A DNA stretch of 64,000 nt from NCBI GenBank assembly GCA_964343575.1, contig CAYFJV010000002.1, forward strand, positions 395,809 to 459,808, in the 5' to 3' direction. The notes beneath the pieces are model-generated. The model was not told where the DNA came from and did no database searches. It saw only the letters and a list, made by a program, of their open reading frames with translations. The translations under genes were made by a program, and so were the position numbers. Below, piece by piece: positions 1 to 64,000 of the stretch (its first letter is position 1; the number at the start of each line of letters is the position of its first letter). Origin of the DNA: an uncultured Methanosarcinales archaeon (GTDB taxonomy: Archaea > Nanobdellota > Nanobdellia > Woesearchaeales > GW2011-AR9).

Positions 1-20
1 CACAGCAGAAATTTTCTACT

Positions 21-842
21 TTGGCGAAGAAGGTTCAAAGAGATGCAAGGAGATCGAATGGTGATGTTAAGCTTGCATGGAAAAAAATGTTGTCTCTTCA
101 AGAGGATTTTGATCAAGAAACGCTTAGTGAGCTTATAGCTCTTCTCTTAAACATACTTAATACTCTTAAAAGAATGCAGATGTTTCTTGAGCTTGAAAGA
201 AAAGAACTTCAAGAAGAGAGGGGAGAAATTTTAGATTTAGAACTGGATGAGGAGGCAACTAGGTCCATCAGGATGAAGAGAGGTAGAGATGTTCTAGCTA
301 GTGCTGTAAATCAGAGAGATAGAATAGATTATATCATTGAAAAAACTGAATTTGCTCTTTTTAATATTAGGGCTGCAAAAAAATTTCTTTCAAACCCTGA
401 AAAGGATGAGGTTGAAATCACTACTCAATTGCAGTTAGCAGCAAGAAATATTTCTTTTGCGATGAGATATGAAGGTGACCTTCTCGCTATTCTACAGGCC
501 TTGAAAGATCAGTACCAGGCGATTGACCCTGAAGAATCTATTTTTATGCGCAGCCGAGAGTTTGGAGAAGTTTTGTTTCAAGTAAGAAATTTGGAGCGGG
601 ATTATAACTGGGTTGTAAGAGAGATCATTCTCTTACGAAGTAAACAAGAGCGAAGACTTTTTCCTGTGGCGCGTGAGGAGCGTTTGCAGACTTGTGACCG
701 TGTTATTCCTAAACTCACTTCTATTGTGAAAGCTCTGGGAAATATGAGACACATTTTGAAAGTTGAGGCATCAAGACAAGGAGTAAGGAGACAGAGGGTA
801 GTGAGGAGACAGCGAAGAGATCAGCAAAAGTATGCAGCCTAA
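21..842 (+). CDS. hypothetical coiled-coil protein; ORF opens with TTG, first ATG further in, and the frame is open to the window edge so the gene may start upstream
   Basis: Long ORF with K/E/R-rich heptad-like composition; no recognisable catalytic motif. Confidence 0.4.
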   Translation: MAKKVQRDARRSNGDVKLAWKKMLSLQEDFDQETLSELIALLLNILNTLKRMQMFLELERKELQEERGEILDLELDEEATRSIRMKRGRDVLASAVNQRDRIDYIIEKTEFALFNIRAAKKFLSNPEKDEVEITTQLQLAARNISFAMRYEGDLLAILQALKDQYQAIDPEESIFMRSREFGEVLFQVRNLERDYNWVVREIILLRSKQERRLFPVAREERLQTCDRVIPKLTSIVKALGNMRHILKVEASRQGVRRQRVVRRQRRDQQKYAA

Positions 843-900
843 GTAAAGGTGCTTAAGATAGAAAAAGTCTAAAATAAAAAAGTTTAAAAGAAAAAGAAAC

Positions 901-1419
901 TTGGTTCTCAGAATGGTGGGTGAAAGTGAAGATCTGGTGGAGCTTGTTATTGCTGAGGAGGCAGATATAGTATTTATTCTTGAGAAGATAACCCTCGTTC
1001 TTGCCAACTTGAAAAACATGAGAGAACAGCTTGCTGTTGGGAATAAGCTTGGGAGAAGAGCAGCAGAGACTCTTCTTATTCTAGCAAGGAGAAACTTCTC
1101 TCCGATTAAGGAGAAGGAGATGGCTTTGGTCTACCTCGCTGCAGATGTTGATAGAATCATGAAAAGATCAAGGGGTAGTTCTTCTGGGAAAACAGCTCAA
1201 CTGTTTCATGCTGAGGAAAGAAAATTTCTTAGAGATTCAAAAAACTTGCGTAATTACCTTCGAGCAGTTGAGAGAAGGATTGAAAGAATTAAGATAAGTG
1301 ATCCCTCTTACTCCATTGGTGGAACGATAGTGAGGGTTGAAAGGATAATCGCTCTTCTTCTAAAAATGAGAGAAGTTCTTGCTCTTGAAGCTGCGGCAAC
1401 AAGAAGGGTGGCAGCCTAA
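901..1419 (+). CDS. hypothetical protein; possible distant paralog of the preceding ORF
   Basis: ORF with composition and C-terminal ...RRVAA tail similar to ORF 21..842; TTG start, first ATG at about 913. Confidence 0.4.
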   Translation: MVLRMVGESEDLVELVIAEEADIVFILEKITLVLANLKNMREQLAVGNKLGRRAAETLLILARRNFSPIKEKEMALVYLAADVDRIMKRSRGSSSGKTAQLFHAEERKFLRDSKNLRNYLRAVERRIERIKISDPSYSIGGTIVRVERIIALLLKMREVLALEAAATRRVAA

Positions 1420-1451
1420 GGTTTTTATAGGGTGCTTCTTAAACTCTTTCA

Positions 1452-1835
1452 ATGACAGCACTTCATGACATTGCAGAAGAAATTCGTCGTTGCACTGCTT
1501 GCCCTCTTTGGAAGAATAGAACACTTGCAGTTCCAGGAGAAGGCAAGTTGGGTGTTGGGGTGGTTGTTCTTAAAACAAGTCCAAGTGAAGAAGATGATCG
1601 TAAGGGTTTGCCTTTCCAAGATCAAGAGAGTAGAGAAGCTCTAAAACAAAAGCTCGTAGAGAATGGTTTGCAAAGAAAAGATGTTTTTTTGACTACAAAA
1701 GTAAAATGCTGTCCTAAAGGAAGAGAAGCAACTCAAAAAGAGATAGCTACTTGTACAAAGTTATGGTTAGAAAAACAAAAAGAATGTTTGCAAAAACAAA
1801 GTAAGAGAAAAGAATTACGAGTTATTTCTATTTAG
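1452..1835 (+). CDS. uracil-DNA glycosylase family 4-like protein, C-terminally truncated with degenerate catalytic motifs (possible pseudogene or non-catalytic remnant)
   Basis: N-terminal CTACPLW...VPGEG...EED..G.PF...VKC.P motif order is collinear with family-4 UDG. GEGPG is replaced by KTSPS and PFVG by PFQD. The ORF stops after about 127 aa, so motif B (HPS) is absent. Confidence 0.5.
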   Translation: MTALHDIAEEIRRCTACPLWKNRTLAVPGEGKLGVGVVVLKTSPSEEDDRKGLPFQDQESREALKQKLVENGLQRKDVFLTTKVKCCPKGREATQKEIATCTKLWLEKQKECLQKQSKRKELRVISI

Positions 1836-4317
1836 AAGCGGAACCATACATTAGGTTTGCAGGAGCACCAAGTTCAACTTCTTGTCTTCGCACAGGAACC
1901 CTTTCTCTGTGATCTTCAAAGAGTTGGTCAAGATCATCTAGGGTTCCATAGTCTGGGAGCATTCTTGTTTCAGTTCCTCCCCTCGCATCTGCTTCAATTA
2001 CTTGGAGTGTTGGTTGAGTTCTCTCTCCAACAAGATCTTCTCCAGCGATAGGGTGGTCAATCTCGCCGATTTTTCTTCTTTGTGCTGCTAAGCGTATTCT
2101 TTCTCTTATAATGCCTGGAACAACTTGAGCACCAAGGGTAACTAGGCCAACTCCTCCAAGGCCAGTTGCCACTGATTTAAGCGCTGCTGGATCAAATGTT
2201 CCTGAATCTGCTCCAAGTGCTGCGACAGCAGCGACACCAACATAACCTGCCATCTCGGCAGCCTTTCTCAAACCAGAAGGTTCATCGGAGACATCTTCCT
2301 CAAATTCATGAGCATCAATAACTCCTTCTCGACGAAGGGGGGTCCTAGATTCTTCAAAGGCTTGCCAGTCAAAGAAATGACCTCCGTTCCCATCTTCTCT
2401 GAAAAACCTTCCGTGTTCGAGAAAAAAGGAGTATGGTACTTGAAACTCTCCTTCATGATCATGAACAGTAACTTGCCTACTCCTATCAACAACTTTCCTC
2501 AGTTTTGGACTCAATGTATCGTAAGATGTATTAAGCCTCGCTGTGGTCTCACTAACTTCTTCTCTTGCTGGACGACTAACTGGGACAACTGTCTTCAGAT
2601 CAATACGTGCTACTCTCGGATCTACTACCTCTGCTGCTGCTTCATCAAGTGGCTCAACAAATGCGACAGGAGCAGAAGGTTCTATTTCTACTTCTACAAC
2701 TGGTGCTCTTGGGGGAGTTATAGGATGTCTTCTTCTTCCTTTAAGCAGTCTTCTTGGTCCTTTTCTTCTCTTTTCTTCTGCTTTTCTTTGTTGGGAAGGA
2801 CTGAGGACGCTTTCTGTAAAGATTCTATGGACGGTTTCATCAGCTGAGCTTCGTCTGTTACAGGTTAAGAGCTCTTCTAGGTTGTAGGTTATGTTTCCTT
2901 CATTATTTTCAATTGCGATTCGGATGCCTGGGTGAGTGATTACAGTACGGTCCCCAAGATTAGAAGCTAATACGATAGCTCTTGCATGGGCCATATCTCC
3001 ACAGGCTTCAATGTCTGCTGGATTTTCATCCTTGACGAGATCTGAATACTGACGGACGGCATCTACGACCTCTCTTGAAAGATTTCCTTCTTCTATGTTT
3101 GTATTGCGGGTTAGTAAACGAAGTATGTTTCTTGCACGCTGCGCGCTTGTTCCATTCTCTCCTGCAAAACGAACACCAAACTCGGCCTCGTAACGAGCAT
3201 TTAGTGCAGCAGTGTTCACACCTTCAATAACATCGCAAACTGCATCATAGAGATTTCTTTGAACTGCTAAGTCTGCATCTGTAAGGGTTTGCACATCAGC
3301 AGCTCGCACCATTGGATATTCAAGAGGAGTTTCCAAAGCAGTATCAAGTTCTCTTTGTCTTTGATCATTTATCCTTGCTTTCTCTTCTCTTTGAGTAGCA
3401 ACTGCTTCTAGACCTTCAATATAATCTGCTTCTCGAGAAAGTGCTTCTCTCTGTCCTTCTGGACTGAGTACACCTCCGGTGTAAGGAGCAAAAGTTTCAT
3501 CAAAAGATCGTAAAAGTGCTTGTGTGTTTCTTCCTCTTCGAGAAGAAATCTGTTCACGGACACGCTCACGTAAAGCATCTAATTGAGGTGTAGTTGCATC
3601 AGTTAGTGCTCCCCCAGCATTGTTTAAAACCTGCTGCGCTGCTTCAATTCTTTGGTTCCAAGTCCAAGCGTAATCAACACCTTCTAATAGAGAAGCATAT
3701 TGTGTGTGTCGTGAGTGGAATTCTCTTGCACCTTCGCCCATACTAACTCCTGCGAAAATGTCATCAAGAATGTCAACTACCGGAGATCCCCGAGAATCTG
3801 CGCTTGTTATATTTGTAGGCTCTTGGGTAGCTGCTGTTTGGGTGTTATAAGAAGAAAAAGTATCTTCTAATTGATCGAGAAGTCTCTCTCTTCTCGCTTC
3901 ATTTGTTCGTAAACGTCCAATACGTGTTCTAGCTTCTTGATACAAAGCAGTAACATCACTGGAATTTGAAGTAAGATCGTAACGATTTAGAAGATCACTG
4001 ACTGCTTCTAGTCTATCTTCCCATTGCCAGGGCCTTCTTTGTGCAACAGTAGTGTAATCTCGTTCAACTTGCCCTTCTAAAGAATATTGTTCTTGCACTG
4101 CAGCAAATCTCTCTGTGTCTGCTGCTCTTCCTTGATACACTGCTTGAGCTAAACCAAGTACTGCTTCTCTCTCTTGAGTATTTGCTTGATACTGTGGTCT
4201 GCCCGGGAATGCTTTTGAAATCTCTCTAAAAGCTTCAAGGTCTCCAAGAGTTCCACCTTGGGGGCTGTCCTCTGCTGTCTCATCAAAGGTAGAGCCAAGG
4301 TCGTAGGTATCTTCCAT
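1828..4317 (-). CDS. large hypothetical protein (829 aa), Ala/Arg/Gln/Glu/Thr-rich, with a Pro-rich linker and a C-terminal glycine-zipper-like hydrophobic segment (probable membrane anchor)
   Basis: Single uninterrupted 2.5-kb ORF. Amino-acid and apparent GC composition are clearly different from neighbouring genes. The segment AGYVGVAAVAALGA...GLGGVGLVTLGAQVVPGII is hydrophobic. Confidence 0.55.
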   Translation of the reverse strand: MEDTYDLGSTFDETAEDSPQGGTLGDLEAFREISKAFPGRPQYQANTQEREAVLGLAQAVYQGRAADTERFAAVQEQYSLEGQVERDYTTVAQRRPWQWEDRLEAVSDLLNRYDLTSNSSDVTALYQEARTRIGRLRTNEARRERLLDQLEDTFSSYNTQTAATQEPTNITSADSRGSPVVDILDDIFAGVSMGEGAREFHSRHTQYASLLEGVDYAWTWNQRIEAAQQVLNNAGGALTDATTPQLDALRERVREQISSRRGRNTQALLRSFDETFAPYTGGVLSPEGQREALSREADYIEGLEAVATQREEKARINDQRQRELDTALETPLEYPMVRAADVQTLTDADLAVQRNLYDAVCDVIEGVNTAALNARYEAEFGVRFAGENGTSAQRARNILRLLTRNTNIEEGNLSREVVDAVRQYSDLVKDENPADIEACGDMAHARAIVLASNLGDRTVITHPGIRIAIENNEGNITYNLEELLTCNRRSSADETVHRIFTESVLSPSQQRKAEEKRRKGPRRLLKGRRRHPITPPRAPVVEVEIEPSAPVAFVEPLDEAAAEVVDPRVARIDLKTVVPVSRPAREEVSETTARLNTSYDTLSPKLRKVVDRSRQVTVHDHEGEFQVPYSFFLEHGRFFREDGNGGHFFDWQAFEESRTPLRREGVIDAHEFEEDVSDEPSGLRKAAEMAGYVGVAAVAALGADSGTFDPAALKSVATGLGGVGLVTLGAQVVPGIIRERIRLAAQRRKIGEIDHPIAGEDLVGERTQPTLQVIEADARGGTETRMLPDYGTLDDLDQLFEDHRERVPVRRQEVELGAPANLMYGSASK

Positions 4318-4571
4318 TTTTTATCTGAATTTGGTAGTAAATTGGTGGTTTTTGCCAGAAAAGCGCCTTCTTTTGCAAAAATCAGGCTTTTCAAAGAGCT
4401 TTCTTTTATAAATGTTTTCCTCAATGTCACTTTCAAGTAACAAAAAATCAAAAACCTTGCGAAAATGTCCTCTCTCGTTTATAAAGAGAAGGGGGGATGG
4501 GGCTAAAGAAACATTTAAATAGCCTCAATCATTGATTTTGACCTAGTTTTGTTTAAAAAGAGGCGTAAGAG

Positions 4572-5147
4572 ATGGAAGATAGTTTGTTTAGAGAGACGAT
4601 CGACTTTTTAGGAAGAGCCGGTCTTTATGATGTTATCTTACCCTTTCTTCTGGTTTTTACCGTTGTCTTTGCCATTCTTGAGAAGACCAAAATTTTTGGG
4701 ATTGGGAAATATGCTCACAAGGAAGGCGATGATGCGCTTACTACCAAAAAGAATCTTAACGCCACCTTCTCTTTCATTGCTGCTTTTATGGTGGTGGCTT
4801 CAACTCAGCTTGTAGCTGTGATTAACGAAGTGATTGCTCACGTTGCTTTGGTTTTAATCTTATGTGTTTGCTTTTTGATGTTGGTTGGTACCTTTCATCA
4901 TGATAAAGAGTTCAAATTTCATAAGAAGTATCCTGGCTGGATGGCTTTTTTTGTCATTGTAGCCTTTATTACTATTGTTGCTATCTTTTTGAATGCATTA
5001 GGTTGGCTTGATTGGCTAATTGATTATGCAGAAACTGTTGATGGTGAGTGGATCTCTGGTCTTGTTTTCCTTCTTATCACCATTGGGATTGTTGGTTTTA
5101 TTATTCAGGAACCTAAGCCAAAGAAGGAAGATGATAGTAGTGATTAG
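4572..5147 (+). CDS. small integral membrane protein (about 4 TM), paralog 1 of a tandem triplet
   Basis: Shared N-terminal motif G.YD..LPFLLVFTVVFAILEKT with the two following ORFs; four hydrophobic segments. Confidence 0.6.
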   Translation: MEDSLFRETIDFLGRAGLYDVILPFLLVFTVVFAILEKTKIFGIGKYAHKEGDDALTTKKNLNATFSFIAAFMVVASTQLVAVINEVIAHVALVLILCVCFLMLVGTFHHDKEFKFHKKYPGWMAFFVIVAFITIVAIFLNALGWLDWLIDYAETVDGEWISGLVFLLITIGIVGFIIQEPKPKKEDDSSD

Positions 5148-5230
5148 TGTTTGATTTGTTTAGTGTTAAAAAGAAAGATTAAAATATGCAAAATTCATTG
5201 GTGTTATTAAATTAAAAAGAGGTTGTTTCG

Positions 5231-5815
5231 ATGGCAAGTTTTACTGATTTGATTTTCCTGGCGCAGGATTCAGGTATCCTAGATTTTCTGCTTCCTTTCA
5301 TACTTGTTTTTGTAGTGGTTTTGGCTGCATCACAAAGAATACGGATGTTTGATACAAACCCCCGCTATAGGATAGTGATTGCGATAGTTGCCGCGACATC
5401 TTTTGTCGTTCCCCATATTTTAGGAACTTATCCCGTTGGCTATGATCCAGTAGAAGTTGTGTACACCGCCATGCCAAGTGTGGTGCTCCTATCTGTAGTT
5501 GTTCTTATGGCTCTTATCATCCTAGGAATGTTTGGGAATCCTGCAGACCAAGACAGTATTTTTACTTCAATACAACCTTATCTCACTGGGGTTTGCTTTT
5601 TGGTAGTCCTCTTTATTTTTGGTGAGGCATTGAATCTTTACCAGTATCCAGATTTTATGAACTGGTTTACTTCAGATTTGCTCGAGCTTGTCCTTGTGAT
5701 TGGAGTCTTTGCGCTTGTTGTTTATTTTATCACTGGAAACGGAGAGACTGCTGAAGAGAGAGGGAGAAGGAGACAAAGAGAGCAACAACAGCAACAACAA
5801 CAACGTAATCCATAG
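5231..5815 (+). CDS. small integral membrane protein, paralog 2 (poly-Gln C-terminus)
   Basis: Paralogous to 4572..5147 (LDFLLPFILVFVVVLAASQR); C-terminal RQREQQQQQQQRNP encoded by a CAA/CAG repeat. Confidence 0.6.
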   Translation: MASFTDLIFLAQDSGILDFLLPFILVFVVVLAASQRIRMFDTNPRYRIVIAIVAATSFVVPHILGTYPVGYDPVEVVYTAMPSVVLLSVVVLMALIILGMFGNPADQDSIFTSIQPYLTGVCFLVVLFIFGEALNLYQYPDFMNWFTSDLLELVLVIGVFALVVYFITGNGETAEERGRRRQREQQQQQQQRNP

Positions 5816-5856
5816 GGGGGGAGAAGTTATCTTTTATTATAGTAAGTTATTAACAA

Positions 5857-6429
5857 ATGGCAAGTGTACTTGAAGTTGGACTCTTTGGATTTTTTGATGT
5901 CATCTTTACGTGGCTTCTTATCTTTACTGTAGTCTTTGCTCTCTTTCAAAAAACAGGTTTTCTTGCTCCTAAGGGTTCGAAAACTAAGGGCGCACCAATC
6001 AATGCAATGATTGCAGTAGCAGTTGCTACTCTTGCAATCATTTATCCGCCTGTTGTTGAGCTGATTAATTTCATTGCACCTTGGTTTGTACTTGCCTTCA
6101 TCTTTTTAGTACTTCTTTTGATGGTCTTCAAGATGTTTGGTGTTGAGGACGATACTTTTGTTAAAGCAGTTGTTGATTACCCTGGACTTTTGTTTACTAT
6201 TATTGGGGTGAGCATTGTTATTTTAGTTGCAGGTTTTGGAGCTGTTTTTGGTCAAACGGTTTTAGAACTTTCTCCAAACGATGGAGATGCAGGAAGCATT
6301 GATGGAGAAGAGCTTGATGGCTTTGAGCAGAATGTAGTTGATATTATTTTTCACCCAGCAGTGCTTGGAATGGGATTGCTTATGACCATTGCCTTTTTTG
6401 CAGTGATCTTTTTGACAGGGGATGTATGA
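5857..6429 (+). CDS. small integral membrane protein, paralog 3
   Basis: Paralogous N-terminus (FFDVIFTWLLIFTVVFALFQKT); about 4 TM. Confidence 0.6.
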   Translation: MASVLEVGLFGFFDVIFTWLLIFTVVFALFQKTGFLAPKGSKTKGAPINAMIAVAVATLAIIYPPVVELINFIAPWFVLAFIFLVLLLMVFKMFGVEDDTFVKAVVDYPGLLFTIIGVSIVILVAGFGAVFGQTVLELSPNDGDAGSIDGEELDGFEQNVVDIIFHPAVLGMGLLMTIAFFAVIFLTGDV

Positions 6430-6449
6430 GGATGTGTGGGGTACTTTAG

Positions 6450-7157
6450 ATGGCACTTTTTCCTTCTTCTCCTGGACAGCAAGCAGGTGCTGGTGGCGCC
6501 TTTAAGGCAGACATTGCAACCGAACTGCAACATTTGCGTATGCAAGGACTTACTGGTGCTCAGATAGTACAAGAACTTAAAGCAAAAGGGTTTCATGAGG
6601 GACAGATTATGGCAGCAATAGATAAGTTGGATAATGGTGTTGGTTCTGCACCTTCTGCTCCGCCAATGCTGTCTCAAGGTGGAAGTCCAGGTGGTTTTTC
6701 TAGTCCTCCAAACATGGGTTCTGGTCCCGGAGCTTCTTTTCCTCCTGCTTCGGCTCCGATGCACATGGCTCCTTCTGCTCCTCCAATGAGTGGTGGTGCT
6801 TCTGGACAAATGCCTCCGGATGCACTTTATGATCGTATTGAAGAGATTGCTGAAGGGCTTATCGATGAGAAGTGGGATGAACTTATTGCAGAAGTAAAAA
6901 AGATCATTGCTTGGAAGGATAAGGTTGAAGAAGAGAACCATAAACTTAAGGCAGACATTGCTAAGCTTAAAGAAGATTTTAAGTTGCTGCATGAAGCAGT
7001 ACTTGGAAAGGTAGAAGAATATGATAAGCGCATGCAAGACGTTGGAGTTGAGCTCAAGGCGGTTGGTAAAGTCTTTAAGGATGTAGTTCCGGTTTTTACT
7101 GAGCAAGTGAAAGAATTGAAAGGAATTACCTCTGGTATGAGAGAAGCAAGGAAATAG
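6450..7157 (+). CDS. hypothetical protein with a Pro/Ser/Gly-rich linker and a C-terminal coiled coil; pilus-locus accessory protein
   Basis: ORF in the pilus-like cluster; low-complexity PSAPP repeats followed by a K/E heptad region. Confidence 0.5.
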   Translation: MALFPSSPGQQAGAGGAFKADIATELQHLRMQGLTGAQIVQELKAKGFHEGQIMAAIDKLDNGVGSAPSAPPMLSQGGSPGGFSSPPNMGSGPGASFPPASAPMHMAPSAPPMSGGASGQMPPDALYDRIEEIAEGLIDEKWDELIAEVKKIIAWKDKVEEENHKLKADIAKLKEDFKLLHEAVLGKVEEYDKRMQDVGVELKAVGKVFKDVVPVFTEQVKELKGITSGMREARK

Positions 7158-7160
7158 GAT

Positions 7161-7676
7161 TTAATGCTTGCGTGTGTGGTGCTCTGTCTGTGCATGATGA
7201 CTGTGGTTCTTACTTGGTGCTGTTTTATGATGGTGCATGGCTGTGTGCGTGCTTTTGTGTTTTTTGTTTCCCCCCTCTTTTACTTTGCCGACAAACTCCT
7301 GCCATTTGTGCTCAAAGAGTCGTTCAAGATCGTTTTGGGTAACGAAGTTGAGAGGATTCCAGAATTCTAAGTATTTTTTTATTACATCAAGTTCTTCTTT
7401 GCCTGCAGTTTGCTTGAGCTCTTTGATAATGAGATCAACTTTTTGACTTAGTTTTTCTTGCTGTTCTCGAAGTTCAAGTAATTCTTGATTAATATGACGA
7501 AGGTCTTTTTTGCTTTGAGCACCTTTGCGTAAACTCTCATTTTTTACAAGATCAAACTCTCGGCTTAGCTTGTTAATCTTAACTTCTAAGCCCTTGAGCC
7601 AAGCGTAGAGTTTACTCACAGGAAATGCTTCCTCATGTGGAGAAGTTTCTGGTTTTTTTCCCATGCCAAATGCCAT
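7161..7676 (-). CDS. hypothetical coiled-coil protein with a His-rich C-terminus
   Basis: ORF with a K/E/L heptad pattern; tail KKHKSTHTAMHHHKT...HSHHAQTEHHTRKH. Confidence 0.45.
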   Translation of the reverse strand: MAFGMGKKPETSPHEEAFPVSKLYAWLKGLEVKINKLSREFDLVKNESLRKGAQSKKDLRHINQELLELREQQEKLSQKVDLIIKELKQTAGKEELDVIKKYLEFWNPLNFVTQNDLERLFEHKWQEFVGKVKEGGNKKHKSTHTAMHHHKTAPSKNHSHHAQTEHHTRKH

Positions 7677-7812
7677 CTTTCTAGCCCTTAAGTAGTGTCT
7701 TCATTGAAGGAAACTATTTAAACAAATACGCTTTGTTTCTGTTTTGAGAAAAGAGGAAGAAATTAAGCTATTTATAGCTTGCGTTCGGAGATGATTAAAG
7801 AGATGGTAAGAG

Positions 7813-10131
7813 ATGGTAGATACTAATAAGCAGGTCAAAGCTTGTTTTGCCTTTGAGACTTATCACGAAGGAGAGAACAAAGTTTTGAAGGTTGCTATGG
7901 AAGAGTGTACTTTTCCTCCTTCTTTGGAGTACAGTGAGCGTTGCATGGGGAAGCTTATTGACATTCTGCTTAAGGTTTCGGGAATCACTACCATTGTTCT
8001 TTCTCAGCAACGTGAATACGAGTATGATTATCCACAAGTAATGATGCTTCAAGAGCTTGCAAGTCTTTTCAAAAAGCTGAACCATGAAGAGCGTTATCAG
8101 TATAACAAAATTGTGCTTGATCCTTTACATGAGCGTTATATTCGATCAAGTTTTGCTAAGTTTCAGCGCATTGTTTCTAAAGAACTTAAAGAAGATCCTT
8201 TAGCAGCTTATGTGTCTCTTAAGCGACTTGAGCGAAGAGAGAAAGAAAAACTTCACAATCTTGTTGATCAAAGGCATCAACAAAGTCAAGAGAAATTTGT
8301 TGCTATGCTTTTGCAAGCCTTGCATTTGGTAGAAGAGCTGCAAATTATTCAAAGTCTTTTACCTCATCTACGAGAGTACAAACATAGAGAGAGAAGTTTG
8401 TATGGGCTTGTCTTGCATCCTCTTACTCGGCCAGACTTTATGTACACCAAGTTGAACAGTGAGTTTCCTGAAAACGGAGAATTGCTTGAGAGTTATTCTT
8501 TTGGCCCGGAGAAGGAGAAGGTGGAAGTGAACATTTTTGGTTTTGAAGATAGTATCAAGAATGTTTATCATGTAACTCCTCCAGAGATGCGCTTGGGAGA
8601 AGAGGAGTATGAACTTCTTGATGATGCAAAGAGGATTCTTTCCGAGCACAAGCCAAGCCGAGAAGAATTTGTTGATCCAGAACGTATGCGTGAGGTGTTT
8701 TTTAACATAGGAAAAGATTTACTTCAAGATCTTGCAAAACATAAAGAGTTGCGCATGAGCGAGAAGAAAACAGAAATTCTTGCTCGTGCATTGTTGCGGT
8801 ACACTATAGGTTTTGGACTGATTGAAATTTTGCTCACTGATCCTAAGATTCAGGATGTGAACATTAACAGCCCTAATGGGAACTTACCGATTTTCATTGT
8901 GCATCAAGATTATGGTGACTGTGATACCAATGTCTATCCAACGCCAGCTGAGGTTGATAGTTGGGCAACAAAACTTCGTTTGTTGTCAGGAAGACCACTT
9001 GATGAAGCAAATCCAATTCTTGATACTGAAATCACTACAGCAAACTTTACTGCAAGGGTTTCAGCGGTCACTGCACCACTTGATCCTTTTGGGATGGGCT
9101 TTTCTTTTCGTCGCCACAGAGATCATCCTTGGACTTTTCCTCTTTACATACAGCCAAAGATTCGCATGATGAACTCACTTGCTGCTGGGCTGCTTAGTTT
9201 TCTTATTGATGGAAACGTTTCTTTACTCATTGCTGGGACGAGAAGCAGTGGAAAGAGTAGTTTTTTGGGGAGCGTGCTGGTTGAGATTATGCGACGTTAT
9301 CGTATCATTACTATTGAAGACACTTTAGAGTTGCCAAACCATTCTCTTCGCAAGCTTGGCTATAATGTTGAGTCACTCAAGGTGGGCTCAGCTTTGAGTA
9401 TTCAAAAGGGTTCAGAAGTTGATGCAAGCATTGGTATTCGAAGTACGCTTCGGCTTGGAGATAGTGCCTTGTTTGTTGGAGAAGTTCGAAGTAAGGAAGC
9501 TATTAGCTTGTATGAAGCAATGCGAGTTGGTGCTGCAGCAAATGTTGTTGCTGGGACCATTCATGCAGCTTCTCCTTATGGAGTTTATGATAGGGTGGTA
9601 AATGATATTGGTGTTCCTAAAACTTCCTTTAAAGCAACAGATATTATTGTGATTACTAACCCGGTAAGGAGCGCTTCTGGGATTAAAAAGCTGAAACGGG
9701 TGCTGCGTATCACTGAAATTAGGAAGGAATGGGAAAACGATCCGCTTGCTGAGGCTGCTTTTGTAGATTTGATGGTGTATAACCCGAAGACTGATGAGTT
9801 AGAGGTTACTAAAGATTTGATGAATGGAAACTCTGATATTTTGAAGCGTATTGCAGGAAGCATTCCTGACTTTGCAGGCGATTGGAACGCTGTTTGGGAA
9901 AATATCTTGCTTCGAGGGGATTGTAAGCAAGCAATTGTAGATGCTTCGGTGGAAGCTGAGAATCCCGATATGTTGGAAGCAGAGTTTGTGATTCGAGCAA
10001 ATGATAAGTTTCATCTTTTGAGTGATCAAGTAAAGCAAGAGACCGGAACTCTTGATCCTAAGCGTATTTTCTTTTTGTATAAAGAGTGGCTTCGAAAAGA
10101 GACGAAGAAGTACAAAAAGGGGCCCGTGTAG
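7813..10131 (+). CDS. type II/IV secretion system ATPase (archaeal FlaI/PilB/VirB11 family) with a roughly 250-aa N-terminal extension
   Basis: Walker A GTRSSGKSS, FlaI-like core (TIEDT.EL, GEVR), 772 aa; adjacent to a FlaJ/TadC-like gene. Confidence 0.8.
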   Translation: MVDTNKQVKACFAFETYHEGENKVLKVAMEECTFPPSLEYSERCMGKLIDILLKVSGITTIVLSQQREYEYDYPQVMMLQELASLFKKLNHEERYQYNKIVLDPLHERYIRSSFAKFQRIVSKELKEDPLAAYVSLKRLERREKEKLHNLVDQRHQQSQEKFVAMLLQALHLVEELQIIQSLLPHLREYKHRERSLYGLVLHPLTRPDFMYTKLNSEFPENGELLESYSFGPEKEKVEVNIFGFEDSIKNVYHVTPPEMRLGEEEYELLDDAKRILSEHKPSREEFVDPERMREVFFNIGKDLLQDLAKHKELRMSEKKTEILARALLRYTIGFGLIEILLTDPKIQDVNINSPNGNLPIFIVHQDYGDCDTNVYPTPAEVDSWATKLRLLSGRPLDEANPILDTEITTANFTARVSAVTAPLDPFGMGFSFRRHRDHPWTFPLYIQPKIRMMNSLAAGLLSFLIDGNVSLLIAGTRSSGKSSFLGSVLVEIMRRYRIITIEDTLELPNHSLRKLGYNVESLKVGSALSIQKGSEVDASIGIRSTLRLGDSALFVGEVRSKEAISLYEAMRVGAAANVVAGTIHAASPYGVYDRVVNDIGVPKTSFKATDIIVITNPVRSASGIKKLKRVLRITEIRKEWENDPLAEAAFVDLMVYNPKTDELEVTKDLMNGNSDILKRIAGSIPDFAGDWNAVWENILLRGDCKQAIVDASVEAENPDMLEAEFVIRANDKFHLLSDQVKQETGTLDPKRIFFLYKEWLRKETKKYKKGPV

Positions 10132-10184
10132 GGGCTGCAAGGTAAGTTTTTATACTCAAGAATATTGTTTTTAGCTGTTTTAGG

Positions 10185-12401
10185 GTGAAGATGAGTGTGG
10201 ATCCTTGCGTGGGAAAAAAGAGAATGACAGATGCCTATCAAGACTTGATTGTCAAGTACAAAGAAAAAATCAAGCAAGAGTTTGGAGAACAAGCAGCTAA
10301 CCCTGCAAATCCTCGAAACAAAATTAGTTCTACTGAGTACGAACAGTTCAAACAAGAACTTTTTCCTACCCATTACTCTCTTTATGAGAAAGCCTGTAAC
10401 TATTCTGAGCAACTTTTCAAGATGAAGGTGGGAGGAAAACAGGCAGAGAAGATTCAGAAGTATCTTGATGTTTGCCACCTTAATGTTACTCCTTCTGGAG
10501 TTGTTGCTCTCTCTTTTGTACTTCCTCTTTTGCTTATGTTCTTTGGATCAATTATTTCCTTTATTGTCTTTCAAATGTTCTTTTTTGTCATCTTTTTTAT
10601 GGTGGCTGGACTTTTGCTGATTCCTGCGCTTCAAAAAGTTCCTGAATTTTTGGGAAACTCTTGGAGAATGAAAGCTAGTAACCAAATGGTACAAAGTATC
10701 TTTTATTTGGTAACTTACATGCGTCATACTTCTAACTTAGAGCGAGCAGTGGAGTTTGCAGCAGAGCATCTGAGCCCCCCTCTTTCTCTTGATTTTCGAA
10801 AGATTTTGTGGGATACTGAGACTGCAACTTATCCCAACATTCGTGCAGCAGCAGATGCTTATTTAGAATCTTGGAAAGAATGGGACAAAGATTTTGTTGA
10901 AGCATTTCATTTGATTGAAGCCTCTTTGTTTGAGCCTTCTGAGGAACGTAGACTCACACTTCTTGACAAGTCCCTTGATGTTATTTTGGATGGTACTTAT
11001 GAGAATATGTTACAGTATGCACACAGCTTGAAAAATCCAATGATGATGCTTAACATGCTTGGTATTGTGCTTCCTATCTTGGGTTTAGTTATCTTACCTC
11101 TGGTAGTGAGTTTTATGAGCGGAGATGAGACCAGTGCGTTTACAATGGCTGTCTACATTGCAACGCTTTACAATGTGACCTTGCCAATTTCTGTTTATTA
11201 TCTTGGAAAAGTGATTCTTTCTAAAAGACCGGCTGGTTATGGCCATGAAGATATTGCAAAGCAAGGGCCACTTAAAAGGCTTCAAAATGTTATTGTTCCG
11301 ATCACAAGTAGTTTTAAAATTGCAATAAATCCTCTCTACTTTAGCCTCACCATTCTTATGATTACTTTTGCCATTGGTTTTAGTCCGCTTCTTTTGCACA
11401 TGCTTAATCCAACTTTTGATATCCAAAACGCTGATGGAACCATGCAGTTTTTAGGCTATATTTGTGGTCCCACAACTCCTAATTGTTCTCCTTCTGAGAT
11501 GATTGGACCTTATGGACTTGGTGCATCGCTTCTCTCTTTAGTAGTTATTGCTGGACTTGGTTTGGCAATTGGATCTTATTACTCTTTGCGCTCGAAGAAT
11601 GTCATTAAGATACGAACGAGAACAAAACAGCTTGAGGAAGAATTTTCTTCTGCGCTTTTTCAGCTTGGTAACCGCTTAGGAGATGGTCTTCCAGCAGAGA
11701 TTGCTTTTGGTAAAGTTGCTCAGACCATGAAAGGCTCGACTTCAGGAAACTTTTTTGCAGTTGCTGAGAAGAATATTACTACGCTTGGTATGGGTCTTGA
11801 AGAAGCTCTTTTTGATCGAAAAGTAGGAGCAGTTGTGCAGTTTCCAAGTAAAGTAATCGAATCTTCTATGAAAGTATTGATTGAGAGTAGTAAGCGAGGA
11901 CCACGCATAGCTGCGCAAGCGCTTCTTTCCATGTCACGTTATATTAAAGAGATCCATCGTGTTGAAGAACGTCTTAAAGATTTAATGGCAGAAATTGTTG
12001 GAAGTATGAAATCTCAGGTAAATTTTTTGACACCAGCCATTGCTGGAATTGTGGTTGGAATTACTTCTATGATCTCTTTAGTTTTGACAAAGTTGAGTGG
12101 ACAGTTGGCGCAATATAGTGATGCTGGCGCAAATGCAGGCTTTGCAGACATGCTCACCATCTTTGGTGTAGGAATTCCTACTTTTCACTTTCAGATCATT
12201 GTAGGGGTTTACATTGTGCAGCTAGCTTACATTTTGACGGTGCTTGCTAATGGTATTGAGAATGGTGCAGATAAGTTAGGAGAGCGTTACGAACTGGGAA
12301 AGGCAATGACCAGAAGTACTTTGCTCTATTGCTTTATTGCGGGTTTTGTGATTTTACTTTTTAATATGTTTGCTGGAGCGGTGTTGATAAACACTCTTTG
12401 A
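10185..12401 (+). CDS. archaeal pilus/archaellum assembly platform membrane protein (FlaJ/TadC, T2SS-F domain family)
   Basis: 738-aa polytopic membrane protein immediately downstream of the secretion ATPase; organisation matches the duplicated T2SSF domain layout. Confidence 0.7.
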   Translation: MKMSVDPCVGKKRMTDAYQDLIVKYKEKIKQEFGEQAANPANPRNKISSTEYEQFKQELFPTHYSLYEKACNYSEQLFKMKVGGKQAEKIQKYLDVCHLNVTPSGVVALSFVLPLLLMFFGSIISFIVFQMFFFVIFFMVAGLLLIPALQKVPEFLGNSWRMKASNQMVQSIFYLVTYMRHTSNLERAVEFAAEHLSPPLSLDFRKILWDTETATYPNIRAAADAYLESWKEWDKDFVEAFHLIEASLFEPSEERRLTLLDKSLDVILDGTYENMLQYAHSLKNPMMMLNMLGIVLPILGLVILPLVVSFMSGDETSAFTMAVYIATLYNVTLPISVYYLGKVILSKRPAGYGHEDIAKQGPLKRLQNVIVPITSSFKIAINPLYFSLTILMITFAIGFSPLLLHMLNPTFDIQNADGTMQFLGYICGPTTPNCSPSEMIGPYGLGASLLSLVVIAGLGLAIGSYYSLRSKNVIKIRTRTKQLEEEFSSALFQLGNRLGDGLPAEIAFGKVAQTMKGSTSGNFFAVAEKNITTLGMGLEEALFDRKVGAVVQFPSKVIESSMKVLIESSKRGPRIAAQALLSMSRYIKEIHRVEERLKDLMAEIVGSMKSQVNFLTPAIAGIVVGITSMISLVLTKLSGQLAQYSDAGANAGFADMLTIFGVGIPTFHFQIIVGVYIVQLAYILTVLANGIENGADKLGERYELGKAMTRSTLLYCFIAGFVILLFNMFAGAVLINTL

Positions 12402-12525
12402 TTTGGGAAAAAGGAGGGGGCGCACCCATTTAAAAAGAATTTTTGTTAATAAATCTGGGCATTTATTATGCATTTGTGGTATTTGCATAATGTTTTTAAA
12501 CTGGTGTGGTGGGTGAAGTGCTAAG

Positions 12526-12774
12526 GTGGGTTTGGAGAATCTTGTAGAAGATTTTGTAACAGGGGCATCGCATTTATATTATGGCCCTTACGGAAATTAT
12601 GCTATTGCTCTAACTGCAGCAGTGCTTGCCTCGCAAGTTGTTTACGGTATTGGTGCTTATCGTCAACTAAGAGAAGAAGGAGAGATTAAAGGAACTGGAC
12701 TTTGCTTTGCTCTCAATCCTGTTGGTGCTGGTGCTGCTTATCTTTGTCATTATCTTCATGGAGATAAAAGTTAA
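12526..12774 (+). CDS. small hypothetical membrane protein
   Basis: 82-aa ORF with hydrophobic segments; an inverted repeat lies in its upstream region. Confidence 0.3.
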   Translation: MGLENLVEDFVTGASHLYYGPYGNYAIALTAAVLASQVVYGIGAYRQLREEGEIKGTGLCFALNPVGAGAAYLCHYLHGDKS

Positions 12775-13535
12775 ATATAGCTGGGAACTATGGGTCTTCC
12801 AGCTTCCTTTTCTTCTAGGCGAGCAGAAACAGTTCTAAAGTCAGTTGTGTAAAGCTCAAAAAGAAAGGGGTATGCTTCAGAAGGGAGCGCAGTTCTTCTT
12901 CTTTCTCTTACTTCAAAGAGTCTCTTAAACTTGTCAATGACAAGTGTGCAAAAGGGAGCCAAAAAAAGGTTGGCCCCGATAAGATAGGGAAGTGCATCCA
13001 TTGTTTTTTCAGGAGGAACTCCCATTATTTCGTTAACAAGAGGATAAACTACTGCTGTGAAAGCCGCTCCACTTAATCTATCTGCTAAATTAAGCCTAGT
13101 TGGTTCGAAACAATCAAGCACAGTTTCTCTTGCCGCAATTTCCTCTCTTGTAACTCCAAAAGCTCCCCTAATTACTTTATTAAAAGCGTTGTAGACAATT
13201 CCCGATGGAATATAACTGAGTAATGCTCCTGCGCGACTTCTCAACATCTCTGGCAAAGAAAAACCCTTCGCTAACTCTAGTCCTCCAAAGGCAATGCCAT
13301 AAAAAACGGCGCTACCAGCAATTGCAGCAGCATTATCTTTCGCGACGTTAAGTGGATCTTTTCTGATATCATCCAAAGTTCCAATAGCGTATACGAAAGG
13401 AACTACTGCCCAATCTTGTCCCCAATGACAAGCCTCTTTTGCAATTGTTCTGGGGCCTATTACGGCAGCAGTTGCAGAAAGGTTAGCTGCAACATTTGGA
13501 TCTACAGGTTGATTTAACAGCTCATCTAAAGACAT
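12771..13535 (-). CDS. hypothetical protein
   Basis: 254-aa ORF, no recognised motif. Confidence 0.45.
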   Translation of the reverse strand: MSLDELLNQPVDPNVAANLSATAAVIGPRTIAKEACHWGQDWAVVPFVYAIGTLDDIRKDPLNVAKDNAAAIAGSAVFYGIAFGGLELAKGFSLPEMLRSRAGALLSYIPSGIVYNAFNKVIRGAFGVTREEIAARETVLDCFEPTRLNLADRLSGAAFTAVVYPLVNEIMGVPPEKTMDALPYLIGANLFLAPFCTLVIDKFKRLFEVRERRRTALPSEAYPFLFELYTTDFRTVSARLEEKEAGRPIVPSYI

Positions 13536-13707
13536 TGGTGGTTTTCCTCAATAAACACATCTACCAACCACTAGTCACAAGAACGCCAAACTATTGGGAA
13601 CACAGTAACATTTCTTTCAGAAAGTGTTTTTTTTATAAACTTTTTGCGAGATCTTTCACTCAAGATTAGTGAAATAGAAAAAGGAGTAATAAAGAAATTT
13701 AGAAAAG

Positions 13708-13817
13708 TGGGGCTGCAGGGATTTGAACCCTGAACACCTAGATTTCAAAAACATTCACAAAAATTAGCGAATGCGCCTACTTCAGTCTAGTGCTCTTCCA
13801 GATTGAGCTACAGCCCC
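13708..13817 (-). tRNA. tRNA-Phe (anticodon GAA) with an intron of about 36 nt at the canonical 37/38 position
   Basis: Manual fold: acceptor GGGGCTG/CAGCCCC, D arm GCTC/GAGC, anticodon stem CTAGA/TCTAG, loop CU-GAA-G, T arm CAGGG-TTCAAAT-CCCTG, discriminator A. 43 nt lie between the anticodon-stem strands, which equals 7 loop nt plus about 36 intron nt. Confidence 0.65.
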
Positions 13818-13923
13818 AAAAGCCACAGCTTAAGCAGGGAAGACCCCTAACCCATTTATAAGCATTGTGGTGGAAGTCAAATAAGCAAGAGAGAAAGAAA
13901 AAAGAAAAAATAAGAGGCCAATT

Positions 13924-16533
13924 TTATTCTGAGCAACTCTTGTACATCTGCCCGTTCTCGTCAATCTTGAGTGTACAAGAAGAACCGGTGCTTGCTTCCA
14001 TGCTTTCTGAGGATGGAGTAACCACAGTCTCAGAGACAGACATCGTACTTGTTTGAACTCCTTGCTCAACAGATCCTTGAGCAACTGCAACACTTACTGT
14101 TGTTTGGGAAACTGAGGTTTCTGAAGAAGAAACTGCCTCAGCATCTCCTGCAGCAGAGCTCGCTGCATTCTTTTGCTCAGTTGCCTCGTCTGTAGTAAGC
14201 ACTTGTTCATAACGACAGTTATCTCGGTAGATGGTGACTCCCTTACAGCCAAGTTTGTAAGCCTCTTCGTAGAGCTCCTTGGTTTCTTCTACAGTAAAGT
14301 CTTCTGGAGCGTTTGCAGTTTTAGAAATGCTACTGTCTGTCCAGCGTTGCACCGCCGCCTGTACTTTAATGTGGTCAAGCGGAGTCATCTGCATTGCTGT
14401 AATGAAGTACTCTGGAAGGTTTCCTTCAGCATCTTGGTATTTCTCTGCAAGTGGAATTTTTACCTTATGAAAACCAAGTCTACTTTGCCTGAAAAACTCA
14501 AAAGCGTAGTAAGGTTCAATCCCAGTAGAAGTTCCAAGCATAGTCCCTACAGTTCCAGTGGGTGCTTGCGTGGTTAAAGTGACATTACGAATCCCTTTCT
14601 CACGTACCTGTTGGCGAACGTCTTCTGGCAGGGTTCTCATAAAGCCGCTTTCTAAGAATTTCTCGGCAACAAATTCAGGGAAAGCTCCTTTCTCTGCTGC
14701 AAGTTCAGCTGAAGCTTTGTACATCTCGCTACAAATTGCTTCGTAAATTTTGTCAACGACTTGTAGGCTTTCTGGACTTCCGTATCGTAGACGTAATTTG
14801 ATTAACATTTCTCCTAAACCAAGAGTTCCTCCGCCAACCCTTCGCTCACTCATTTGATTATCTTCGTTAGCTTTGAAATGATATGGTGTTGCATCAATAA
14901 CATTGTCTAGGAAACGAGTAAGCACTCTTGCTGCTTTGCGTAGTTCTTCCCAATTGATTTCGTAGAGTGGTCCTTGCTCGTCTTGACCAATTTGCTTAAG
15001 GAAAGAAGCAAGATACAAGTGACCTAAGTTACAAACTCCCCAACCAGGTAATCCTTGTTCTCCACAAGGGTTAGTACAAATGATTGGATTAAAGTACCAA
15101 GAGTTACTCATTTTGTTATAACGCTCCATGAAAACAACTCCTGGTTCTGCACTTGCGTGAGCGCTACTAATGATTTGGTCCCAAAGATCTTTTGCTCGAA
15201 CAGTATTGAACACTTTAGTAGGATAGCCTTTCTGTTTCCAAGCATCTAAGCTTCCATCCCACTCTGCATTGTAGACTTCTTTTTCAACTGCTTCGTAATC
15301 TGGAAATTCTAAAGGCCAGTCTCCATCACGAGCAAGAGTTTCCATAAATTTGTCAGAAACAAGAACAGAAACATTAGCATTCTCAAGTACGCCTTTTTTA
15401 CGTTTAGCAGTGATAAACTCAAGCACATCTGGGTGCCAATCGTGTAGCATGAGCATTAATGCTCCTCGACGACTTCCTCCTTGCTCAATAAGACCAGTTC
15501 CATAAGAATAGATCCCCCCCCAAGATACAGCCCCAGATGATTTTCCATGTACTCCTCGAACATAGGCGTATCGTGGACGTAGGCTAGATAAATTGATACC
15601 AACTCCTCCGCCCCGACTAAAAATCTCGGTCATTTGGTAAAGTGTTCCTTTAATGATTCCTTCTCTACTATCTTTTGGACTTGGAAGCACGTAGCAATTG
15701 AAGAGAGTAAGATTTTTTACGTAGGAAGTATCGCCTTTATCATTTGCTCCAGTCATAATTCTTCCAGCAGGTTGAATGTGTTTTTTCTGAAGCTGTTCAT
15801 AAAACTCTGCTGCCCACTTCTCTTGTAACTCTTCAGTCTTTTCTACCTTTGCAATTCCTTTAGCAACCCTCTTGTGTGCATCTTTGATAGATTCAAGGGG
15901 TTTGTCACATTTCCAAAGAGATTGAGTGAACTCAAAGTTATTCGCCTCATCAGCGTAAAGTCCAGTAATCATATGTAAGGTGACTTGATCTCCTACAATT
16001 GATTTTACAATCCCTAAGTCTTTTTTAGGATATTTTGGGTCTTCTTTACTAATCACTACTAGAAGATCCCCTCGATCAATGTGCTTTCTTTTTGCTTTTA
16101 GAGAGTATCGATCTAGAAAGATAGAACGACCAAGTTCATCAAAGGCAGTTGATTCTTCTAGAATTTTGTTTGCTTGTTCAGAAAGGTAAATACTGTGCTC
16201 AGCAAGATGAAGAAGATCTTTATTTTGGCTTTGTTGCTCCTGGCTTGGCTTGGTGTTTTCGGTGCCGTGTTGAGAAGTGTTTGCACTTTCCCCTTTCATC
16301 TTTTGTTGGATGGCCATGTCAATGAGACATTCAAAGACTTCTACTGCTGGAATTGTGTGGGAGAATTTCTCTGAGATAAGAGATATAATCGCTGTTGCAG
16401 CGTTTTGAGCTTCTTGCTCAGAATATTCTCCTTGCTCTAAAAGTCTTCGAGCAATGGCAGCACCGGTCTCAGCGCTGTTAAAATCAATAATAGAACCGTC
16501 TTTTTTTCTTACTTGACTAATCATATCTACCAC
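13924..16533 (-). CDS. nrdJ: ribonucleoside-triphosphate/diphosphate reductase, class II (adenosylcobalamin-dependent) with an N-terminal ATP-cone and a Ser/Thr/Val-rich low-complexity C-terminal tail
   Basis: ATP-cone-like N-terminus; active-site region ICTNPCGEQ (Cys/Glu of the class I/II RNR finger loop); 869 aa. Confidence 0.8.
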   Translation of the reverse strand: MVDMISQVRKKDGSIIDFNSAETGAAIARRLLEQGEYSEQEAQNAATAIISLISEKFSHTIPAVEVFECLIDMAIQQKMKGESANTSQHGTENTKPSQEQQSQNKDLLHLAEHSIYLSEQANKILEESTAFDELGRSIFLDRYSLKAKRKHIDRGDLLVVISKEDPKYPKKDLGIVKSIVGDQVTLHMITGLYADEANNFEFTQSLWKCDKPLESIKDAHKRVAKGIAKVEKTEELQEKWAAEFYEQLQKKHIQPAGRIMTGANDKGDTSYVKNLTLFNCYVLPSPKDSREGIIKGTLYQMTEIFSRGGGVGINLSSLRPRYAYVRGVHGKSSGAVSWGGIYSYGTGLIEQGGSRRGALMLMLHDWHPDVLEFITAKRKKGVLENANVSVLVSDKFMETLARDGDWPLEFPDYEAVEKEVYNAEWDGSLDAWKQKGYPTKVFNTVRAKDLWDQIISSAHASAEPGVVFMERYNKMSNSWYFNPIICTNPCGEQGLPGWGVCNLGHLYLASFLKQIGQDEQGPLYEINWEELRKAARVLTRFLDNVIDATPYHFKANEDNQMSERRVGGGTLGLGEMLIKLRLRYGSPESLQVVDKIYEAICSEMYKASAELAAEKGAFPEFVAEKFLESGFMRTLPEDVRQQVREKGIRNVTLTTQAPTGTVGTMLGTSTGIEPYYAFEFFRQSRLGFHKVKIPLAEKYQDAEGNLPEYFITAMQMTPLDHIKVQAAVQRWTDSSISKTANAPEDFTVEETKELYEEAYKLGCKGVTIYRDNCRYEQVLTTDEATEQKNAASSAAGDAEAVSSSETSVSQTTVSVAVAQGSVEQGVQTSTMSVSETVVTPSSESMEASTGSSCTLKIDENGQMYKSCSE

Positions 16534-16877
16534 CCCATATAGTTAAGTACAAAAGCCTGATGAGCTAAAAGCATCAAGCAAATCAAGAGAAGAGAATTGG
16601 TCTTCACCGATTTATATAGTTTTAAGTGTTGTAAACTATATTGCTTCTTTGTTGCTTTTTGATAGCTCTAAACTGCATTGTAAACTGTAATCCTCAGATA
16701 TTCCAAACTCTCAAAGAAGAGGGTTTGGATAGCAGAGTTGGAGAAGCTTCTTAAGCTTAAAACTTTCGCTACTCAGAAATTGAGTGAAAATTAATTTGTA
16801 GCTCAGTTTGTGAAAATTCTGGAAAAAGAAAAAGAATGTGGAAAATTAAGAAAAACCACAAAAGAAAAAAAGAAAAC

Positions 16878-17000
16878 TAACCCCTACACTTTTTACAGTA
16901 GTAGCGATTGGCATTCTCAATGGTCATCATGGTTGCACATCCCATGCATTTACGGCGAATTTTGTACTTCTCCACCACCTGAAAAACGTGTTGTTTCATA
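16878..17000 (-). CDS. rpl40e: small zinc-ribbon protein, ribosomal protein L40e-like (not in the supplied ORF track)
   Basis: 40-aa minus-strand ORF MKQHVFQVVEKYKIRRKCMGCATMMTIENANRYYCKKCRG. The pattern VF..K.C..C.A.N....C.KC resembles archaeal L40e. The supplied plus-strand ORF 16810..17001 is probably spurious. Confidence 0.45.
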
Positions 17001-17185
17001 ACACCCACCTACCTCTTTTTAACCACACCCCACCACAGGTAAGGATGCATGAGGAAGAACTAATTTATATAGTTTTCTGTAAAACAAGTGTTTTTTCCGT
17101 CGATAAACTGTTTTATTGAGAACCCTCTTTGTTAAATGCAATCTTTATTACTGAAGGACCTTTGTTTCCTGAGGAACAGTTTTAC

Positions 17186-17809
17186 TTAGAAGAAAAACAA
17201 AAAGTACACACCAATTGCGACCATTGCCAACCAGACATAACGGTTCCAATAAAGGATTTTCTTTCCATCAAAGTTGCCAAAAGGAATCATATTGAAGAGT
17301 CCCAACCACAAATTTATGTAAAAACCAAGCGTGAGGAAAGGAAAGCTAAGAGCGAGCCCGTAGAATATCAGTGCAAGAACGTAGTTTGTCAGTGGTCCTG
17401 CTAAGCTGATAATTCCGTTCTCTCGGTTTGTTACATGGCCGGCAATCATTACTGCGCCGGGTGCTGCGAAGAGAAAGCCGGTTAAGAAAGCCAAGCCCAT
17501 TGCAATGTAGAGCATTTGATCCATAGAGCGAAACTCTGCTGCGCAGCCATAATGTTGTGCTACAAACTTATGAGCAAGTTCATGAAGTAAGAATCCTAAG
17601 CCTGCAGTAAGTAGTGAAATAAGAAACATAAACAGGAAAGGTAGGGAGAAAACATTTGCAATGTTTCCTTGAGTTAGACTAACATTAGCAAAGACAAGTG
17701 CGAAAGCAAAAGAGATTGCTAACCAGGCTTTACTAATATCAATAAGTTCTAGTTGAGATGTTTTTACCGGCCCAAGTTTGATTGACTTATTTTTAGAGTA
17801 CATTTGCAT
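17186..17809 (-). CDS. site-2 protease family (peptidase M50) membrane zinc metalloprotease
   Basis: HELAH zinc-binding motif within a TM helix; downstream NMIPFGNFDGKKIL (the LDG motif of M50); polytopic. Confidence 0.8.
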   Translation of the reverse strand: MQMYSKNKSIKLGPVKTSQLELIDISKAWLAISFAFALVFANVSLTQGNIANVFSLPFLFMFLISLLTAGLGFLLHELAHKFVAQHYGCAAEFRSMDQMLYIAMGLAFLTGFLFAAPGAVMIAGHVTNRENGIISLAGPLTNYVLALIFYGLALSFPFLTLGFYINLWLGLFNMIPFGNFDGKKILYWNRYVWLAMVAIGVYFLFFF

Positions 17810-17832
17810 CTTCTTGTTTTACTTTTTTCTCT

Positions 17833-18111
17833 TTACTCTTCTTCAGAAGAAAGATCTTCCTCTGCTTCATCTTCTGCTAATAAATCATCTACTTCTCTTC
17901 TCTCTTCACCAAGTTCTGCAGTCTCATTAAGTTTCATACAATCAATGCGTTGATGTAGGAATTGTTGTAGACGTTTGGCATCTTCTTCAACTTCGATTAA
18001 AATACTTAAGTCAGAGAAATGTTCTCCTGCGCACTCTTTACAGTAATAATCAAGACTATCTTTAATCTTGTATTCTGCAGGATCGTCGCAGATGATGCAC
18101 TTTTTAGCCAT
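17833..18111 (-). CDS. small zinc-ribbon protein with an acidic C-terminal tail
   Basis: CIIC...CKEC four-Cys motif; D/E-rich tail. Confidence 0.45.
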   Translation of the reverse strand: MAKKCIICDDPAEYKIKDSLDYYCKECAGEHFSDLSILIEVEEDAKRLQQFLHQRIDCMKLNETAELGEERREVDDLLAEDEAEEDLSSEEE

Positions 18112-18179
18112 CTTGTTCTCTTAGAACACGATTCGTTTTAAAAAGCTATCGGGAGAGGAGGATCTGTTTGGTTTTTACT

Positions 18180-19475
18180 TCACTTTTTTAGAATAACTTG
18201 CTCAATTTCTGTAATCTCGTGCTCAGTAATTGCGCTCCCATTGTATTTTACATTCCAAAGCACTGCTGCAAGTAACACACGCTTTGCATTTCTTCCACTT
18301 GGCAGGTAAGCATCAAGTAGACCAAGCTCAAAAGCAAGAGCAACTAACTCGACAGAGCGCAAAATGCAAGGTTTGCCTAACTGCTCCCGAAAGCGTTGTA
18401 CTGCCCCAAAATCCATGATTACTTCATGTTTATTTCTTCTCTCAAGAACTTGTTGCAAAGATTTTTCATCTTCAAGTAGTAGGCGCATGGTACGCTCATC
18501 CATCACAACGGGAGCATCATTTATCATTTGTGAAGCAAGAAGTGTTTCCATCTCACCCGTTTGGATAATTTCCATCCACTTTTTTCCTACTTTAAAGCTT
18601 TTGTTTGCCAAGGATGTAGCAGCCTTGATTTTTGTTTGAGAAATGCCTGGGTGCACTTCTAAGACACCATCACGAATTAGTTTTTGAATCTCAAGAGCTT
18701 CGAACTGGAATCGACGGATACTCATAGGTTTCTCTATCACTTCTTGTTGTACTGCTGGAGTAATAAGGAAACGCCCTCCAAATTTTTCTTTGAGGGCAGG
18801 GAGAATAAAGAGAAGGCGAGACATAGCAAGACTAATTAATGGTCCAGCATCAAAAAAAAGAACTTTTTCTTTGTTTTGATTGTTTTTGTCAAAGTTGAAG
18901 AGAGAATGAGCAGTTTGTAGACGTTTGTTTGCTTGCACCTTCTCATGTCTGTGGCTGTGAGAGACACTTGAACCCGTTCCGCCCACATGAGTTAGGATAT
19001 CCCATTCTGTAATTCCCATGATCTCTGCAGCTCGTTTGGTGGAAAGCCCATGGTCGAGTAAAGTAACACCTTTGGTTACTTTTGCTGCGTAAAGCACATC
19101 TCTGACATGTGTTTTTACACTTTGGTTGCAACTTTTGATAAGAGAAAACATTCTTCCCAAAGATCGAGTATAAGCTCCGAAATTTTTTTGCTCAAGATGT
19201 TTTCGAGCGTTTTTGAGTTCACGAACTAACTTTTGATATTTTTCGCCTTGTACACAGTAGAATACCTTGTAAATAGAATAGATCAGTACTGCAAGAGAGA
19301 CTGCATCTGTGTTTTTGTAGAGTGCAACATCTTTGATGGTGTGGTCGCTGAGTTCTCTGAGTTCGTGCACATCTTTTGCTTCTTTGTGCTCAAGAATATC
19401 GATTGCCCGCCCAATATCTTTGATCAGGCTCTTTCGCTCCACCTCTTTCATGCTTTTAAGAAAAGAGAAGAACAT
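18180..19475 (-). CDS. hypothetical protein with a possible HTH and a PIN-like C-terminal region
   Basis: 431-aa ORF; LSTKRAAEIMGITEWDIL is HTH-like; VLFFDAGPLISLAM resembles the start of a PIN domain; weak. Confidence 0.45.
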   Translation of the reverse strand: MFFSFLKSMKEVERKSLIKDIGRAIDILEHKEAKDVHELRELSDHTIKDVALYKNTDAVSLAVLIYSIYKVFYCVQGEKYQKLVRELKNARKHLEQKNFGAYTRSLGRMFSLIKSCNQSVKTHVRDVLYAAKVTKGVTLLDHGLSTKRAAEIMGITEWDILTHVGGTGSSVSHSHRHEKVQANKRLQTAHSLFNFDKNNQNKEKVLFFDAGPLISLAMSRLLFILPALKEKFGGRFLITPAVQQEVIEKPMSIRRFQFEALEIQKLIRDGVLEVHPGISQTKIKAATSLANKSFKVGKKWMEIIQTGEMETLLASQMINDAPVVMDERTMRLLLEDEKSLQQVLERRNKHEVIMDFGAVQRFREQLGKPCILRSVELVALAFELGLLDAYLPSGRNAKRVLLAAVLWNVKYNGSAITEHEITEIEQVILKK

Positions 19476-19518
19476 TTATTAAACTACCTTTTGACTTAGG
19501 AAGAAGAGATGAGAAGAT

Positions 19519-19590
19519 GGGCCAGTGGTCTAATGGTATGGCGCTCGCTTGGCTAGCGGGAAACTCCGGGTTCAACTCCCGGCTGGTCCA
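19519..19590 (+). tRNA. tRNA-Ala (anticodon GGC)
   Basis: Manual fold: acceptor GGGCCAG/CTGGTCC with the G3:U70 alanine identity pair, anticodon stem CTCGC/GCGGG with loop TT-GGC-TA, T arm CCGGG-TTCAACT-CCCGG, discriminator A, no encoded CCA. Confidence 0.85.
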
Positions 19591-19622
19591 CTTTTGAAAA
19601 TAAATGAAAGCAAAGGAAAAAA

Positions 19623-20030
19623 ATGATTCGGTTACTTTGTCAAGGGAAGGTAAGGAAAGCTTATGTCAAGGAAGGTATGGATGTTTTTCTTAAGCGTTTA
19701 GGGAAATATTCTAAGGTAGAATACATTGAGAAGAATCAGTTTAAAGAAAGCGATTTCAAAGGTTTTACTATTGCGCTTGATGTCAAGGGAAAAGAACTTT
19801 CTTCAGAAAAGTTTGCTGATCTGCTTAAGAGAGTGGATTTTGATCATTCCCAGATTACTTTTTTTGTAGGAGAAGCAGAAGGTTTGCCGCAGTTTGTTTT
19901 AGATGCTTGTGATATGAAGATCTCTTTGAGCAAAATGACTTTTCCAAATGAACTCGTTCGCTTGATCTTTCTTGAACAATTGTATCGGGCTTACACCATT
20001 ATCAACAATGAGCCTTATCATAAAACATGA
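19623..20030 (+). CDS. rlmH: 23S rRNA (pseudouridine-N3)-methyltransferase RlmH (SPOUT family)
   Basis: 135-aa protein collinear with RlmH, including the C-terminal E..YRA..I..N.PYH motif. Confidence 0.75.
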   Translation: MIRLLCQGKVRKAYVKEGMDVFLKRLGKYSKVEYIEKNQFKESDFKGFTIALDVKGKELSSEKFADLLKRVDFDHSQITFFVGEAEGLPQFVLDACDMKISLSKMTFPNELVRLIFLEQLYRAYTIINNEPYHKT

Positions 20031-20048
20031 GAAACTACGAAGTTAAAA

Positions 20049-21518
20049 CTATTCTTCAACAAGTTCTCCAACAATACTTCGGAGCATATGCCCGGTAACT
20101 TTTACTTTAATTTTCTTGTTTAGAGGTAGCCTTCCTTTAATCCCAATCACAAGCGGATAAGTTCCCATCTGCCGAGCAAAGGTTGTTTTCCCATCATAGA
20201 TCTCTGTCCAGACATCAGAGAGCACAGTCCCTACTGGTACTAACTTTTCAAGGAGAGGGTTGTCAATTTCTTGACGAATCTGGTTACGCCATTTCCAATA
20301 ATATTGTTTATTTTTCTTCACATACTTGTTCCCACAAAGCTTTTCGAGAAGTGTGTTTGGAAGCACAGCTACTTGACGCACATTGATTCTTCTGAGTAGC
20401 AAGTTATTGTCAAGGATTTTGTGCAGAGCTTTCATGTTATTCTCATGGCTTTCTTTATTTTCTTTGCAAAGTCCAAATATGATATTAATCCCAGGGAGAA
20501 ATTTGTGTAAACCATTCTTTCCACGAACTGCGCCGTGTTTATTTATAATCTCAATTGCTTTGTGAGCAATAATCGGGGCTGTGTTTAGTTTGTTTTCTTT
20601 GACTACTTTGGGATCAAAGCTTTCTACTCCAAAGGCGGCAATGTTTCCAGGTGAGCAGTGTTCAACGATTGCTTTGGTGATCTCTTCTCCGCCAGGAGCT
20701 ACCACTGAGTTAGGGTTTACATTGTCGATGTGTAGCACTTCAATATCTGGGCAGCTTTCTCTAATTTGTTTGAGAAGTTCAATGGGTCTATCGCTTGCAT
20801 AGAAGTCGGCTTGCTTTCCTAATCGAAAATAGCGTGCGCCCGCCTTGTAATAAGCTCGCACTTCGGCAAGCACTTCTTCCATCTTTCTGTTCACAAAGTT
20901 GTTTTTGATTGGTTCGGTACAGAAGCTACACTTGCCAATTTTACATCCTCTTCCGGTTTCAATCTCGATCATGAGGCGATAAGGAATTTGGTTGAGGAGC
21001 TCTGCTCCTTTGGGAGCTAGTCTTGCTAGTTGATCAAAAGAAAGGCCAAAACTTTTTTTCTCATCAAAGATAGAAAGATCTTCTTTTTCTGCGAATTTTC
21101 CTCCCTCTAATTGTGTCCCAAAAAGAACTGGTCCTGTGAGGATTTTTTTCATTTTTGGGTTTAGGTCCTTGAGTAAGGGGATGACTTCGCGAAGTGTTCC
21201 TGGAAGTGCGCTGAGATACTTTCCTGGTACATGTACACCCACAAGAACAATAAGGGTGTCGGTGTTTTTTAGAGTGTCCTCTGCTTTGTTTTTTGTGAGA
21301 TTATAGATCTTAATATTGGTTTTATCTTTTTCAGTTACTTTCTTTATTTTATTGTTGTAGCTTTTCCAAAGTCGAAGATCATCAATAGTGAGGTAATTTA
21401 CTTCGTGTCCTTCGCTTGTAAGTTGTGCATAGATGTAGCGAGGATAAGTTCCTAAATAAGGGGGGACTCCTAGTCCGGAAGCTTCATCGGTGTAACAGTC
21501 TAAGATGGTGTAACGCAT
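20049..21518 (-). CDS. radical SAM domain protein with an N-terminal B12-binding-like domain
   Basis: CKIGKCSFC (CxxxCxxC) radical-SAM cluster motif following an N-terminal Rossmann-like region; 489 aa. Confidence 0.7.
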   Translation of the reverse strand: MRYTILDCYTDEASGLGVPPYLGTYPRYIYAQLTSEGHEVNYLTIDDLRLWKSYNNKIKKVTEKDKTNIKIYNLTKNKAEDTLKNTDTLIVLVGVHVPGKYLSALPGTLREVIPLLKDLNPKMKKILTGPVLFGTQLEGGKFAEKEDLSIFDEKKSFGLSFDQLARLAPKGAELLNQIPYRLMIEIETGRGCKIGKCSFCTEPIKNNFVNRKMEEVLAEVRAYYKAGARYFRLGKQADFYASDRPIELLKQIRESCPDIEVLHIDNVNPNSVVAPGGEEITKAIVEHCSPGNIAAFGVESFDPKVVKENKLNTAPIIAHKAIEIINKHGAVRGKNGLHKFLPGINIIFGLCKENKESHENNMKALHKILDNNLLLRRINVRQVAVLPNTLLEKLCGNKYVKKNKQYYWKWRNQIRQEIDNPLLEKLVPVGTVLSDVWTEIYDGKTTFARQMGTYPLVIGIKGRLPLNKKIKVKVTGHMLRSIVGELVEE

Positions 21519-21628
21519 AGGTCAAAAAAGCCAAGCTTCTTTTATAAAAGGTTCTTTAGAAAGAGAGAATGAGAGCACAATAATCTTTTTAAGAAAAAGT
21601 TGGATCCAAAAATGTAAGAGGTGTTATT

Positions 21629-22321
21629 GTGGCAGATTTGCATATTGGTGTTGTGGGAAATATTGGGGCAGGGAAGTCTACTCTTGTTGAGAAGATGAAA
21701 AGCCCTCGTTTCAAAGAACTTCTTTTTCAACGGCTTTCACACTTGATCTCAAATAGAGAGATTCTTACCTTTAGTGAAGAGTTTGATGAAAGCATTTTAG
21801 AAAAGTTCTATTTGGATCCCAAACGTTATGCGTTGATGGCCCAGCTTGAGTTTTTTAATGGAAGATTTACCAGGCAAGAACGCATTGCAGTTAATGGGGG
21901 CATTGCTGTAGAAGATCGAACACTTAAGGAGGATTATCACGTTTTTGGAAAGGCTCAGAAAATCCAGGAGAATATGACTTTGGAAGAGTTCAAAGCTTAT
22001 GAGAAAATGTTCAAGCTGTTTACTCAAAAAATGTCTGGTCCCGATGTTATCATTTATCTTCGAGCAGATGTGGGAACAATCTTGAAGCGGATTGCCAAGA
22101 GAGGACGTGATGCTGAGAAAGAGATCTCTATAGAGTATCTCAGTTTACTTGCTTATCTTTACGAATCCTTTATTGCAAATCATTGTTCTTGTCCAGTGAT
22201 TATTATAGATGCAAATCAAGAAGCAGAGACTGAGGAATACTTTGAACTGATCATGAACCAGCTGATTCAAAAGGTGCTTTCTTTGCGAGAAAGTGAGCAG
22301 TATCTCAATAAAAACCTTTAA
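21629..22321 (+). CDS. deoxynucleoside kinase family protein (dAK/dGK/dCK-like)
   Basis: P-loop VVGNIGAGKST at the N-terminus and a DR..KEDYHVF (ERS-like) motif; about 230 aa. Confidence 0.6.
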   Translation: MADLHIGVVGNIGAGKSTLVEKMKSPRFKELLFQRLSHLISNREILTFSEEFDESILEKFYLDPKRYALMAQLEFFNGRFTRQERIAVNGGIAVEDRTLKEDYHVFGKAQKIQENMTLEEFKAYEKMFKLFTQKMSGPDVIIYLRADVGTILKRIAKRGRDAEKEISIEYLSLLAYLYESFIANHCSCPVIIIDANQEAETEEYFELIMNQLIQKVLSLRESEQYLNKNL

Positions 22322-22348
22322 AAAAGGATCTCAATTCTGCCCTTGCAC

Positions 22349-22422
22349 GGCCCCGTGGCTTAGCCTGGTAGAGCGCACGACTGATAATCGTGAGGTCCGG
22401 AGTTCAAATCTCCGCGGGGCCA
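22349..22422 (+). tRNA. tRNA-Ile (anticodon GAT)
   Basis: Manual fold: acceptor GGCCCCG/CGGGGCC, D stem GCTT/GAGC, anticodon stem CACGA/TCGTG with loop CT-GAT-AA, T arm CGGAG-TTCAAAT-CTCCG. Confidence 0.85.
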
Positions 22423-22516
22423 CTTCTTTTATCTGTTTTTTTATCTCTCAATAGTCTTTGTTAGGTTTCGTTAGTTTTTTAAACCTGAAGATAGGAAAAG
22501 AAAGTGGTGATTTATT

Positions 22517-23260
22517 ATGAAAAAACATCTCGAAAAACCAATGATTCAAGGACTCTTTCTTCTTGTGATCATTGCAGGGCTTTTCTTTCTTATTGGAAGT
22601 CAGCAAAGTCTTGCAGAGAAGGATACCATTAGTGTTAGCGGGGCAGCGCAGTTGGCTACAACTCCTGATCAAGCAGTATTAAGTTTTAGTGTGGAGACTG
22701 TTGCAAATACTGCTGGGGATGCGCAAAATGAGAACAGTGTAATCATGGATGGATTGCAGGCGGCACTTGTTGAAGAAGGAATCTCAGAGGAAGATATTGA
22801 GACTACTTATTATTCTTTACATGAGCAGCAAGAGTATGATTATGATAGCCGAAGCTATGTTGATAATGGTTTTAGAGCATTTCATAGTATCTCTGTAACT
22901 ACTCATAATATTGATAGAATTGGAGAGTATTTGGATATTGCTGCAAACGCTGGAGTGACGCACATTGGGAACATTAATTTTGTAATCTCAGATGAGGCAG
23001 AAGCAAAAGTGAAACAAGATCTTCTTGGTCAAGCAGCCTTTGATGCTGAACAGAAAGCAGCGTTGATTGCAGATGGTTTGGGAGTTGGTCTTGGAAAGGC
23101 AGTCTCTGTCGTAGAGACGAGCTATTCTCCGTTTTATTATGCAAGGGCTGCTGGCGGAAGTTATGCAATTGAAGAAGCAGATCTTGCGGTTGAAGTGCCG
23201 ATTGCTCCGCAAGAAGTTGATCTCAGTGTAGATATTACTGTGGAGTTTTTGATAAAATAG
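22517..23260 (+). CDS. SIMPL domain (DUF541, BP26/OMP28-like) secreted or membrane-anchored protein
   Basis: N-terminal TM/signal segment, then TISVSGAAQLATTPDQAVLSFSVET...A..NA.. as in SIMPL-domain proteins. Confidence 0.55.
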   Translation: MKKHLEKPMIQGLFLLVIIAGLFFLIGSQQSLAEKDTISVSGAAQLATTPDQAVLSFSVETVANTAGDAQNENSVIMDGLQAALVEEGISEEDIETTYYSLHEQQEYDYDSRSYVDNGFRAFHSISVTTHNIDRIGEYLDIAANAGVTHIGNINFVISDEAEAKVKQDLLGQAAFDAEQKAALIADGLGVGLGKAVSVVETSYSPFYYARAAGGSYAIEEADLAVEVPIAPQEVDLSVDITVEFLIK

Positions 23261-23465
23261 GAACTTTAATTGTTCTTTTCCTTATTTTTCTTTTTTAATC
23301 TCTTTCTCTTCTTTCTTTTTTAGTTTTCTTTCTTTTTATTGAGAATATAGTTTGAGCAGTCTAAATCTTTAAATAGCAGTTTTCGCCCTTTGTTGTCATT
23401 CAAAAATGCTAAAACACTCGGCTCTGAGTAGAAGCAGAGCTTGATTCAAAAGGGGGAGAGGGAAA

Positions 23466-24473
23466 ATGAGGAAAATTTCACTATTATTACTGGTTGTACT
23501 TCTAGCGGCGACTTTACTGTTAAGCGGCTGTCTTAATTACAAGGCTTATGATGTTCCGGAGGAGGAAACAACAGAAGAAGACCAGGATCTTTTGGCAGAA
23601 ATTGCAGAGATTGAGCGGCAACTTGAAGAAAATGATCTAGTGAGTGATACTGAAGAGCTTACTGTTGTTGAGGAAGAAGTAGCACTTCCTGATTTTGGCG
23701 AAGAAAGTGCAGAAACTATCATTATTGAAGTTGATGAAAGTGATCTTGTTAAACTGAACCATGTGATTATTGATCCGGATAACGATCATATCGAATACGC
23801 TTTCTTGCCGCCCTTAAGTTCTCTTGGGGTTTGGCAAACAAACTATGGTGATGCGGGAGAGTATTATTCTACACTTACTGCAAGTGATGGGGTGCACACT
23901 ACTGAGCAAGAACTTTTACTTGTGGTAAACAGGGTGAATGTTGCTCCTGAGCTTGACGGTGTTCGAGATATGACTTATCGTGAAGGAGACCAAATTACTT
24001 TTGATCCAATCGTGAGTGATCCAAACAAAGATGCAGTGAGCATTACTGTTTCTGAGCCGCTTTCTGAAGGAGTTTGGCTGACAGATCACACTAGCGCAGG
24101 AGAATATGAAATCATTGTTACTGCAAGTGATGGTGAGTTAAGCACAGAAGAGACTTTCTTCTTGACTATTCAGGATGTGAATGTACTTCCAACAGTTGAA
24201 GGTTTAGATCGAGAAGTGCGGATCATGGAAGGAGAGACTGTTGAGCTTAGCCCAAGCATTGAAGATCTTGATGGTGATTACCTTAGTGTCCGCATTAGTG
24301 AACCAGTAGGAGATGATGGTATCTGGGAGACTGGCTTTACTGACCATGGAACTTATGATGTAACTATCACTGTAGATGATGGTAAAGATGTGGTGCGAGA
24401 GGTAGTGACTGTTATCGTAGAAGATATCAACATGCCGCCACAGATCATCGATGTCTCTCTTGCTTTAGAGTAG
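23466..24473 (+). CDS. surface lipoprotein-like protein with about 3 dystroglycan-type cadherin-like (CADG/He_PIG-like) repeats
   Basis: Signal peptide with an LSGC lipobox-like motif. Repeats of about 90 aa: V/I-DPD.D...Y.F....GxW.T.Y.DAGEY...TASDG......VNV.P. Confidence 0.65.
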   Translation: MRKISLLLLVVLLAATLLLSGCLNYKAYDVPEEETTEEDQDLLAEIAEIERQLEENDLVSDTEELTVVEEEVALPDFGEESAETIIIEVDESDLVKLNHVIIDPDNDHIEYAFLPPLSSLGVWQTNYGDAGEYYSTLTASDGVHTTEQELLLVVNRVNVAPELDGVRDMTYREGDQITFDPIVSDPNKDAVSITVSEPLSEGVWLTDHTSAGEYEIIVTASDGELSTEETFFLTIQDVNVLPTVEGLDREVRIMEGETVELSPSIEDLDGDYLSVRISEPVGDDGIWETGFTDHGTYDVTITVDDGKDVVREVVTVIVEDINMPPQIIDVSLALE

Positions 24474-24596
24474 ATGTATCAGTTGATGTATCTTAGAAGT
24501 ATTTTTCTTTTTTTTATCTTTATATCATAGATGTGAGCAACAAGCAGAATTAAAAGGGGATGATGGATAATTCACCTAGAGGAGAATTCGAAAACC

Positions 24597-26969
24597 ATGA
24601 AAAAAACACTTACACTCATCATCCTTTTACTCCTTGGCTGCGCCCTTCTTTCTAGCAGCATTTTGGCAGTAAAGACTTTCACTGTACAAGAAACTGACGA
24701 GCTTGACTTAATGCCAGAGGCAATTGATCCTGATGGAGATCAAGTAGTTTATTATTTCCCTCCGCCTTTTGATGATGAAGGAGTTTGGGAAACTGGTTTT
24801 GAAGATGCTGGGGAGTATCTGATTGACATTACTGCAAGTGATGGTCAAGAGCAGGATGTAGAAACTGTTAAAATAATTGTAACTAATAAGAACCAAGCCC
24901 CGACCTTTAGTGAGAGTAGTATTACTGTGCAAGAAGGAGATTTAGTTGATCTTACTGAATACATTGTTGATCCAGATGAAGATATTCTTGACTTTGACTT
25001 TGAAGGGCCTTTTGATCAAGGAGGACAGTGGCAAACTACTTTTGATGATGCTGGTCGCTATGTTATTGATGTTGTTGCTGATGATGGAGAGATAATTGTT
25101 GAGGATCGTTTTGAGGTTCTAGTTGAAAATGTTAACCAAGCTCCTGTAATTGAGGGTCTTTTTAGTGAAGATGATGAGTACGTAATCTACCTTAGCGAAG
25201 GAGATTTGTTTAGTTTTGATATTGATGTTGTCGATTATGATGGTGATGTGCTCTCTATTATCTGGGACATCGGTGGTATTTTAGTTGGGGATGGAGAGGC
25301 AAGTATCGTTGAATTGGGCTATGATAGTGCTGGAGAACACATTCTTACTGTTCGCATAAGTGATGGACAAGAAGAAGTTGTCAAGGAGTGGCGTCTTATC
25401 ATTGCGGATACCAATCGAGCACCAAGTGTTGGTGATCAAGAACTTACTGTGTATGAAACGGAAGTTGTTAGGGTAGTTGATCTTCCGAGTACTGATATTG
25501 ATGGAGATGCACTTAGTTATAGTTTTGAGGCGCCCCTTACTAGTGAAGGAGATTGGACAACAAATTATGAAAATGCGGGAAGTTATACTGTGCTAGGGAC
25601 TGTGAGTGATGGAGAGTTAAGCTCAACTTTTGAAATCTCTATTGAAGTGATTGATGTTGATCGCGCCCCTGAAATTTATGGCACTGAGCGAATTGAACTT
25701 GCTGAGAGCCAAGAACTTCTTTGGGGTTTACATGCAAGTGATCCTGATGGTGATGAAGTGAGTTTTGAGCTAAGTGGTCTTCCTGATGATGCTGTCTTTG
25801 ATGACAAGGATAACACTGTGAGTTGGGTTCCAAGCTATGATCATGTCGTTAGGAGTGAGAACTTCTTTTCAAATTTTTTGAATGCAATCAGGGTGGAGAA
25901 CTTTCTTTTTGGGAAAGAGAAAGCTGTGGTTGAGATTCGTGCTTGTGGTAAAGAACTTTGTAGCAGCAGAGAAGTGGAACTTGTAGTGAGTAATACCAAT
26001 CGAGCTCCAAGCGTGACTGAAGTGTATAACCAAGAAATAAATGAGAATGAGGAGATTACACTCTTTGTTGAAGGAAGTGATCCTGATGGAGATGTTTTGC
26101 GCTATACTTTTAGTGAACCATTGGGTCTTCGAACAGGATATTGGCAAACAAGTTATGAAGATGCAGGCGAGCATGTTGTGTATGTGACTGCAAGTGATGG
26201 TTTTGCAAGCAGTACTGAAGAAGTAATTATTACTGTGAATAATATTAATAGGTTGCCGAGTATTTCAGTTCCAGATGAGAAAATTCAAGTAAATGAAGGG
26301 GAGGCATTTAGTTTTACAGTAGAAGCCTTTGATCCAGATGGAGATTATTTAGAAATTGTGGCGAACAATCTTCCAGTAGGTGCATCTTTTGTTGATAATG
26401 TTTTTAGTTGGCAAGCAAGCTATGATACGGTTGAGAACAGAAGTACAAGTTTTTGGAACGGATTGGTGAGTCATACTCCTTACACAAATAAGAAGTTGAG
26501 TCAGGACATGGCTACAGAGTGGATTGAGTTTAGTGTGAGTGATGGTGAGTTTAGCGCAGTAGTTCCTGTGGAAATCCAAGTGAAAAATGTGAATCGTCTT
26601 CCTGTAATTCATGAAGCACTTCCAAGTAATGGTGCGGTTCTTAATGCTCAAGTGCAAGGAGATGCGCTTATCTTTAGTGTAGAAGCAGACGATCTTGACC
26701 ATGATGAGCTTACTTACACTTGGTCTTTTGGTGGTGGTTTTGACCTGACTAAGGTTAAAGGAGAAGATGCTACTAGTATTAGTCGGGTTTTTAGCACTGC
26801 TGGAGAGAAAACGGTGAAAGTAAAAGTAAGTGATGGAAGAAATAGTGCAAAGTATAAGTGGACCATTGATGCTGATGGAAACGGTGGTTATACTGTTGTT
26901 ACTACGCAACCGGTCGTTACCCCTGCGCCTTTTACTTATCGAATCTTTACTATTGAAAATTGGAAGTAG
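24597..26969 (+). CDS. large cell-surface protein with about 8 cadherin-like (CADG-type) repeats; putative adhesin
   Basis: Signal peptide; many repeats with DPDGD.L.Y.F, G.W.T.Y.DAG.Y.V.VTASDG and VNRAP/TNRAP motifs; 790 aa. Confidence 0.7.
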   Translation: MKKTLTLIILLLLGCALLSSSILAVKTFTVQETDELDLMPEAIDPDGDQVVYYFPPPFDDEGVWETGFEDAGEYLIDITASDGQEQDVETVKIIVTNKNQAPTFSESSITVQEGDLVDLTEYIVDPDEDILDFDFEGPFDQGGQWQTTFDDAGRYVIDVVADDGEIIVEDRFEVLVENVNQAPVIEGLFSEDDEYVIYLSEGDLFSFDIDVVDYDGDVLSIIWDIGGILVGDGEASIVELGYDSAGEHILTVRISDGQEEVVKEWRLIIADTNRAPSVGDQELTVYETEVVRVVDLPSTDIDGDALSYSFEAPLTSEGDWTTNYENAGSYTVLGTVSDGELSSTFEISIEVIDVDRAPEIYGTERIELAESQELLWGLHASDPDGDEVSFELSGLPDDAVFDDKDNTVSWVPSYDHVVRSENFFSNFLNAIRVENFLFGKEKAVVEIRACGKELCSSREVELVVSNTNRAPSVTEVYNQEINENEEITLFVEGSDPDGDVLRYTFSEPLGLRTGYWQTSYEDAGEHVVYVTASDGFASSTEEVIITVNNINRLPSISVPDEKIQVNEGEAFSFTVEAFDPDGDYLEIVANNLPVGASFVDNVFSWQASYDTVENRSTSFWNGLVSHTPYTNKKLSQDMATEWIEFSVSDGEFSAVVPVEIQVKNVNRLPVIHEALPSNGAVLNAQVQGDALIFSVEADDLDHDELTYTWSFGGGFDLTKVKGEDATSISRVFSTAGEKTVKVKVSDGRNSAKYKWTIDADGNGGYTVVTTQPVVTPAPFTYRIFTIENWK

Positions 26970-27045
26970 TTTTTTTTCTTCTTTTCTCTTCTTTACCTTT
27001 TTCTTCTTTTTCTTTTCTAGTTTTTTATTCTCATTTTTGATCCAA
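26970..27045 (+). terminator. polypyrimidine/T-rich tract downstream of the adhesin gene (archaeal-type terminator). Similar tracts follow 23261 (about 23275..23345), 34124 (about 34125..34180), 62386 (about 62390..62460) and 62589.
   Basis: Long CT-rich runs with multiple T4-T8 stretches immediately 3' of stop codons. Confidence 0.4.
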
Positions 27046-27079
27046 ATGTATTTAAGCAAGCAGGTCTCTTGGTTTTTCT

Positions 27080-28828
27080 ATGGATGATACCATTCGTTTA
27101 GCATTAGAAACCATTGAACAGGGAAAGCAAGCAATTGTTTTTGTAGCCAGTAGAGCAAGTGCTGAGAAGACTGCTGAAGATATTGCAAAATTGCGCCGTG
27201 GTACTGATCCTCGACTTCAAGAGATTGCTTACGCAGCTGAGACCACGCTCTCTGCTCCAACTAAACAATGTATTCGTCTCTCTAAAATTCTTAAATCTGG
27301 CATTGCTTTTCATCATGCAGGGCTTGCCAACAAACAAAAAGAGATGATTGAAGAAGAGTTTCGCAAGGGAACTATCAAGATCATTTGTGCAACACCAACG
27401 CTCGCTGCTGGTCTTTCGCTTCCTGTCTTTCGGGTAATTATCAAAAGCTTGAAGCGTTTTTCTGGAAAATGGGGCATGGATTGGATACCTGTACTTGAGT
27501 ACTTACAAATGGCGGGGCGTGCGGGGCGTCCAGAGTATGAAAAGTTTGGTGAAGCAATAGCTATTGCAAAAAGTGAAAAGGCTAAAGAAGAGATTTACAA
27601 ACGTTACATCTTAGGTGAGCCAGAGGATATTTATTCTAAACTTGCAGTTGAACCAGTACTGCGAACCTACCTTCTCTCACTTATCTCATCTGGAATAATC
27701 AAAGATGAAAAGGAAATGAAAGAGTTCTTTAAGCAAACCTTTTGGGCGGCGCAGTTTAACGATTTTGAAAAGTTAGAAGAGATCATGGAAAAAATGCTTT
27801 CTCTGTTGCATGAGTGGGAGTTTGTGCGTGTTCTTGAAGAGGATGGGAAGGAAACAAGAAAAGAGAACAACACACAAGAAAGCAAAAAAGAAAAAGCAGA
27901 ACAGAAAAAGGAAAAAATAAAGCAAGCAAAAAGCAAAGACATTCTCTCAGAGTTTACCATAGCCAGCAACTTACTCAAAAAACTACGCAGAGAAAAAGGC
28001 ATTCCAGAGCCAGAAAACAATTTCAGTACAGACCAAAAACAAAAAAACCAGAACAGAAAACTCAAAGCTACTCTTATTGGAAGAAGAATCTCACAACTTT
28101 ATCTTGATCCACTCACAGCAAAGCACATCATTGATTGTTTAAACACTGCGCAAGAATTGCAGGGGCGGAATGAAGGGGCCGAGGGGACTGAAGGAGGGAC
28201 AAGCTCTTTTTCTTATTTGCAAATGATTTCTAATACTCTTGAAATGCGCCCTTTGCTGCGTATTAAAAAGAGCGGGGATGATAAACAGCGTGCACAAACT
28301 GCTTTGCTTAGTCACTATGAAGAATTGCTTAGTCCGGAGCCAGAAGTTTATGACATTGATTACTATGATTACATGAACTCGATTAAAACTACACTTTTTT
28401 TTGAAGAATGGATTGATGAAAAACGTGAAGATTATCTCTTTGATCAATTTAGCATTCGTCCAGGGGAAATTCGAGTGAAACTGGAAAATGCAGATTGGTT
28501 GCTTTACGCTGCAGATGAGCTAGCGGTCTTGCTTGGTTTTAAGGAAGTGGGTAAGGAACTTAAACAGTTGCGGGCACGAGTTAAGGTAGGAGCTAGAAAA
28601 GAGTTGCTTGTGTTGCTTAAGGTGAAAGGAATCGGGAGAAGTAGGGCCCGAACCTTGTATAATAATGGAGTTAAATCTCTTGGAGATTTGAAAGCTATTG
28701 ATCTGGCAAGTTTGGCTCAGTTGGTGGGACCAAAAACTGCTGTGAAGATCAAAGAGCAATTGGGCCAGGAAGTGAAGGAAGTTCCTAAAGGTAAGAGAAA
28801 GGGACAGTTGAGTTTAGGGAAATTCTGA
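27080..28828 (+). CDS. hel308: Hel308/Ski2-like helicase C-terminal half (RecA2, winged helix, ratchet and HhH domains) lacking the N-terminal RecA1/DEAD domain, with a K/E-rich insertion
   Basis: Begins at the start of the RecA2 domain (AIVFVASRASAEKTAEDIA). Ski2-type GIAFHHAGL, motifs V and VI (ATPTLAAGLSLP, QMAGRAGRPEYEKFGEAIAI) and a C-terminal HhH (VKGIGRSRARTLYNNGVKSLGDL) are present. No Walker A or B motif. Only about 110 bp separate it from the upstream gene. Confidence 0.75.
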   Translation: MDDTIRLALETIEQGKQAIVFVASRASAEKTAEDIAKLRRGTDPRLQEIAYAAETTLSAPTKQCIRLSKILKSGIAFHHAGLANKQKEMIEEEFRKGTIKIICATPTLAAGLSLPVFRVIIKSLKRFSGKWGMDWIPVLEYLQMAGRAGRPEYEKFGEAIAIAKSEKAKEEIYKRYILGEPEDIYSKLAVEPVLRTYLLSLISSGIIKDEKEMKEFFKQTFWAAQFNDFEKLEEIMEKMLSLLHEWEFVRVLEEDGKETRKENNTQESKKEKAEQKKEKIKQAKSKDILSEFTIASNLLKKLRREKGIPEPENNFSTDQKQKNQNRKLKATLIGRRISQLYLDPLTAKHIIDCLNTAQELQGRNEGAEGTEGGTSSFSYLQMISNTLEMRPLLRIKKSGDDKQRAQTALLSHYEELLSPEPEVYDIDYYDYMNSIKTTLFFEEWIDEKREDYLFDQFSIRPGEIRVKLENADWLLYAADELAVLLGFKEVGKELKQLRARVKVGARKELLVLLKVKGIGRSRARTLYNNGVKSLGDLKAIDLASLAQLVGPKTAVKIKEQLGQEVKEVPKGKRKGQLSLGKF

Positions 28829-28889
28829 GTTAAAAAGCGGGGTCCAAGCAACAGTAAGCTTTATAAAGCACCCCCTCACACAGCCCCCT

Positions 28890-29432
28890 ATGGCAAGAAT
28901 TAGAGCATTCAACGCATACCGAAAGCTTGAGCGACCTTACACTCGGGTAAGTAAGTATAACAAGAAGAACTTTGTACGTGGAGGACGACCTCATTCTAAG
29001 ATCATTAAGTTCGATTTAGGGAATAAAAAAGGAGATTTCACAAGCGTTGTGCGTCTTAACGTTACTAAAGCTATCAATATTCGAAATAATGCTTTAGAGT
29101 CAGCAAGACTTACCTCTAATAGATATTTAGAAAGAAACATTGGTAAGGCTTACCATATGAGGATCAAAGTTTATCCTTTCCACCTCTTGAGGGAGAACCC
29201 TTTGGCGAGTGGAGCGGGTGCTGATCGTATGAGCACTGGTATGAAGAAGTCTTTTGGGAAAATTATTGGTTCTGCTGCGCGTGTTAAGGTTGGACAAACC
29301 ATCATTGAAGTGCGTGTAGACAAAGAGAACATCAAAGCAGCAAAGATTGCTATGGAGCGAGCTTCTAAAAAAGTTCCTTGCTCTTGTAAAATTGAAGTAA
29401 TTGAAGATGCTGCAAAGCCAAAGGCGGCATAA
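28890..29432 (+). CDS. rpl10e: 50S ribosomal protein L10e (uL16)
   Basis: Strong collinear similarity to archaeal/eukaryotic L10e (MARIRAFNAYRKLERPYTR...); about 180 aa; a TTTATAAA box lies about 25 bp upstream. Confidence 0.9.
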   Translation: MARIRAFNAYRKLERPYTRVSKYNKKNFVRGGRPHSKIIKFDLGNKKGDFTSVVRLNVTKAINIRNNALESARLTSNRYLERNIGKAYHMRIKVYPFHLLRENPLASGAGADRMSTGMKKSFGKIIGSAARVKVGQTIIEVRVDKENIKAAKIAMERASKKVPCSCKIEVIEDAAKPKAA

Positions 29433-29469
29433 GTGTTGTTTTGTTTCTTTCCTCTCGCCCTTTCTTACT

Positions 29470-30417
29470 TTATCTTCTCCATCTCTCTTGCATGCGTAAC
29501 TCTTCTTTAATACGTTGGAGTTGCGCGTTTACATGATCCAGTTCTTGAGGGGGTATTGGATGATCTCCTTCTACTTTTGAAGAGATTTTTTTTACTAAAT
29601 CGATTGCAAGATGTTCAATGGGAGTCTCTCTTTTTGCGGGCCCCAGTTTTTTCTTCACCCTGCCAAGGAAACTTTCTGGAGCTTGTGTGGATTGGTCTAG
29701 AAGAGAGTCTATGTGAGCAAGTTCTCTAGCAAAATGCATTTGCTCTGCATTTTTGCTTGGAAGGCGAGTGAACTCTCTTCTTCGTTTCTTTAAAGTAGAG
29801 AAGCTTTCAGCAAGGCTTGTGGGGCTAGTTCTTGGTCTTCCATGAAGATCTTTCTCGACTTCTGCTAGCTTGAAGGCAAATTCTTGATCTTGAGCGAACT
29901 TTTCTTTCATTTTTGGGAAGCGACGTTTGTAAGCTTTGATTTGAGTTTGGAGCTTGCTGAGGTCCTCCTCCAGAATAGTTCTTGCTCTCTCCCTCTCAGA
30001 CATTTCATGCCAAGCGGGAGTTCCATATTCTGTAGAAAGGTCTTTTTGAACAGAGTTAAGTTCTTGATGTAGATAAGCTAACTCTCCGTCAAGGTTGAAC
30101 TTTCTTTTTCTTCCCCAGCGAGCAATGCTTGGTGTAAAGGAATCCTCAATGATGTAGCCTGTCCCTTTTTTTCTTTGTTCTTGCTGAGCTAGGTCTTCTT
30201 TTGCTTGTTCATGAACTGGAAGACTTACTCTTTCTGAGAAAAGATCTCTTGCTTGTAATTCTTGTTCGAGCTTTCTCCACTTCTTGATCTTTTGTACATG
30301 TAAGAAATGTTTGATAATAAGAAAGACGATGATGATAAGAATGATAAGATTTGCCCCAAGAAGCAAAAGGTCTCGTGAAATGTGCTCTAAAGATAAAAGA
30401 CTTTGAAAATCTATCAT
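29470..30417 (-). CDS. hypothetical membrane-anchored coiled-coil protein
   Basis: N-terminal TM helix followed by a charged heptad-rich region. Confidence 0.45.
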   Translation of the reverse strand: MIDFQSLLSLEHISRDLLLLGANLIILIIIVFLIIKHFLHVQKIKKWRKLEQELQARDLFSERVSLPVHEQAKEDLAQQEQRKKGTGYIIEDSFTPSIARWGRKRKFNLDGELAYLHQELNSVQKDLSTEYGTPAWHEMSERERARTILEEDLSKLQTQIKAYKRRFPKMKEKFAQDQEFAFKLAEVEKDLHGRPRTSPTSLAESFSTLKKRRREFTRLPSKNAEQMHFARELAHIDSLLDQSTQAPESFLGRVKKKLGPAKRETPIEHLAIDLVKKISSKVEGDHPIPPQELDHVNAQLQRIKEELRMQERWRR

Positions 30418-30520
30418 AATTCTATCACTCAGAGGAGGACTCTTTTTTTCCTTATTAAAACTTACTCTTGCAGACTCTTTTTGTGAGAAGGGCTTAGGAC
30501 TTGGTTTTTCCCAAATTAAA

Positions 30521-31180
30521 TTATTTGATCCCTAATTTATGTAATTTTCTGCTCACCGTCTCTGGGCGAAGCTTAATTTTCTCGGCAATCCTTTTTACTC
30601 TTCCTTGCTCGGTTTGGTAATGGTAACTTAAGAATTCTTTCTCAAAATGACTCTCCGCTTGTTTCCAAGTCATTTCTTTGTGAGGAAGCTGGGTTGCAAT
30701 ATCCTTTGAGAGGCGAGGGAGTTCTTGGTAAATTTTTTCAATCATATCTCCTTGAAGCAAATTTTTGTATTGTTCTAGTGTGCTGCGAATGGTGTTTGTA
30801 ACTTCTCTTGCTTCAACACTTTCTTGGATTTCTTCTTTCTCTTCTCTGCTTTTTGCTTTTCTCATCTCTATACCTAGTTCTCTGATTGCACGATGAATAG
30901 ATCTTCTGTCAAGACCAATGAACTTGGCGAGTTGAGAAATATTCCCTGCATGTCTTGCAAGTTCTCTCTCGATGAATGACTTTTTGAACCAACGCTTGGC
31001 TTCTGCAAAAGGAGAATTGAAGTGAATGAAAGTATCAAGATTTTCTTTTTTGAGTTTATCGGTGATATCTTCTTCAATCTTTGGAATCACAACACCCCAA
31101 TTTTTTTCCATACTTTCTTCTATCATTGGAGCTACTTTTTTCTCTACAACTTCCTCAAGACTTTCTTGTTGCTTTTCCAT
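30521..31180 (-). CDS. DNA-binding protein with two Fis-type HTH (HTH_8) motifs and no AAA+ domain
   Basis: Two C-terminal-type Fis/NtrC HTH signatures: ERELARHAGNISQLAKFIGLDRRSIHRAIRELGI and GRVKRIAEKIKLRPETVSRKLHKLGIK. Confidence 0.55.
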   Translation of the reverse strand: MEKQQESLEEVVEKKVAPMIEESMEKNWGVVIPKIEEDITDKLKKENLDTFIHFNSPFAEAKRWFKKSFIERELARHAGNISQLAKFIGLDRRSIHRAIRELGIEMRKAKSREEKEEIQESVEAREVTNTIRSTLEQYKNLLQGDMIEKIYQELPRLSKDIATQLPHKEMTWKQAESHFEKEFLSYHYQTEQGRVKRIAEKIKLRPETVSRKLHKLGIK

Positions 31181-31195
31181 TTTTTCCCTTAGACT

Positions 31196-31513
31196 TTAAT
31201 CTAGAGTTTTTTCCTTCCTTTTCTTTTCTCTTTTTTGTTTTTCCTTCTTTTGGTCAATAATGAAGAGGGTCGTTTGTAAAGTGCTTAGAAAGAAGAAAAG
31301 ACTTCCTGAAAGATAGAGGTACTCTTGGCTTTTCTCGCTTAGGATACTTAAGGTCATTGATGCAATAAAAAGAGCAAGTATGATGTTTCTGGCAATCGTA
31401 AAGTATTTCTTTCCTTCTTCTAGCTCTTCTTCAGCAAGAAAAGCAAGAATATAACCTACGGCGATTCCTAAAAGGAAGGCGAGTACGAAGAAGAGTATTA
31501 TTGTGCTTACCAT
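31196..31513 (-). CDS. small hypothetical membrane protein
   Basis: 105-aa ORF with 3 hydrophobic segments and a K/E-rich tail. Confidence 0.3.
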   Translation of the reverse strand: MVSTIILFFVLAFLLGIAVGYILAFLAEEELEEGKKYFTIARNIILALFIASMTLSILSEKSQEYLYLSGSLFFFLSTLQTTLFIIDQKKEKQKREKKRKEKTLD

Positions 31514-31553
31514 CTTTTCACCACTTTTGTTTACTCATTTGATTACTTATTTC

Positions 31554-32657
31554 TTACTTAATGACTTTGCTTTCTTTAAGTTCTCTTTCAAACTCTTTGA
31601 GAAAGCGAGGCCAATCATCTTTTGCAATAACTGCACCACAGGCATTGAAGTGTCCTCCGCCTCTTCCTTCAACTCCCTCTAAGGCTTTTTTAAGAGGATC
31701 AAGAATGTTTGCGCCAACCTTTGCTCTCAGACTTGCCTTTATTTTCCCATCATGTTTTCTAGCAATAATTACTACTTTATCTTGGTTGAAAGCGGTGAGC
31801 TCATTAGCTAAGTTTGCAGTGAAAGACCACTTTCTGTCCTGATACTCATAGATGATAAATGGCTTGTTTTTTTTAATTTGTTTTTTTGCATCAGCGAGCA
31901 CTTCTTCGTACTCTCTATTGACCTTGGCAAACTTCTTGTAAACGAATTTTCCTGCAGGACTGCTTTGATTTAAAATTTCATAAGGAGATTTTACTTTTCG
32001 TAATGCACTTATGCTCTTCTTTGCTTCGCTTGAGCTGCCCTTAAGGATAAAGAAAAAGAGTTTTACTAGAATTCCAATCTTATTCTTGAAAAGAGCTGTG
32101 CTGATGTCTGCATCTTTATCCATGAGATCAGGATAGGCTTTGATGAACTTGTCTTTGAAGTTTGGGATATGGAAGTCGGCAAGGCAGCCAACCATGGCAA
32201 TCCAAAGATCCTCTTTCTTTCTCTCTGAGATTTGGAAAGCCATTCTTGTCGTTGGAATGTAGGCATGCGGATCTTTTTTTCTTGGATTGTAATATTTTAC
32301 CTTTTTTCTTTCCAAGGGTTGGTGGTGATCAATCCAATACACGGGAACTTTTACATCATCAATAAAATCTTGATCAACTCTAGAAATGTCTAAAACAAAA
32401 ACTGCATCAAAGAGATATTGGTTAATCTTTGGAATAAAAGAGCTGTCTAAAAGATGGGAAGTTCTTAAAGGAACTCCTTTTCCTTCTTGTTTATAACGGT
32501 ATAAAAGAAGGTAGGAAGAGAGCCCGTCTCCATCGTTGTCGTGGATGAAAAGTGGGCTCTTAATCTCTTGAAGCTTTTTTCTTAAGAAGCCAATTTCCTT
32601 GTTTGTGAGCATTGCTTTTGGTATCCTTTGCTTGTTTTTAAATGCTTTTCCTGGCAA
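31554..32657 (-). CDS. DHH-family phosphoesterase with DHHA1 domain (archaeal RecJ/GAN- or NrnA-like)
   Basis: Motifs HDNDGDGLSS, DHHQ and C-terminal GRGGGHFNACGA (DHHA1 GGGH). Confidence 0.75.
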   Translation of the reverse strand: MPGKAFKNKQRIPKAMLTNKEIGFLRKKLQEIKSPLFIHDNDGDGLSSYLLLYRYKQEGKGVPLRTSHLLDSSFIPKINQYLFDAVFVLDISRVDQDFIDDVKVPVYWIDHHQPLERKKVKYYNPRKKDPHAYIPTTRMAFQISERKKEDLWIAMVGCLADFHIPNFKDKFIKAYPDLMDKDADISTALFKNKIGILVKLFFFILKGSSSEAKKSISALRKVKSPYEILNQSSPAGKFVYKKFAKVNREYEEVLADAKKQIKKNKPFIIYEYQDRKWSFTANLANELTAFNQDKVVIIARKHDGKIKASLRAKVGANILDPLKKALEGVEGRGGGHFNACGAVIAKDDWPRFLKEFERELKESKVIK

Positions 32658-33607
32658 GCTTTAAAAATGGTTGTCTGAATTTTTTGGGAAGAATGATCCA
32701 AGAACTTAACAGTATTACGGCAGGCGTGATTGAGAGGTACCTTGAGATAAGTGTACCTCACTGCCTTTCGGGAAGACTTCCAGATATACATGGAGAAGGA
32801 GTAGCCAAACTGAGTTATGGTACTGGGATTAACCTTAATGGGCCACAACATGTTTCTCCAACGAGGGTAGCTTATGTGCGGGTGGGTGACCGGGTTTTTG
32901 TTGATTCCTGCTATCGTGAAAGGATGGAGAAGGTTCTTGGAGATTGTAGCAAATCTGTCTTGTATTTAGAACACTTTGATTCAATTCTTGGTTGGGGTCA
33001 CGAACATATGGCTTACTCTTCTTTGATGGCGAGGGCTACTCGCTCTGCAATGATGTTTGGGTCTCATGTTTTAGATCTTGGAGCGGGAGATGGCCTTGCT
33101 AGCCTTGTTGCTCTTAGTAGTGGAGCTTCTCGGGTTATAGCAGTTGATAGAGATGAAGAGCCTTTAGAAAAGATGAGAAGACACCTTCAAGCGAATGATT
33201 TTGATTTGGGGGGAGTTCGCCAGCTTTGTTATGATATTACTGATCCCTCTCTTGAGGAAGCACTTGTTGGTGAACAGCCACACATTGTGCTTGCTAACAT
33301 TGGAAAAAACCAGTATCCTGGAGATCCTAGTTCTTCTGCAATTGCTCTTGCAGGAAAGATGCCTTCTGTTTTTACTTTTGTTGGAAGTGGTTATGCCAGG
33401 GGATGCAAACATGACCCACAAGAAGATTTAGATGCTTTGGCTGCTTATGGTTTTAGATCAGTAAGGTTTTTTGAGTTTGTTGCTCCTCCCCATGCGGCTG
33501 ATGCTGGAAAGGTTCTGCTTTCTTTTGTTGCCACTCGTCCAAGAAGGAGGATTGGAGTAAATAGAAAGAACAGAGGAGATAGAGGGAATAATGGAAATAG
33601 AGGATAG
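32642..33607 (+). CDS. class I SAM-dependent methyltransferase (PrmA-like) with an RG-rich C-terminal tail; true start probably downstream of the listed one
   Basis: Motif I VLDLGAGDGLASLVALSSGASRVIAVDRDEEPL; the listed start overlaps the upstream convergent gene. Confidence 0.55.
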   Translation: MLFLASFKNGCLNFLGRMIQELNSITAGVIERYLEISVPHCLSGRLPDIHGEGVAKLSYGTGINLNGPQHVSPTRVAYVRVGDRVFVDSCYRERMEKVLGDCSKSVLYLEHFDSILGWGHEHMAYSSLMARATRSAMMFGSHVLDLGAGDGLASLVALSSGASRVIAVDRDEEPLEKMRRHLQANDFDLGGVRQLCYDITDPSLEEALVGEQPHIVLANIGKNQYPGDPSSSAIALAGKMPSVFTFVGSGYARGCKHDPQEDLDALAAYGFRSVRFFEFVAPPHAADAGKVLLSFVATRPRRRIGVNRKNRGDRGNNGNRG

Positions 33608-33658
33608 GCTGAAAGAGGATTAGAAAACTTTATATCTTCTTTTTTCTCTTCACTTTTT

Positions 33659-34123
33659 ATGAAAACAAAAAAAATTAATCTTAAAAGAGCTCTTGGTATC
33701 GGGCTTGTTGCTTACATTGCTTCTTTTTTCATTGGCATCTTAACTGCGGTGCTTGTTGGTATTAATTTGGGAGTTGAGAGTGAAGTTCCGGCCTTAGTTT
33801 GGCAAATTGGTTTAGTAAGTACTTTGTTGATTGGCCTTGTTTTTGGTGGATGGTATTTTGCTGGAAAGAAAACTGGAAAAGGATTACAGGAAGGAGGTTT
33901 GCTTGGTCTTTGTTTTATCGCCGTTGGATTTGTAATAGATTTTGTGCTTATTATCCCTTACATTATTGTTAGTGGTGCGCCCTCAGATGTTTGGGCTTAC
34001 TATTTGAGTCCTTACTTTTGGGGATCTTTGTTTTTGCTGCTTGTTGCTACTAGCTTTGTTGGTTGGTGGAAAGAAAAGCAGGGCAAGAAATGGCTCGGTT
34101 TTATGTTTTCTTCCAAATCCTAG
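33659..34123 (+). CDS. hypothetical polytopic membrane protein
   Basis: 154 aa, 4 hydrophobic segments. Confidence 0.45.
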   Translation: MKTKKINLKRALGIGLVAYIASFFIGILTAVLVGINLGVESEVPALVWQIGLVSTLLIGLVFGGWYFAGKKTGKGLQEGGLLGLCFIAVGFVIDFVLIIPYIIVSGAPSDVWAYYLSPYFWGSLFLLLVATSFVGWWKEKQGKKWLGFMFSSKS

Positions 34124-34214
34124 TGTCTTGATTTTTTGATTTTTTTCTTCGTTTTTTATTCTTTTTTCACTATTTTTAGAAAGATTTTAAAAGAATTCGT
34201 CGATTTTTCATGTT

Positions 34215-34688
34215 GTGGAAAGTCTTCGAATTGTTGAGTCTGGATTTGTTGGAAAAGATGGTTTAGTAGTTTATCTTTCTAATGGCTCAGGAACACGTGT
34301 CTTTACTTTAAACAAGGGAACCTTTGGTACCAGGTGGGAGGATTACGTTGATAGGGCTGGTCTTTATGATCATTCTGACGGTACTCTTCTTGCCGCCCTT
34401 ATTAGACCACTTCCAGGTAATTTGTTGCGAACTTTCTGGTCGGGGGGCAGGGTTTCTCAAAGGGAGTTTGCGGCTTATTGGAGTAGAGGAGGAGATGCTT
34501 GTGCCTCATTGTCTAGTGAGACTGAAGCAATCGTTTGGTGGAGACATTTTTTGAGGAGTGATGGTTACCAAATCGCTGGAAGTCTTGAAAGGGCAGAGAT
34601 TCCTTCAGATGAAGCTTTGCATGGTTTCCCTCCTAGTTTGGGAGAGAACACTCTTTATCAGCAATATCTTTGCCTTAGGGAAGGCTAG
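34215..34688 (+). CDS. hypothetical protein
   Basis: 157-aa ORF, no recognised motif. Confidence 0.4.
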   Translation: MESLRIVESGFVGKDGLVVYLSNGSGTRVFTLNKGTFGTRWEDYVDRAGLYDHSDGTLLAALIRPLPGNLLRTFWSGGRVSQREFAAYWSRGGDACASLSSETEAIVWWRHFLRSDGYQIAGSLERAEIPSDEALHGFPPSLGENTLYQQYLCLREG

Positions 34689-35152
34689 TCTTTGAACTGG
34701 TAAGAAAGTAAGTTATACTCTTCTGTGTTATAGAATTTGATCTCTTTCTCATGCTCAAGCACAAAGTATCTTATGCCTGTTTCAAGTGCTAATTTGCTGC
34801 ACACCGTACAATAAGGCTGCCCTGCTTTTGTTGCTTTGTTGTTCTTGTCAATACGCATGAAATAGAGTGTTGCACCTTGGACTTTGTCTGGGTGTTTTTT
34901 GAGTGCATCAAGAATGGCTCGTTGCTCAGCATGGATACAACAAGTCTTATCGCTTACTTTTCTGTGCAGTTTTGTTTTGTCTTCTTGGCATCTGCGTTGA
35001 GCTTCAAGATGTTGAGGTGGGGAGTTGAAACCAATGCCAATAATTTTGTTGTCCTTGACGATGATGCTACCACACTTTGCTCTTTGACAAGTTGCAAGCT
35101 GTGCTATTTCTGCTGCTTGATCTAAGAAGTGTTTTGCTTGACTTTCTCGCAT
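34685..35152 (-). CDS. dCMP/cytidine deaminase family zinc enzyme (deoxycytidylate deaminase-like)
   Basis: Zinc-binding motifs HAEQRAI and PCTVCSK (H.E ... PC..C). Confidence 0.75.
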   Translation of the reverse strand: MRESQAKHFLDQAAEIAQLATCQRAKCGSIIVKDNKIIGIGFNSPPQHLEAQRRCQEDKTKLHRKVSDKTCCIHAEQRAILDALKKHPDKVQGATLYFMRIDKNNKATKAGQPYCTVCSKLALETGIRYFVLEHEKEIKFYNTEEYNLLSYQFKD

Positions 35153-35283
35153 TGCTGTTTTTCTTTTTCTCTTGATTATATGTTTTGTTATCTTTGGGCA
35201 TTATCTTTAGGCAGTTCTGAAGAGCACTGGCCACAGGACAGTTTTGGTGAGCAATTAAATAGCTTATTTTTTTTAGTTTAGTT

Positions 35284-35742
35284 ATGGAATTAGATGTTTA
35301 CGGCTCAAAAAAAGAGGAGCTTATTGCTCTTACTTCAGAAGAGATACTTCATTTTTTTTCTCAAATCCGTAATCGAAAACAGCGACTTTTGTTAATTCTT
35401 CATTATGCAACTGGAATGGCACTGGAAGAGATATTGCAGCTTCGAGCAGGGGCTCTTTGCAGCGCTTATGGTTTTGCTTGGGTGCAAGGGAGAAGAGGAG
35501 AAGTACTTTATCTAAGTCCCAAATTACATATTGCCTTGGAAGAGTGGGTATTTCTTCAGCAACTTCATCAGGATGATTTTCTTTTTCCTTTGCGCCAGAG
35601 TGAACTTCGTGATTTTTTCTCTTTTGAGAGACATTTAGCTTTGCTTCGTAGGCGAGCTGGCTTTTCTGAAGATCTGGTAGAAGATAGCTTTCGGGAGGCT
35701 GCTCGAAAGTACCTTCTTGAACAAGGATATTGTTGTCTTTAG
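35284..35742 (+). CDS. tyrosine-recombinase-like C-terminal fragment with degenerate catalytic residues (probable integrase remnant or pseudo-recombinase)
   Basis: LILHYATGMALEEILQLR resembles box I but lacks the conserved Arg; HLALLRRRAGFSEDLV...ARKYL resembles box II with His and Tyr present but the HxxR Arg replaced; only 152 aa. Confidence 0.45.
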   Translation: MELDVYGSKKEELIALTSEEILHFFSQIRNRKQRLLLILHYATGMALEEILQLRAGALCSAYGFAWVQGRRGEVLYLSPKLHIALEEWVFLQQLHQDDFLFPLRQSELRDFFSFERHLALLRRRAGFSEDLVEDSFREAARKYLLEQGYCCL

Positions 35743-35782
35743 GTGCTTGTAAAATGGCTTGGAGATGGAGGAGGATTTATAA

Positions 35783-36841
35783 ATGAGATCCAATTCCAAG
35801 GAAGGGATGGTTGTTGAAACTTCTTACGCACTAAAAACTGAAGCTAAAAGTAGTCCAGGCTATGCTCTTGCGACAAGAGATAGTGTTAAAAATCCAATTG
35901 ATGTGGACATAGCTACTGGAAGGGACCTTTACGAGGTTCTCGGTTTGAGTAAGAGTGCGACTCCTACTGAAATTAAGAAAGCTTACCGGGCCCAGGCAAG
36001 AAGATTTCATCCAGACACTAATCCTGACAACCCTTATGCTAATGCAAACTTTAAGAGAGTAAGTGAAGCTTACGAGGTTCTTTCTGATCCTGAGAGGAGA
36101 ACTCTTTATGATGAGCTGGGGGCAAAGAACGAAAGAGAGGCTGCCCAGAGAAGAGCTTCTCAAGCAGGGCAAACTCAGCGAGCTAATCCAGGAACTAATG
36201 CTCCTCGAGCTGATGCCCCTCGAACTGGTGCTTACGGAACTTCAGGCTCTCCTCGATCGTCCAACAGAGCAAAGGCTGGTAGAAGGAGTGCTAGATCTTC
36301 AAGAAGTTCTTGGAACCCAAGTGTTGATTTTGATACTTCTTCAGCTTATGATGCTGATGATTTTTCAGATTCCAGCGAGTGGGGTACATGGGATAACATT
36401 TATGGAGCCCATTCTTCAGGTTCTTCCAACTTTGGTTGGGGATGGACTTCTGGTTTAGGAAGTAGAACAAACTCTTCTAGAACCGTTCGAGCTAACTATG
36501 CTCCTCGTGTGAGTTCTCTTGAACAAGGGATTGGCGCGTGGGCAACTGGTGCTGAGCAGGGAATGGCAGCTACTGCTGGGATGGGAGCTAGTCCAACTTT
36601 AGTCTATGGGTCACTTTTGAGTCAACTTATTGATTTAGCGATTACTTACCGTGTTGTTGGCCAAGCTTATGGTGTAGATATTCGTATTGCTGGAACTGAA
36701 AACCTCTATGGAGTTGTTGGTGTGGCAGTTGATTCAGAAACTCAAAGAGGGGCTTATGTTGTAGCTTCTCTTGATGATATTGTTGATGCTCATTTGCAGG
36801 CAGCTAATACAAACGAGTGGTTTGGGCGAAAAGTTGCTTGA
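35783..36841 (+). CDS. J-domain protein with a non-canonical architecture (no G/F plus Zn-finger DnaJ region; long S/G/R-rich low-complexity segment)
   Basis: J domain [37 protein letters not shown] with the HPD motif; the rest of the protein is unlike DnaJ. Confidence 0.75.
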
Positions 36842-36907
36842 GGCTTTTTATTTTCTTAGCATAGTTTTCTAGATACTTTTATTAAGAAAAATTTCTTCTT
36901 TTCTTTT

Positions 36908-37252
36908 ATGACTTATGATGGCCATGGTTTGCATCATGCGCATAGACGTAAACGAATTGCGCAAAAAAAAGAGAAGTTTCCTCACCCAGATAAATTGAAA
37001 CGTTTTACGGATAGAGGAATTTATTTTATTGGAATCTTTGGTCCTTTAATGACTCTTCCTCAGCTTGTGAAAGTTTTTGCCCAGCAAAATGCGGGTGGTC
37101 TTTCTTTGCTTACCTGGGTAGCTTATCTTTTCTGTGCTAGTTTTTGGCTTGCCTATGGCTTTATGCACCGTGAGAAGCCAATCATTTTTACTTACACTTT
37201 GTGGATCCTTCTTGATATTGCTATCATTGTTGGAATTTTTATGTATGGTTAA
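36908..37252 (+). CDS. SemiSWEET/PQ-loop family small membrane transporter
   Basis: About 3-TM protein with a PQ motif (LMTLPQLVKVF) in TM1 and LW(I)L..G; size typical of SemiSWEET. Confidence 0.55.
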   Translation: MTYDGHGLHHAHRRKRIAQKKEKFPHPDKLKRFTDRGIYFIGIFGPLMTLPQLVKVFAQQNAGGLSLLTWVAYLFCASFWLAYGFMHREKPIIFTYTLWILLDIAIIVGIFMYG

Positions 37253-37497
37253 GCGGCTTACGGTGGAATTCTTTAGGAAAGCTTTAAAAGTGGAGCGAGG
37301 GTTTGAATCCTTATAGACACAGCTGAAGAAGTGATCCATATTGAAACAATGGATCTTTGGCAGAAGCAGAGAAGTATCGAAATTTACTCTTTCTGTTTCA
37401 CCTTAACGAAATGCTTTGCTCACTCTTATTGGTTTTAAGTTTGACAAGAGAAAATCGTATTCTTTGGCTCTGAAAAATAACGCAGAGGAAAATACAA

Positions 37498-38820
37498 ATG
37501 ATAAATAATGAAGTTACTTTTGCATCACTTGGTGTAAAAGAAGAAATTGTAAAAGCGCTCAAAGAGCAAAACATCTACAACCCAACTAACATTCAAGAAC
37601 AAGCAATTCCGCTTGTACACAAAGGACATGATCTGGTTGGAATTTCTCGAACTGGAAGTGGAAAGACGCTTTCTTTTGGGGTTCCGCTTCTTGAACAGAT
37701 GGAAGCTGGACGAGGTATTCAAGGACTTGTACTTGCGCCAACTCGTGAGATTGCAAACCAAATCTCTCAAGAGATGCAAAAGTGGAGTAAATATTTGAAC
37801 ATTAGCATTGCTACTATCTTTGGTGGTGTTGCGATGGGCCCACAAGAGCGAGCAATGGAGCGTTCAGAAGTGGTGGTTGGAACTCCTGGGAGAGTTCTTG
37901 ATCATTTAGGTCGAGGAAATCTTAAAGTTGATGCTCTCAAATGTTTTGTTCTGGATGAAGCAGACAAAATGGTTGAGATGGGTTTTATTGAAGATATTGA
38001 ACAAGTAGCTTCTGCACTTCCAGCAGAGCGACAAATTATGCTTTTTGGAGCAACTATCTCAAGTGAGATTGATTACTTTAAACAAAAGTACATGCACAAT
38101 GTTGCTAAAGCAGAAGCAGAACTTCATGTTAAAGAAGATTTGCTTAAGCAGTTTTATTATAATGTAAGAACCCATGAGAAGTTTTCTTTGCTAGTGCACT
38201 TGCTCAAAGTTGAAGCAGGGGAAGCTGGTCGAGTAATTATCTTTTGTTCCAAACGAAGCACAGTTGATCTTGTTCACCACAACTTACGGGAGAATGGTGT
38301 GAAAGCAGAAATGCTTCATGGAAAGATGACGCAGAACAAACGTCTTCATGTTATTGAACGTTTCAATGGTGGGAAAACTCACGTTCTTGTTGCTTCAGCG
38401 GTTGCTGCTCGTGGTCTTGACATTCAAGATGTAACTCATGTTTACAACTATGACTTGCCTCGTGACCCGCAAGAGTATGTGCACCGTGTTGGACGTACTG
38501 CTCGTGCTGGACAATCCGGAAAAGCAATTACTTTGCTAGCTCCAAGTGATCACGGATTTTTTCATGCAATCTTGGATAGGTATCCAATTGATGTAGAAGA
38601 ATTATCTGCTGGAGAGTTTAAGAAAGTTCGATTTAGCACCCAAATTGCTGGTCGTGGTGGCTCTGGTCGTGGAAGAACTGGGCACGGATTTCGTGGACGT
38701 TCTCGTCACTTTGGAAATGGTGGGGGACGTTCAGGTGGTCGTTCAGGAGGACGTGGCGGCTCTGGTCGAGGAGGATCTGGAAGAGGTCGTGGACCTCGAA
38801 GACCACGAAGAGAAGAGTAG
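37498..38820 (+). CDS. DEAD-box ATP-dependent RNA helicase with an RGG/RGR-rich C-terminal tail
   Basis: Q motif, GSGKT, PTRELA, DEAD (VLDEADKM), GAT, HRVGRTARAG; Gly-Arg-rich tail. Confidence 0.9.
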   Translation: MINNEVTFASLGVKEEIVKALKEQNIYNPTNIQEQAIPLVHKGHDLVGISRTGSGKTLSFGVPLLEQMEAGRGIQGLVLAPTREIANQISQEMQKWSKYLNISIATIFGGVAMGPQERAMERSEVVVGTPGRVLDHLGRGNLKVDALKCFVLDEADKMVEMGFIEDIEQVASALPAERQIMLFGATISSEIDYFKQKYMHNVAKAEAELHVKEDLLKQFYYNVRTHEKFSLLVHLLKVEAGEAGRVIIFCSKRSTVDLVHHNLRENGVKAEMLHGKMTQNKRLHVIERFNGGKTHVLVASAVAARGLDIQDVTHVYNYDLPRDPQEYVHRVGRTARAGQSGKAITLLAPSDHGFFHAILDRYPIDVEELSAGEFKKVRFSTQIAGRGGSGRGRTGHGFRGRSRHFGNGGGRSGGRSGGRGGSGRGGSGRGRGPRRPRREE

Positions 38821-39078
38821 ATTTTCTTATTTTTCTTGGCGCTGGCGGAGCGGGATCTGAGGTACTCCTGTTTGCTTTCCCTTTCTCTTATTGAGAAAAG
38901 AGCTCCCAGGAGATTCGCTTCTCTTTCTTGATTTTCCCAGCACATACGCCAGCGCGCCAAGAGGGTCGTTTCTTTAATAGAAGCATTTAAATATGATTTT
39001 TCCTATTTGGGTGGCTGTTGGCAGCTCTTTGGCCAGCGATGTGTTTTGGGCCCTGGGCCTTAAAGGAGAGTAACTAAA
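38821..39078 (+). promoter_or_regulatory. structured 5' leader upstream of cspA with nested long-range inverted repeats
   Basis: CTTGGCGCTGGCG (about 38833) pairs with CGCCAGCGCGCCAAG (about 38935); inner CTCCTG/CAGGAG; GGCCCTGGGCC palindrome; SD-like GGAGAG before the ATG. Confidence 0.4.
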
Positions 39079-39393
39079 ATGAATGGAACAGTAAAATTTT
39101 ACAACCGTAAGAAAGGTTTTGGTTTTATCACCGCGGAAGATGGTAACGATTATTTCGTTCACGTAAGTGCTCTTGAAGAAGGTGTTGTTCTTCGAGATAA
39201 CGATGTGGTTAGCTTTGATGTTGAAGATGGCCAACGTGGACCTAAAGCAGTTAATGTACGATTAACACAAAAAGCTTCTGAGCGAGAAGGCGTAGATGCT
39301 CCAATGGATGCTGGGCATGATGGTCACGATGAAGCTCCTGCTCCTGCAGAAGAAGGGGAAGCTATGTCAGAAGATTCTGGTGATGAGCAGTAA
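39079..39393 (+). CDS. cspA: cold-shock protein (CspA family, cold-shock domain) with an acidic C-terminal extension
   Basis: MNGTVKFYNRKKGFGFI...DYFVHVSAL RNP1/RNP2-type CSD motifs. Confidence 0.85.
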   Translation: MNGTVKFYNRKKGFGFITAEDGNDYFVHVSALEEGVVLRDNDVVSFDVEDGQRGPKAVNVRLTQKASEREGVDAPMDAGHDGHDEAPAPAEEGEAMSEDSGDEQ

Positions 39394-39481
39394 ACAAGCC
39401 GCTGCTTTTTCTCACTTTTTAATTTCTCGTTTTTTATTTTCTTCCCTATGTTTTATATCTATCTTTCAAAGTTAGAGAAAA

Positions 39482-40213
39482 ATGAATGACAATTTAGGGC
39501 TTTTAGAGCGGAACTTTAATCGTGATGCTGATTCTGGTGGAGTTTCTTTAAGGGATTCAAGAGTTCAATATTTTTGGCAAGATTGCTTGGCTAGAAAACC
39601 ATTTGAAGTTTGTGGTGAAAGAGAGGGTGTGATCATTGGGGGAAAGTGCTTTCATGGTGGCAATGCAGCATTGTCTGGAATTTTGAGGTATTTGTTTGAG
39701 GCCTTGCCTAAGGGGGTGTTTTTGGATCTTGGTTCGGGTAGTGGAGAGAATGTAATTTATGCTGCTCAACAGGGTTGGCGATCTTTTGGTATTGAGCTTT
39801 CTTCTCCAGCGTATGATTTTTCTTTGGACAATATTACTCTTGCAGAAAGTGCGGGATATATCCCAGCTGGCCTTGCTAGGATTGCAAGGGGAAGTTTTTT
39901 TCCTGCAGATTTTCAAGTTTCTCGATCTGCTCTTGCTGGGCAAGATGAATTTAGGAAACGCTTAGAAGCTCTTTATGATGGAGCTCCTTGCTCTGATCCT
40001 TACAAAGAACTTGGGATTGACCTGGAAGAAGTTGACCTTTTTTATCATTTCCAAGTTGAGAGAAAAGATAATATTGCTCGTCTTTTCAGCGAAAGGGCAA
40101 GAAGAGGTGCAAAGCTTTTGTTGGTTTCCACTTTCAGAGATACTTTTTCTTTGCCAGAGAACCTTGTTCTTGTGGATGCTTTTGGCCCTAAGAAATTGTA
40201 TGAAAGAGCTTAG
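39482..40213 (+). CDS. putative SAM-dependent methyltransferase-like protein
   Basis: Motif I-like VFLDLGSGSGENVIYAA...FGIELS. Confidence 0.45.
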   Translation: MNDNLGLLERNFNRDADSGGVSLRDSRVQYFWQDCLARKPFEVCGEREGVIIGGKCFHGGNAALSGILRYLFEALPKGVFLDLGSGSGENVIYAAQQGWRSFGIELSSPAYDFSLDNITLAESAGYIPAGLARIARGSFFPADFQVSRSALAGQDEFRKRLEALYDGAPCSDPYKELGIDLEEVDLFYHFQVERKDNIARLFSERARRGAKLLLVSTFRDTFSLPENLVLVDAFGPKKLYERA

Positions 40214-40282
40214 TTTTTCTTTTTTCTCGATCGTGGCGTTTTTGGTGAAAAATATTTAAACAATCGAACCTTCCTTTCCATT

Positions 40283-41542
40283 ATGAGGTGGATTTTGTTC
40301 TTGGTTTTTATGTTCTCATTCTTTTTAGTTTCTTGTTCTTCTCCCGCTTCTTTTGATAGTTCTCTTGTTGGAGAAGTAATGGAGAGTGAAGAAAGTTTTG
40401 TTGAGGAGAAGAAAGGATCTGAGCTTGATATCTTTGAAGAAGAAGCCGCAAGTGAGCTTGTTGATGTTCAAGAAAATGAAGCTGTTGTAGAAGATCAATT
40501 TAGATTAGAAATTCCAACTGCTACTGAACGCACGAGGCTTCCTTCTTGTGATGGACTTTCTTTCACCACTTTTCCTGTAGATATGGATGAAGTGAGCGGT
40601 ATCACTCCCTTGGGTAACCTTGGACCTCCTGGGCATACTTTTCCAACTGATCATCCGCACTTGCACCTTGGAGAATATGGAGATGAGCTTGCTTACTCTG
40701 TCTTTTCTCCTGCTGATGTCTATTTGACTTTAGTTTCTTGGGGAGATGGCATGACAGATGATCCAAGAGATTACACCATTTATTTTGCTTTATGTCAGGA
40801 TGTCATTGCTTATTATAATCATGTGAAAACTGTTTCAGATGAGGTGCAAGAGATTTTAGATGAGGTGGAGTGTGAAGATTTTAGTACTGGAGGGGATGGT
40901 TGTACTAAAGTTATTGACCTGGAGTTTGTTGAGGAAGGCAACCTTATTGGGACAGTAGGTCATAAACAAGGAAATTTTGATTTTGGTTTGATTGATCTGC
41001 GTGTAGATTTAGATTTTGTTAGCCCAGAAAAATATGCTGAGCGTTCAAGACACATTCAGTGCGCTTTTGATTATTATCCTGATGAGATGAAAAGTGTTTT
41101 TTATGATTTGCTTATTCGGGATGATGGCAGTTGTAGCACAACTATGCAGGACCTTCCTGGAACTTTAAAGGGGAATTGGTTTCATTCATCTGTTTCTGGT
41201 TTTGATGTTGATTGGGATATGCATCTTGCTTTTGTAGAAGAGTATGAGTTTTCTGAAGTGCAAGTTGTCTCTGTTGCAGGCATTTTTACAGATCCAGGAA
41301 AATTTGAGTTTAGTCCTCGCAGTTCTGGAAATATTAATCGAGATTTTGCCCAAGTTGGGGCTGATGGTGTTTATGGTGAGATCTATTGTTATCAGTCTGA
41401 AGAGCTGAGGAGTTTTCAGCCAGGAGCTTCTGGGAAAATTGTAGTACGTATGCTTGATGAAGAAACTTTAGAGATTGAACATCAAGAAGGAAGTTGTAAT
41501 GGGGATGAGCAGTTGTTAAAGCCTGAGATCTATGTGAGGTAG
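40283..41542 (+). CDS. secreted, lipoprotein-like acidic Cys-containing protein, function unknown
   Basis: Signal peptide with an LVSCSS lipobox-like motif; D/E-rich; 419 aa. Confidence 0.5.
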   Translation: MRWILFLVFMFSFFLVSCSSPASFDSSLVGEVMESEESFVEEKKGSELDIFEEEAASELVDVQENEAVVEDQFRLEIPTATERTRLPSCDGLSFTTFPVDMDEVSGITPLGNLGPPGHTFPTDHPHLHLGEYGDELAYSVFSPADVYLTLVSWGDGMTDDPRDYTIYFALCQDVIAYYNHVKTVSDEVQEILDEVECEDFSTGGDGCTKVIDLEFVEEGNLIGTVGHKQGNFDFGLIDLRVDLDFVSPEKYAERSRHIQCAFDYYPDEMKSVFYDLLIRDDGSCSTTMQDLPGTLKGNWFHSSVSGFDVDWDMHLAFVEEYEFSEVQVVSVAGIFTDPGKFEFSPRSSGNINRDFAQVGADGVYGEIYCYQSEELRSFQPGASGKIVVRMLDEETLEIEHQEGSCNGDEQLLKPEIYVR

Positions 41543-41634
41543 TTTCTCTAGTTTGTTTTTTGTTTGTGCTTATGGTGTAGAGAGGTGGTTATTTTTACCG
41601 AAAAGTTTAAATACTACTCTGCAGGGACAAATTT

Positions 41635-41961
41635 ATGGAAAGACATGAAGTTGTATCTAGAATACTGCAAGCTGTAAGAGTTTCCTCTAGTCAAGTAGAT
41701 TTGGTTGGAAGAGTTTTAGCTTTGGAAGGAGATGATAGAGTTCACTCTATAGGTTTGCACCACGGCACTGTTGGTTATGGTGGTCTTTCAGCGCAGGTTT
41801 ACCTTTCTGATGATTTTCAAGATGTTGGAGAGTTTAGAGGCTACTTAGAGGGCCATGCATTACCTACGGAGAGGACGAGGGAAAAAAATGGAACTTACTT
41901 CCTTGTGAATGACGGGGTAAAAGTTGAATTCTTTGTACCAGATTTTTACCCCCCAAGATAA
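41635..41961 (+). CDS. hypothetical protein
   Basis: 108-aa ORF. Confidence 0.35.
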   Translation: MERHEVVSRILQAVRVSSSQVDLVGRVLALEGDDRVHSIGLHHGTVGYGGLSAQVYLSDDFQDVGEFRGYLEGHALPTERTREKNGTYFLVNDGVKVEFFVPDFYPPR

Positions 41962-42007
41962 ATTCTCTTTGTTAACCTTGGATAGATGAAGGTGGAGTTG
42001 TTAGTTT

Positions 42008-42568
42008 TTGAAGTGTATAAGAGGTAGCTTTTTATTGATTGAAAAGATTGCACTTAGGATGTTGAAGAAAAAAGTTGTGGTAAAGGATGCTTTACAGAAA
42101 GGTTATACTTATTATCTCACTAAAGCTGTTGGAAGGAATTTTGATTCTGAGTTTAAACCGGAGCTGAGTCCTAAACAAATGCTTGCTCTTGGTATCTTTA
42201 GTGGAAGGTATTTGAATAATTGTAAAAAGGAGTTTCCAGCCTCTTGGTTTGTTAGGGCGAAGTTGAGTGATGATCCTAAAGGAGATCCTTCTTTGAATTA
42301 CTTTGGCATTAAAGCTTCGCAGCCTTGGAAGGTCTGGAAGGATAAAGGCTGGTTACACCCTGATGATCCTCGTGGCTGGTTTCAGTGGTACTGTCGCTAT
42401 TACCTAGGAAGGCGCCATGAAGATGATGCTCGGCAAATTAAGCGTTGGAAAGCAATGAAACGTCATGTCGCCCAAGTAAAGAAACATTGTAAGGTTGGGG
42501 ATTTTGCTTGTAGGCCTAAGCAGCGCCAAGCTCTCTTACATTGGGCTTACGATAGCAGAAAGTTGTAA
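42008..42568 (+). CDS. hypothetical Trp-rich basic protein (true start probably the internal ATG at MLKKK)
   Basis: ORF begins with TTG; W/K/R-rich; no recognised motif. Confidence 0.4.
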   Translation: MKCIRGSFLLIEKIALRMLKKKVVVKDALQKGYTYYLTKAVGRNFDSEFKPELSPKQMLALGIFSGRYLNNCKKEFPASWFVRAKLSDDPKGDPSLNYFGIKASQPWKVWKDKGWLHPDDPRGWFQWYCRYYLGRRHEDDARQIKRWKAMKRHVAQVKKHCKVGDFACRPKQRQALLHWAYDSRKL

Positions 42569-42707
42569 TTCTTCAATTGTTTGGCTTTTTGTGTTGTGTG
42601 CCGTTGGTGGGGATAAACTTAATATAGCTCTTTTTCTTTATTTGCTTTAGAGGTGGCGAGCAATTAGAAATTGCTGAAGCTATTTTTAGGTCGTTGCCCA
42701 AAAAGAG

Positions 42708-42977
42708 GTGTTTATGATGGCAAAAAGAAAAACTGTGAAAAGAAAAAGTTCTACTCGAAGGGCGAGCTCCAAGATGAGTGGTGCAAGTATGGTATGTAAG
42801 ACTCCTGAGATGGATTGTAACTCAGGTGGGATGTTTTATGTGTTGGGTTTTATTGGAGCTTTTGTGTATTATGTATCTGTTGCAAACGGTTTTTGGATGG
42901 GTGTTGCAGGGTTCTTTAAAGCATTGGTGTGGCCGGCGTTTTTAGTGTTTAAGTTGCTTGTAATGCTTGGGGCTTAG
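42708..42977 (+). CDS. small hypothetical membrane protein
   Basis: 89 aa, basic N-terminus then 2 TM. Confidence 0.35.
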   Translation: MFMMAKRKTVKRKSSTRRASSKMSGASMVCKTPEMDCNSGGMFYVLGFIGAFVYYVSVANGFWMGVAGFFKALVWPAFLVFKLLVMLGA

Positions 42978-42997
42978 CTTCTTTTTTTAATGATTTT

Positions 42998-43300
42998 TCA
43001 AAATTTTTCTTTTCCAATCCATTTTACAAAGAGATTGTAAAGAGTTGCTCCAACTATTCCTGTGATGAAACCAAATGTTGCTGCAATGAGCGGCATCCCA
43101 AGAAGAGCTCCAAAAGCAAGCACTGTGCCTTCACTTAAGCCGGGTGTTTCTGTAGAAATGAGCCATCCGAGACTTACAAATAGATCAATAAAAAATCCTC
43201 CAAATGAGTATATGACTCCTGCAAGGAGCCCAAGGAGTGCAAAGATAAGGGCTTGGAACTTTGCGTAATCGAGAATGTTTATTTTAGAATTCTTTTTCAT
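42998..43300 (-). CDS. small hypothetical membrane protein (3 TM)
   Basis: 100-aa hydrophobic ORF. Confidence 0.45.
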   Translation of the reverse strand: MKKNSKINILDYAKFQALIFALLGLLAGVIYSFGGFFIDLFVSLGWLISTETPGLSEGTVLAFGALLGMPLIAATFGFITGIVGATLYNLFVKWIGKEKF

Positions 43301-43365
43301 TTTGCTTGGCGGGTAGTTGCTTGATGTTTAAAGTTGTTGTTATCCGATTGTAAGCATTAATTTGT

Positions 43366-43719
43366 TCATTCTCTTCTTAGAATCTTCTCCATAGCCTTTC
43401 CTTTAGCTAACTCATCAATAAGCTTATCCAAATAGCGAATCTCTCGCATTGTTTCTTCTTCAATTTCCTCTATTCGAATTCCACAAACTACGCCTTTAAT
43501 CAAATTTCTTTTGGGATTTAACTTTGGAGCTTTTGCAAAGAAGGTTTCAAAATCTGTTTTCTTTTCTAATGCTATCTCTAGTTGTTTTTGAGTGTAACCA
43601 GTTAACCAGCGAATGATCTTGTCAACTTCTGCTTTAGTCCTTCCTTTTTTCTCTGCTTTAGTGATGTAGTGGGGATAGACACTAGCAAAACTCATTGAAT
43701 AAATTCTGTGTTTTTTCAT
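43366..43719 (-). CDS. conserved hypothetical protein, DUF2200-like
   Basis: [30 protein letters not shown] ... [12 protein letters not shown] ... [15 protein letters not shown] pattern recalled from the DUF2200 family. Confidence 0.45.
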
Positions 43720-43843
43720 CTTCTTCCCTCCTAGTTGTTTAGTTTAATAATTTTTTAGTTAATTTTTTTATGTATAGTAAGCTCTGTTTTAGTTTTTGGA
43801 AATTTCTCCCTCTTTTTTTACTTTTGTATCCTTAAAATTGTTT

Positions 43844-43907
43844 GGCATAACGATGTTATATTCTGGACTTCATGTTCGGAGCAATCTGAGCATAGCGAAG
43901 ATTGAAG
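43844..43907 (+). repeat. repeat element copy A (degenerate): ATAACGATGTTAT box present, hairpin decayed
   Basis: GGCATAACGATGTTATA followed by a decayed stem and a ...GCATAGCGAAGATTGAAG tail homologous to the other copies. Confidence 0.6.
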
Positions 43908-44027
43908 TATGACTTAGAGAAAAAGCTTTTTGCGAATATATTATAAGTTGTCTAATTAAAATGAATTGAAATATTTTTGCTACTTGTGAATGGATAAATT
44001 TATAATTGGAATTAATACCCAACCAGT

Positions 44028-44597
44028 ATGTCAAAATTATATCGTTTAGAAAATGGGGTCATTGAGATAATTGATGGTAATATTGCTGATTATGTTGGAG
44101 TAGAATCTTTAGTTTGTCCCACAACCCCAGGTTTGTTGATTGGAAATGTAGGAACGACTCGTGCCATAAAGGACAGGGCAGGTAGAGAATTTTTGGAAGA
44201 TGTCGATGAATTGCGCAGAAGAATAGGGTCGGCTCATCCCCAAGATGCATACGTGGTTAAACCAGGAAACATTCCAATTGATCGGATAGTTTTATCTGTA
44301 TGTGGATATGATCACAGAACCCCTTCAAGTGGAGTGTCATCTAATCCAGACATGGTACAGGGGGCAACAATGAATGCGTTACGGGTAGCACACGAAGCTG
44401 GTCTCAAGTCAATCGGATTCTCAGCACTAGGAACTGGAAACGGTGGAGTTTCCTTAGATGATGGCATTTCAAGAATGTTACATGAGTTTGGGAAACATTT
44501 ATTGGGAAAAACTTCAATGGAGAAACTTGGACTAATTCTTTATGGTAGTAGGGCATATTCAGTTGCACAGAAACATGCAGATGCGATGCTGACATAA
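44028..44597 (+). CDS. macro domain protein (ADP-ribose binding or processing)
   Basis: N-terminal I.IIDGNIADY..VESLVCPTTPGLLIGNVGTTRAIKDRAG and a later SIGFSALGTGNGGVS correspond to the macro-domain Gly-rich and catalytic loops. Confidence 0.55.
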   Translation: MSKLYRLENGVIEIIDGNIADYVGVESLVCPTTPGLLIGNVGTTRAIKDRAGREFLEDVDELRRRIGSAHPQDAYVVKPGNIPIDRIVLSVCGYDHRTPSSGVSSNPDMVQGATMNALRVAHEAGLKSIGFSALGTGNGGVSLDDGISRMLHEFGKHLLGKTSMEKLGLILYGSRAYSVAQKHADAMLT

Positions 44598-44636
44598 TGC
44601 CGTCCAACTAAAAACTTTTTCTCAAGTAATAATCCC

Positions 44637-44705
44637 ACTTAACGATGTTATGCCCCCTGGACTTTATGTCCAGGTCGAGGCGCAGCCGAGAAGTTAGAAG
44701 TTGGT
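44637..44705 (+). repeat. repeat element copy B (type 1)
   Basis: CTTAACGATGTTATG, hairpin CCTGGAC-TTTAT-GTCCAGG, tail TCGAGGCGCAGCCGAGAAGTTAGAAGTTGG. Confidence 0.8.
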
Positions 44706-44727
44706 AATAGTTAACTATAAGTGCACG

Positions 44728-45504
44728 CTATTTAGTCATTACAAAAATTTTGCAAGGTACGTTAAATTGAATGTCTTCTTTATGTTCTTGGAATTTTAGA
44801 GATTTTCTTAATATTTTAGGAAATCTTTTTCTAATGAATTCATTTAGGTAACGTAGTTTTTCTTTGTCATTGTGAAGTTCAGATTCTAATATCTTCTTAG
44901 AAGAAAATCTGTAGTCTATAGTATGAAATTCTTTGATTTTAGTAAAGTTTGCTTTTTTCATGGTTTCCAAAAATTCATCTTCTCTAAAGAAGTATCTTTT
45001 TCTTATAAGCATTTCAAAACCAGCAAGTTCGTCTTTCTTTCTGATAATATCTTGAAATAACATTTGATTTTCACCATTAAACATTATATTCCAAATAACT
45101 AACTTGCCATTTGGTTTTAAAATTCTAAATACTTCTTTAGAAATTTTTAATTGTTCATTTTTGGATACTTCATGTAAACCCATTTTAATGACTACTTTAT
45201 CAAAAAATTCATTTTCATAATTTGATTTATGGAGAGATTCAACGACAAAATGATCTTTTGCAAGTTTTGGAAGATTTTCTCTTGCTCTTTTTATCTGAAC
45301 TTCACTCTTATCTAAAAGAAAAAGATTGACAGCATTTTCTTTCTCTAAAATTCCCTTGCCTACCGCACCATAACCGCACATGGCGTCAAGAATTGTTTCA
45401 TTTGGTTTGGGATCTATTGCTTCAATTAATTTAGCCCAATCGTCTGGTTTTATACTATGTATCTGTTCATATGAAACAATCCTTATATCATATCCATGCG
45501 CCAT
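44728..45504 (-). CDS. class I SAM-dependent methyltransferase
   Basis: Motif I ILDAMCGYGAVG, post I LLDKS, motif IV-like LKPNGKLVIWN. Confidence 0.7.
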   Translation of the reverse strand: MAHGYDIRIVSYEQIHSIKPDDWAKLIEAIDPKPNETILDAMCGYGAVGKGILEKENAVNLFLLDKSEVQIKRARENLPKLAKDHFVVESLHKSNYENEFFDKVVIKMGLHEVSKNEQLKISKEVFRILKPNGKLVIWNIMFNGENQMLFQDIIRKKDELAGFEMLIRKRYFFREDEFLETMKKANFTKIKEFHTIDYRFSSKKILESELHNDKEKLRYLNEFIRKRFPKILRKSLKFQEHKEDIQFNVPCKIFVMTK

Positions 45505-45572
45505 TATTTGATTAAAATTTTTGTAACTTTAAAAAGCTTAGCGTGCACTACATACTACCAACTTCTAATTGA

Positions 45573-45622
45573 GCTTAACGACGTTATGCTTTCTGCGAAG
45601 CAGATCGAGCAAAGTGAGAAGT
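45573..45622 (+). repeat. repeat element copy C (variant with a short GAA-loop hairpin)
   Basis: GCTTAACGACGTTATG, hairpin TCTGC-GAA-GCAGA, tail TCGAGCAAAGTGAGAAGTT. Confidence 0.7.
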
Positions 45623-45707
45623 TTTCTTACTGTATTTGCCAACTAATTAATAACTGCTTTAGCAGACAAAATATGCGTAGCATGGGGGGAGTTCCAAATA
45701 ATTAATA

Positions 45708-46439
45708 TTAGTAATTAGTACAAAAATCTATGAATGCTCTTCCTAATGGAGTTAACCTTCCGGAGACAATACGAAAACCCATTGAAGATGTCATTGTTCC
45801 AAATATGCTTTTATCTGTATTAAATAATCCCATCTGATAGATTTCTCCATATGCGGATTTGATCATATCTAAATCAATCCCAGGTAGAGCCGCTTGAAAA
45901 ACTTTTCCAATTGCAGCCATTTGAACTGGATCTTTATCTAAATTATGAAACTCAAAATAAGCATCTGGATTATTAGATATAGAAATAATTCTTAAGTGTA
46001 GATCACTTAAATTGTTAACTAGATGTAAAAAATATTCTTTTTGCTCACTTTTTAGATTATATCTTAAAGAATTTATGATTATTCCTTTGTAACAGAATAT
46101 TTTTTGTTTTTGGTAATTTGATAAGACACCTCTTATAGATTCTTCAAAAATAAATGCAAATTCTTCTGTTTTTATATAATCAACATTTGTAGAATTAATC
46201 TGTTGGTGGTGTTCTTCAAGTTTAATTGTCAAATCTCTAATAAAATTATGGAGGCGCTTCTCTTTTTTTTTAGGAATGTAATCTCCAATTAATGAAGATA
46301 TTGGACCACCAATTAGTGGGATTGCAGAAAGGCTCGCTTTAATTACATTTACAAAATGATCTCTTGCTGGAGTGTGATCTAATGATGGCTTTATACTAAA
46401 TTCTACACCTTTAACAATTTCAACTTTATTTTCATTCAT
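45708..46439 (-). CDS. hypothetical protein
   Basis: 243-aa ORF, overlaps the start of the downstream gene by 4 bp (operon). Confidence 0.5.
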   Translation of the reverse strand: MNENKVEIVKGVEFSIKPSLDHTPARDHFVNVIKASLSAIPLIGGPISSLIGDYIPKKKEKRLHNFIRDLTIKLEEHHQQINSTNVDYIKTEEFAFIFEESIRGVLSNYQKQKIFCYKGIIINSLRYNLKSEQKEYFLHLVNNLSDLHLRIISISNNPDAYFEFHNLDKDPVQMAAIGKVFQAALPGIDLDMIKSAYGEIYQMGLFNTDKSIFGTMTSSMGFRIVSGRLTPLGRAFIDFCTNY

Positions 46440-46798
46440 TTTCTTTCTTCACGATAAAGCCAAACCCCTACTATTGTTAAGAAAAGGCTTGCGATGTACC
46501 AGATAATATAGGCCCAGTGGAATTGAGCTGAAAAGAGAATTGGCAATGAAATTCCGATGATCAATGAAAGAATCCCTGCCCAAACTAAAACTAATGGCAT
46601 ACCCCCTTTGTCATGTACTTTTACTGTTTCAGAAGCAATTACTTTTGTAAATTTTCCTAATTCAGCCATTGCAGATGATTCTTGGCTTCTTTCATCATTT
46701 TGACATTCCATGCATAAGGGTAAATTAAAATTTTTCTTTGAGAATTTGAAAACTTTTTCAGAGATATTTTTCTTACACTTGTTACAATATAACACCAT
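46436..46798 (-). CDS. zinc-ribbon plus 2-TM small membrane protein
   Basis: CNKC...CMEC four-Cys N-terminus followed by 2 hydrophobic helices. Confidence 0.5.
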   Translation of the reverse strand: MVLYCNKCKKNISEKVFKFSKKNFNLPLCMECQNDERSQESSAMAELGKFTKVIASETVKVHDKGGMPLVLVWAGILSLIIGISLPILFSAQFHWAYIIWYIASLFLTIVGVWLYREERK

Positions 46799-46898
46799 GA
46801 TCTAGTTATGTAACTAATCTTTATTAAATATTATCATTCTACAGGAACTCCCCTCATTTTTAAAAGTTGGCAAATACTTTTTACAGTAAGAAAATTAA

Positions 46899-46971
46899 GC
46901 ATAACGATGTTATGTCCCCCAGACTTTACGTCTGGGTCGAGGAGCGTAGCGACGAGAAGTTGAGAGATGAG
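46899..46971 (+). repeat. repeat element copy D (type 1)
   Basis: GCATAACGATGTTATG, hairpin CCCAGAC-TTTAC-GTCTGGG, tail TCGAGGAGCGTAGCGACGAGAAGTTGAGAG. Confidence 0.8.
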
Positions 46972-47431
46972 CGACCAAGAAGCCTCTCATTTTCAGCACG
47001 GGAAAAGATTTGCGGAAACACGCACAGAATTTAGCAAAGATCTTCATTGATTATTTTTTGTTTTTTTTGTTGTTTTATTTTAAAAAAAATGATCCTTCTG
47101 AAGATGCGAAATTGTTTCCTACAAATCAGTTTTTGTCGTCGTAGAAAAGTTAAATTTCTTTGAAAAATCATGCTTATCAAAAGGCAAAAAATCCACAAAA
47201 TTTTAATGCAAATTTTCAAAATTATCGAGCATAAAAACCTCAAAAAGTTTCTTATGATGCGCAGAATAATGCAGAAAATTTTGATGAGAAAAGTGGATTT
47301 TTTGCACAAGAATTGTTTAATGATTTTTCAAGACAAAAAGAAAATTCATCGACGACAAAATTCCAGAAAAGTGCTGAAAATGATGCAGAAAAAGGCTTCC
47401 CATTTACATAAAAAGCTCATCTCTCAATTGG

Positions 47432-47503
47432 ACATAACGATGTTAAGCTTCGGGGGCTTTACGCCCCCGCAAGGAGCTTTAGCGACGCAGAGTTTTTTGA
47501 GAC
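47432..47503 (+). repeat. repeat element copy E (type 2)
   Basis: ACATAACGATGTTAAG, hairpin CGGGGGC-TTTAC-GCCCCCG, GCAAGG, tail ...GCAGAGTTTTTTGAGAC. Confidence 0.8.
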
Positions 47504-47513
47504 ATATAGAAAG

Positions 47514-48269
47514 TTATTTTTTAGCCTGACTCCATAATAAATTGAAGAACACTTTGTATGTTTGAGCAAAGTTTTCGTCTTTAATTAATAAGCCGTAAGG
47601 TTCTTTTCCGTAAGTAATAAGGAAAAAGTAATCGTTTAAAACCCCATACTCTGTTTTTGTATTTACATTCATGTATCTTACTTCGGTAAGAGGCATTTTT
47701 TCTCTAATAGGCCCCCATTTCTTTCCAATTTTATTGATTAAGATTTTTAGTTTTACTTTGTCTTTAATTCTTTTCTTGTGAACTACCTCTAAGAAAAATC
47801 CCTCTAATTTGCTGAATGATTCTAATGGTGCAGAAGCAATGAAATATTCATCTCCTGTTTTCCATGAGTTGATAATTTCAGTGTATAATGATTTAATTCC
47901 TCTAATTCCTGAAAAATATTTGAAGTCACTTAATTTAGATATTCCACTTGGCTTTACTTTTAGTTTAGAAATGAAATCTAAAAGTTGATCTTTTTCCTGT
48001 TCAATTTGCTTCTCTTTCTCCACAAATAGATTGGCTAAAGAATCAGGATCAGAAGCACGAAAGACTTTGATGTTATTTACAATCTTAAAATTAACTAAGC
48101 CTTTCTCCGAGAGGCTGTTAAGGATTGTGTAAATCTGAGAGCTTGGAATCTTCGTTCTTTCGCAGATTTTTCCTGTTCGGCTTTCTCCATGTTGTTGGAG
48201 ATCTAAGTAGGTTAAAGCTTCTCTTTCTGATAATCCCGCTGATTTTAAGGCTTCTACATTGTTTTCCAT
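47514..48269 (-). CDS. TrmB-family transcriptional regulator
   Basis: N-terminal winged-HTH (LSEREALTYLDLQQHGESRTGKICERTKIPSSQIYTILNSLSEKGLV) plus a C-terminal TrmB-like domain; 251 aa. Confidence 0.6.
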   Translation of the reverse strand: MENNVEALKSAGLSEREALTYLDLQQHGESRTGKICERTKIPSSQIYTILNSLSEKGLVNFKIVNNIKVFRASDPDSLANLFVEKEKQIEQEKDQLLDFISKLKVKPSGISKLSDFKYFSGIRGIKSLYTEIINSWKTGDEYFIASAPLESFSKLEGFFLEVVHKKRIKDKVKLKILINKIGKKWGPIREKMPLTEVRYMNVNTKTEYGVLNDYFFLITYGKEPYGLLIKDENFAQTYKVFFNLLWSQAKK

Positions 48270-48344
48270 ATTACTACTAATGCAATTAGTAGCGAATATT
48301 TATAAACTTTTCTGTGAATTTTATATTCACTAATTAGTGATAAA

Positions 48345-49370
48345 ATGACTTCGGAAAAGAAAATACCAAAATTGGAATTTACGGAGGAGCGAATAACTTC
48401 TCTTGTAGAGAAATTAGTAGATGATGATACGCTAATTGTAACTGATTCATATGGATTTCCAACTCTGAGCCAACTTGGTAGAACTGCACTTGTTCGTGAT
48501 TGTTATGCTGAAGATGTTGAAGAGATTAAAAGCGGGAATGAGTATTCAAAAGTTCTTGCTGTTGGTGGCTGTACTGCTTTAGATGTTGGAAGGGCCTGTG
48601 CTGTTGGTAAAGAAGTCGTTACAATCCCTACTATTCTTTCTACTTCTTGTATAAGTGTAGATAGAAGTATTATCAAATATCCAGAAGGAAGTAGACTGGA
48701 GAAAACTGTTGCTCCAACGAGAACAATCGTAAGTATTCCTAGTATTGCTGAAACACATATAGCAGATTTGGAAAAATGGTCGCAATCTGGGTTTGGAGAT
48801 TTGTTTGCAAACATAAGCGCTTCTATTGATCTACAATACGAAGTTGGTAATCTTAGTTATGAAGCAGTAAGAAATAATGTTCCAGAATGTTTTGAAGCTC
48901 TTGAGTGGGTAATCAATCAATTTCAAGGTTATGATGAAGATTGCTTGAGAAGATTGGCAACATATTCTCATAATTCATCTTTAATCGTTATAGAAAGAGA
49001 AGATACCAAACTGAGTGCTGCTGGAGAACACAAGCTCTATCATAAAATGATTGACCAGCAAAAGCAGTACAGAGAAGATAGACCAACACATGGTCAATTA
49101 GTTGCTCTTGGAACATTACTTGCTGGAAGAATTTATACAAAACAATCAGGAGAACAAAAACTCTATGAGCAATTAGTTACAGCTTATGAAAAACTAGGTT
49201 TGCCTCTGAGCTATGCTGAACTTCATGATATCGGAATAGAACGAGAGCATATTGTTGATGGTTTGAAAAGCATAGCAGGAAGTAACACTCATTTAGGAGA
49301 TCACTTCGCTCAAGGCGATTATTCTCTCTTAGATAGAGTTTTTGGTGGTGGAAAAAATGAAAAAGTTTGA
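48345..49370 (+). CDS. DHQS-like / iron-containing alcohol dehydrogenase superfamily protein (glycerol-(1-phosphate) dehydrogenase-like)
   Basis: VLAVGGCTALDVGRA (GGG..D..K-type NAD motif) and TIPTILSTSCIS (PTtaS-like) motifs. Confidence 0.55.
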   Translation: MTSEKKIPKLEFTEERITSLVEKLVDDDTLIVTDSYGFPTLSQLGRTALVRDCYAEDVEEIKSGNEYSKVLAVGGCTALDVGRACAVGKEVVTIPTILSTSCISVDRSIIKYPEGSRLEKTVAPTRTIVSIPSIAETHIADLEKWSQSGFGDLFANISASIDLQYEVGNLSYEAVRNNVPECFEALEWVINQFQGYDEDCLRRLATYSHNSSLIVIEREDTKLSAAGEHKLYHKMIDQQKQYREDRPTHGQLVALGTLLAGRIYTKQSGEQKLYEQLVTAYEKLGLPLSYAELHDIGIEREHIVDGLKSIAGSNTHLGDHFAQGDYSLLDRVFGGGKNEKV

Positions 49371-50250
49371 GCATTTTCCACTAGAGAGCATAGATTCTGT
49401 TTTGGCAGAGATAAAACTAGATGATTATGAGCAAGCAGTTTCTGATATTTGTAATCAAATTAGTGAATACTACCAAAGACTTCCAGAGTTTGATGGAAAA
49501 AAACCAAAATTAATAATTGGATTATCTGGTGGAATTGATTCTACTATTGTAAGTTATTTGGCAACAAGAGCAGTAGGAACAGAAAATGTAATTACTGTTA
49601 ATATGCCTGCTTATGATGGAGATGAAAGCGTAGAGAAATCAAACTTAGTGAGTAGAATTTTAGGGACTGAACATTATTCAATTCCAATTAATTCAATCGT
49701 TGAAGCTGAAGTAGATAATATTAGCAAAGATTTCCCAATTGATTCAAATACTGAAACAGGAAAAATCAGAAGAGGCAATTTAGCATCAAGAGCAAGAGTA
49801 GCTGTACTTTATGATATTGCTAGAGAAGTAAATGGAAAGATTCTTGGAACAGGAAACAGAACAGAATTTGTGCAGGGCTATGCTGCTAAATGGGGAACTC
49901 CTATTTCATTTGATTTTGGAGTTTTGGATGATTTGTATAAAGTAGATGTTTATGCAATAGCCGAAGTTTTAGATGTTCCGCAAGAAATTATTGACGCTGT
50001 TCCAACTACTGGTTATTACAAAGGACAAAGCCATGAAGAAGAATTAGGAGCAACACTTGAAGAGCAAGATGTAGCAGCATATTTGCTTTTTGAAAAAGGC
50101 ATGAGTAAAGAAGCAATTGTTAAGGAATTTGGAGCTTCTGCTAATTATTTAGATTCAATGCTTCAGAGATATTCAAGAAGTGTAGATAAAAGAGTAATAA
50201 GACAGGAACATGTAACTCTTAGAAATTTTGGTGGTGAAAATGTTCAGTAA
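49342..50250 (+). CDS. nadE: NH3-dependent NAD+ synthetase (PP-loop ATP pyrophosphatase)
   Basis: PP-loop LSGGIDSTIV; the rest collinear with NadE; start overlaps the upstream gene. Confidence 0.8.
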   Translation: MVVEKMKKFEHFPLESIDSVLAEIKLDDYEQAVSDICNQISEYYQRLPEFDGKKPKLIIGLSGGIDSTIVSYLATRAVGTENVITVNMPAYDGDESVEKSNLVSRILGTEHYSIPINSIVEAEVDNISKDFPIDSNTETGKIRRGNLASRARVAVLYDIAREVNGKILGTGNRTEFVQGYAAKWGTPISFDFGVLDDLYKVDVYAIAEVLDVPQEIIDAVPTTGYYKGQSHEEELGATLEEQDVAAYLLFEKGMSKEAIVKEFGASANYLDSMLQRYSRSVDKRVIRQEHVTLRNFGGENVQ

Positions 50251-51175
50251 TTACTCTAAAGCATTAGTGATTGGAGCAGGAAGCGGAAGAGATATTGCTT
50301 CATCTGTTCTGATAACTGAAAAATTAAGAGAACAGGGGATTGATGTAGATTTAGCAGGTTTTCTGACACCATGGGCTTTGCATGAATTTGATGGAGAATT
50401 GGAAAAAACTGTAAATAAGTCATCTAAGCCAAGCAGAAAATTTATTGCTACACAAAAAGAGGTTTCTTTAGATTCATATTTTGAGCCAGAATTGCCCGAG
50501 ATAAATGAGGAATTAGGTTTGGGTATTGGCGAGATATATTTGTTTTCATTACAGCATGGAACAGAAAGCTTAAGAGAAGAATTAGAGGGATTAGTTAGAC
50601 AAAGAGATTATGATTTAATTGTTGCTGTTGATGTTGGAGGAGATATTCTTGCACATAGGCGAGATTTGGCTTCTGTTTATACTCCAATTGTTGATCTTAC
50701 TTGTTTAGAAGTATTAGCAGATTTGAAAACAACTGCTGACAAATATTTGACAGTTGTTGCTCCTGGAGTTGATGGAGAGATTCCAAGCCAGAGATTAGCT
50801 GAAATAATTGGTAATGAAAGAATTTTGAGAAGAGAACAATTAAACCCAGAAAGCAGAAATTATCAGACTTTTGTTCAAGTTTATGATGAAATTAATAGAA
50901 GAACAAAATCATCTAGTCATACAGGAGATGTAATTAGAAAGATAGTAGAGGGAAAATCAGATTTTACGGAGGAGTATAAAAGAAATGGAGTTTCATTTAC
51001 TGTTAAGTTAGATAAAGAATTAGCAAGTGGAATTTATTATTTTGATTTAGAAGCTGTTAAATCTCAGCGAAGGAGTGTTGGTGTTAGTTATGAAAATATT
51101 TCAGAAGCTCATAGGTTAATGAAGGAAATGGGGGCCAGCGGAACAGAAGTTGATTTAACGTATGTTCCAAGATAG
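50228..51175 (+). CDS. hypothetical protein, third gene of the DHQS-like/NadE operon
   Basis: 315-aa ORF whose start overlaps the nadE stop; LVIGAGSGRD and VAVDVGGD Gly-rich loops. Confidence 0.5.
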   Translation: MVVKMFSNYSKALVIGAGSGRDIASSVLITEKLREQGIDVDLAGFLTPWALHEFDGELEKTVNKSSKPSRKFIATQKEVSLDSYFEPELPEINEELGLGIGEIYLFSLQHGTESLREELEGLVRQRDYDLIVAVDVGGDILAHRRDLASVYTPIVDLTCLEVLADLKTTADKYLTVVAPGVDGEIPSQRLAEIIGNERILRREQLNPESRNYQTFVQVYDEINRRTKSSSHTGDVIRKIVEGKSDFTEEYKRNGVSFTVKLDKELASGIYYFDLEAVKSQRRSVGVSYENISEAHRLMKEMGASGTEVDLTYVPR

Positions 51176-51261
51176 TAATTAGTTCAAAGGAGTATGGGGT
51201 TTTAGTTAAAGGAGTCAGGCTCTTCGCAGAAGGTAATACTGTTTATGTCTCAAAAAATTAA

Positions 51262-51339
51262 GCTTAACGATGTTATGTGCCCATGACTTTATGTCATGGT
51301 GCGTAGCGTTAGCGGAGCAAGTTGGATTCTCATGTTGAG
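51262..51339 (+). repeat. repeat element copy F (type 1)
   Basis: GCTTAACGATGTTATG, hairpin CCATGAC-TTTAT-GTCATGG, tail TGCGTAGCGTTAGCGGAGCAAGTTGGATTCTCATG. Confidence 0.8.
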
Positions 51340-51395
51340 CGGAGGGTCGCCATTGTAGAAAAGCTTTTAAGTTTCAAACTTTTTGATTATTTAAA

Positions 51396-52019
51396 ATGAA
51401 ATTTTATTTATCATCATACAAACTTGGAGAAAAAGTTGATAAGCTTAAAGAGATGATGCCAACTGGTAAAAAGCTTGGTTATATTCCTAATGCTTTAGAT
51501 TTTTCTGGAGCTGATCCTGCACGAAGAGAACAATCAATTAAGAAAGATGTAGACGAATTAAAGAGTCTTGGTTTTGATGTAGAAGTAATTGATTTGCAAG
51601 ATTATTTTGGAAAAAATGGTGAATTAAAAAGAAAATTAGACCAATTAGGAGGAGTATTTGTTAGAGGTGGAAATACTTTTGTTTTGCGCCAAGCAATGAA
51701 ACTAAGTGGTCTTGATGAAGTTCTTAAAGGCATGAAAGATAGAGATGATTTTCTTTATTCAGGATATAGTGCAGGAATTTGTGTTTTAGCTCCAGATTTA
51801 CACTCACTTCAAATTGTTGATGATCCGAATGATACACCATATGAAGGATTAGAAAAAGTTATTTTTGAAGGATTAGGAATATTAGATTATATGATTTTAC
51901 CACATTATAAGTCAGATCATCCAGAGTCTGCTGATATAGATAAGGAAGTTGAATATTGTAAACAGCACGATGTGAAGTTTAAGACTCTGCGAGATGGTGA
52001 AGTCATAATAATTGAATAG
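51396..52019 (+). CDS. pepE: peptidase S51 family (peptidase E / alpha-aspartyl dipeptidase-like)
   Basis: VFVRGGNTFVL...GYSAGICV (catalytic Ser in the GxSAG context) pattern of S51 peptidases. Confidence 0.65.
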   Translation: MKFYLSSYKLGEKVDKLKEMMPTGKKLGYIPNALDFSGADPARREQSIKKDVDELKSLGFDVEVIDLQDYFGKNGELKRKLDQLGGVFVRGGNTFVLRQAMKLSGLDEVLKGMKDRDDFLYSGYSAGICVLAPDLHSLQIVDDPNDTPYEGLEKVIFEGLGILDYMILPHYKSDHPESADIDKEVEYCKQHDVKFKTLRDGEVIIIE

Positions 52020-52087
52020 ATGGCGACCCGATTAGGTTCTTAGAGTTTAGCTTTAGCGTACTTCTAATTACATGAGAATCCAATTGC

Positions 52088-52162
52088 ACATAACGATGTT
52101 AAGTTTCGGAGGGTTTATCCCTCCGCAAGGTTAACGTAGTTAACCGCAGAGTTGAATTTGAG
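52088..52162 (+). repeat. repeat element copy G (type 2)
   Basis: ACATAACGATGTTAAG, hairpin CGGAGGG-TTTAT-CCCTCCG, GCAAGG, second hairpin GGTTAAC-GTA-GTTAACC, tail GCAGAGTTGAATTTGAG. Confidence 0.8.
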
Positions 52163-52266
52163 TTTTCCTATTAATCCTGCTTTAGCAGACATACGTTTAG
52201 GGGCTTTCCAAACACATTAATTTAAGGGGCTTTGGTTTTCATCATTATTTAGGAGTAATTTTATAA

Positions 52267-53013
52267 ATGGCTTGTTTTTTCTTTATTATTATGGATTTAA
52301 GAACAATAGCAGACAGATTTGTAGAAATTGGAGAAAGATTCCCTGGGCCATATATTGATTCAGGTATGCCATGTTTTGGTAGAGATTTCACTGGAATTTC
52401 TGCAAATTTGGGAGCAGGAGAAGTATATAATACTCAAGATTCTGCTTACCAATTAGTCTTATCAATTTCTATGGCAGATCATCCTGTTATCGCTGATGTT
52501 CTTGGATTACCCAAATATGATGGTGATGATGAATCTATTGCTCGTGTTGTTGGAAGAATGACTGAAGAAAAAATTCTTGATGGGGTGAGGATTTTAGATT
52601 TGGGTTGTGGATTAATTCCAACATTTGCACGATCTGCAAGAAGATTAGGAGCAGATGTTTACACCGTTGATGTAATTTTGCCTACTGCTTTTGAATATTC
52701 CAGAGAACTTTTTCCAGAAGATGCAAGAGATGCTGAACAAAAAGATCACTTTGCAATTGATTTAAACCAAAGAAATGCAGGTAAAAAAATTGCTAAGAAG
52801 TTTGGTTCTGATTTTGATTTAGTAACTTCAGCATATATTGAAGAAGGAGCACATTTTGGTTGTGGAATTGAAGCACATTTTTATGGTGGTTCAGGTTTTG
52901 CAAAACAATTTCTAGGACAAAATGGTGTTTATTTTGGGACACATGCTTCTGGAATATTAGTTCAAGGTAATCAGTTTGTGAAAACAGAGTTAGGGAAAGT
53001 GACATCTGATTAA
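52267..53013 (+). CDS. putative class I SAM-dependent methyltransferase
   Basis: Motif I ILDLGCGLIPTFARSARRLGADVYTVD. Confidence 0.5.
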   Translation: MACFFFIIMDLRTIADRFVEIGERFPGPYIDSGMPCFGRDFTGISANLGAGEVYNTQDSAYQLVLSISMADHPVIADVLGLPKYDGDDESIARVVGRMTEEKILDGVRILDLGCGLIPTFARSARRLGADVYTVDVILPTAFEYSRELFPEDARDAEQKDHFAIDLNQRNAGKKIAKKFGSDFDLVTSAYIEEGAHFGCGIEAHFYGGSGFAKQFLGQNGVYFGTHASGILVQGNQFVKTELGKVTSD

Positions 53014-53279
53014 ACCAAAGCCCCCACATAGTTTTTTTCATTCTAGTTTTTATCATCAAGGAAAGCCCCGTCATCTTAAAACTCAAATTCAATTAAACTT
53101 AACTCGTTATATCTAAACTTTTAGGATTTGGCCCCCTTCGTAGTCGAATTTCTTCGTTTTAAACAGCCCATAAAGTGTTATACTGACTTCTCTTTTTGGT
53201 AGTAAATATATAATGTACCCAATATCTCACAAGACAATCTTGGTTCCTGTTTAAATAGAAGCTCATTACATGAGCATCT

Positions 53280-54128
53280 ATGGATGTTGCAGGAATAATT
53301 CAAAGAAAAGCACTTCTTTTAGGTTTGAGACCAAACACTATTAAAACATATACTGCTATTGTACAAAGATTTTTGAGAAAATACAAGTTAAATGTTTGGG
53401 AAGTAACTACAAAAGATATCGAAAAACACTTACTTGTTTTACTGGAGAAAAATAAATCTGGGAGCTCAGTTAATGTACATCTTAATGCCTTAAAATTCTT
53501 CTTTGAGAAGTGTTTAGGTAAAAGAGTAACGCTTAATATGAAGTTCACAAAGCAAAGAAGAAAGTTGCCTACATTTCTCACACAAGAAGAGATAATCTTT
53601 TTTCTTGAGGTAATTGAAAACAGAAAACATAAGCTAATGATTTCTTTACTTTACTCTGCGGGTTTACGGGTTAGCGAATTGCTGGATTTGAAAGTTAGAG
53701 ATCTAGAGCTTTCTAAGAATCATGGTTGGGTGCGTGATGGGAAAGGGGGGAAAGAGAGGCCATTCATCATTGCTGAGAGGATCAGATTAGATCTAGAGAA
53801 TTGGTTGTTTGAACAAAGACTTAACGATTGTGATTATTTGTTTGGTAACAAGGGGAGAAAGATGAGTACACAAACAGTAAGGAAGATTATTCATAACACA
53901 AAGAAGAAAGCAAGAATTAAGAAGAATATTGGCCCACATAGTTTAAGACACTCTTTTGCAACACATTTCTTAGAGCAAGGCAATGCTCTAACTGAATTGC
54001 AACCCCTACTTGGACATAGCAGAATTGAGACAACTCTTGTTTATTCGCATATGGCATCGCCACAATTGTTAAAGATGCAAAGCCCATTTGACAATCTAGA
54101 GATTAATAATGAGAAGAGATTGAAATGA
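53280..54128 (+). CDS. tyrosine recombinase / integrase (XerC/XerD/XerA family)
   Basis: Box I SAGLRVSELLDLKVRDL, box II HSLRHSFATHFLEQG...LLGHSRIETTLVYSHM with R-H-R-Y catalytic residues; 282 aa. Confidence 0.85.
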   Translation: MDVAGIIQRKALLLGLRPNTIKTYTAIVQRFLRKYKLNVWEVTTKDIEKHLLVLLEKNKSGSSVNVHLNALKFFFEKCLGKRVTLNMKFTKQRRKLPTFLTQEEIIFFLEVIENRKHKLMISLLYSAGLRVSELLDLKVRDLELSKNHGWVRDGKGGKERPFIIAERIRLDLENWLFEQRLNDCDYLFGNKGRKMSTQTVRKIIHNTKKKARIKKNIGPHSLRHSFATHFLEQGNALTELQPLLGHSRIETTLVYSHMASPQLLKMQSPFDNLEINNEKRLK

Positions 54129-55327
54129 AGTTAAAGAGAATCAAGTACAAAGATATCGAAGAAACACCCCAGATTAAAGTAAACAAGAGTTTCAAATCCC
54201 ACTTTTTTGGAAGTAGTCCTGCTCCCTTCATTGGAAGATATGGCTATCCTAACATCAATGTTGGAGTTTTATCGCCTCAGTACTCTGGTGATACGTCTTA
54301 TTTCAACTCACCAAAGCAGTGGAGCAAAGATATTCTTAGTACAGGACAAATTGCCAACATGCGTTTTGGACTTGTTAATTCTCGAACGAAGTGGCACATT
54401 AAAGATTTAGCTCAGAGAAAACGATTCATTGACATTGTGCAGGAATCAGGAGTAGTTGCAAGCTCAGTAGAGTTAGAAGTTGATCTTAAGAATGTTCCAG
54501 TTGGTGGTTACAAAGCTGAGAAAGAAGTGACACTCTTCGGCCCACGAGCAGAAGTGAAGAAAGCTCGAGTGACAGCTAATTCTCGGGTGGATACACGAGT
54601 TGATCGAGTGATAAGTGACACTGATTTGAAAGCTGTGAAAGGCGTTATGCGTTTGTATAAGCATGGTTTTGAAGAGAGCTTTTTGAATAAAGCACTTTCT
54701 GTTGGGACGCTTGGTGTTGGTAAGAACAGGAAGTTGGTGCCAACCCGTTGGAGCATTACAGCAGTTGATGATACGGTAGGAAAAGAGTTGATTAAAGAGA
54801 TTAAGGATATGCAATGTGGGGAGTATGCAGCTTACTTTGGTGGTGAGTGGGGAAACTATTACTTGTTTTTGTTCTTTCCGGATGTTTGGAGTTACGAGCT
54901 TTTTGAGATGTATCTAAAAAAACCAAAAGAAGCAAATCCTTGGAGTAAACAAGGACTCTTTTATTCCACAGATTATGAGAGTTATGAAGGAAGGAAAAAG
55001 TATGCTGAGGAAACTGCTGGCGGTTATTACGCCTCGCGATTACCTGTGCTTGAAGAGATGAAGAAACAAAAGCGGCAGGGAAGTTGTTTGGCACTTCGTT
55101 TTATTACAGATGAGTATCAGATCCCTTTGGGTGTGTGGATTTGTCGGGAGAGTTCTCGTAAATCGGTTGGCAGTAAAAGGATTGTATTTGCTTCGCAGGA
55201 GCTGATGCTAGAATATGCTCGCAGATTGGTCAGTGATAAGTTTGCTTTTGATCTTGATCTCTTGCTTGGGAGAAGTAAATTGCTTCAGAATAGAAAGCAG
55301 CAGGTGAAGTTGAGCTCGTTTTTTTGA
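54125..55327 (+). CDS. conserved archaeal protein, possibly Nre-family (DUF650/DUF651) DNA-repair-associated protein
   Basis: 400-aa ORF whose ATG overlaps the recombinase stop (ATGA); family assignment from recalled patterns only. Confidence 0.4.
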   Translation: MKLKRIKYKDIEETPQIKVNKSFKSHFFGSSPAPFIGRYGYPNINVGVLSPQYSGDTSYFNSPKQWSKDILSTGQIANMRFGLVNSRTKWHIKDLAQRKRFIDIVQESGVVASSVELEVDLKNVPVGGYKAEKEVTLFGPRAEVKKARVTANSRVDTRVDRVISDTDLKAVKGVMRLYKHGFEESFLNKALSVGTLGVGKNRKLVPTRWSITAVDDTVGKELIKEIKDMQCGEYAAYFGGEWGNYYLFLFFPDVWSYELFEMYLKKPKEANPWSKQGLFYSTDYESYEGRKKYAEETAGGYYASRLPVLEEMKKQKRQGSCLALRFITDEYQIPLGVWICRESSRKSVGSKRIVFASQELMLEYARRLVSDKFAFDLDLLLGRSKLLQNRKQQVKLSSFF

Positions 55328-55345
55328 ATGAGTTTTGCTTGTTTT

Positions 55346-55774
55346 TTAGTTAAAATACTCCCAATCGTCGGTGCTGATCTCAATGACTCTTTTTCCTGGA
55401 AGTCTGTTTTTGTTTGTTTCTTGCCTTCTTTCCCTAGCTTCTGCTCGCGATTGTTCTGTACTAACTTTTTGGTCGCTGAGATGAGTACCTGCTTTTCTTT
55501 TGTCTTCAGCTGACATCATAGATTTCATCTCTAAACCTTTCTTGAAATTGATGTTGCCGCAGTTAAGACAATTAAAATAAGGACCAAACTTTCCGGATCT
55601 TGCCTCAAGCCAAGTTCCACAAACACATTTGATCTCTTCCATTTGTGTTTCTGTGTGGTGCCGACAAGTGAGCACTCCTGATTTATTGGTGGCAGTTGCT
55701 ATCTTACCGCAGAAATAACAGTTGTCTGTCTTGTACTCTCCATAAATTTTCTTTTTTCTGTAGAATCTTGCCAC
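55346..55774 (-). CDS. zinc-ribbon protein (topoisomerase-type C4 Zn finger-like)
   Basis: Cys clusters CYFC...C..H and CVCGTWLEARSGKFGPYFNCLNCGN. Confidence 0.45.
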   Translation of the reverse strand: MARFYRKKKIYGEYKTDNCYFCGKIATATNKSGVLTCRHHTETQMEEIKCVCGTWLEARSGKFGPYFNCLNCGNINFKKGLEMKSMMSAEDKRKAGTHLSDQKVSTEQSRAEARERRQETNKNRLPGKRVIEISTDDWEYFN

Positions 55775-55873
55775 CGCTTTTGCCTTGAAATATAGAAATT
55801 TAAAATGCTTTTGTTTTGTATTTTCCTTTGTAGTTCCATAAGCTATTAAAATACTTCTTTTGGGTCGTGTTTT

Positions 55874-56539
55874 ATGGTGCTCGAGCAGGAAGTGGCTATA
55901 GTTCCCTTTGATGATCTTTTTCGGGAAGGAATTCTTTCGATTATGGAACCTTATCTCAGAGAAGCATTTCCTCCGGCGAGTTATGATAAGGCTCTTGCTG
56001 GTTGCTCTTCACACCTACGACCTGACGAATGTATTGTTGCTCTCTTAGAGGGCGAGGTAGTAGGTTATGGTACTTATTTCCAGTTCGGGACCGAAACAGC
56101 AAGGCGCTTTTCTTTTCTTCGTAGAGATCTTGATGAAAGATATTTCCCTCTTGTGCGAGGGGATGCCACTGTCATGGAGCGTTATACTCAACAGATTGCT
56201 AGCGGCACAGTTGAGGTGTTTAATGATTCAGAAGATCTCAATGGAGCGATTGCTCAGTTTGCATCTACAGGGAAGCCTTTGGAAACCTTGGATGATGATG
56301 TTTTCTTTGTTGATACTGCTGTGAGAGAGGATTTTCGAGGGAGAGGTATTGCCCAAGCTTTAATTACCAGAAAGCTAGATCTTGCTCGTGAGTTAGGAGC
56401 AAGTGCAGTTTATTTTACTGCAATGAATGATGCTTCTGTGAATTTGTACCGTAGTCACTTTGGAGCTTTTCCTTTGGTACGTATGGGCTCTAGAAGCAGA
56501 CCACATGATGTCTTTACTTCAATGGGAGTTCTTTTGTGA
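55874..56539 (+). CDS. GNAT family N-acetyltransferase
   Basis: FFVDTAVREDFRGRGIAQALI acetyl-CoA binding motif A; visibly higher GC than neighbours. Confidence 0.6.
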   Translation: MVLEQEVAIVPFDDLFREGILSIMEPYLREAFPPASYDKALAGCSSHLRPDECIVALLEGEVVGYGTYFQFGTETARRFSFLRRDLDERYFPLVRGDATVMERYTQQIASGTVEVFNDSEDLNGAIAQFASTGKPLETLDDDVFFVDTAVREDFRGRGIAQALITRKLDLARELGASAVYFTAMNDASVNLYRSHFGAFPLVRMGSRSRPHDVFTSMGVLL

Positions 56540-56607
56540 TTCTTTTTTTTATCTTTTGTTAGGAAGAAAACCCTTATATAGTCAGTTTCTTTCTTTTTGT
56601 TTGTAGA

Positions 56608-57045
56608 TTGGCATCATTTGCTGATCGTTTTGGTGGTGTGATGGCAGTTAACACATGGAAGGTTTGGCAAAAAATTGGGCTAACTAAGAAGTTGGCTCAT
56701 CAAGATGTACATCCTATCCGTGAGGTTGATGCCATTATTGACTTCTTTCACGTTCTTAACTTAGAGTCAGGAAAAATAATTGCTCGTCTTGAACAACTTA
56801 AAGAGTTAGAAAAGGAGAGGCAGGTTACCAAGAGTGAGAAGCTTATTAGAGTTAACTTACAAAGCCAGGGGATGGTACTTGATCAACTTCTTGTCGATTT
56901 GGAATTGCTTCGTGATGATACTGCTATTAATGATATTCGTATGAAACGCCTTGCCATGGCCTTTGCTTCAGATTGTGTCAAACATAAACAGAAGAAGTTG
57001 GTTGAGAAGTATAAAGAAAAAAAGGCTTGGAAGTTTTTGAAGTGA
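56608..57045 (+). CDS. hypothetical protein
   Basis: 145-aa ORF. Confidence 0.4.
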   Translation: MASFADRFGGVMAVNTWKVWQKIGLTKKLAHQDVHPIREVDAIIDFFHVLNLESGKIIARLEQLKELEKERQVTKSEKLIRVNLQSQGMVLDQLLVDLELLRDDTAINDIRMKRLAMAFASDCVKHKQKKLVEKYKEKKAWKFLK

Positions 57046-57082
57046 GTTTTCTATTTTACTGGCGCTCGGCCAGTTGAGAAGT

Positions 57083-57658
57083 CTATTTAGCAAAGATTCT
57101 ATACTTCTCTTTACCTTGTACTTCGGAAACAATTCTTTTGATCACAATTCCTTTTGGATCAGGCAAGAGTTTTACTCGCTCCTTAAGGTCAGCGAAACTC
57201 TCAAAAGGTTTTGCTTTTCTAGCATCAATTATCTCCCACATATGTTTCTTTCCAAGGCCAGGCAAGAGCTCAAGCTGGTGCATACGCATGCTTAGTGGTT
57301 GTGCTTTGTTAAAGAAGGTGATAAAGCGGCTTTCTTGCTCGTTAACTACTTTTTCTACTGCGTGCTGGAGCTCAGCTTGAGCAGTACTTGTAAGCCTTTC
57401 AAAATCGATTCTTCCTTTAGTGTGATGAATTTCCTCTCTCTTCCCAGAGCCAATGTAGACTTCTTGCTGTGGTTGGAGGAAGATCTCTCGTTTAGGAATG
57501 AGCTCTAGGAGAGTGAGATGTTCAATGCCAAGAGCCTGGGCGATAGGAGTTTTTGGACCGTTTCCTTGCATAGCGTAGCCGTGCTTAAGAAAATCTAGAA
57601 CTATCGCGTTCTCCTCGGTACTTTGCTGCCTTCGTTGTTCTTGTCCAGTTCTTTGCAT
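57083..57658 (-). CDS. conserved archaeal protein (DUF655-like, predicted nucleic-acid binding), third gene of the L21e-RpoF cluster
   Basis: Position downstream of rpl21e and rpoF, as in the conserved archaeal operon; ENAIVLDFL...LLPGLGKK motifs. Confidence 0.5.
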   Translation of the reverse strand: MQRTGQEQRRQQSTEENAIVLDFLKHGYAMQGNGPKTPIAQALGIEHLTLLELIPKREIFLQPQQEVYIGSGKREEIHHTKGRIDFERLTSTAQAELQHAVEKVVNEQESRFITFFNKAQPLSMRMHQLELLPGLGKKHMWEIIDARKAKPFESFADLKERVKLLPDPKGIVIKRIVSEVQGKEKYRIFAK

Positions 57659-57799
57659 TGTGTTTTTCCTCTTCTTGCTCTTTCTTGTTTTCTCTTTCCT
57701 TTTGGGATCTAAGCTTTCAGAATTAATAAAAGTTGTTGTTGCCTAGGCTTTATGGGCCAAAAATAACCTTTATTCTGGATGATTTAAGAAAAAAGAAGC

Positions 57800-58144
57800 T
57801 TATTTGACCTTAGCAACTTCGGCTAGGATGGCCTCTTTGTCTTTTTTAGGCAGCGTAAGTGGGTATGCCTGTAAGACGTTTTTGAGCTCCTCATCGGAAC
57901 TTGGTAGAAAGTCAATGATTTTCATGTAATGCTCGTGTTTGAGCCGAGTAAGATTTAAACCCTGAAGTCCCTCAAGCAGCTTTTTTTTGTCTGCTTTCTT
58001 AAGACTTACAAAAGCATCTAAGTATTCTTTTGTTTTTTGAGAGAGAAGTCCAAGTTCACCATCACGTTTTTCCATAGCTTTCACTGCGTCTTTCACGTCG
58101 ATAAGGCAGAGTACTTCTTCTTGAACAATAGTTGGATTCGTCAT
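57800..58144 (-). CDS. rpoF: DNA-directed RNA polymerase subunit Rpo4 (RpoF)
   Basis: About 114-aa protein directly downstream of L21e, in the conserved archaeal gene order. Confidence 0.55.
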   Translation of the reverse strand: MTNPTIVQEEVLCLIDVKDAVKAMEKRDGELGLLSQKTKEYLDAFVSLKKADKKKLLEGLQGLNLTRLKHEHYMKIIDFLPSSDEELKNVLQAYPLTLPKKDKEAILAEVAKVK

Positions 58145-58168
58145 TTTGTTTGAATGCTTTTCTTTACC

Positions 58169-58489
58169 CTAATGCTTTAAGCGCACAAGGTGAATTGGGT
58201 GCACAAAGAGCGTTTTAAGCTTGCTCCCATCTTTGAATTCAATACGGTAGCACCGTCCTTTCATACCAGTTACTTTTCCGCATCTTCCATGGAATCTTGG
58301 GAAGAACTGACCTTTAGACACGGCAGAGTTGATCTTAAGACCAACATGCTCGCCTTCTTTAAAAGTTTGAAAGTATTTGCTTAAGGGAATTTTTCCCTTC
58401 TCAGAAGCGCTCCGGCGTAATTTGTGCCGAGTTTTTCTTCGCGCAGTTCCAATTCGAGTAACCATAGCAAGGCCAATTTGAGGATACAT
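58169..58489 (-). CDS. rpl21e: 50S ribosomal protein L21e
   Basis: RRKTRHKL...GK.P...Y...GE.V motif of L21e; the true start may be the internal Met (MVTRIG...). Confidence 0.8.
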   Translation of the reverse strand: MYPQIGLAMVTRIGTARRKTRHKLRRSASEKGKIPLSKYFQTFKEGEHVGLKINSAVSKGQFFPRFHGRCGKVTGMKGRCYRIEFKDGSKLKTLFVHPIHLVRLKH

Positions 58490-58559
58490 TTATAAAGATT
58501 TCGCTGGGAAAAGAGCTTAAAAAGGAGCCTAGAAATAGGCCACTTGGGGCTAAAAAACC

Positions 58560-60299
58560 ATGGATTTTTACACAGATATTCTAGCTGTCTTAAAGGGCGA
58601 AGGAAAAGGCGAGGAGAGCGTTCTTTTTAGTGCTAAAGAGTGGGCTAGAATAAAGAGAGAGTTGGCCCAAAAACACAAACTTAAGAGAATTCCTACCAAT
58701 ATCCAAATTCTTCTTCACATCCCTGAGGAGGACATTCCTTTGCTTAGGAGTAAGCTTCTCACGAAACCTGTTCGTACTGCTTCTGGAGTGAGTCCAGTTG
58801 CTATCATGACTAGGCCTGCTCGTTGCCCTCATGGAAAATGTACTTTTTGCCCGGGCGGAATTGGAAGTCCTTATGGTGATGTTCCTCAATCTTACACTGG
58901 CAATGAGCCAGCAACTATGCGAGGCATTCGAAATGACTATGATGCTTACTTGCAGGTCTTTAACAGGCTTGAACAGTATGTGTTGTTGGGACAGACTTTT
59001 GATAAGATTGAAATTATTGTTATGGGTGGAACTTTCCCAGCTGAAGATGAAAAGTATCAAGAGGAATTTATTTATGGTACCTTTAAGGCGCTTAATGATT
59101 TCTCAGAACTTTTTGTTTTAGGGGATGGAAGTTTCGATTATAAGAAGTTTAAAGAGGTATTTAGACTTCCTGGTGAAATGCATGATGCGAGTAGGGCTGC
59201 TGCAATCAAGAAATTTTTGCTTGATTACAAAAACCGTAGTGAAACAACTGTTCTTGAGGAGCAGAGAAGGAATGAATGTGTGTCAGCAGTTAAGTGTGTT
59301 GCCCTTTGCATTGAGACCAAACCGGATTGGGGATTCCTAGCTCATGGGAATCGTATGCTTGAGCAGGGTTGTACTCGAGTAGAACTTGGTATTCAGTCTG
59401 TCTATGATGATGTGCTTAAAGTTGTACATCGAGGTCATGATAGTGCTGACTCAAAAAAGAGTGTGCAAATTTTGCGTGATCTTGGTTTTAAGATTAATTT
59501 TCATTACATGCCTGGTTTGCCGCTTACTGATTATGAGCGAGATATGGAAGGGATGAAACAATTGTTTACTGACCCTGGCTACAAGCCAGATATGATCAAG
59601 TTGTATCCTTGTATGGTGGCTCCGGGAACTGCTTTATTTCAGCAGTATAAGGCGGGAACTTTTACACCTATCGGAACTGAAGAAGCTGCTCGTCGTATTT
59701 CAGAGTTTTACTCTTTTGTTCCAGAGTATTGTCGAATTCAGCGAGTACAGCGTGATGTGCCAACTAAGTTTTGGGAAGCGGGGGTTGATAGAACTAATCT
59801 TCGACAATATGTTGATGAAAAGCACAGTGGTGAGCGAGAGAAGCTTCGCGACATTCGTGCTCGTGAACCTCGTGGTCGAGAGGTTGCTTGGGATAAAGTA
59901 GAGCTGAAAGTTTTTGAGTATGAAGCTTCTGGGAGTAAAGAGTATTTCATTAGTGCCGAAGATGTGCAGAATGATCTGTTGATTGGTTTTTGTAGGCTTC
60001 GTCTTGTGAAGGAATGCTTGCGCAAGGAAATTGTTGAAGGCAGTGCAATGGTTCGTGAACTGCATGTCTATGGAACTGCAACAGCTATTGGAGATGAAGC
60101 AGCTTTTGATGGTGCGCAGCACCGTGGTTGGGGTAAGAAGTTGATTGCCAAAGCTGAAGAGATTGCGAAGGGTGCTGGAAAGAAAAAATTGTTAGTCATT
60201 TCTGGTGTTGGTGTCCGTGGTTATTATCATAAGTTAGGTTTTGTCAATGATGGACCTTATGTGAGTAAGATACTTAGTCTTGGGAAGGAAGTTTTCTAA
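58560..60299 (+). CDS. elp3: Elp3-family tRNA uridine(34) acetyltransferase (radical SAM plus GNAT)
   Basis: Elp3-type Cx4Cx2C cluster CPHGKCTFC; C-terminal GNAT (QHRGWGKKLIAKAEEIA); basic N-terminal extension. Confidence 0.85.
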   Translation: MDFYTDILAVLKGEGKGEESVLFSAKEWARIKRELAQKHKLKRIPTNIQILLHIPEEDIPLLRSKLLTKPVRTASGVSPVAIMTRPARCPHGKCTFCPGGIGSPYGDVPQSYTGNEPATMRGIRNDYDAYLQVFNRLEQYVLLGQTFDKIEIIVMGGTFPAEDEKYQEEFIYGTFKALNDFSELFVLGDGSFDYKKFKEVFRLPGEMHDASRAAAIKKFLLDYKNRSETTVLEEQRRNECVSAVKCVALCIETKPDWGFLAHGNRMLEQGCTRVELGIQSVYDDVLKVVHRGHDSADSKKSVQILRDLGFKINFHYMPGLPLTDYERDMEGMKQLFTDPGYKPDMIKLYPCMVAPGTALFQQYKAGTFTPIGTEEAARRISEFYSFVPEYCRIQRVQRDVPTKFWEAGVDRTNLRQYVDEKHSGEREKLRDIRAREPRGREVAWDKVELKVFEYEASGSKEYFISAEDVQNDLLIGFCRLRLVKECLRKEIVEGSAMVRELHVYGTATAIGDEAAFDGAQHRGWGKKLIAKAEEIAKGAGKKKLLVISGVGVRGYYHKLGFVNDGPYVSKILSLGKEVF

Positions 60300-60368
60300 G
60301 AAAGATAGAACTAGAAAAGCGAAGGCTTTAAATAGATTTTTTGCTTCGCCTTTTTTGAGGGTAAAGTT

Positions 60369-61847
60369 ATGAGGAGAAGATATTTTGATAGATCTCTTAG
60401 GTTAGGTTCCATTCTTTTTGTTGCAGTTCTTGTTAGTCTATTGTGCTCGGTCGCTTTGGCTGCAGCGGCAACTACTACTCTTGTTTCTTCTGAAGTGGTA
60501 GTAGATGATATCATGCCTGACGAAATTGCTGAATTTGATATTTCCATCACTAACATAGGAGATGAGAGTCAAACTTACACACTTTATACCTTCGTTTCTG
60601 GGGGTCTTAATTTGGACCCAAGCCCTGCAAGTGATAGGGTGATTGAAAACCTTGCTCCAGGAGAGACTTATGAGACTGGTGTGACAGTTAACGTTGTGGA
60701 TGACCTTAAACCAGGCATCTATTACGTTACTTTGTATATTGATTCTGATTTGGGAGATACCTATGAGCTTCCTTTGAAAATTTACCTTGGTTCTGATGAA
60801 TATACTCAATATCTTCCTTCTTTTTTGGTTGATGTTGATATGGATCGAGAACTTGAACCAGGAGACGTGCAAGAAGTACGTCTTACTATTGAGAATAGAA
60901 ATCCTCTTGATCTGAGCAACATGACTTTGGAAGTGGATAGTGAACTTTTTGGATTTAATTCAGATCTTGTTGTTGCGCTTCCTCCACTTGAAACAAAGAC
61001 GCTCTCTTTCACAGCAACCGTTGATCCATTTGAACAACCTAAAGAATATTATGTCTTCTTTCGCTTTATGCAAGGGGAAGAACTTGTCAAGGTTGTTGAA
61101 GAGAAGGTAGAGGTTGTTTCAGTAGCTTCCCCTTTCTCTTATGAAGTAACTGAGGAGACAGTTTACCTTAAGAAATACCAAACCTTTGTTTTGGAAAATG
61201 ATGGTAACGTGGAAAACAGTCAGGCTTTCCTTTACCCCGTACATCCTCTTTCCACTCTCTTTTTGAACACTGATGCGAAAGTGGTGGGGCTTGATGGGAA
61301 ACAATATCTCTCTTGGGATGTTTCTTTGGCTCCTGGGGAGAGCACTTCGGTGAGTGTGGTGTACAACTATCGTTTGTTGTTGTATCTTGCTCTTTTTGTT
61401 TTTTTGTTCGTGCTCTTTTATCTTTTAGTTCGCTCTCCGGTCTTGCTTCACAAGGCGGCGGTTACTTCAACTGGTAAAGAGGGAGCGCTTCATGAAATAA
61501 AGATTGCTTTGGAAGTAAAAAATAGAAGTAAGAAAGTGGTTAAGCATCTGAAAGTGATGGATTTCATCCCGGGCATTGCTGATCTTGACAAGCGCTTGGA
61601 ACTTGGAACTTTAAAACCAGACAAAGTTGTTTCTGGTAAGAAAGGAACGAAGGTTATTTGGAAGATTGCTGAACTTGATCCTTTAGAGCATAGGATAATC
61701 ACCTACAAAGTGAGGACTAAACTTAATGTTCTTGGAACCTTTAAGTTGCCGCGAGCAGAAGCGGAGTTTAGCAAGAAGCCAGGAAAGCATAAGAAAGCTT
61801 ATTCTAACATTCTTCGCTTAGATGCTTCTAAAATTGCTGAGCGATAA
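60369..61847 (+). CDS. hypothetical secreted / C-terminally anchored surface protein
   Basis: Signal peptide plus a TM helix near residue 330; 492 aa. Confidence 0.5.
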   Translation: MRRRYFDRSLRLGSILFVAVLVSLLCSVALAAAATTTLVSSEVVVDDIMPDEIAEFDISITNIGDESQTYTLYTFVSGGLNLDPSPASDRVIENLAPGETYETGVTVNVVDDLKPGIYYVTLYIDSDLGDTYELPLKIYLGSDEYTQYLPSFLVDVDMDRELEPGDVQEVRLTIENRNPLDLSNMTLEVDSELFGFNSDLVVALPPLETKTLSFTATVDPFEQPKEYYVFFRFMQGEELVKVVEEKVEVVSVASPFSYEVTEETVYLKKYQTFVLENDGNVENSQAFLYPVHPLSTLFLNTDAKVVGLDGKQYLSWDVSLAPGESTSVSVVYNYRLLLYLALFVFLFVLFYLLVRSPVLLHKAAVTSTGKEGALHEIKIALEVKNRSKKVVKHLKVMDFIPGIADLDKRLELGTLKPDKVVSGKKGTKVIWKIAELDPLEHRIITYKVRTKLNVLGTFKLPRAEAEFSKKPGKHKKAYSNILRLDASKIAER

Positions 61848-61984
61848 GTTGCTACGTTGCATTTTTTCTCTTATTTTGTCTTTGCTATACATTCTTTGGG
61901 TCATAGTTTCTAGACAATAAAAACATTTAAATACGCTAGGAAATTCTGGTTTTTCACTACTTATACTGATAGAGAGGGTGTAAA

Positions 61985-62386
61985 ATGAGGGATTTTTTTC
62001 TACAACTAAAGGAGAAGTTTTCAACTCCTCAAATGGATGAGGATGAGCTCGAAGAGCAAGAAGCTCGCGTAGATTACGTTGAGTTAGGAGTGAGCAGAGA
62101 TAGTGAGCCGAGCCGTTCACGTGTATTAGTACGCCCTTACGTCATGGAAGATTTTGAGGATGTCAAAGAAGTTTTAGATTCTTTACGGGAAGGACACACT
62201 GTTGCGCTCATTAACATTAAACCGCTGAAGGACAAAGATCTTGTTGAGCTTAAGCGAGCAGTTAACAAACTTCGTAAGACCTGTGAAGCAATTGATGGAG
62301 ACATTGCAGGTTTTGGTGAAGATTATATCGTGGCTGTTCCTTACTTTGCAAAGATCCATAGAAGTAGTGTGGTTCTTGAAGAATAA
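61985..62386 (+). CDS. sepF: cell division protein SepF (DUF552)
   Basis: C-terminal SepF-like core (FEDVKEVLDSLREGHTVALINI...AIDGDIAGFGEDYIVAVP). Confidence 0.65.
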   Translation: MRDFFLQLKEKFSTPQMDEDELEEQEARVDYVELGVSRDSEPSRSRVLVRPYVMEDFEDVKEVLDSLREGHTVALINIKPLKDKDLVELKRAVNKLRKTCEAIDGDIAGFGEDYIVAVPYFAKIHRSSVVLEE

Positions 62387-62505
62387 TTTTTTTTCTTTCC
62401 CTCTCTCTTGTTTTCTTGATTGCTTTGTTTTTCTCAATTTCTTCTTTGTTTTGGAAGCAAAAGCTTTAAATAGAATGTTCCGGGAAAATCGCTTAGCTTA
62501 TGCTT

Positions 62506-62589
62506 GCCCAGATCGCATAACTTGGTATTGCGTCAGCCTGCTAAGCTGATTTCCTTATGGATATCTGGGTTCAAATCCCAGTCTGGGCG
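62506..62589 (+). tRNA. tRNA-Ser (anticodon GCT) with a long variable arm
   Basis: Manual fold: acceptor GCCCAGA/TCTGGGC, anticodon stem TCAGC/GCTGA with loop CT-GCT-AA, variable stem TCC-TTAT-GGA, T arm CTGGG-TTCAAAT-CCCAG, discriminator G. Confidence 0.8.
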
Positions 62590-62735
62590 CTTTTCTTTTT
62601 GTTTGTTTTTCTCTTTTTTTATCAGTTCTTAACAAAAAGTTTATATTCTCTTTCTTGATCTTTCTCTTTAGTTTTTTGCCGGCTCTTCGACGGTGCTTTG
62701 TGGCTGCTAGAGTTTGCTAATTATTTGGGTGATGG

Positions 62736-64000
62736 ATGTTGAAGGTTATTGTTAAGAAAGAATTAGCTCTGGTTGGCTTTTCGATGTTGTTAGTTCTTTT
62801 TCTTGCAGGGATATTTTTCTTTCAACAAGGCGATGGTCCAGCTGCGGGAAAAGCGGTTGCGTTTGGTGATATTGGGGTTTCTGTTGCTGATGGAAGCAGC
62901 ATTTTTGTTTCTTGTGGGATGGAGCTTAGCCAATCGATGCTTCTCACTGATAGTTTGGACTGTTCGACTTCAGGCGGGGTTCATGGAATAATCATCAACA
63001 CAGATGACATTTACCTTGACTGTCAGGGGAATAGTATCTTTGGTGGCCCTTCTGATCATCATGCAATTTTTATCAATGGTAATAACGTAGAAGTCAGAAA
63101 TTGTGTTTTAGAAGATTATGGGATTCTTCTTAGCACTTATGGAGATGATGCTCACATTCATCACAACACTTTTAGAAACAGTGCTGATGGAGTCAATGTG
63201 TGGTGGGCAGATAGGGCTACAATTGAAGATAATTCCTTTGAAGATTTGTTGTCCGGTGCGATTTTTCTACAAAGTTCTGATCATGGCTATGTTCTGAGGA
63301 ATGATCTTATTGGAATTGGTTTTGATGCAATCAGTTTATATTCTTCAGAAGGGAATAATGTTATCAATAATGATATTAGTTCTTCTCGAAATGGAATAAA
63401 ATTGACTTATGGTTCTGGTAGTAATATTGCTACCAACTTCATAAATGATAACACAGGGATTGGGGTTGCTGTTTCGGGCGCTGTGGATTCCTCAGTTTCC
63501 GGAAACATTCTTGGCAATAACGAGAAAGGAATAGTTGTGGAGTGGAATAGTGCTTTGGATAATGAGCTCATCAATAATAGGATCACCGATTCCCTAGTAG
63601 ATGGGATTCTTCTTCAAGGGACGGACCCTGGTTCTCATCATAGAAGTGTTCTTCGTGGAAATACTATAGAAGGCTCTGGCGCTCATGGAATCCAGATGGT
63701 GAATTCCCATGATAATTATATCGGAGACAATGAAGTTACTGGTTCAGCAAGGGCCGGAGTTTACATTGTTGAATCTCATGAAAATCACTTGGAGAATAAT
63801 GATTTTTCTGGTAGTCAGGAGCAAGGTGTTGCAGTCTTTTCTTCTTCTGACAATTTTTTCCTTGCTAACAGAATTGAAGGAAATACTTTGTCTGGTCTCT
63901 CATTACTTGGACCAGACCTCAATGCTACAAATGTGAGCCAAAACAATATTAGCCTTAATGGAGTTATGGGAATAGAACTTAGTGGAACGACTGGACCTGC
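62736..64000 (+). CDS. secreted or membrane-anchored protein with right-handed parallel beta-helix (PbH1/NosD-like) repeats, 3' partial (runs off the window; not in the supplied ORF track)
   Basis: Open frame from ATG 62736 to the window end. N-terminal hydrophobic segment. Repeated ...N.I..N.....GI.. motifs typical of pectate-lyase-fold beta-helix repeats. Confidence 0.65.
   Translation, partial: MLKVIVKKELALVGFSMLLVLFLAGIFFFQQGDGPAAGKAVAFGDIGVSVADGSSIFVSCGMELSQSMLLTDSLDCSTSGGVHGIIINTDDIYLDCQGNSIFGGPSDHHAIFINGNNVEVRNCVLEDYGILLSTYGDDAHIHHNTFRNSADGVNVWWADRATIEDNSFEDLLSGAIFLQSSDHGYVLRNDLIGIGFDAISLYSSEGNNVINNDISSSRNGIKLTYGSGSNIATNFINDNTGIGVAVSGAVDSSVSGNILGNNEKGIVVEWNSALDNELINNRITDSLVDGILLQGTDPGSHHRSVLRGNTIEGSGAHGIQMVNSHDNYIGDNEVTGSARAGVYIVESHENHLENNDFSGSQEQGVAVFSSSDNFFLANRIEGNTLSGLSLLGPDLNATNVSQNNISLNGVMGIELSGTTGP

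Follow-up and report, generated by a model that had tools for sequence, protein, structure and literature searches.

The array, its cassettes and its repeats

The window, by which we mean the whole 64-kb stretch of DNA that was analysed, contains between 43.85 and 53.10 kb a series of gene cassettes delimited by structured repeats, junctions A to G, all on the + strand. The array ends at a dif-like site (site H, 53092–53117, +), and 162 bp downstream of this site lies the gene of a XerA-like tyrosine recombinase of 282 amino acids (53280–54128, +), which is co-oriented with the array. The GC content of the array is 31–35% against about 40% in the surroundings.

Cassette 1 (43851–44642, 792 bp; terminal repeats 43908–43930 and 44610–44631) carries a Macro-domain gene (44028–44597, +), cassette 2 (44643–45578, 936 bp; terminal repeats 44694–44709 and 45553–45568) a SAM methyltransferase gene (44728–45504, −) and cassette 3 (45579–46904, 1326 bp; terminal repeats 45622–45634 and 46882–46894) two genes of unknown function on the − strand. 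A small ORF without family match is found in cassette 4 (46905–47437, 533 bp; terminal repeats 46960–46972 and 47415–47427), while cassette 5 (47438–51267, 3830 bp; terminal repeats 47493–47506 and 51244–51257) contains a TrmB regulator on the − strand and a dehydrogenase-like gene, NAD synthase and DUF1152 on the + strand. Cassette 6 (51268–52093, 826 bp; terminal repeats 51317–51335 and 52070–52087) has a Peptidase_S51 gene (+), and cassette 7 (52094–53102, 1009 bp; terminal repeats 52152–52166 and 53078–53092), which adjoins the dif-like site, a 248-aa gene (+) without family match. The array genes are accessory and lie in both orientations with no common direction. No recombinase domain was found in the cassette ORFs, and Pfam gave no match to replication or transfer functions among the seven window cassettes, three genes of which match no family at all.

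The seven same-strand copies described in an earlier, sequence-only reading of this DNA were all recovered. A search for the box TAACGATGTTA at ≤1 mismatch gave seven matches in the 64-kb window, all on the + strand (starts 43848, 44640, 45576, 46902, 47435, 51265 and 52091), against 0.74 expected by chance; seven or more were obtained in 0 of 100 shuffles, in agreement with the earlier view that chance is an unlikely origin. A covariance model built from 45 repeat copies of other genomes found exactly junctions A to G (n = 7) in the 64 kb and nothing further at E ≤ 1. The highest scores, 62–69 bits, belong to junctions B (44631–44695, +; 62.4 bits), D (46893–46961, +; 68.7 bits), E (47426–47494, +; 68.0 bits), F (51256–51323, +; 68.1 bits) and G (52082–52153, +; 66.4 bits). 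Junction B comprises linker, box, hairpin 1 (CCTGGAC/GTCCAGG), hairpin 2 and the tail ..GAGAAGTT. Hairpin 1 is CCCAGAC/GTCTGGG in D, CGGGGGC/GCCCCCG in E, CCATGAC/GTCATGG in F and CGGAGGG/CCCTCCG in G, where hairpin 2 is GGTTAAC-GTA-GTTAACC. Junction C (45567–45623, +; 38.5 bits) has the box variant TAACGACGTTA and a short CTGC-GAA-GCAG in place of hairpin 1. Junction A (43839–43909, +; box TAACGATGTTA at 43848–43858; 32.7 bits), the outermost and degenerate copy, is where the chromosomal left flank meets cassette 1 at its 5′ end; its hairpin has the loop TTCAT and non-complementary arms. The box was thus not an identical 13-mer in all seven copies, as had been claimed, but an 11-mer in six of the seven. 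The complementary GC hairpin with a TTTAY loop holds for B, D, E, F and G, whose arms pair perfectly, and fails for A and C. The proposed division into subtypes B/D/F and E/G did not survive either, since F carries a third tail type, TGCG..GAGCAAGTT, and therefore cannot be grouped with B and D. Four features did not figure in that reading, namely the inverted repeats specific to the ends of each cassette, hairpin 2, the dif-like site that closes the array and the recombinase gene beyond it.

The repeat family recurs in about 70 Woesearchaeota/Nanoarchaeota contigs, and the DPANN host suggested for the array was borne out. Among 107 distinct copies from DPANN contigs, which show 35 different combinations of hairpin 1 arms, 74 have all seven Watson–Crick pairs, against 3 expected with shuffled partners. 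This covariation at scale upholds the idea that selection acts on the structure and not on the sequence. All copies point the same way whatever the direction of the genes and, as recognized before, are not terminators. Rfam 15 gave no matching RNA family at E ≤ 1 over 42–55 kb on both strands, and no tRNA or tmRNA was found.

The repeat as a junction of two cassettes

The repeat had been regarded as a discrete element. It is, instead, the junction of two cassettes and not a self-contained unit: the 5′ part (AATT, the 5-nt linker and TAA) belongs to the upstream cassette, and the 3′ part (CGATGTTA, 5 nt, the two hairpins and ..AGTT) to the downstream one. Between genomes, the switch from shared to unshared sequence falls inside the invariant box. 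In 12 pairs of elements with only the upstream flank in common, identity was 0.83–1.0 through the linker and about 0.5 at +11, and in three converse pairs the linker differs while the sequences are identical from +11 onward. Hairpins 1 and 2 can be exchanged while the cassette body stays unchanged.

The ends of a cassette are complementary to each other in a cassette-specific manner. In the window, the sequence downstream of one junction pairs with the sequence upstream of the next with scores of 26–39 over a background of 11–20 (29 for A and B), whereas the two flanks of one repeat are not complementary (11–17 on the matrix diagonal); a search for a partner of the upstream flank of junction A found none. 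Other genomes gave 65 consecutive pairs, and for 83% of these the score was above the 95th percentile of the null. The linker of a repeat pairs with the post-box of the preceding one at a mean of 4.21 of 5 positions, perfectly in 37 of 62 cases, while within one repeat the value falls to the level of the shuffled null, 2.67 of 5. When 57 junctions were reconstructed from cassette ends, 91.6% of the cells were paired compared with 68.6% after shuffling and 30–45% in slid registers, double-change cells numbered 224 versus 73, and the covariation score was 0.588 versus 0.174, matched by none of 500 shuffles. With DNA parameters, the reconstructed circle junctions fold into four stacked helices at −20 to −32 kcal/mol (z −4.6 to −9.1), compared with −13 to −15.5 kcal/mol (z −1.7 to −3.4) for array junctions of the same length as they stand.

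The strand that folds is indicated by hairpin 2 only, in which the + strand is the stabler in 60 cases versus 12 (p = 2e-10) and the motif GA-xx-loop-xx-GA occurs in 37 of 93 copies on the + strand and in 0 of 93 on the − strand; the other stems have no G·T bias. Such strand specificity, together with the conserved T·G opposition in AATT/AGTT and the single orientation of all copies, could also be read as the mark of small structured RNA genes or RNA processing signals, with hairpins 1 and 2 forming, for example, a K-turn-like protein-binding motif. We consider this improbable. Besides the lack of an Rfam match, the partners of the linker, the post-box and the X arms are 0.5–3.8 kb apart, with a gene between them that often runs on the other strand; the boundary of the unit lies inside the box; and an RNA function would leave unexplained why the repeats are so closely tied to a recombinase gene and a dif-like site. 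Tandem G·A pairs and GNA triloops are stable in DNA too, as in the d(GCGNAGC) mini-hairpins.

A short structured repeat present in many genomes could also suggest non-autonomous transposable elements of the MITE/PATE type. Since dif regions form the borders of domains in some archaea (PMC11840125), another reading would be an array of sites bound by XerA through which chromosome domains are shaped. Either would be very improbable here. MITE/PATE elements bring their own terminal inverted repeats, duplicate the target site and are dispersed, whereas the present repeats have neither such inverted repeats nor target duplications, and the window copies are confined to one co-oriented array beside xerA, as are the copies of other contigs in which xerA is visible. 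Cassette-specific complementarity and the reuse of cassettes across genomes would be unexpected for arrays of binding sites. Of the three earlier guesses, the evidence favours attC- or att-like recombination sites, and finds little support for an ncRNA family or MITE/PATE-like elements.

The dif-like site and the recombinase

Site H, ATTAAACTTAA-CTCG-TTATATCTAAA, has the layout AATT-N5-TAA-N4-TTATATCTAAA and is a hairpin-less eighth member of the family, just beyond the range covered by the sequence-only reading. The last cassette supplies its left arm and the chromosome its right arm; the 15-mer upstream of it matches, in reverse complement, the sequence that follows junction G. The right arm, which occurs once in the 64-kb window, is identical at 11 of 11 positions to that of P. 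abyssi dif (oligo sequence, PMC2958812), and the left arm at 7 of 11. The internal box, AATT-N5-TAA-CGATG-TTAWG, and site H have the left arm and TAA/TTA in common, and the first central base of dif changes from lineage to lineage in step with that of the box (C/C here, T/T in L124 and L126). From TAA to TTA the spacer is 4 nt in site H and 5 nt in the internal box, compared with 6–8 nt in described archaeal dif sites, TAA(N6-8)TTA (PMC11840125); ordinary two-strand exchange is therefore not obviously possible. No GC-skew switch at site H was seen within the 64 kb. We propose site H as the insertion point for cassettes.

The recombinase matches Phage_integrase (1e-35) and SAM_4 in Pfam, and its top-scoring family is NCBIfam recomb_XerA_Arch (NF040815), the cut-off of which (220) is just missed at 210.3 bits. 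The solved XerA structures 5HXY and 4A8E align to it full-length (residues 14–266, E about 1e-36) with no insertion. As to an IntI-specific domain, the integron-integrase model TIGR02249 reached 178.3 bits, split over two stretches, of the 265 required by its cut-off, the score with PRK15417 was 115 against 435, and IntI4 (2A3V) aligns to residues 19–175 only; from the two stretches and the partial alignment we conclude that the IntI-specific insertion is absent. A relative with 50% identity, P0081, bears at NCBI the product name of the XerA model. The window has no second full-length Xer, only a 152-aa fragment.

The order of array, dif-like site and xerA was seen in at least nine lineages. 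In eight fetched loci, homologues of the recombinase (44–56% identity) directly follow an array and have its orientation, and the arrangement is alike in L123, L124, L126 and L134. Upstream of xerA are small accessory genes (Fic, HNH, PIN, RHH, NUDIX) and downstream are core genes, which differ between lineages. Sites equivalent to site H precede xerA in eight other loci; in four of the 12 xerA loci searched, the pattern did not find a terminal site. One cassette body is present in at least eight genomes with different neighbours. JGI metagenome contigs yielded neither a circular nor a tandem junction of a widespread cassette, and no population-scale turnover was seen, the terminal cassette of one lineage being the same in three samples.

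The cassette model would be otherwise unchanged if the enzyme were a dedicated cassette integrase resembling XerA and the terminal site a private, attI-like site without a role in dimer resolution. This we hold to be unlikely, though several observations agree with it: the score below the XerA equivalog cut-off, the 4-nt spacer, the absence of a skew inversion at the site, and a gene that always accompanies the array while its core-genome neighbours vary by lineage. It is opposed by the best family being XerA_Arch, the end-to-end alignment to solved XerA, the right arm shared with P. abyssi dif, the name of P0081, the window's lack of another full-length Xer, and xerA/dif modules known in other archaea (PMC5357621, PMC11840125).

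A proposed gene-capture platform and its relation to known systems

The anatomy of the array and the boundary within the box were established computationally, as were the facts that cassette ends are complementary, that the layout recurs in other lineages and that cassettes are reused between genomes. Most probably, the region consists of seven promoter-independent cassettes of 0.5–3.8 kb, inserted serially by site-specific recombination at the dif-like site near the XerA-type gene. The array would then be an integron-like gene-capture platform made of different parts, of which we found no earlier description in the literature. Because of the anatomy of the junctions, we infer integration at dif by XerA, the putative catalyst of cassette insertion.

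In the proposed mechanism, a cassette would be a circle carrying one attachment site, in which a cassette-specific stem arm X′, AATT, a 5-nt linker, the core TAA|CGATG|TTA and 5 nt complementary to the linker would be followed by hairpin 1 (7 bp, loop TTTAY), hairpin 2 (G·A-flanked, often with a GNA triloop), ..AGTT and the stem arm X. Exchange would occur between TAA and the following base. The left arm formerly at dif would thereby be coupled to the incoming cassette's right part, and the dif-like site would be remade from the left arm of that cassette and the chromosomal right arm TTATATCTAAA. As it would be remade at each insertion, array growth is proposed to proceed at the recombinase-proximal end, and each repeat inside the array would combine parts of two adjoining cassettes. 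Circular cassettes are thus predicted to exist, and their attachment site may act as a folded single + strand. By analogy with integron attC and with CTX-phi, whose attachment site is a folded single strand, a single-strand exchange may be completed by replication. The terminal site may double as the dimer-resolution site of the chromosome.

Archaeal integrons have been described (Ghaly et al. 2022, PMC9668308), and the array resembles integrons in having a chromosomal tyrosine recombinase gene with an insertion site beside it and a co-oriented array, cassettes that bear accessory genes without promoters or recombinases, and attachment sites conserved in fold and not in sequence, with a core resembling AAC/GTT. 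A canonical integron, with IntI and attC sites, nevertheless seems extremely improbable. The cassette array adjoining a tyrosine recombinase, the similarity of RCWTAAC/GTTAWGY to RYYYAAC/GTTRRRY and the report of integrons in Nanoarchaeota (PMC9668308) all fit, but the recombinase resembles XerA and, by the TIGR02249 and IntI4 comparisons, has no IntI-specific domain. An attC is one imperfect, self-contained R''-L''...L'-R' hairpin, which no single repeat makes, because complementarity within an element is at the null level and pairing is found between cassette ends, which when joined give a four-helix structure. Crossing over takes place within the conserved unit, at its middle instead of its 3′ edge, so each array repeat is a hybrid of two cassettes. 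Unlike in integrons, the recombinase gene is at the 3′ end of the array and in the same direction, and the array genes have no common orientation.

The platform that we favour also shares traits with IMEX (CTX-phi, VGJ-phi, TLC-phi and the gonococcal island, reviewed in PMC5357621), which lack a recombinase of their own, carry a dif-like site, can pile up in tandem, match dif only in part in the central region and integrate at dif using the host Xer, as is predicted for the present cassettes. The host here, however, is archaeal, probably with a single recombinase, the units are bare gene cassettes of 0.5–3.8 kb and not phages or islands, the fold and the accessory hairpins differ, and the family extends across many DPANN genomes. 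The flanks of pdif modules are inversely oriented pairs of XerC/D sites on plasmids, whereas all eight sites here are direct repeats in a chromosomal array beside xerA, with structured accessory sequence. Like the pdif modules of Acinetobacter plasmids (PMC7399989, PMC11705084), the present cassettes are small gene modules between Xer-type sites, with a supposed movement by Xer recombination. Finally, archaeal Xer/dif dimer resolution (Cortez et al. 2010, PMC2958812) involves what is probably the same recombinase family, and the same right arm in P. abyssi, and xerA-dif adjacency is known in some archaea. The standard archaeal dif is a single 28-bp site in the replication-termination region, with 11-bp imperfect inverted arms and a 6-bp spacer, that resolves chromosome dimers, whereas the present site has the shorter spacer and ends a cassette array.

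We tentatively suggest that Woesearchaeales and related DPANN may possess a widespread gene-capture platform, a functional counterpart of the integron built on Xer/dif, in which bare gene cassettes with a four-helix attachment site would be inserted single-stranded at dif by XerA. Integron integrases are relatives of Xer; if true, the platform would therefore be a present-day case of the kind of Xer-plus-cassette system that could have given rise to integrons, and would offer a handle on how cassettes gain attachment sites.

The repeats and the terminal dif-like site

A search with the box 11-mer TAACGATGTTA, allowing up to one mismatch, returned seven copies in the window, all on the + strand, against a chance expectation of 0.74. 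The boxes of these repeats, A to G, start at 43848, 44640, 45576, 46902, 47435, 51265 and 52091, and each repeat is read 5′ to 3′ as AATT, a 5-nt linker, the box, five post-box nucleotides, hairpin 1, hairpin 2 and ..AGTT. A covariance model built only from the copies of other genomes found exactly A–G and nothing further in the 64 kb, which together with the box search bears out the seven same-strand copies of the sequence-only reading. The GC hairpin with TTTAY loop, which had been ascribed to the whole family, stands in B, D, E, F and G, where hairpin 1 is a perfect, GC-rich 7-bp stem at constant distance from the box; in copy C another short hairpin takes its place, and copy A has degenerated. 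Since the copies and hairpins were confirmed, that description was right in substance and its errors were minor: the 13-mer box taken to be identical throughout differs between copies, the tail of F is not of the type of B and D with which it had been grouped, and an eighth site lies just past the end assigned to the family. Near the far end of the window, TATTAGCCTTAATGGAGTTAT (63947–63967, +) comes within one mismatch of the linker–box pattern; it is probably a chance likeness, because the covariance model gave no score there.

The eighth, hairpin-less site (H, 53092–53117, +) reads ATTAAACTTAA-CTCG-TTATATCTAAA. Its right arm is identical at 11/11 positions, and its left arm at 7/11, to the P. 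abyssi dif sequence used experimentally by Cortez et al. (Methods, PMC2958812), and the right-arm 11-mer occurs only once in the window. We call H dif-like rather than dif because its spacer has 4 nt while archaeal dif sites are described as TAA(N6-8)TTA (PMC11840125). The gene of a 282-aa tyrosine recombinase (xerA, 53280–54128) begins 162 bp past H on the same strand as the array. GC content is 31–35% over 44–54 kb vs 39–43% (about 40%) on either side, and the return to higher GC coincides with this gene. Upstream of xerA, the window and 8 other loci each have a dif-like terminal site that conforms to AATT-N5-TAA-N4-YTATA..; at four loci the pattern search upstream of xerA gave no match.

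Cassette ends and the predicted exchange point

From the TT of ..AGTT onwards, the 3′ flank of each repeat is the reverse complement of the 5′ flank of the next one, and in the window this complementary 5′ flank stops 7 nt short of the next box. An untargeted inverted-repeat search over 43–54 kb was drowned in AT-rich chance pairs, and a targeted flank comparison was used instead. In the 7 × 7 comparison of downstream with upstream flanks, the superdiagonal alone is high (26–39 vs 11–20 elsewhere); therefore every inter-repeat segment has its own 13–23-nt terminal inverted repeat. The sequence after copy G has its partner at 53078–53092, followed by AATTAAACT-TAACTCGTTATATCTAAAC, that is, linker and TAAC with the hairpins absent. 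The rule extends to other genomes, where it holds for 83% of 65 consecutive pairs (null 5%) and where the terminal repeat most commonly ends exactly 7 nt before the box.

The boundary between neighbouring units was located by cross-genome comparison. In 12 repeat pairs with a common upstream but not downstream flank, identity is 83–100% through the linker and falls to ~50% at the first base past the box, while 3 converse pairs are identical from the first post-box base on and differ in their linkers. The linker of repeat n+1 is complementary to the post-box nucleotides of repeat n (mean 4.21/5 paired; perfect in 37/62), whereas within one repeat the value is 2.67/5, that of shuffled sequences (2.67 ± 0.11). 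The homology breaks and this pairing thus make the repeat a seam between two cassettes; the upstream cassette contributes its left third and the downstream cassette the remaining two thirds. The reading of the repeats as MITEs is poorly supported, and we consider it very improbable. The exchange point is placed by the same comparison within the invariant TAACGATGTTA, and since AATT-N5-TAAC is the sole part common to the terminal site and the repeats, exchange would fall between TAA and the next base. In the lineage of two other loci, L124 and L126, the box is TAAT-N2-3-TGTTA and the terminal site TAA-TGCC, so that in this lineage, as in that of the window, box and terminal site have their first central base in common.

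Hybrid copies of hairpin 1 were also observed on other contigs, with a left arm from one common type, a right arm from another and a switch at the TTTAY loop (L014, −, 3149 and L024, −, 7654 vs L099:2311, L009:2663 and L092:2762). They suggest that patches are exchanged between repeats or that there is another point of exchange. From the hybrids of L014, L024 and L009 came the idea that crossover occurs in the loop of hairpin 1; it was rejected because the homology breakpoints and the linker/post-box pairing locate the cassette boundary within the box, and patchy exchange among repeats is the better explanation of the hybrids.

The passenger genes are of accessory type and occur on both strands, encoding Macro, methyltransferase, TrmB, NAD synthase, DUF1152, peptidase S51 and unknown proteins. 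One cassette, TTTTCAAGTTACC...GGTAACTTGAAAA, was found in at least 8 genomes with differing neighbours, once directly at the terminal site; neither a circle nor a tandem junction of it was found in JGI metagenome contigs. At the dif of one lineage no alternative terminal cassette was found, three samples having an identical arrangement. Among 13 repeat pairs with a common cassette body, the post-box 5-mer is kept in 11, and hairpins 1 and 2 are entirely different in 4 of the 13; therefore the two hairpins behave as an exchangeable inner module.

The joined junction and a model of capture

The two ends of each cassette were joined in silico and folds were computed with DNA parameters. The joined ends form an unbroken palindrome about the exchange point, e.g. 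GGACATAAC-GAT-GTTATGTCC, in addition to hairpin 1, hairpin 2 and a long closing stem in which X′-AATT pairs with AGTT-X, X′ and X being the cassette-specific arms. For six window cassettes each joined junction is predicted to fold as four helices abutting so closely that hardly a base between them stays unpaired, at −20 to −32 kcal/mol (z −4.6 to −9.1; 0/200 shuffles as good), while junctions in array form of the same length reach only −13 to −15.5 kcal/mol. That the repeats are RNA genes or signals is poorly supported and improbable. Rfam, which the sequence-only reading had proposed to search, gave no match for the family, and ARAGORN, run on the array region for tRNA-likeness of the cloverleaf, gave no match. 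Promoter and terminator scans showed no enrichment, their models being bacterial and not applicable to archaea.

In a set of 57 reconstructed junctions, 91.6% of positions in the box helix and hairpin 1 are paired, vs 68.6% in shuffles and 30–45% in slid registers, and shuffling yields a third as many double-sided changes. Of 107 distinct copies, 74 have a perfect hairpin 1 (3 expected). In the AATT/AGTT stem the T·G opposition is kept and the outer pair covaries (TATT with AGTA). Hairpin 2 is variable in length, its usual form being stem-GA-[2-3 bp]-triloop-[2-3 bp]-GA-stem, often GC-GNA-GC. The + strand gives the more stable hairpin 2 in 60 vs 12 cases (p = 2e-10), an effect that persists against own-strand shuffles, and the GA..GA motif occurs in 37/93 copies on + and 0/93 on −. 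No bias of G·T vs A·C was found in hairpin 1 (9 vs 6) or in the linker/post-box helix (9 vs 9), and the 26 vs 19 of the closing stem comes from a register search that favoured G·T. Evidence for the folding strand is thus confined to hairpin 2. In a sub-family of junctions the hairpin 1 loop holds an insertion of ~45 nt, TTTAA-GTGAGCC-AGACTAA...GCGAGCGTGCCC, with the outer stem kept (L044:1709 and 2821; L052, −, oriented position 479; L068, −, 1023; L076:3979; L124:8960-9068); a small nested element or a lengthened arm could account for it.

We consider it likely that the array arose by successive capture of circular cassettes at the dif-like site, carried out by the XerA-type enzyme encoded next to it. 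If exchange takes place after TAA, hybrid junctions would result and the insertion site would be restored beside the recombinase gene, the circle junction being linker(n+1)-TAA/CGATGTTA-post-box(n), with the slash at the exchange point. The substrate would be a folded single strand, with exchange of one strand and completion by replication, as in attC × attI and CTX-phi; the complementary cassette ends, the strand-specific hairpin 2 and the unequal spacers (5 vs 4 nt, with the first base alone in common) suggest such a substrate. We infer the single-strand step, XerA as catalyst, the existence of cassette circles and that the terminal site is also the dif of the chromosome.

Among NCBIfam models the archaeal XerA equivalog matches the recombinase best, scoring 210.3 bits with a cut-off of 220. 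It aligns over its full length with the solved Thermoplasma and Pyrococcus XerA (E about 1e-36), whereas alignment with the integron integrase IntI4 is limited to its first 175 residues and integron-integrase models match in two pieces, far under their cut-offs. These scores and alignments indicate a simple Xer-type enzyme, predicted to be without the IntI-specific insertion. The main rival to the capture model leaves it unchanged except that the enzyme would be a dedicated integrase, which we think unlikely. The capture logic is that of integrons and of tandem IMEX elements. Both features that define an integron, the IntI domain and self-contained attC, are absent from the array locus, and a canonical integron is the least credible reading. 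Those published from archaea have IntI and canonical attC (PMC9668308). The pdif modules differ from the window array in site orientation.

Lying 18 kb upstream of the array, a 152-aa ORF (35284–35742, +) is 27% identical to the array's own recombinase and matches Phage_integrase weakly, at 24 bits and under the cut-off; it probably represents a fragment of a recombinase gene. In one lineage (L134:6714-7997 and L125:1284-1493) an ORF6N-domain gene lies between the dif-like site and xerA, with a 4-nt gap before xerA in L134, which adds a small ORF, and an 11-nt overlap with the xerA start in L125; it could be an accessory factor or a mere passenger.

Recurrence in other genomes and its meaning

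The family recurs in other DPANN contigs. When GTDB species genomes were scanned with a 28-nt pattern, at least 119 loci came up; at least about 70 of the matches listed are Woesearchaeota, Nanoarchaeota or Pacearchaeota contigs, a count that takes in binchicken MAGs labelled Methanosarcinales and suspected of being mislabelled, and among these matches 8 kb of an archaeal contig can have as many as seven co-oriented copies. Many contigs with typical arrays bear the label 'uncultured Methanosarcinales' (binchicken assemblies; L005, L009-L011, L018, L026, L031, L033, L035, L040, L041 and others), and the recombinase of one such MAG, CAYWPT01, is 75% identical to that of the window. Mislabelling is one possible explanation; another is that the system extends past DPANN.

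The ~45 bacterial matches among those listed (Acutalibacteraceae, Ruminococcus and others) were rejected, being single copies in conserved genes with 0–4/7 stem pairs. In many gut Clostridia the pattern also matches part of a conserved coding sequence, ..AAGATGGTTAACGATGTTAAGCCCGGCGG.. (L003, L012, L021, L022, L030, L039, L043 and other Acutalibacteraceae/Clostridia loci), which is unrelated to the archaeal element and would contaminate a pattern-based census. An IMG/VR scan with the pattern gave 7 matches, all coding-sequence coincidences without hairpin, and therefore no viral carrier was found.

Recombinase homologues of 44–56% identity lie just 3′ of arrays, co-oriented with them, at no fewer than 8 scanned loci, and each examined contig with a further homologue shows small accessory genes, dif-like site, xerA and core genes in this order. 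The core genes vary by lineage (ThrRS, Hef, Pelota, the rpS7–RNA polymerase cluster). The gene directly 3′ of xerA is another one in each lineage examined, even at 75% recombinase identity (window 54125-55327; L123:2911-5136; L124:10822-13038; L126:10832-11428; listed as Nre, ThrRS, Hef and ribosomal protein S7); either the xerA–array module moves or the place is a rearrangement hotspot.

The literature searched, which included reviews of archaeal tyrosine recombinases and Xer systems but covered subscription journals thinly, yielded no account of archaeal cassette arrays linked to Xer. Current integron finders rely on the IntI domain and an attC model, and they are predicted probably to miss these arrays. 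Xer hijacking is a strategy of a few bacterial phages and islands; if confirmed, the present system would extend it to archaea and to bare gene cassettes. A plain Xer-type cassette platform with fold-conserved attachment sites would be a concrete intermediate for the origin of integrons and cassettes, testable in vitro with one protein and short oligonucleotides. Moreover, some of the smallest archaeal genomes would then maintain, at one defined place in the chromosome, a dedicated stock of accessory genes that can be enlarged, including methyltransferases, Macro, Fic, HNH, PIN, NUDIX and NAD synthase, which would bear on how DPANN episymbionts acquire and exchange genes.

Follow-up and report, generated by a model that had tools for sequence, protein, structure and literature searches.

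Archaeal gene cassettes bracketed by the two halves of a predicted hairpin-forming site

A 64,000-nt window, the whole stretch of DNA that was analysed (CAYFJV010000002.1:395809-459808), contains a row of seven gene cassettes next to a Xer-type tyrosine recombinase gene in a DPANN (Woesearchaeota/Nanoarchaeota-type) archaeon, and the inverted repeats that bracket each cassette are the two halves of that cassette's own predicted hairpin-forming recombination site. We read the region as an integron-like or IMEX-like cassette platform run by a Xer-type recombinase, in which a central crossover splits the palindromic att site of each cassette, and we put the probability of this reading at roughly 0.7. 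Recombination activity and the mobility of the cassettes are inferred. Our literature searches returned no prior description of this layout, in agreement with the initial annotation, which knew of no archaeal system so arranged.

The initial annotation's observation, that every gene module between consecutive repeat elements is bracketed by its own module-specific inverted repeat, holds, and all of the repeat pairs it listed are present in the sequence. Seven modules lie between eight directly repeated sites (43848-53118). Seven of these sites are copies of a ~57-72-nt core carrying the invariant anchor TAACGATGTTA (TAACGACGTTA in core C), and the eighth, H, is divergent (Table 1). When every downstream flank was aligned against the reverse complement of every upstream flank, the cognate pair scored highest in its row for all 7 modules, with scores of 26-39 against 12-27 for non-cognate pairs. 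The arms always begin in one register, i.e., the right arm starts at the TT after ..(A/G)AG and the left arm ends at AA, 7 nt before TAAC. Two corrections to the initial annotation are needed. First, the last module also has a canonical outer arm, TTGAATTTGAGTTTT, which had been missed; the nested GGGGCTTTCC/GGGGCTTTGG pairs that were cited for it are a second, inner stem. Second, Pfam finds no domain in the gene that had been called a second methyltransferase, in which only a DLGCG-type motif is visible.

Table 1. Sites, arms and genes of the cassette array and its neighbouring recombinase gene (positions within the window)
Positions	Strand	Feature	Anchor start	Partner arm	Outer arm pairing	Content and remarks
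43839-43903	+	Core A, left end of the array	43848			Left part (GTTTGGCATAA) atypical and chromosomal, right part cassette-type; no partner arm for its left flank in the upstream 24 kb
43908-43930	.	Arm a of cassette 1		44610-44631	23 nt, 1 gap, 2 mismatches	Macro-domain gene 44028-44597 (Pfam Macro)
44631-44695	+	Core B	44640
44694-44751	.	Arm a of cassette 2		45514-45568	About 58 nt with gaps (score 39)	SAM methyltransferase gene 44728-45504, minus strand (Pfam)
45567-45623	+	Core C	45576			Anchor variant TAACGACGTTA, short hairpin
45622-45697	.	Two-part arm a of cassette 3		46844-46894	22 nt with a bulge, plus the inner pair GGGGAGTTCC	Two unknown genes 45708-46798, minus strand; outer stem, CTGCTTTAGCAG hairpin, inner GGGGGGAGTTCC
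46893-46961	+	Core D	46902
46960-46972	.	Arm a of cassette 4		47415-47427	13/13 nt	AT-rich, apparently non-coding, 46962-47420
47426-47494	+	Core E	47435
47493-47506	.	Arm a of cassette 5		51244-51257	14 nt, exact or near-exact	TrmB-like gene (minus strand), Fe-ADH-like, NAD synthase, DUF1152, 47514-51175; inner pairs 47524-47534/51212-51222 and 47637-47681/51160-51204
51256-51323	+	Core F	51265
51322-51335	.	Arm a of cassette 6		52070-52083	14 nt, exact or near-exact	Peptidase S51 gene 51396-52019; inner stem GGGTCGCCAT/ATGGCGACCC
52082-52153	+	Core G	52091
52152-52166	.	Arm a of cassette 7		53078-53092	15/15 nt	248-aa ORF 52267-53013, no Pfam hit; inner nested stems 52199/53060 and 52224/53015
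53091-53118	+	Site H, dif-like terminal site				AATTAAACTTAA-CTCGTT-ATATCTAAAC; cassette-type left arm, its own spacer and its own right arm
53280-54128	+	XerA-like tyrosine recombinase gene				282 aa; same orientation as the cores

The same arrays are carried by related DPANN contigs (loci on these are given L numbers below), and the rule holds beyond the window. In 62 cassettes from related arrays, the cognate score has a median of 29, whereas the null from non-cognate pairs has a mean of 16.2 and a 99th percentile of 24, and 85% of the cognate pairs exceed that percentile. Of 60 cassettes, 43 have arms in the canonical register, with a median ungapped arm of 13 bp. In 68 cassettes, the complementarity starts inside the conserved core: the five variable bases flanking the anchor are all Watson-Crick paired in 59% of cassettes when the left half of the downstream core is paired with the right half of the upstream core, as opposed to 1.5% within one core and 5% for random pairs. 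The two arms flanking any one core are thus not complementary, as they would be if a core had inserted into a pre-existing palindrome. The suggestion in the initial annotation of cassettes inserted into palindromic sites therefore has the logic reversed, since the palindrome belongs to the cassette's own att site and, in our reading, is split on integration.

The position of the crossover is indicated by recent cassette duplicates, which end inside the invariant sequence. A 919-nt cassette duplicated within PCXY01000003 (93% identity) is identical from GCATAACGATGTTA of one core to ..CATAACGATGTTA of the next, and not beyond. A 99.8% duplicate in L078 is identical through ..TGCATAAC, after which one copy continues into an H-type spacer and the other into a core spacer. 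In addition, several homology blocks between genomes end within about 20 nt of anchors, most within 12 nt. Nevertheless, some older homologous cassettes have unrelated core right parts or arms, and identical arms also flank unrelated genes (the arms of cassette 3 occur in L033 around unrelated genes, and those of cassette 6 in L074 and L032 around other genes), so there are further breakpoints or turnover that the simple model does not explain.

Joining the ends of a cassette in silico gives a 24-bp hairpin (15 + 9 bp, loop GAT) with side hairpins, which shows strong Watson-Crick covariation. The reconstituted junctions fold as P1+P2+P3 with z-scores of -4.3 to -8.0, while the cores in their array context give only -1.4 to -2.6. 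P1 is a variable stem of about 13 bp or more that continues directly into P2, a 9-bp stem whose inner 4 bp (TAAC/GTTA) and loop (GAT) are invariant, and a side branch of 45-50 nt holds P3, a G+C-rich hairpin with loop TTTAY, and usually a further small hairpin. P3 is exactly 7 bp, 89-95% paired, with 50 distinct stems. A consensus fold of 36 junctions has compensatory changes in 25 of 31 pairs; of all cells, 96.6% are paired against 62.9% after shuffling, the covariation score is 0.81 against 0.17, and slid controls give 34-47% paired. G·T pairs make up only 1-2% of pairs.

The near absence of G·U-type pairs in the covarying stems argues against RNA. We considered whether the cores could be structured RNA genes or processing signals between genes otherwise fixed in place, or small MITE-like or intron-like mobile elements inserted into intergenic palindromes, given that they are conserved, structured ~70-nt repeats in intergenic positions and that the T-rich start of many arms could act as an archaeal terminator. 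However, no Rfam family matches, and the gene content between the cores differs completely among related genomes while the recombinase and H stay fixed. Together with the lack of complementarity across single cores, this makes such readings unlikely.

The initial annotation also raised the possibility of recombinase-invertible segments, i.e., a shufflon or phasevarion. The bracketing inverted repeats, the methyltransferase genes and the nearby tyrosine recombinase speak for it, but it is not supported, and we consider it very unlikely. The only conserved recombination sites are direct repeats, with all anchors on the + strand, whereas the inverted repeats differ in sequence between modules and share no recombinase-binding motif. 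Homologous cassettes in other genomes, as well as the duplicates, move as anchor-to-anchor units, and three assemblies of this organism show a single orientation.

The recombinase gene lies downstream of the last core, in the same orientation, in L032, L072, L078, L118, L057, L069, L145, L148 and L138, and in L147 with a variant anchor, so that the association appears in about 10 independent genomes. An H-type site was identified by eye between the array and the gene in seven of these loci (not in L057, L069 or L148), and upstream of the gene in L146, where no cores were found; H is thus conserved upstream of the recombinase gene in at least 8 genomes. H has an 11-6-11 geometry and shares only the first spacer base with the cores, but this base co-varies between H and the cores (C/C here, T/T in L147). 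The array has 33-35% G+C against 40-42% in the flanks, and its cassettes carry accessory-type genes on both strands and no recombinase of their own. The third suggestion of the initial annotation, an integron-like cassette array with a tyrosine recombinase at its right end, is therefore right in the broad sense, and its interpretation as a whole is partly supported.

The recombinase itself was compared with the XerA and IntI families. It scores 210.3 bits against the NCBIfam XerA model NF040815, just under the cut-off of 220, and gives collinear matches to the XerA structures 5hxy and 4a8e (E about 1e-36) with the catalytic R-K-H-R-H-Y residues aligned. In contrast, the integron integrase model TIGR02249 scores 178 bits against a cut-off of 265, in two stretches, and the alignment to IntI4 (2a3v) breaks, with query residues 175-195 spanning IntI4 residues 180-242 (20 query residues opposite 62), so that the roughly 40-residue IntI-specific insertion around patch III is lacking. 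At 282 aa, the protein is also shorter than the IntI models (315-337 aa).

A canonical integron (IntI plus attI plus attC cassettes), as reported for Archaea in 2022, is thus very unlikely, despite the tandem cassettes next to a tyrosine recombinase and a distinct primary site, the AAC...GTT triplets in the anchor, and the name of the NCBIfam XerA model, "site-specific tyrosine recombinase/integron integrase". The sites are not R''-L''...L'-R' hairpins lying wholly between cassettes at the 3' end of each, the RRR/YYY consensus is not kept, and the crossover is central rather than at G|TT of R'. Integron cassettes are mostly co-oriented and promoterless, expressed from Pc, but four of the ten cassette genes here are on the minus strand. 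A published Nanoarchaeota attC (ACATAAC...GTTATGG, about 60 nt) has a different architecture, and the anchor is absent from the supplementary text of that paper.

Taken together, we propose that the array was assembled by site-specific recombination, most likely by the XerA-like recombinase encoded immediately downstream. In this view, each cassette, when circular, carries one att site that is a long imperfect palindrome, and the crossover lies in the invariant sequence at the tip of P2, at or next to CATAA|C. Integration would split the palindrome and leave one half at each end of the cassette, such that every core in the array is a hybrid of the left half of one cassette's site and the right half of the next, while H plays the role of attI. 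The anatomy, the cognate pairing, the position of the crossover, the covariation and the association with the recombinase and with H across genomes are shown by the analysis. That this recombinase is the catalyst is inferred, and its assignment rests on adjacency only. It is likewise an inference, from covariation alone, that the site is used as folded DNA (a hairpin or cruciform, as for integron attC or CTX-phage attP), and we also infer that integration at H proceeds by exchange of a single strand pair resolved by replication, and that core x core recombination excises and reshuffles cassettes. We would like to note that there is no direct sign of activity, as the three assemblies of this organism show the same cassette order and no circular junctions, empty sites or population heterogeneity were recovered. 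Furthermore, because the spacer of H differs from that of the cores except at the first base, a classical two-strand Xer exchange between them would be impeded.

A possible, more tentative sub-variant of this explanation differs in what the system is for. Here, the array would consist of IMEX-type elements at the true chromosomal dif, the recombinase would simply be the housekeeping XerA, H would be the functional dimer-resolution site, and the cassettes would be parasites of Xer/dif rather than parts of a dedicated capture system. H has dif geometry and dif-like arms (for example, L138 has TGCATAA-CTCGTC-TTATGTAAAC; E. coli dif is GCGCATAA-TGTATA-TTATGTTAAAT). The left arm of core A (GTTTGGCATAA) and the right arm of H (..ATATCTAAAC) together look like the two arms of one imperfect palindrome, although this was judged by eye without an estimate of chance. 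The closeness to XerA structures fits this reading, xerA/dif modules are reported for some archaea (PMC5357621), and the recombinase-Nre gene order is shared with PCXY01000003. On the other hand, GC skew does not change sign at the locus, so H is not shown to be the chromosomal dif at a replication terminus, and no empty dif was found. The genes downstream of the recombinase also differ among genomes (Nre, ThrRS, Hef, S7/S12, Lhr), and elaborate covarying hairpins are not a feature of known double-stranded IMEX attP sites.

Among known systems, integrons, including the archaeal integrons of Ghaly et al. 2022 (PMC9668308), share with this region a tandem array of promiscuous accessory-gene cassettes next to a Xer-related tyrosine recombinase and a distinct primary site. 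In both, each cassette carries one imperfectly palindromic site whose stems covary while their sequence is free, the start of a cassette is complementary to the far end of the same cassette, and there are cassette duplicates, ORF-less cassettes and families of sites. In contrast to integrons, the recombinase here lacks the IntI-specific domain and is closest to XerA, and the conserved part of the site is central with the variable stems outside, the reverse of attC. With the crossover at the hairpin tip rather than at G|TT at the base, 22 bp or more (up to about 85 bp) of each palindrome arm is separated to the two cassette ends, instead of 6-7 bp. A 45-50-nt branch with its own hairpins is present, and genes are in both orientations, so presumably each has its own promoter.

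IMEX-type elements (CTX-phi, TLC-phi, VGJ-phi, GGI) at bacterial dif resemble the cassettes in having no recombinase of their own (reliance of the cassettes on the adjacent enzyme being inferred), in sitting in tandem at a dif-like site, and in an attP-like site with one good Xer-type arm and a degenerate other arm. Spacer homology to the primary site is limited to the cleavage-proximal base, as in CTX-phi, where one strand pair is exchanged and replication resolves the junction, and which uses a folded single-stranded attP. However, the units here are small gene cassettes (81 nt to about 6 kb, median about 1.1 kb) rather than phages or islands, the system is archaeal with a single recombinase, the predicted site is a cloverleaf-like hairpin with the crossover at its tip, and H is next to the recombinase gene. 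The single-recombinase modules XerS/difSL and XerH/difH and archaeal XerA/dif likewise have one Xer-type gene directly next to its 11-6-11 type site, but they are known for dimer resolution and are not known to carry arrays of gene cassettes with structured secondary sites. Finally, the pdif modules of Acinetobacter are discrete gene modules bounded by Xer-type sites, but pdif sites are plain 28-bp sites that alternate in orientation around each module, whereas here all sites are direct repeats and the module-specific inverted repeats are not the Xer sites.

The window holds seven copies of a conserved element of about 57-72 nt, all on the + strand and each marked by the invariant anchor TAACGATGTTA (one copy has TAACGACGTTA), and an eighth, divergent site (H) lies about 160 nt upstream of a tyrosine-recombinase gene. 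We refer to the seven copies as cores A to G, from left to right. We aligned the flank downstream of each element against the reverse complement of the flank upstream of every other element, and for all seven modules the cognate pair scored highest in its row (26-39 against 12-27). The arms always start in the same register, i.e., the right arm begins at the TT that follows ..(A/G)AG, and the left arm ends at AA, 7 nt before TAAC. The layout described in the initial annotation, in which each module is bracketed by its own inverted repeat and the brackets of neighboring modules are separated by a conserved core, is therefore real, and the observation was confirmed and strengthened by our analysis. 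That annotation missed the canonical arm pair of the last module, which matches at 15 of 15 positions, and described only its inner nested stems.

The modules carry, in order, a macro-domain gene; a SAM methyltransferase (minus strand); two unknown genes (minus strand); an AT-rich stretch with no convincing gene; a four-gene block of TrmB-like (minus strand), Fe-ADH-like, NAD synthase, and DUF1152 genes; a peptidase S51; and a 248-aa protein. The last of these had been called a second methyltransferase, but it has no Pfam match at E <= 0.01 and only a DLGCG-type, SAM-binding-like motif is visible in its translation, so that assignment remains putative. Within the AT-rich fourth cassette, a 72-nt stretch is 82% identical to part of a cassette in L111 (numbers with the prefix L denote loci compared with the window), which suggests a conserved non-coding function. 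TrmB-like regulators 24-34% identical to that of the window recur in loci that carry these arrays (L112, L097, L123, L078, L113, L029, L065, and L042), counted whether or not the gene lies inside a cassette, and they may be a favored cargo or may be functionally linked to the system. The array has 33-35% G+C, against 40-42% in the flanks on both sides. To its left is a DUF2200 gene, and to the right of the recombinase is Nre. Elsewhere in the window, Rfam calls a 110-nt tRNA that ARAGORN does not report and that is probably an intron-containing archaeal tRNA.

Features of the window and of compared loci, with positions in the window unless a locus is named
Feature	Location	Strand	Description
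Core A anchor	starts at 43848	+	leftmost core
Core B anchor	starts at 44640	+	
Core C anchor	starts at 45576	+	
Core D anchor	starts at 46902	+	
Core E anchor	starts at 47435	+	
Core F anchor	starts at 51265	+	
Core G anchor	starts at 52091	+	
Site H	53091-53118		eighth, divergent site
Recombinase gene	53280-54128	+	tyrosine recombinase
Canonical arm pair of the last module	52152-52166 against 53078-53092		15/15
TrmB-like gene	47514-48269	-	first gene of the four-gene block
Cassette 4	46962-47420		AT-rich, no convincing gene
Stretch similar to L111	46991-47059		matches L111 1561-1632
ORF of last module	52267-53013		248-aa protein
Small recurrent hairpin	45654-45667 and 52177-52190		also in L033 and L056
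Motif downstream of H	53160-53180		also in L072, L145, L146, L147, and L138
Base-composition comparison	44000-53000		array against the flanks
Truncated or degenerate recombinase paralogue	35284-35742	+	152-aa ORF
Rfam tRNA	13708-13817	-	110 nt
L147 variant anchor and H-type site	L147 1133, 5077, 6342, 6624, and about 9830		
Mini-cassette of L097	L097 (oriented) 5305-5386		about 81 nt

The recombinase (282 aa) has Phage_integrase and SAM_4 domains. Its best family match is archaeal XerA, at 210 bits against a cut-off of 220, and it hits the integron-integrase model only in two pieces. It aligns collinearly with the XerA structures 5hxy and 4a8e, and the catalytic residues line up. In contrast, 20 of its residues face 62 residues of IntI4 in the alignment with that integrase, so the IntI-specific insertion is absent, and we regard the protein as a Xer-type enzyme and not an IntI. 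A second, 152-aa ORF within the window matches only the middle of XerA/IntI models (profile positions about 90-192) and lacks the catalytic C-terminus, making it a truncated or degenerate tyrosine-recombinase paralogue. Its upstream region contains CACTGGCCACAGGACAG, which resembles the CCACTGGTCA/CACTGGACA motif seen upstream of the array-linked recombinase genes in other loci.

The element belongs to a family. A scan of one genome per species with the pattern TAACGATGTTAWG-N10-TTTAY returned many DPANN MAGs (Woesearchaeota, Pacearchaeota, and Nanoarchaeota) with several hits per contig, plus single chance hits in bacteria, and a profile built from the seven window copies found about 110 copies, including 12 in 16 kb of PCXY01000003, 10 in JAHJGQ010000097, 7 in L097, and 6 in L074. 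Several MAGs titled "uncultured Methanosarcinales" (L017, L023, L033, L056, L058, and others) also carry these arrays, which are otherwise found in Woesearchaeota and Nanoarchaeota MAGs, so that either the bins or labels are doubtful or the element has a wider host range. The cognate-arm rule holds in these arrays too, with a median cognate score of 29 against a null with a mean of 16.2 and a 99th percentile of 24, and 85% of 62 cassettes exceed that percentile. In 43 of 60 cassettes the arms start in the canonical register, with a median ungapped length of 13 bp. Cassette size runs from 81 nt to 5.9 kb, with a median of about 1.1 kb. At the lower end are "empty" mini-cassettes of about 81 nt in L097 and about 130 nt start-to-start in L118 (between the last core and H, with roughly 60 nt between the sites), which consist only of a core plus a short palindrome. 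A double-stranded circle of 81 bp is unlikely, and these mini-cassettes point either to single-stranded intermediates or to deletion of the cassette interior. A scan of viral contigs with the core pattern gave 11 single hits without the hairpin, which we take as chance, leaving no sign of the cassettes on known viral contigs, and a metagenome scan seeded with the recombinase returned only distant relatives (37% identity or less) and no arrays. In L018, a possible array end without a recombinase turned out to be degenerate cores inside a continuing array.

Three lines of evidence agree on the position of the crossover. First, a cassette duplicated within PCXY01000003 (93% over 919 nt) is identical from GCATAACGATGTTA of its left core to ..CATAACGATGTTA of its right core, and the copies are unrelated beyond those points. 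Second, a 99.8% duplicate in L078 is identical through ..AATTCTGCATAAC, after which one copy continues into an H-type site (TCTTTTTATGCGG) and the other into an ordinary core (GGTGTTATGTCC). Third, homology blocks between different genomes repeatedly end within about 20 nt of anchors, most within 12 nt. The unit that moves therefore runs from anchor to anchor, and the breakpoint is inside the invariant sequence, at or next to CATAA|C, and not at the arm boundary, as it would be in an integron. Our first working model was integron-style, with the crossover at G|TT at the arm boundary, and it was rejected on the basis of these duplicate boundaries and of the cognate pairing described next.

The inverted repeat starts at the crossover, since the five variable bases on each side of the anchor pair with each other only across a cassette. 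When the left half of the downstream core is paired with the right half of the upstream core, all five are Watson-Crick in 59% of 68 cassettes, whereas the figure is 1.5% within one core and 5% for random pairs. We then joined the two ends of each window cassette in silico. The junction folds as a stem P1 (the arms plus AATT/AGTT) running without a break into a 9-bp stem P2 with loop GAT, plus a 7-bp hairpin P3 and usually a small further hairpin, with z-scores of -4.3 to -8.0, while the cores as they stand in the array give -1.4 to -2.6. A consensus fold of 36 such junctions from many genomes has 31 pairs, 25 of them with compensatory double changes. Of all cells, 96.6% are paired against 62.9% after shuffling, the covariation score is 0.81 against 0.17, and slid controls give 34-47% paired. 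We would like to note that these 36 junctions came from a set chosen for matching arms, so that P1 is partly selected, while P2 and P3 are not. P3 alone, measured without any alignment, is exactly 7 bp and 89-95% paired, with 50 different stems. A separate small hairpin, CTGCTTTAGCAG, recurs at a fixed 78-88 nt from the anchor in four independent cassettes (two in the window and those of L033 and L056), often followed by GCGTAGCA and a G-run that forms the inner stem with the far end of the cassette. G·T pairs are about as rare as other mismatches, at 1-2%, with the exception of one conserved T·G at the P1/P2 junction, present in 35 of 36 junctions. RNA-level readings, such as processing stems or circular RNAs, are unlikely given that G·U-type pairs are almost absent, and Rfam searches of the core at gathering and at permissive thresholds found only tRNAs or noise, so the core is not a described RNA family. 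Strict Watson-Crick covariation with free sequence points instead to pairing within a DNA strand (hairpin or cruciform), and not to an RNA or a protein-binding palindrome, although this last step is an inference.

This accounts for the layout. In this view each cassette owns one long palindromic att site with the crossover at its center, the two halves land at opposite ends of the cassette on integration, and each conserved core in the array is a hybrid of two cassettes' halves. The interpretation offered in the initial annotation is thus supported in part: an integron-like array is upheld, while inversion of the modules or insertion into palindromes is not. The bracketing layout, the cognate pairing, and the breakpoint are what the sequences show, whereas folding within a DNA strand, the recombination steps considered below, activity of the array, and the identity of the catalyst are inferred.

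In the window and in L032, L072, L078, L118, L057, L069, L145, L148, and L138, the XerA-like gene follows the last core in the same orientation, and the same holds in L147, a relative whose recombinase is 56% identical and whose anchor variant is TAATCAATGTTA. Between the array and the gene lies an H-type site, identified by eye in the window and in seven of these loci plus L146; none was found in L057, L069, or L148. It consists of a cassette-type left arm (ATTNNNC[A/T]TAA), its own 6-nt spacer (CTCGTT, CTCCCT, CTCGTC, CTCTTT, CATGTT, or TGCCCT), and its own right arm ([A/T]TAT[G/C]NAAAC), which is the 11-6-11 geometry of dif sites. The L138 version, TGCATAA-CTCGTC-TTATGTAAAC, resembles bacterial dif, although the comparison rests on geometry and on the E. 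coli dif sequence rather than on published archaeal dif sequences (Cortez 2010; Serre 2013). A conserved motif, CC(A/G)TAAA(T/G)(G/T)GATAT (in the window, CCCATAAAGTGTTATAC), lies about 50-90 nt downstream of the H-type site in several genomes, before the recombinase promoter, and may be a further binding or regulatory site.

H and the cores of one genome share only the first spacer base, C/C in the window and T/T in L147. L147 uses a different anchor and its H-type site has the spacer TGCCCT, so anchor and primary site co-vary between lineages. Core A keeps the cassette-type spacer but has a non-cassette left arm, GTTTGGCATAA, which looks like the palindromic partner of H's right arm. A search for a partner arm upstream, which would mark a further cassette to the left of core A, found nothing above the null, and A is therefore the array end. 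This pattern is what exchange of a single strand pair at the left-arm/spacer boundary would leave, with the junction then resolved by replication, as is known for CTX-phi at dif1 and for attC x attI (review PMC5357621). Because cores share identical spacers, core x core recombination could be complete and could excise or reshuffle cassettes.

Some findings do not fit this picture readily. GC skew stays positive across the locus with no terminus-like inversion at H, so H cannot be said to be the chromosome's dif, and the gene downstream of the recombinase varies between genomes. No empty site and no circular junction was found, and neither three assemblies of this organism nor four assemblies from different samples carrying the identical 75%-related recombinase show any differences. 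Some older homologous cassettes carry unrelated core right parts or arms. Furthermore, the same two-part arms bracket unrelated genes, as the arms of the window cassette between cores C and D recur in L033 and those between cores F and G recur in L074 and L032. The description of the inverted repeats as module-specific in the initial annotation thus really means that they are drawn from families of sites, as with attC families, and there is turnover that we cannot explain. The most likely nature of the region is a Xer-type, integron-analogous cassette platform with split hairpin att sites.

A bolder reading, which we hold tentatively and consider slightly less likely than not, is that this is a previously undescribed gene-capture platform widespread in DPANN archaea, in effect a "Xer-integron", in which a XerA-family recombinase without the IntI domain recombines cloverleaf- or hairpin-forming cassette sites at the hairpin tip, next to a dif-like primary site. 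It would be an independent, or ancestral-like, route from Xer/dif dimer resolution to integron-type cassette capture. How integrons arose from Xer-type recombinases, and where attC sites come from, are open questions, and a system with the logic of an integron but with a Xer-like enzyme, a dif-like primary site, and a differently built folded att site offers a second, comparable solution to study. It would also name a mechanism for accessory-gene flux in the small genomes of DPANN archaea, as arrays were found in dozens of MAGs, and it would add a compact, structure-defined recombination site and enzyme pair that could be tested as a tool. The reading makes concrete predictions, testable with oligonucleotides and one purified protein, on the cleavage position, the use of single-stranded versus double-stranded substrate, the need for cognate arms, and the conserved T·G mismatch.

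Literature searches on archaeal integrons, XerA/dif, IMEX, and Xer and cassettes in DPANN archaea and Woesearchaeota found no description of this layout, which, given the incomplete literature searched, is absence of evidence only. The archaeal integrons published in 2022 have canonical attCs and IntIs, and the anchor does not occur in the supplementary text of that paper. The system works like an integron and like IMEX arrays, but it departs from an integron in each of four defining respects, namely the IntI domain, the attC architecture, the crossover position, and gene co-orientation. It is not a shufflon or a pdif-module system, because all conserved sites are direct repeats.

Follow-up and report, generated by a model that had tools for sequence, protein, structure and literature searches.

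An integron-like archaeal cassette array, apparently Xer-driven, and a mobile gene pair within it that is a candidate for antiviral defence

What kind of element is formed by two overlapping genes that lie alone between two repeats and are framed by sequences complementary to each other? Such a pair occurs in the window, the 64,000-nucleotide stretch of archaeal DNA that was analysed as a whole. A preliminary description took it for a membrane sensor coupled to an effector, bounded by 85-bp inverted repeats, in a mobile or defence island. The reading to which we come is that positions 45583-46905 are a self-contained mobile cassette in an integron-like array of the DPANN (Woesearchaeota-type) kind, most likely driven by a XerA-like recombinase, with cargo that probably serves antiviral defence. 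We give this reading a probability of roughly 0.6. The two genes, taken from the list of open reading frames, and a promoter-like sequence are as follows.

46436 to 46798, minus strand: gene for a 120-residue protein with a CxxC..CxxC zinc-ribbon-like motif and two C-terminal transmembrane helices.
45708 to 46439, minus strand: gene for a 243-residue, all-helical protein from a large, unannotated family that is distantly Abi-alpha-like (PF14337).
46820 to 46831, minus strand: TATA-box-like ATATTTAATAAA, read from the sequence, 22-34 nt 5' of the first ATG, within the cassette and outside its arm.

The claim that these are two real genes with a 4-bp overlap is borne out by the open reading frames and by the TCAT at 46436-46439 of the plus strand: the ATG of the 243-residue protein and the TGA of the 120-residue protein share the sequence ATGA. 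The upstream protein is indeed a four-cysteine ribbon with two transmembrane segments. Its N-terminal cysteines are C5, C8, C29, and C32, and its hydrophobic segments lie at approximately residues 65-91 and 94-116 (Kyte-Doolittle hydropathy of at least 1.6). Searches of Pfam, PADLOC, and NCBIfam place it in no family. ATATTTAATAAA is a possible promoter belonging to the cassette itself, which would yield a leaderless mRNA. The pair is the sole occupant of the interval between the repeats at 45576 and 46902, in keeping with its earlier description as isolated.

These repeats belong to a larger arrangement. The island from 43.8 to 53.1 kb, with a GC content of 31-35% vs about 40%, is a cassette array; its cassettes are separated by a dif-like core, AATT-N5-TAAC-GAT-GTTA-N5-hairpin, and it ends at a dif-like site beside the gene for a XerA-like tyrosine recombinase.

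43848 to 52101, plus strand: array of seven conserved cores, with TAAC starting at 43848, 44640, 45576, 46902, 47435, 51265, and 52091.
Cargo of the array, in order: Macro domain; SAM methyltransferase; the 120/243-residue pair; empty; TrmB with G1P-dehydrogenase-like, NAD synthase, and DUF1152; peptidase S51; 248-residue protein.
45576 to 45586, plus strand: core junction TAACGACGTTA between the methyltransferase cassette and the pair cassette, with the crossover point inside, as judged from cassettes shared with other arrays.
46902 to 46912, plus strand: core junction TAACGATGTTA between the pair cassette and the next, a 533-bp cassette without a convincing gene.
53092 to 53117, plus strand: terminal dif-like site, ATTAAACTTAA-CTCG-TTATATCTAAA, whose left half complements the start of the last cassette.
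53280 to 54128, plus strand: XerA-like tyrosine recombinase of 282 residues (Pfam Phage_integrase and SAM_4), at the end of the array.

The seven cores and their hairpins share a single orientation. The hairpin to the right of the core covaries: among 76 distinct cores, each of its 7 pairs is 88-95% paired, with 3-4 types of Watson-Crick pair per position. The core is matched by 81 genome stretches, many of which carry it as arrays; 65 are labelled archaeal, nearly all of these Woesearchaeota, Nanoarchaeota, or uncultured Methanosarcinales, and viral contigs gave no match to the pattern. Relative to the core, 82 cassette ORFs point one way and 52 the other. The idea that the core is an RNA gene (tRNA-like or C/D box) was set aside after Rfam and ARAGORN searches of the island returned no match.

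The complementary sequences that frame the pair make up the two ends of its cassette.

45583 to 45695, plus strand: left end, 113 nt, with the terminal stem half GTTATGCTT (45583-45591), the hairpin TCTGCGAAGCAGA (45592-45604), a linker ending in GAGAAGTT (to 45623), and arm blocks at 45622-45634, 45635-45644, and 45682-45695.
45654 to 45665, plus strand: small hairpin CTGCTTTAGCAG, within a 37-nt insertion in the left end.
46844 to 46905, plus strand: right end, 62 nt, complementary to the left, with arm blocks at 46844-46857, 46865-46874, and 46882-46894, the conserved AATT (46893-46896), and the terminal stem half AAGCATAAC (46897-46905).

Five colinear blocks of the two ends are complementary, namely GTTATGCTT/AAGCATAAC (9 nt), AGTT/AATT (4 nt, including one G.T), TTTTCTTACTGTA (13 nt), TTTGCCAACT (10 nt), and ATGGGGGGAGTTCC (13 of 14 nt), and they are broken by the 13-nt hairpin, the linker, and the 37-nt insertion on the left. 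The inverted arms of the preliminary description are thus present, but they are gapped and unequal (113 and 62 nt), and there is no continuous 85-bp repeat. By span they are the longest in the island, as had been said, but arms of this kind occur in each of the six cassettes tested. When the 180-nt flanks were aligned locally by a crude method, the score was 58 vs a maximum of 60 for shuffled sequences, and so did not rise above the shuffles. When the ends of the pair cassette are joined and folded as single-stranded DNA, the predicted energy is -45.7 kcal/mol (z = -8.5), vs z = -2.0 for the junction in the array. Of the six window cassettes, five give -41 to -46 kcal/mol (z of -6.5 to -8.8) when their own ends are joined, and the sixth, from 43848 to 44640, gives -23.3 kcal/mol (z of -2.2); array junctions fold with z from +0.8 to -2.0. 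In four of the six, the N5 that follows GTTA where the cassette starts and the N5 that precedes TAAC where it ends are reverse complements of each other. Among fetched arrays this complementarity is perfect (5/5) in 42 of 67 cassettes vs 2 of 103 comparisons between the sides of one junction. The outer arms are also cassette-specific, since 69% of them exceed the 95th percentile of mismatched-cassette controls. Pairing of the arms at the mRNA level is unlikely, given the mixed gene orientation and a putative promoter on the inner side of the arm. Because complementarity between the two ends of each cassette extends as far as the 3-nt GAT, the arms are halves of one palindromic site split by central integration. 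The inverted repeats, once regarded as a feature of this module, are instead the separated halves of a recombination site, and each cassette in the array has one.

Cassettes of this kind move. The same cassettes are found in different arrays with 89-99% identity (pairs L056/L075, L062/L073, and L014/L049), and the shared homology starts and stops within TAAC-GAT-GTTA, beyond which the adjoining N5 and hairpin differ. A crossover at the conserved AG|TT to the right of the hairpin was considered and rejected: the hairpin moves as part of the cassette to its right, and the shared sequence stops at TAAC-G. Once the cassette was free and circular, its ends would meet and make up a single long, imperfect palindrome, about 175 nt in length, with GAT at its centre. 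For the pair cassette, the joint predicted in the circle is ...AAGCATAAC-GAT-GTTATGCTT..., or at greater length ...TACAGTAAGAAAATTAAGCATAAC-GAT-GTTATGCTTTCTGCGAAGCAGA.... Integration would cut this palindrome at its centre, and for that reason its halves would come to flank the genes as "inverted repeats."

The cargo is likely an operon of two translationally coupled genes, one for a small zinc-ribbon protein anchored in the membrane, the other for a helical protein of the cytoplasm that is distantly Abi-alpha-like. The family of the latter is large, with 3562 cluster representatives in a profile search at E<=1e-3. Its likeness to Abi_alpha (Pfam PF14337) comes from 21 of 99 members, which match at E<0.01 and align to the N-terminal half to two-thirds of the profile. 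The best score inspected is 27.2 bits and the best member has E = 1.4e-6; the Pfam gathering threshold is 29 bits, and every match in the family falls below it. The window protein itself has no match to Abi_alpha even at E<=0.1. Abi_alpha, formerly DUF4393, has as a member EF2833, from prophage 6 of Enterococcus faecalis. Abortive infection by this single gene, with premature lysis upon infection, has been demonstrated experimentally, and EF2833 is the only member of Abi_alpha for which the phenotype is known (PMC6356687). The two families are similar in size (272 residues for Abi-alpha, 243 here), and both are mostly encoded by stand-alone genes in mobile or defence contexts. Unlike Abi-alpha, the gene described here is in an archaeal host and is coupled to a gene for a membrane zinc-ribbon protein.

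A first AlphaFold2 (AF2) model of the 243-residue protein was poor (pLDDT 68) and a second was good (pLDDT 86), but Foldseek searches with the AF2 model found no significant neighbour in the PDB or BFVD. Sequence and profile searches of the PDB gave nothing useful. Neither cargo protein matches NCBIfam or the PADLOC defence models, to which the 99 family members give scattered single matches only. With the patterns used, no relatives of the 243-residue protein were found in viral contigs, and tblastn searches of plasmids and phages, meant to gather true Abi_alpha sequences for a profile-profile comparison, returned one hypothetical protein or nothing.

Homologs that are 70-73% identical to the 243-residue protein adjoin split Dsr1, PDC-S13, a Cas4-like nuclease, or Type IIG restriction-modification enzymes, and more distant members adjoin Type I or IIG restriction-modification genes. 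Another homolog (P0007) is a single-gene cassette inside a canonical integron that also has BrnT/BrnA pairs. One distant member adjoins superoxide dismutase and a GHMP kinase, which are not defence genes. The notion of a conserved sensor-effector pair does not hold. The single homolog found for the 120-residue protein (P0012, 71% identity) precedes a gene whose product is unrelated to the 243-residue protein, and relatives of the latter are solo or have other genes upstream, such as those for a Cas4-like nuclease or a 480-residue protein; the pairing is unconserved, and both genes have other partners elsewhere. The constant component would then be the Abi-alpha-like protein, and the upstream gene an exchangeable partner, a membrane protein here and the nuclease or the 480-residue protein in other genomes. 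Nor is the island a defence island: array cargo is mixed, and includes regulators, methyltransferases, PIN/RHH toxin-antitoxin pairs, metabolic genes, and more. Because of this functional mixture, membership in the array is uninformative about defence. The abortive-infection reading is indirectly supported by the Abi_alpha matches in 21 of 99 members and by the Dsr1, Cas4-like, and Type IIG neighbours, but those matches are all sub-threshold. A defence role for the cargo is therefore plausible but unproven, and the role most likely to fit is antiviral defence of the abortive-infection type.

The cassette model could be right and the cargo have nothing to do with defence. The genes might be independent, or the zinc-ribbon protein might be a membrane-tethered "anti-factor" that holds a cytoplasmic helical regulator. 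The partners of both genes are unconserved, no defence model is matched, regulators are plentiful in cassette arrays, and parts of the structural model have a weak Foldseek likeness to the small winged-helix/activator domains of MotA, BlaI, and Nur. These Foldseek matches are insignificant, however (probability <=0.8, E>1), and it is the recurrence of restriction-modification, Dsr1, and Cas4-like genes next to homologs both close and distant, together with a consistent, though sub-threshold, Abi_alpha signal, that makes a non-defence role seem unlikely to us.

In large chromosomal integrons, toxin-antitoxin cassettes stabilise the arrays. The pair could likewise be an addiction module that stabilises its array, with the downstream protein as the toxin and the small upstream one as its antidote, or with these roles exchanged. 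One cassette with two small overlapping genes would suit such a module, PIN/RHH pairs are frequent array cargo, BrnT/BrnA pairs accompany P0007 in its integron, and both genes swap partners as toxin-antitoxin components do. Against this, neither protein resembles any toxin-antitoxin family in Pfam, NCBIfam, or PADLOC, and we know of no antitoxin type that is a two-transmembrane zinc-ribbon protein. In addition, the 243-residue family is mostly stand-alone, which would be impossible for a toxin. We consider an addiction module improbable.

For the cassette reading that we prefer, the question becomes which enzyme moves the cassettes. The recombinase is matched best by NF040815, recomb_XerA_Arch (E = 3.5e-62, 210.3 bits vs a cut-off of 220, positions 11-259 of 263). 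Against the integron-integrase model TIGR02249 it scores 178 bits, in two stretches, vs a cut-off of 265, and against PRK15417 it scores 115 vs 435. Homologs with 41-52% identity occupy the same position and orientation beside arrays at 8 other loci. A metagenome scan with the recombinase yielded six relatives only (26-37% identity), none beside an array; five of their loci are core-free, and in the sixth (L101) the recombinase match at 8001-8720 lies between two isolated core-like matches separated by about 11 kb. The dif site of Pyrococcus abyssi is ATTGGATATAA-TCGGCC-TTATATCTAAA (PMC2958812), and its right arm is identical to that of the terminal site. Between the TAA and TTA arm ends the cores have 5 nt and the terminal site has 4 nt, vs 6 nt in known dif sites. 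From this linkage we infer that the XerA-like enzyme most likely carries out recombination, with a crossover inside TAAC-GAT-GTTA; the acting enzyme, like the choice between a single- and a double-stranded substrate, is thus inferred.

A transposon-like origin of the cassettes would assign the recombinase another task. An unlinked transposase would target the palindrome TAAC-GAT-GTTA and duplicate the 3-bp GAT, and the XerA-like gene would be a neighbouring dimer resolvase with a housekeeping function. The cassettes do begin with GTTA-N5 and finish with N5'-TAAC, that is, with true terminal inverted repeats, and neighbours are exactly 3 nt apart. However, no transposase gene was seen in the 8 window cassettes and none among the most frequent families of 125 cassette proteins from other arrays, and the recombinase is at the same array end in the same orientation at 9 loci. 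The core and terminal site resemble Xer sites, and the junction after the last cassette is TCG rather than GAT, which a simple 3-bp duplication would not yield. This origin appears very improbable.

The array has much in common with integrons. Individually mobile cassettes of about 0.3-4 kb (median of about 1 kb) lie beside a tyrosine recombinase, the recombinase gene adjoins a special terminal site, and the cargo is miscellaneous, including toxin-antitoxin pairs and methyltransferases. As in integrons, the palindromes are imperfect and cassette-specific, with short conserved boxes (..TAAC / GTTA..); structure rather than sequence would therefore be what is recognised. The differences are equally clear. 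The attC palindrome of an integron (R''-L''...L'-R') is wholly at one cassette end, and crossover is at G|TT of R'; attC thus stays whole, while in the array the crossover is at the palindrome centre and the halves lie on opposite sides of the cargo. A search for canonical attC sites, with R''...R' pairs 50-140 nt apart within a junction, failed, since the flanks of the core are not complementary except for AATT/AGTT. The integron integrase, IntI, is a tyrosine recombinase with an IntI-specific additional domain; the array recombinase is Xer-like and appears to lack that insertion, and its gene lies downstream of the array in the same orientation instead of diverging from it. Integron cassette genes are mostly co-oriented and use a common promoter, whereas the array genes face both ways and the pair cassette appears to have its own promoter. 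Finally, each array core is accompanied by an additional hairpin, which is conserved and covaries.

Archaeal integrons, some of them in Nanoarchaeota, were reported by Ghaly et al. 2022 (PMC9668308). That the array is simply one of these, with its repeats as attC sites, is hardly credible despite its small cassettes beside a tyrosine recombinase and its R''-like (RYYYAAC) and R'-like (GTTRRRY) boxes, because the palindrome halves flank the genes, crossover is between boxes only 3 nt apart, the 282-residue recombinase is far below integron-integrase cut-offs and matches XerA best, the genes face both directions (82 to 52), and a locus with true attC (L005) stands in contrast.

The array also resembles Xer/dif systems. 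The recombinase is Xer-like, the arms fit ATT-N5-TAA / TTA-N5 as in P. abyssi dif, and, as with IMEX such as the CTX phage, elements accumulate in tandem at one site. Here too there are differences. The inner spacer is 5 or 4 nt, not the 6 of known dif. The arms vary between cassettes and are self-complementary within a cassette, and the palindromes reach 60-110 nt past the 11-bp arms. Unlike the pdif modules of Acinetobacter, in which sites alternate in inverted orientation (C/D, D/C), all seven cores are direct, and the elements are small gene cassettes, not the phages or plasmids of IMEX and pdif. The spacers of the cassette sites differ from that of the terminal site, which suggests that only one strand pair is exchanged, as for the CTX phage. 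The conserved hairpin and the heterologous terminal site would probably set the choice of strand and direction, by way of single-strand exchange and replication.

The array is more novel than its cargo. No prior description of cassette arrays in DPANN archaea or Woesearchaeota, or of XerA-linked cassettes, was found in the literature, and the supplements of Ghaly et al., which may contain no sequences, lack the core motif. There is perhaps an even chance that the array is a gene-capture platform of Woesearchaeota-type DPANN archaea, analogous to integrons, built from Xer/dif parts, and working through cassette-specific palindromes cut at the centre, and that the pair is a new archaeal branch of Abi-alpha-like proteins with swappable partners. 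The acquisition and shuffling of accessory genes by DPANN archaea, which are host-dependent and have genomes of about 1 Mb, is poorly understood. If the proposal is true, cassette platforms arose more than once or intermediates link integrons with Xer systems, and L002-type sites hint at such intermediates. There would also be a short set of rules for finding cassettes in these genomes (core, self-complementary N5, and hairpin) and a compact recombinase-site pair for testing. The archaeal Abi-alpha-like family, with several thousand unannotated clusters and a presence in defence islands and integrons, would be a candidate for a widespread antiviral gene.

The two genes, with the other features needed here, are as follows.

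45708..46439, minus strand: gene for the 243-aa, Abi-alpha-like protein (ORF list)
46436..46798, minus strand: gene for the 120-aa Zn-ribbon protein (ORF list)
46820-46831: TATA-like box within the two-gene cassette
53092-53117: terminal site, ATTAAACTTAA-CTCG-TTATATCTAAA, at the array end
about 160 bp past the terminal site: tyrosine recombinase, 282 aa

TCAT on the plus strand at 46436-46439 places the stop of the Zn-ribbon gene over the start of the second gene as ATGA. The 120-aa protein contains a CxxC..CxxC motif (Cys 5, 8, 29, and 32) and, by hydropathy, hydrophobic segments at about 65-91 and 94-116. Thus, the overlapping ORFs, the four-Cys ribbon, and the two hydrophobic helices of the preliminary description are all present. 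Hydropathy revealed no segment of the 243-aa protein over the transmembrane threshold. Because the TATA-like box lies inside the cassette, the operon is probably driven by a promoter of its own.

The pair resides in an island of 31-35% GC (about 40% elsewhere), extending roughly from 43 to 54 kb, in which TAACGAYGTTAWG occurs seven times in a single orientation (43848, 44640, 45576, 46902, 47435, 51265, and 52091). The aligned copies yield a core, AATT-N5-TAAC-GAT-GTTA-N5, followed by a G+C-rich hairpin with a TTTAY loop and a linker ending in GAGAAGTT or similar. Beyond the core the sequence differs interval by interval, and the sequence right of one core is the reverse complement of that left of the next. 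Complementary pairing in the two-gene interval involves the blocks GTTATGCTT/AAGCATAAC and AGTT/AATT, as well as TTTTCTTACTGTA, TTTGCCAACT, and ATGGGGGGAGTTCC with their complements. Given the layout of these blocks at 45583-45695 (113 nt) and 46844-46905 (62 nt), the "85-bp inverted repeats" originally thought to bound the pair are real complementary arms, but they are gapped, unequal, and not peculiar to this pair. A sub-element, CTGCTTTAGCAGACA...GGGG..TTCCAAA, is common to the left arm of the two-gene cassette (at 45654-45700) and that of the last cassette (at 52177-52215); it contains a small hairpin together with 15 nucleotides that are identical. Where the GC content changes, upstream of a DUF2200 gene (43300-43370), GCTT-GAT-GTTTAAAG could be a decayed outermost array junction, its left half chromosomal and its right half from a cassette.

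Multiple lines of evidence define the cassette ends. Arm complementarity reaches the 3-nt GAT itself; in 4 of the 6 window cassettes, the 9 nt after the starting GAT perfectly complement the 9 nt before the ending GAT (for example, GTTATGTCC/GGACATAAC, GTTAAGCTT/AAGCTTAAC, and GTTATGTGC/GCACATAAC), and the two sides of any given core match more poorly than a cassette's own two ends. Among the fetched arrays, the variable N5 is perfectly complementary (5/5) between the two ends of 42 of 67 cassettes and across only 2 of 103 junctions, while 69% of cassettes have outer arms scoring above the 95th percentile of mismatched-cassette controls. When a cassette's own ends are joined as in an excised circle and folded as a single strand, 5 of the 6 window cassettes give -41 to -46 kcal/mol (z -6.5 to -8.8) and the sixth (43848->44640) gives -23.3 kcal/mol (z -2.2); junctions in the array configuration give z +0.8 to -2.0. 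The predicted fold consists of a long arm stem, a 9-bp tip stem closed by GAT, and a side hairpin, whose covariation is strong: over 76 distinct cores, each of its 7 pairs is 88-95% paired, with 3 or 4 Watson-Crick pair types at every position.

The same cassettes recur in separate arrays (92% between the fetched stretches L056 and L075, 99% between L062 and L073, plus others). Compared base by base, homology in these common cassettes starts at TAAC-GAT and stops at TAAC-G, and the flanking N5 and next hairpin differ between arrays. These homology limits, together with the end complementarity, place the predicted crossover within TAAC-GAT-GTTA, and sequence comparison indicates that the cassettes are independent mobile units, each carrying the hairpin on its GTTA side. 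One L075 junction (minus strand; aligned to L056 3540) reads TAAC-GGTT-GTTATG rather than TAAC-GAT-GTTA; therefore, the spacer can differ by one nucleotide.

The left half of the terminal site complements the start of the last cassette, and its right arm is identical to that of Pyrococcus abyssi dif, ATTGGATATAA-TCGGCC-TTATATCTAAA (PMC2958812). The cores likewise match the dif arm pattern ATT-N5-TAA/TTA-N5, with 5 rather than 6 nt between the arms. For the 282-aa recombinase, archaeal XerA is the best model (210 bits vs a cut-off of 220), and the score falls far under integron-integrase cut-offs. Homologs (41-52% identity) occupy the same array end in the same orientation at 8 other loci, several of them preceded by terminal sites like ..ATAAC-TCT/TGT-TTATAT... 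Since the terminal site retains its spacer after cassette insertion, exchange may occur on the TAAC side only. One-sided exchange is also a feature of integron attI x attC recombination and of CTX phage integration.

In its workings the array resembles an integron: its cassettes are mobile, its sites are defined by structure, a platform site adjoins a tyrosine recombinase, and its varied cargo includes PIN/RHH pairs, methyltransferases, and regulators. The archaeal integrons described by Ghaly et al. 2022 (PMC9668308) have canonical attC sites and IntI proteins, and a true attC array is present in one fetched stretch, L005. However, the central cut in the array palindrome leaves one half on each side of the cargo, the recombinase resembles Xer, and gene orientation is mixed (82 vs 52). 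A canonical integron reading fails on these three points. Acinetobacter dif modules differ in that their sites alternate in orientation. IMEX elements differ in being phages or plasmids, and the core pattern had no match in viral contigs. Our confidence that the island is explained by cassettes and their recombination sites is about 0.85.

Sites resembling attC, for example GCATTTAAC-GATGTTTTGCCCC...GTTAAATGC, lie downstream of a 73%-identical homolog of the 243-aa protein (L002 1400-1640 and 2795-3225; L001 6700-7140). They have TAAC-GATGTT in common with the Woesearchaeal core but, unlike it, follow the canonical layout, in which both boxes of a site pair inside a single junction. Such sites may represent evolutionary intermediates linking attC sites to the cores.

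The preliminary description recognised no family, and searches of Pfam, PADLOC, and NCBIfam gave no match for either protein. The 243-aa protein has few close homologs, and a profile search gave 3562 cluster representatives at E<=1e-3. Pfam Abi_alpha is matched by 21 of 99 diverse family members (best E-value 1.4e-6; best inspected score 27.2 bits, under the threshold of 29), over profile positions 4-101 or 3-148 of 196. Abi-alpha (EF2833, from an Enterococcus faecalis prophage) has been shown to act as a single-gene abortive-infection system, bringing about premature lysis (PMC6356687). With a deeper alignment, AlphaFold gave a confident, all-helical model (pLDDT 86), which had no significant structural neighbour in PDB or BFVD.

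The 73%-identical homolog closes an operon of split Dsr1, PDC-S13, and a Cas4-like nuclease, whose gene it overlaps by 4 bp; 70-71%-identical homologs follow a Type IIG restriction-modification enzyme and a 477-485-aa protein; and a 44%-identical homolog is the sole gene of a cassette in a canonical integron. Remoter members stand alone, adjoining Type I or IIG restriction-modification genes and, once, superoxide dismutase. The Zn-ribbon protein has a single homolog (71% identity), and in L008/L009 the protein encoded after that homolog is an unrelated one. Judged from these gene neighbourhoods, the Abi-alpha-like protein is the constant element and its upstream gene varies. Thus, the sensor-effector pair first proposed is not borne out as a conserved unit, since each gene has other partners elsewhere; the evidence points to the membrane protein being either a partner that can be exchanged, and that may be the effector, or mere co-cargo. 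The proposed abortive-infection role fares better: homolog contexts and Abi_alpha similarity make a defence role for the cargo plausible, though tentative and somewhat short of an even chance. The cassette explanation combined with that role is moderately favoured.

A 533-bp cassette (46913-47434) has complete ends and arms without a convincing gene (its ORFs are a TTG-started 92 aa and a low-complexity 119 aa running across the next core); it may be empty, decayed, or the carrier of a non-coding element. In the largest (47448-51264, 3.8 kb), a TrmB-family regulator is divergent from three overlapping genes, for a glycerol-1-phosphate-dehydrogenase-like Fe-ADH protein, NAD synthase, and a DUF1152 protein, making it a small regulated metabolic operon that moves as a single cassette. 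Elsewhere in the window, a 110-nt tRNA gene (13708-13817; Rfam, 59 bits), missed by ARAGORN, presumably holds an archaeal intron. The window is archaeal, given this tRNA and the encoded Nre and TrmB proteins. Within a long coding region (23825-26201), five diverged copies of a 67-nt unit, at 243-nt or larger, less regular spacing, look like a repeated domain of about 81 aa in a large surface protein.

A scan for AATTNNNCWTAACGATGTTAWG, one genome per species, matched 81 stretches. Of these, 65 come from MAGs with an archaeal label, which is almost always Woesearchaeota, Nanoarchaeota, or uncultured Methanosarcinales, and many of the 65 have 2-7 cores in a row. The 16 single matches in unrelated bacteria are in line with the roughly 17 that we estimate by chance for the collection. 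A contig assigned to a Candidatus Saccharibacteria bin (L039) shares 2180 bp at 100% identity with a 704-kb contig of Woesearchaeota (L077) and was probably misbinned in the public MAG. In the window, the entire low-GC island (43848-54128) comprises eight cassettes, dif-like cores, a dif-like terminal site, and a XerA-like gene, and dozens of Woesearchaeota and Nanoarchaeota MAGs have the same architecture. No description of such arrays was found in the literature searched, and the system appears to be undescribed. The two-gene pair makes up one cassette in an integron-like, Xer-linked array system that is widespread among DPANN archaea.
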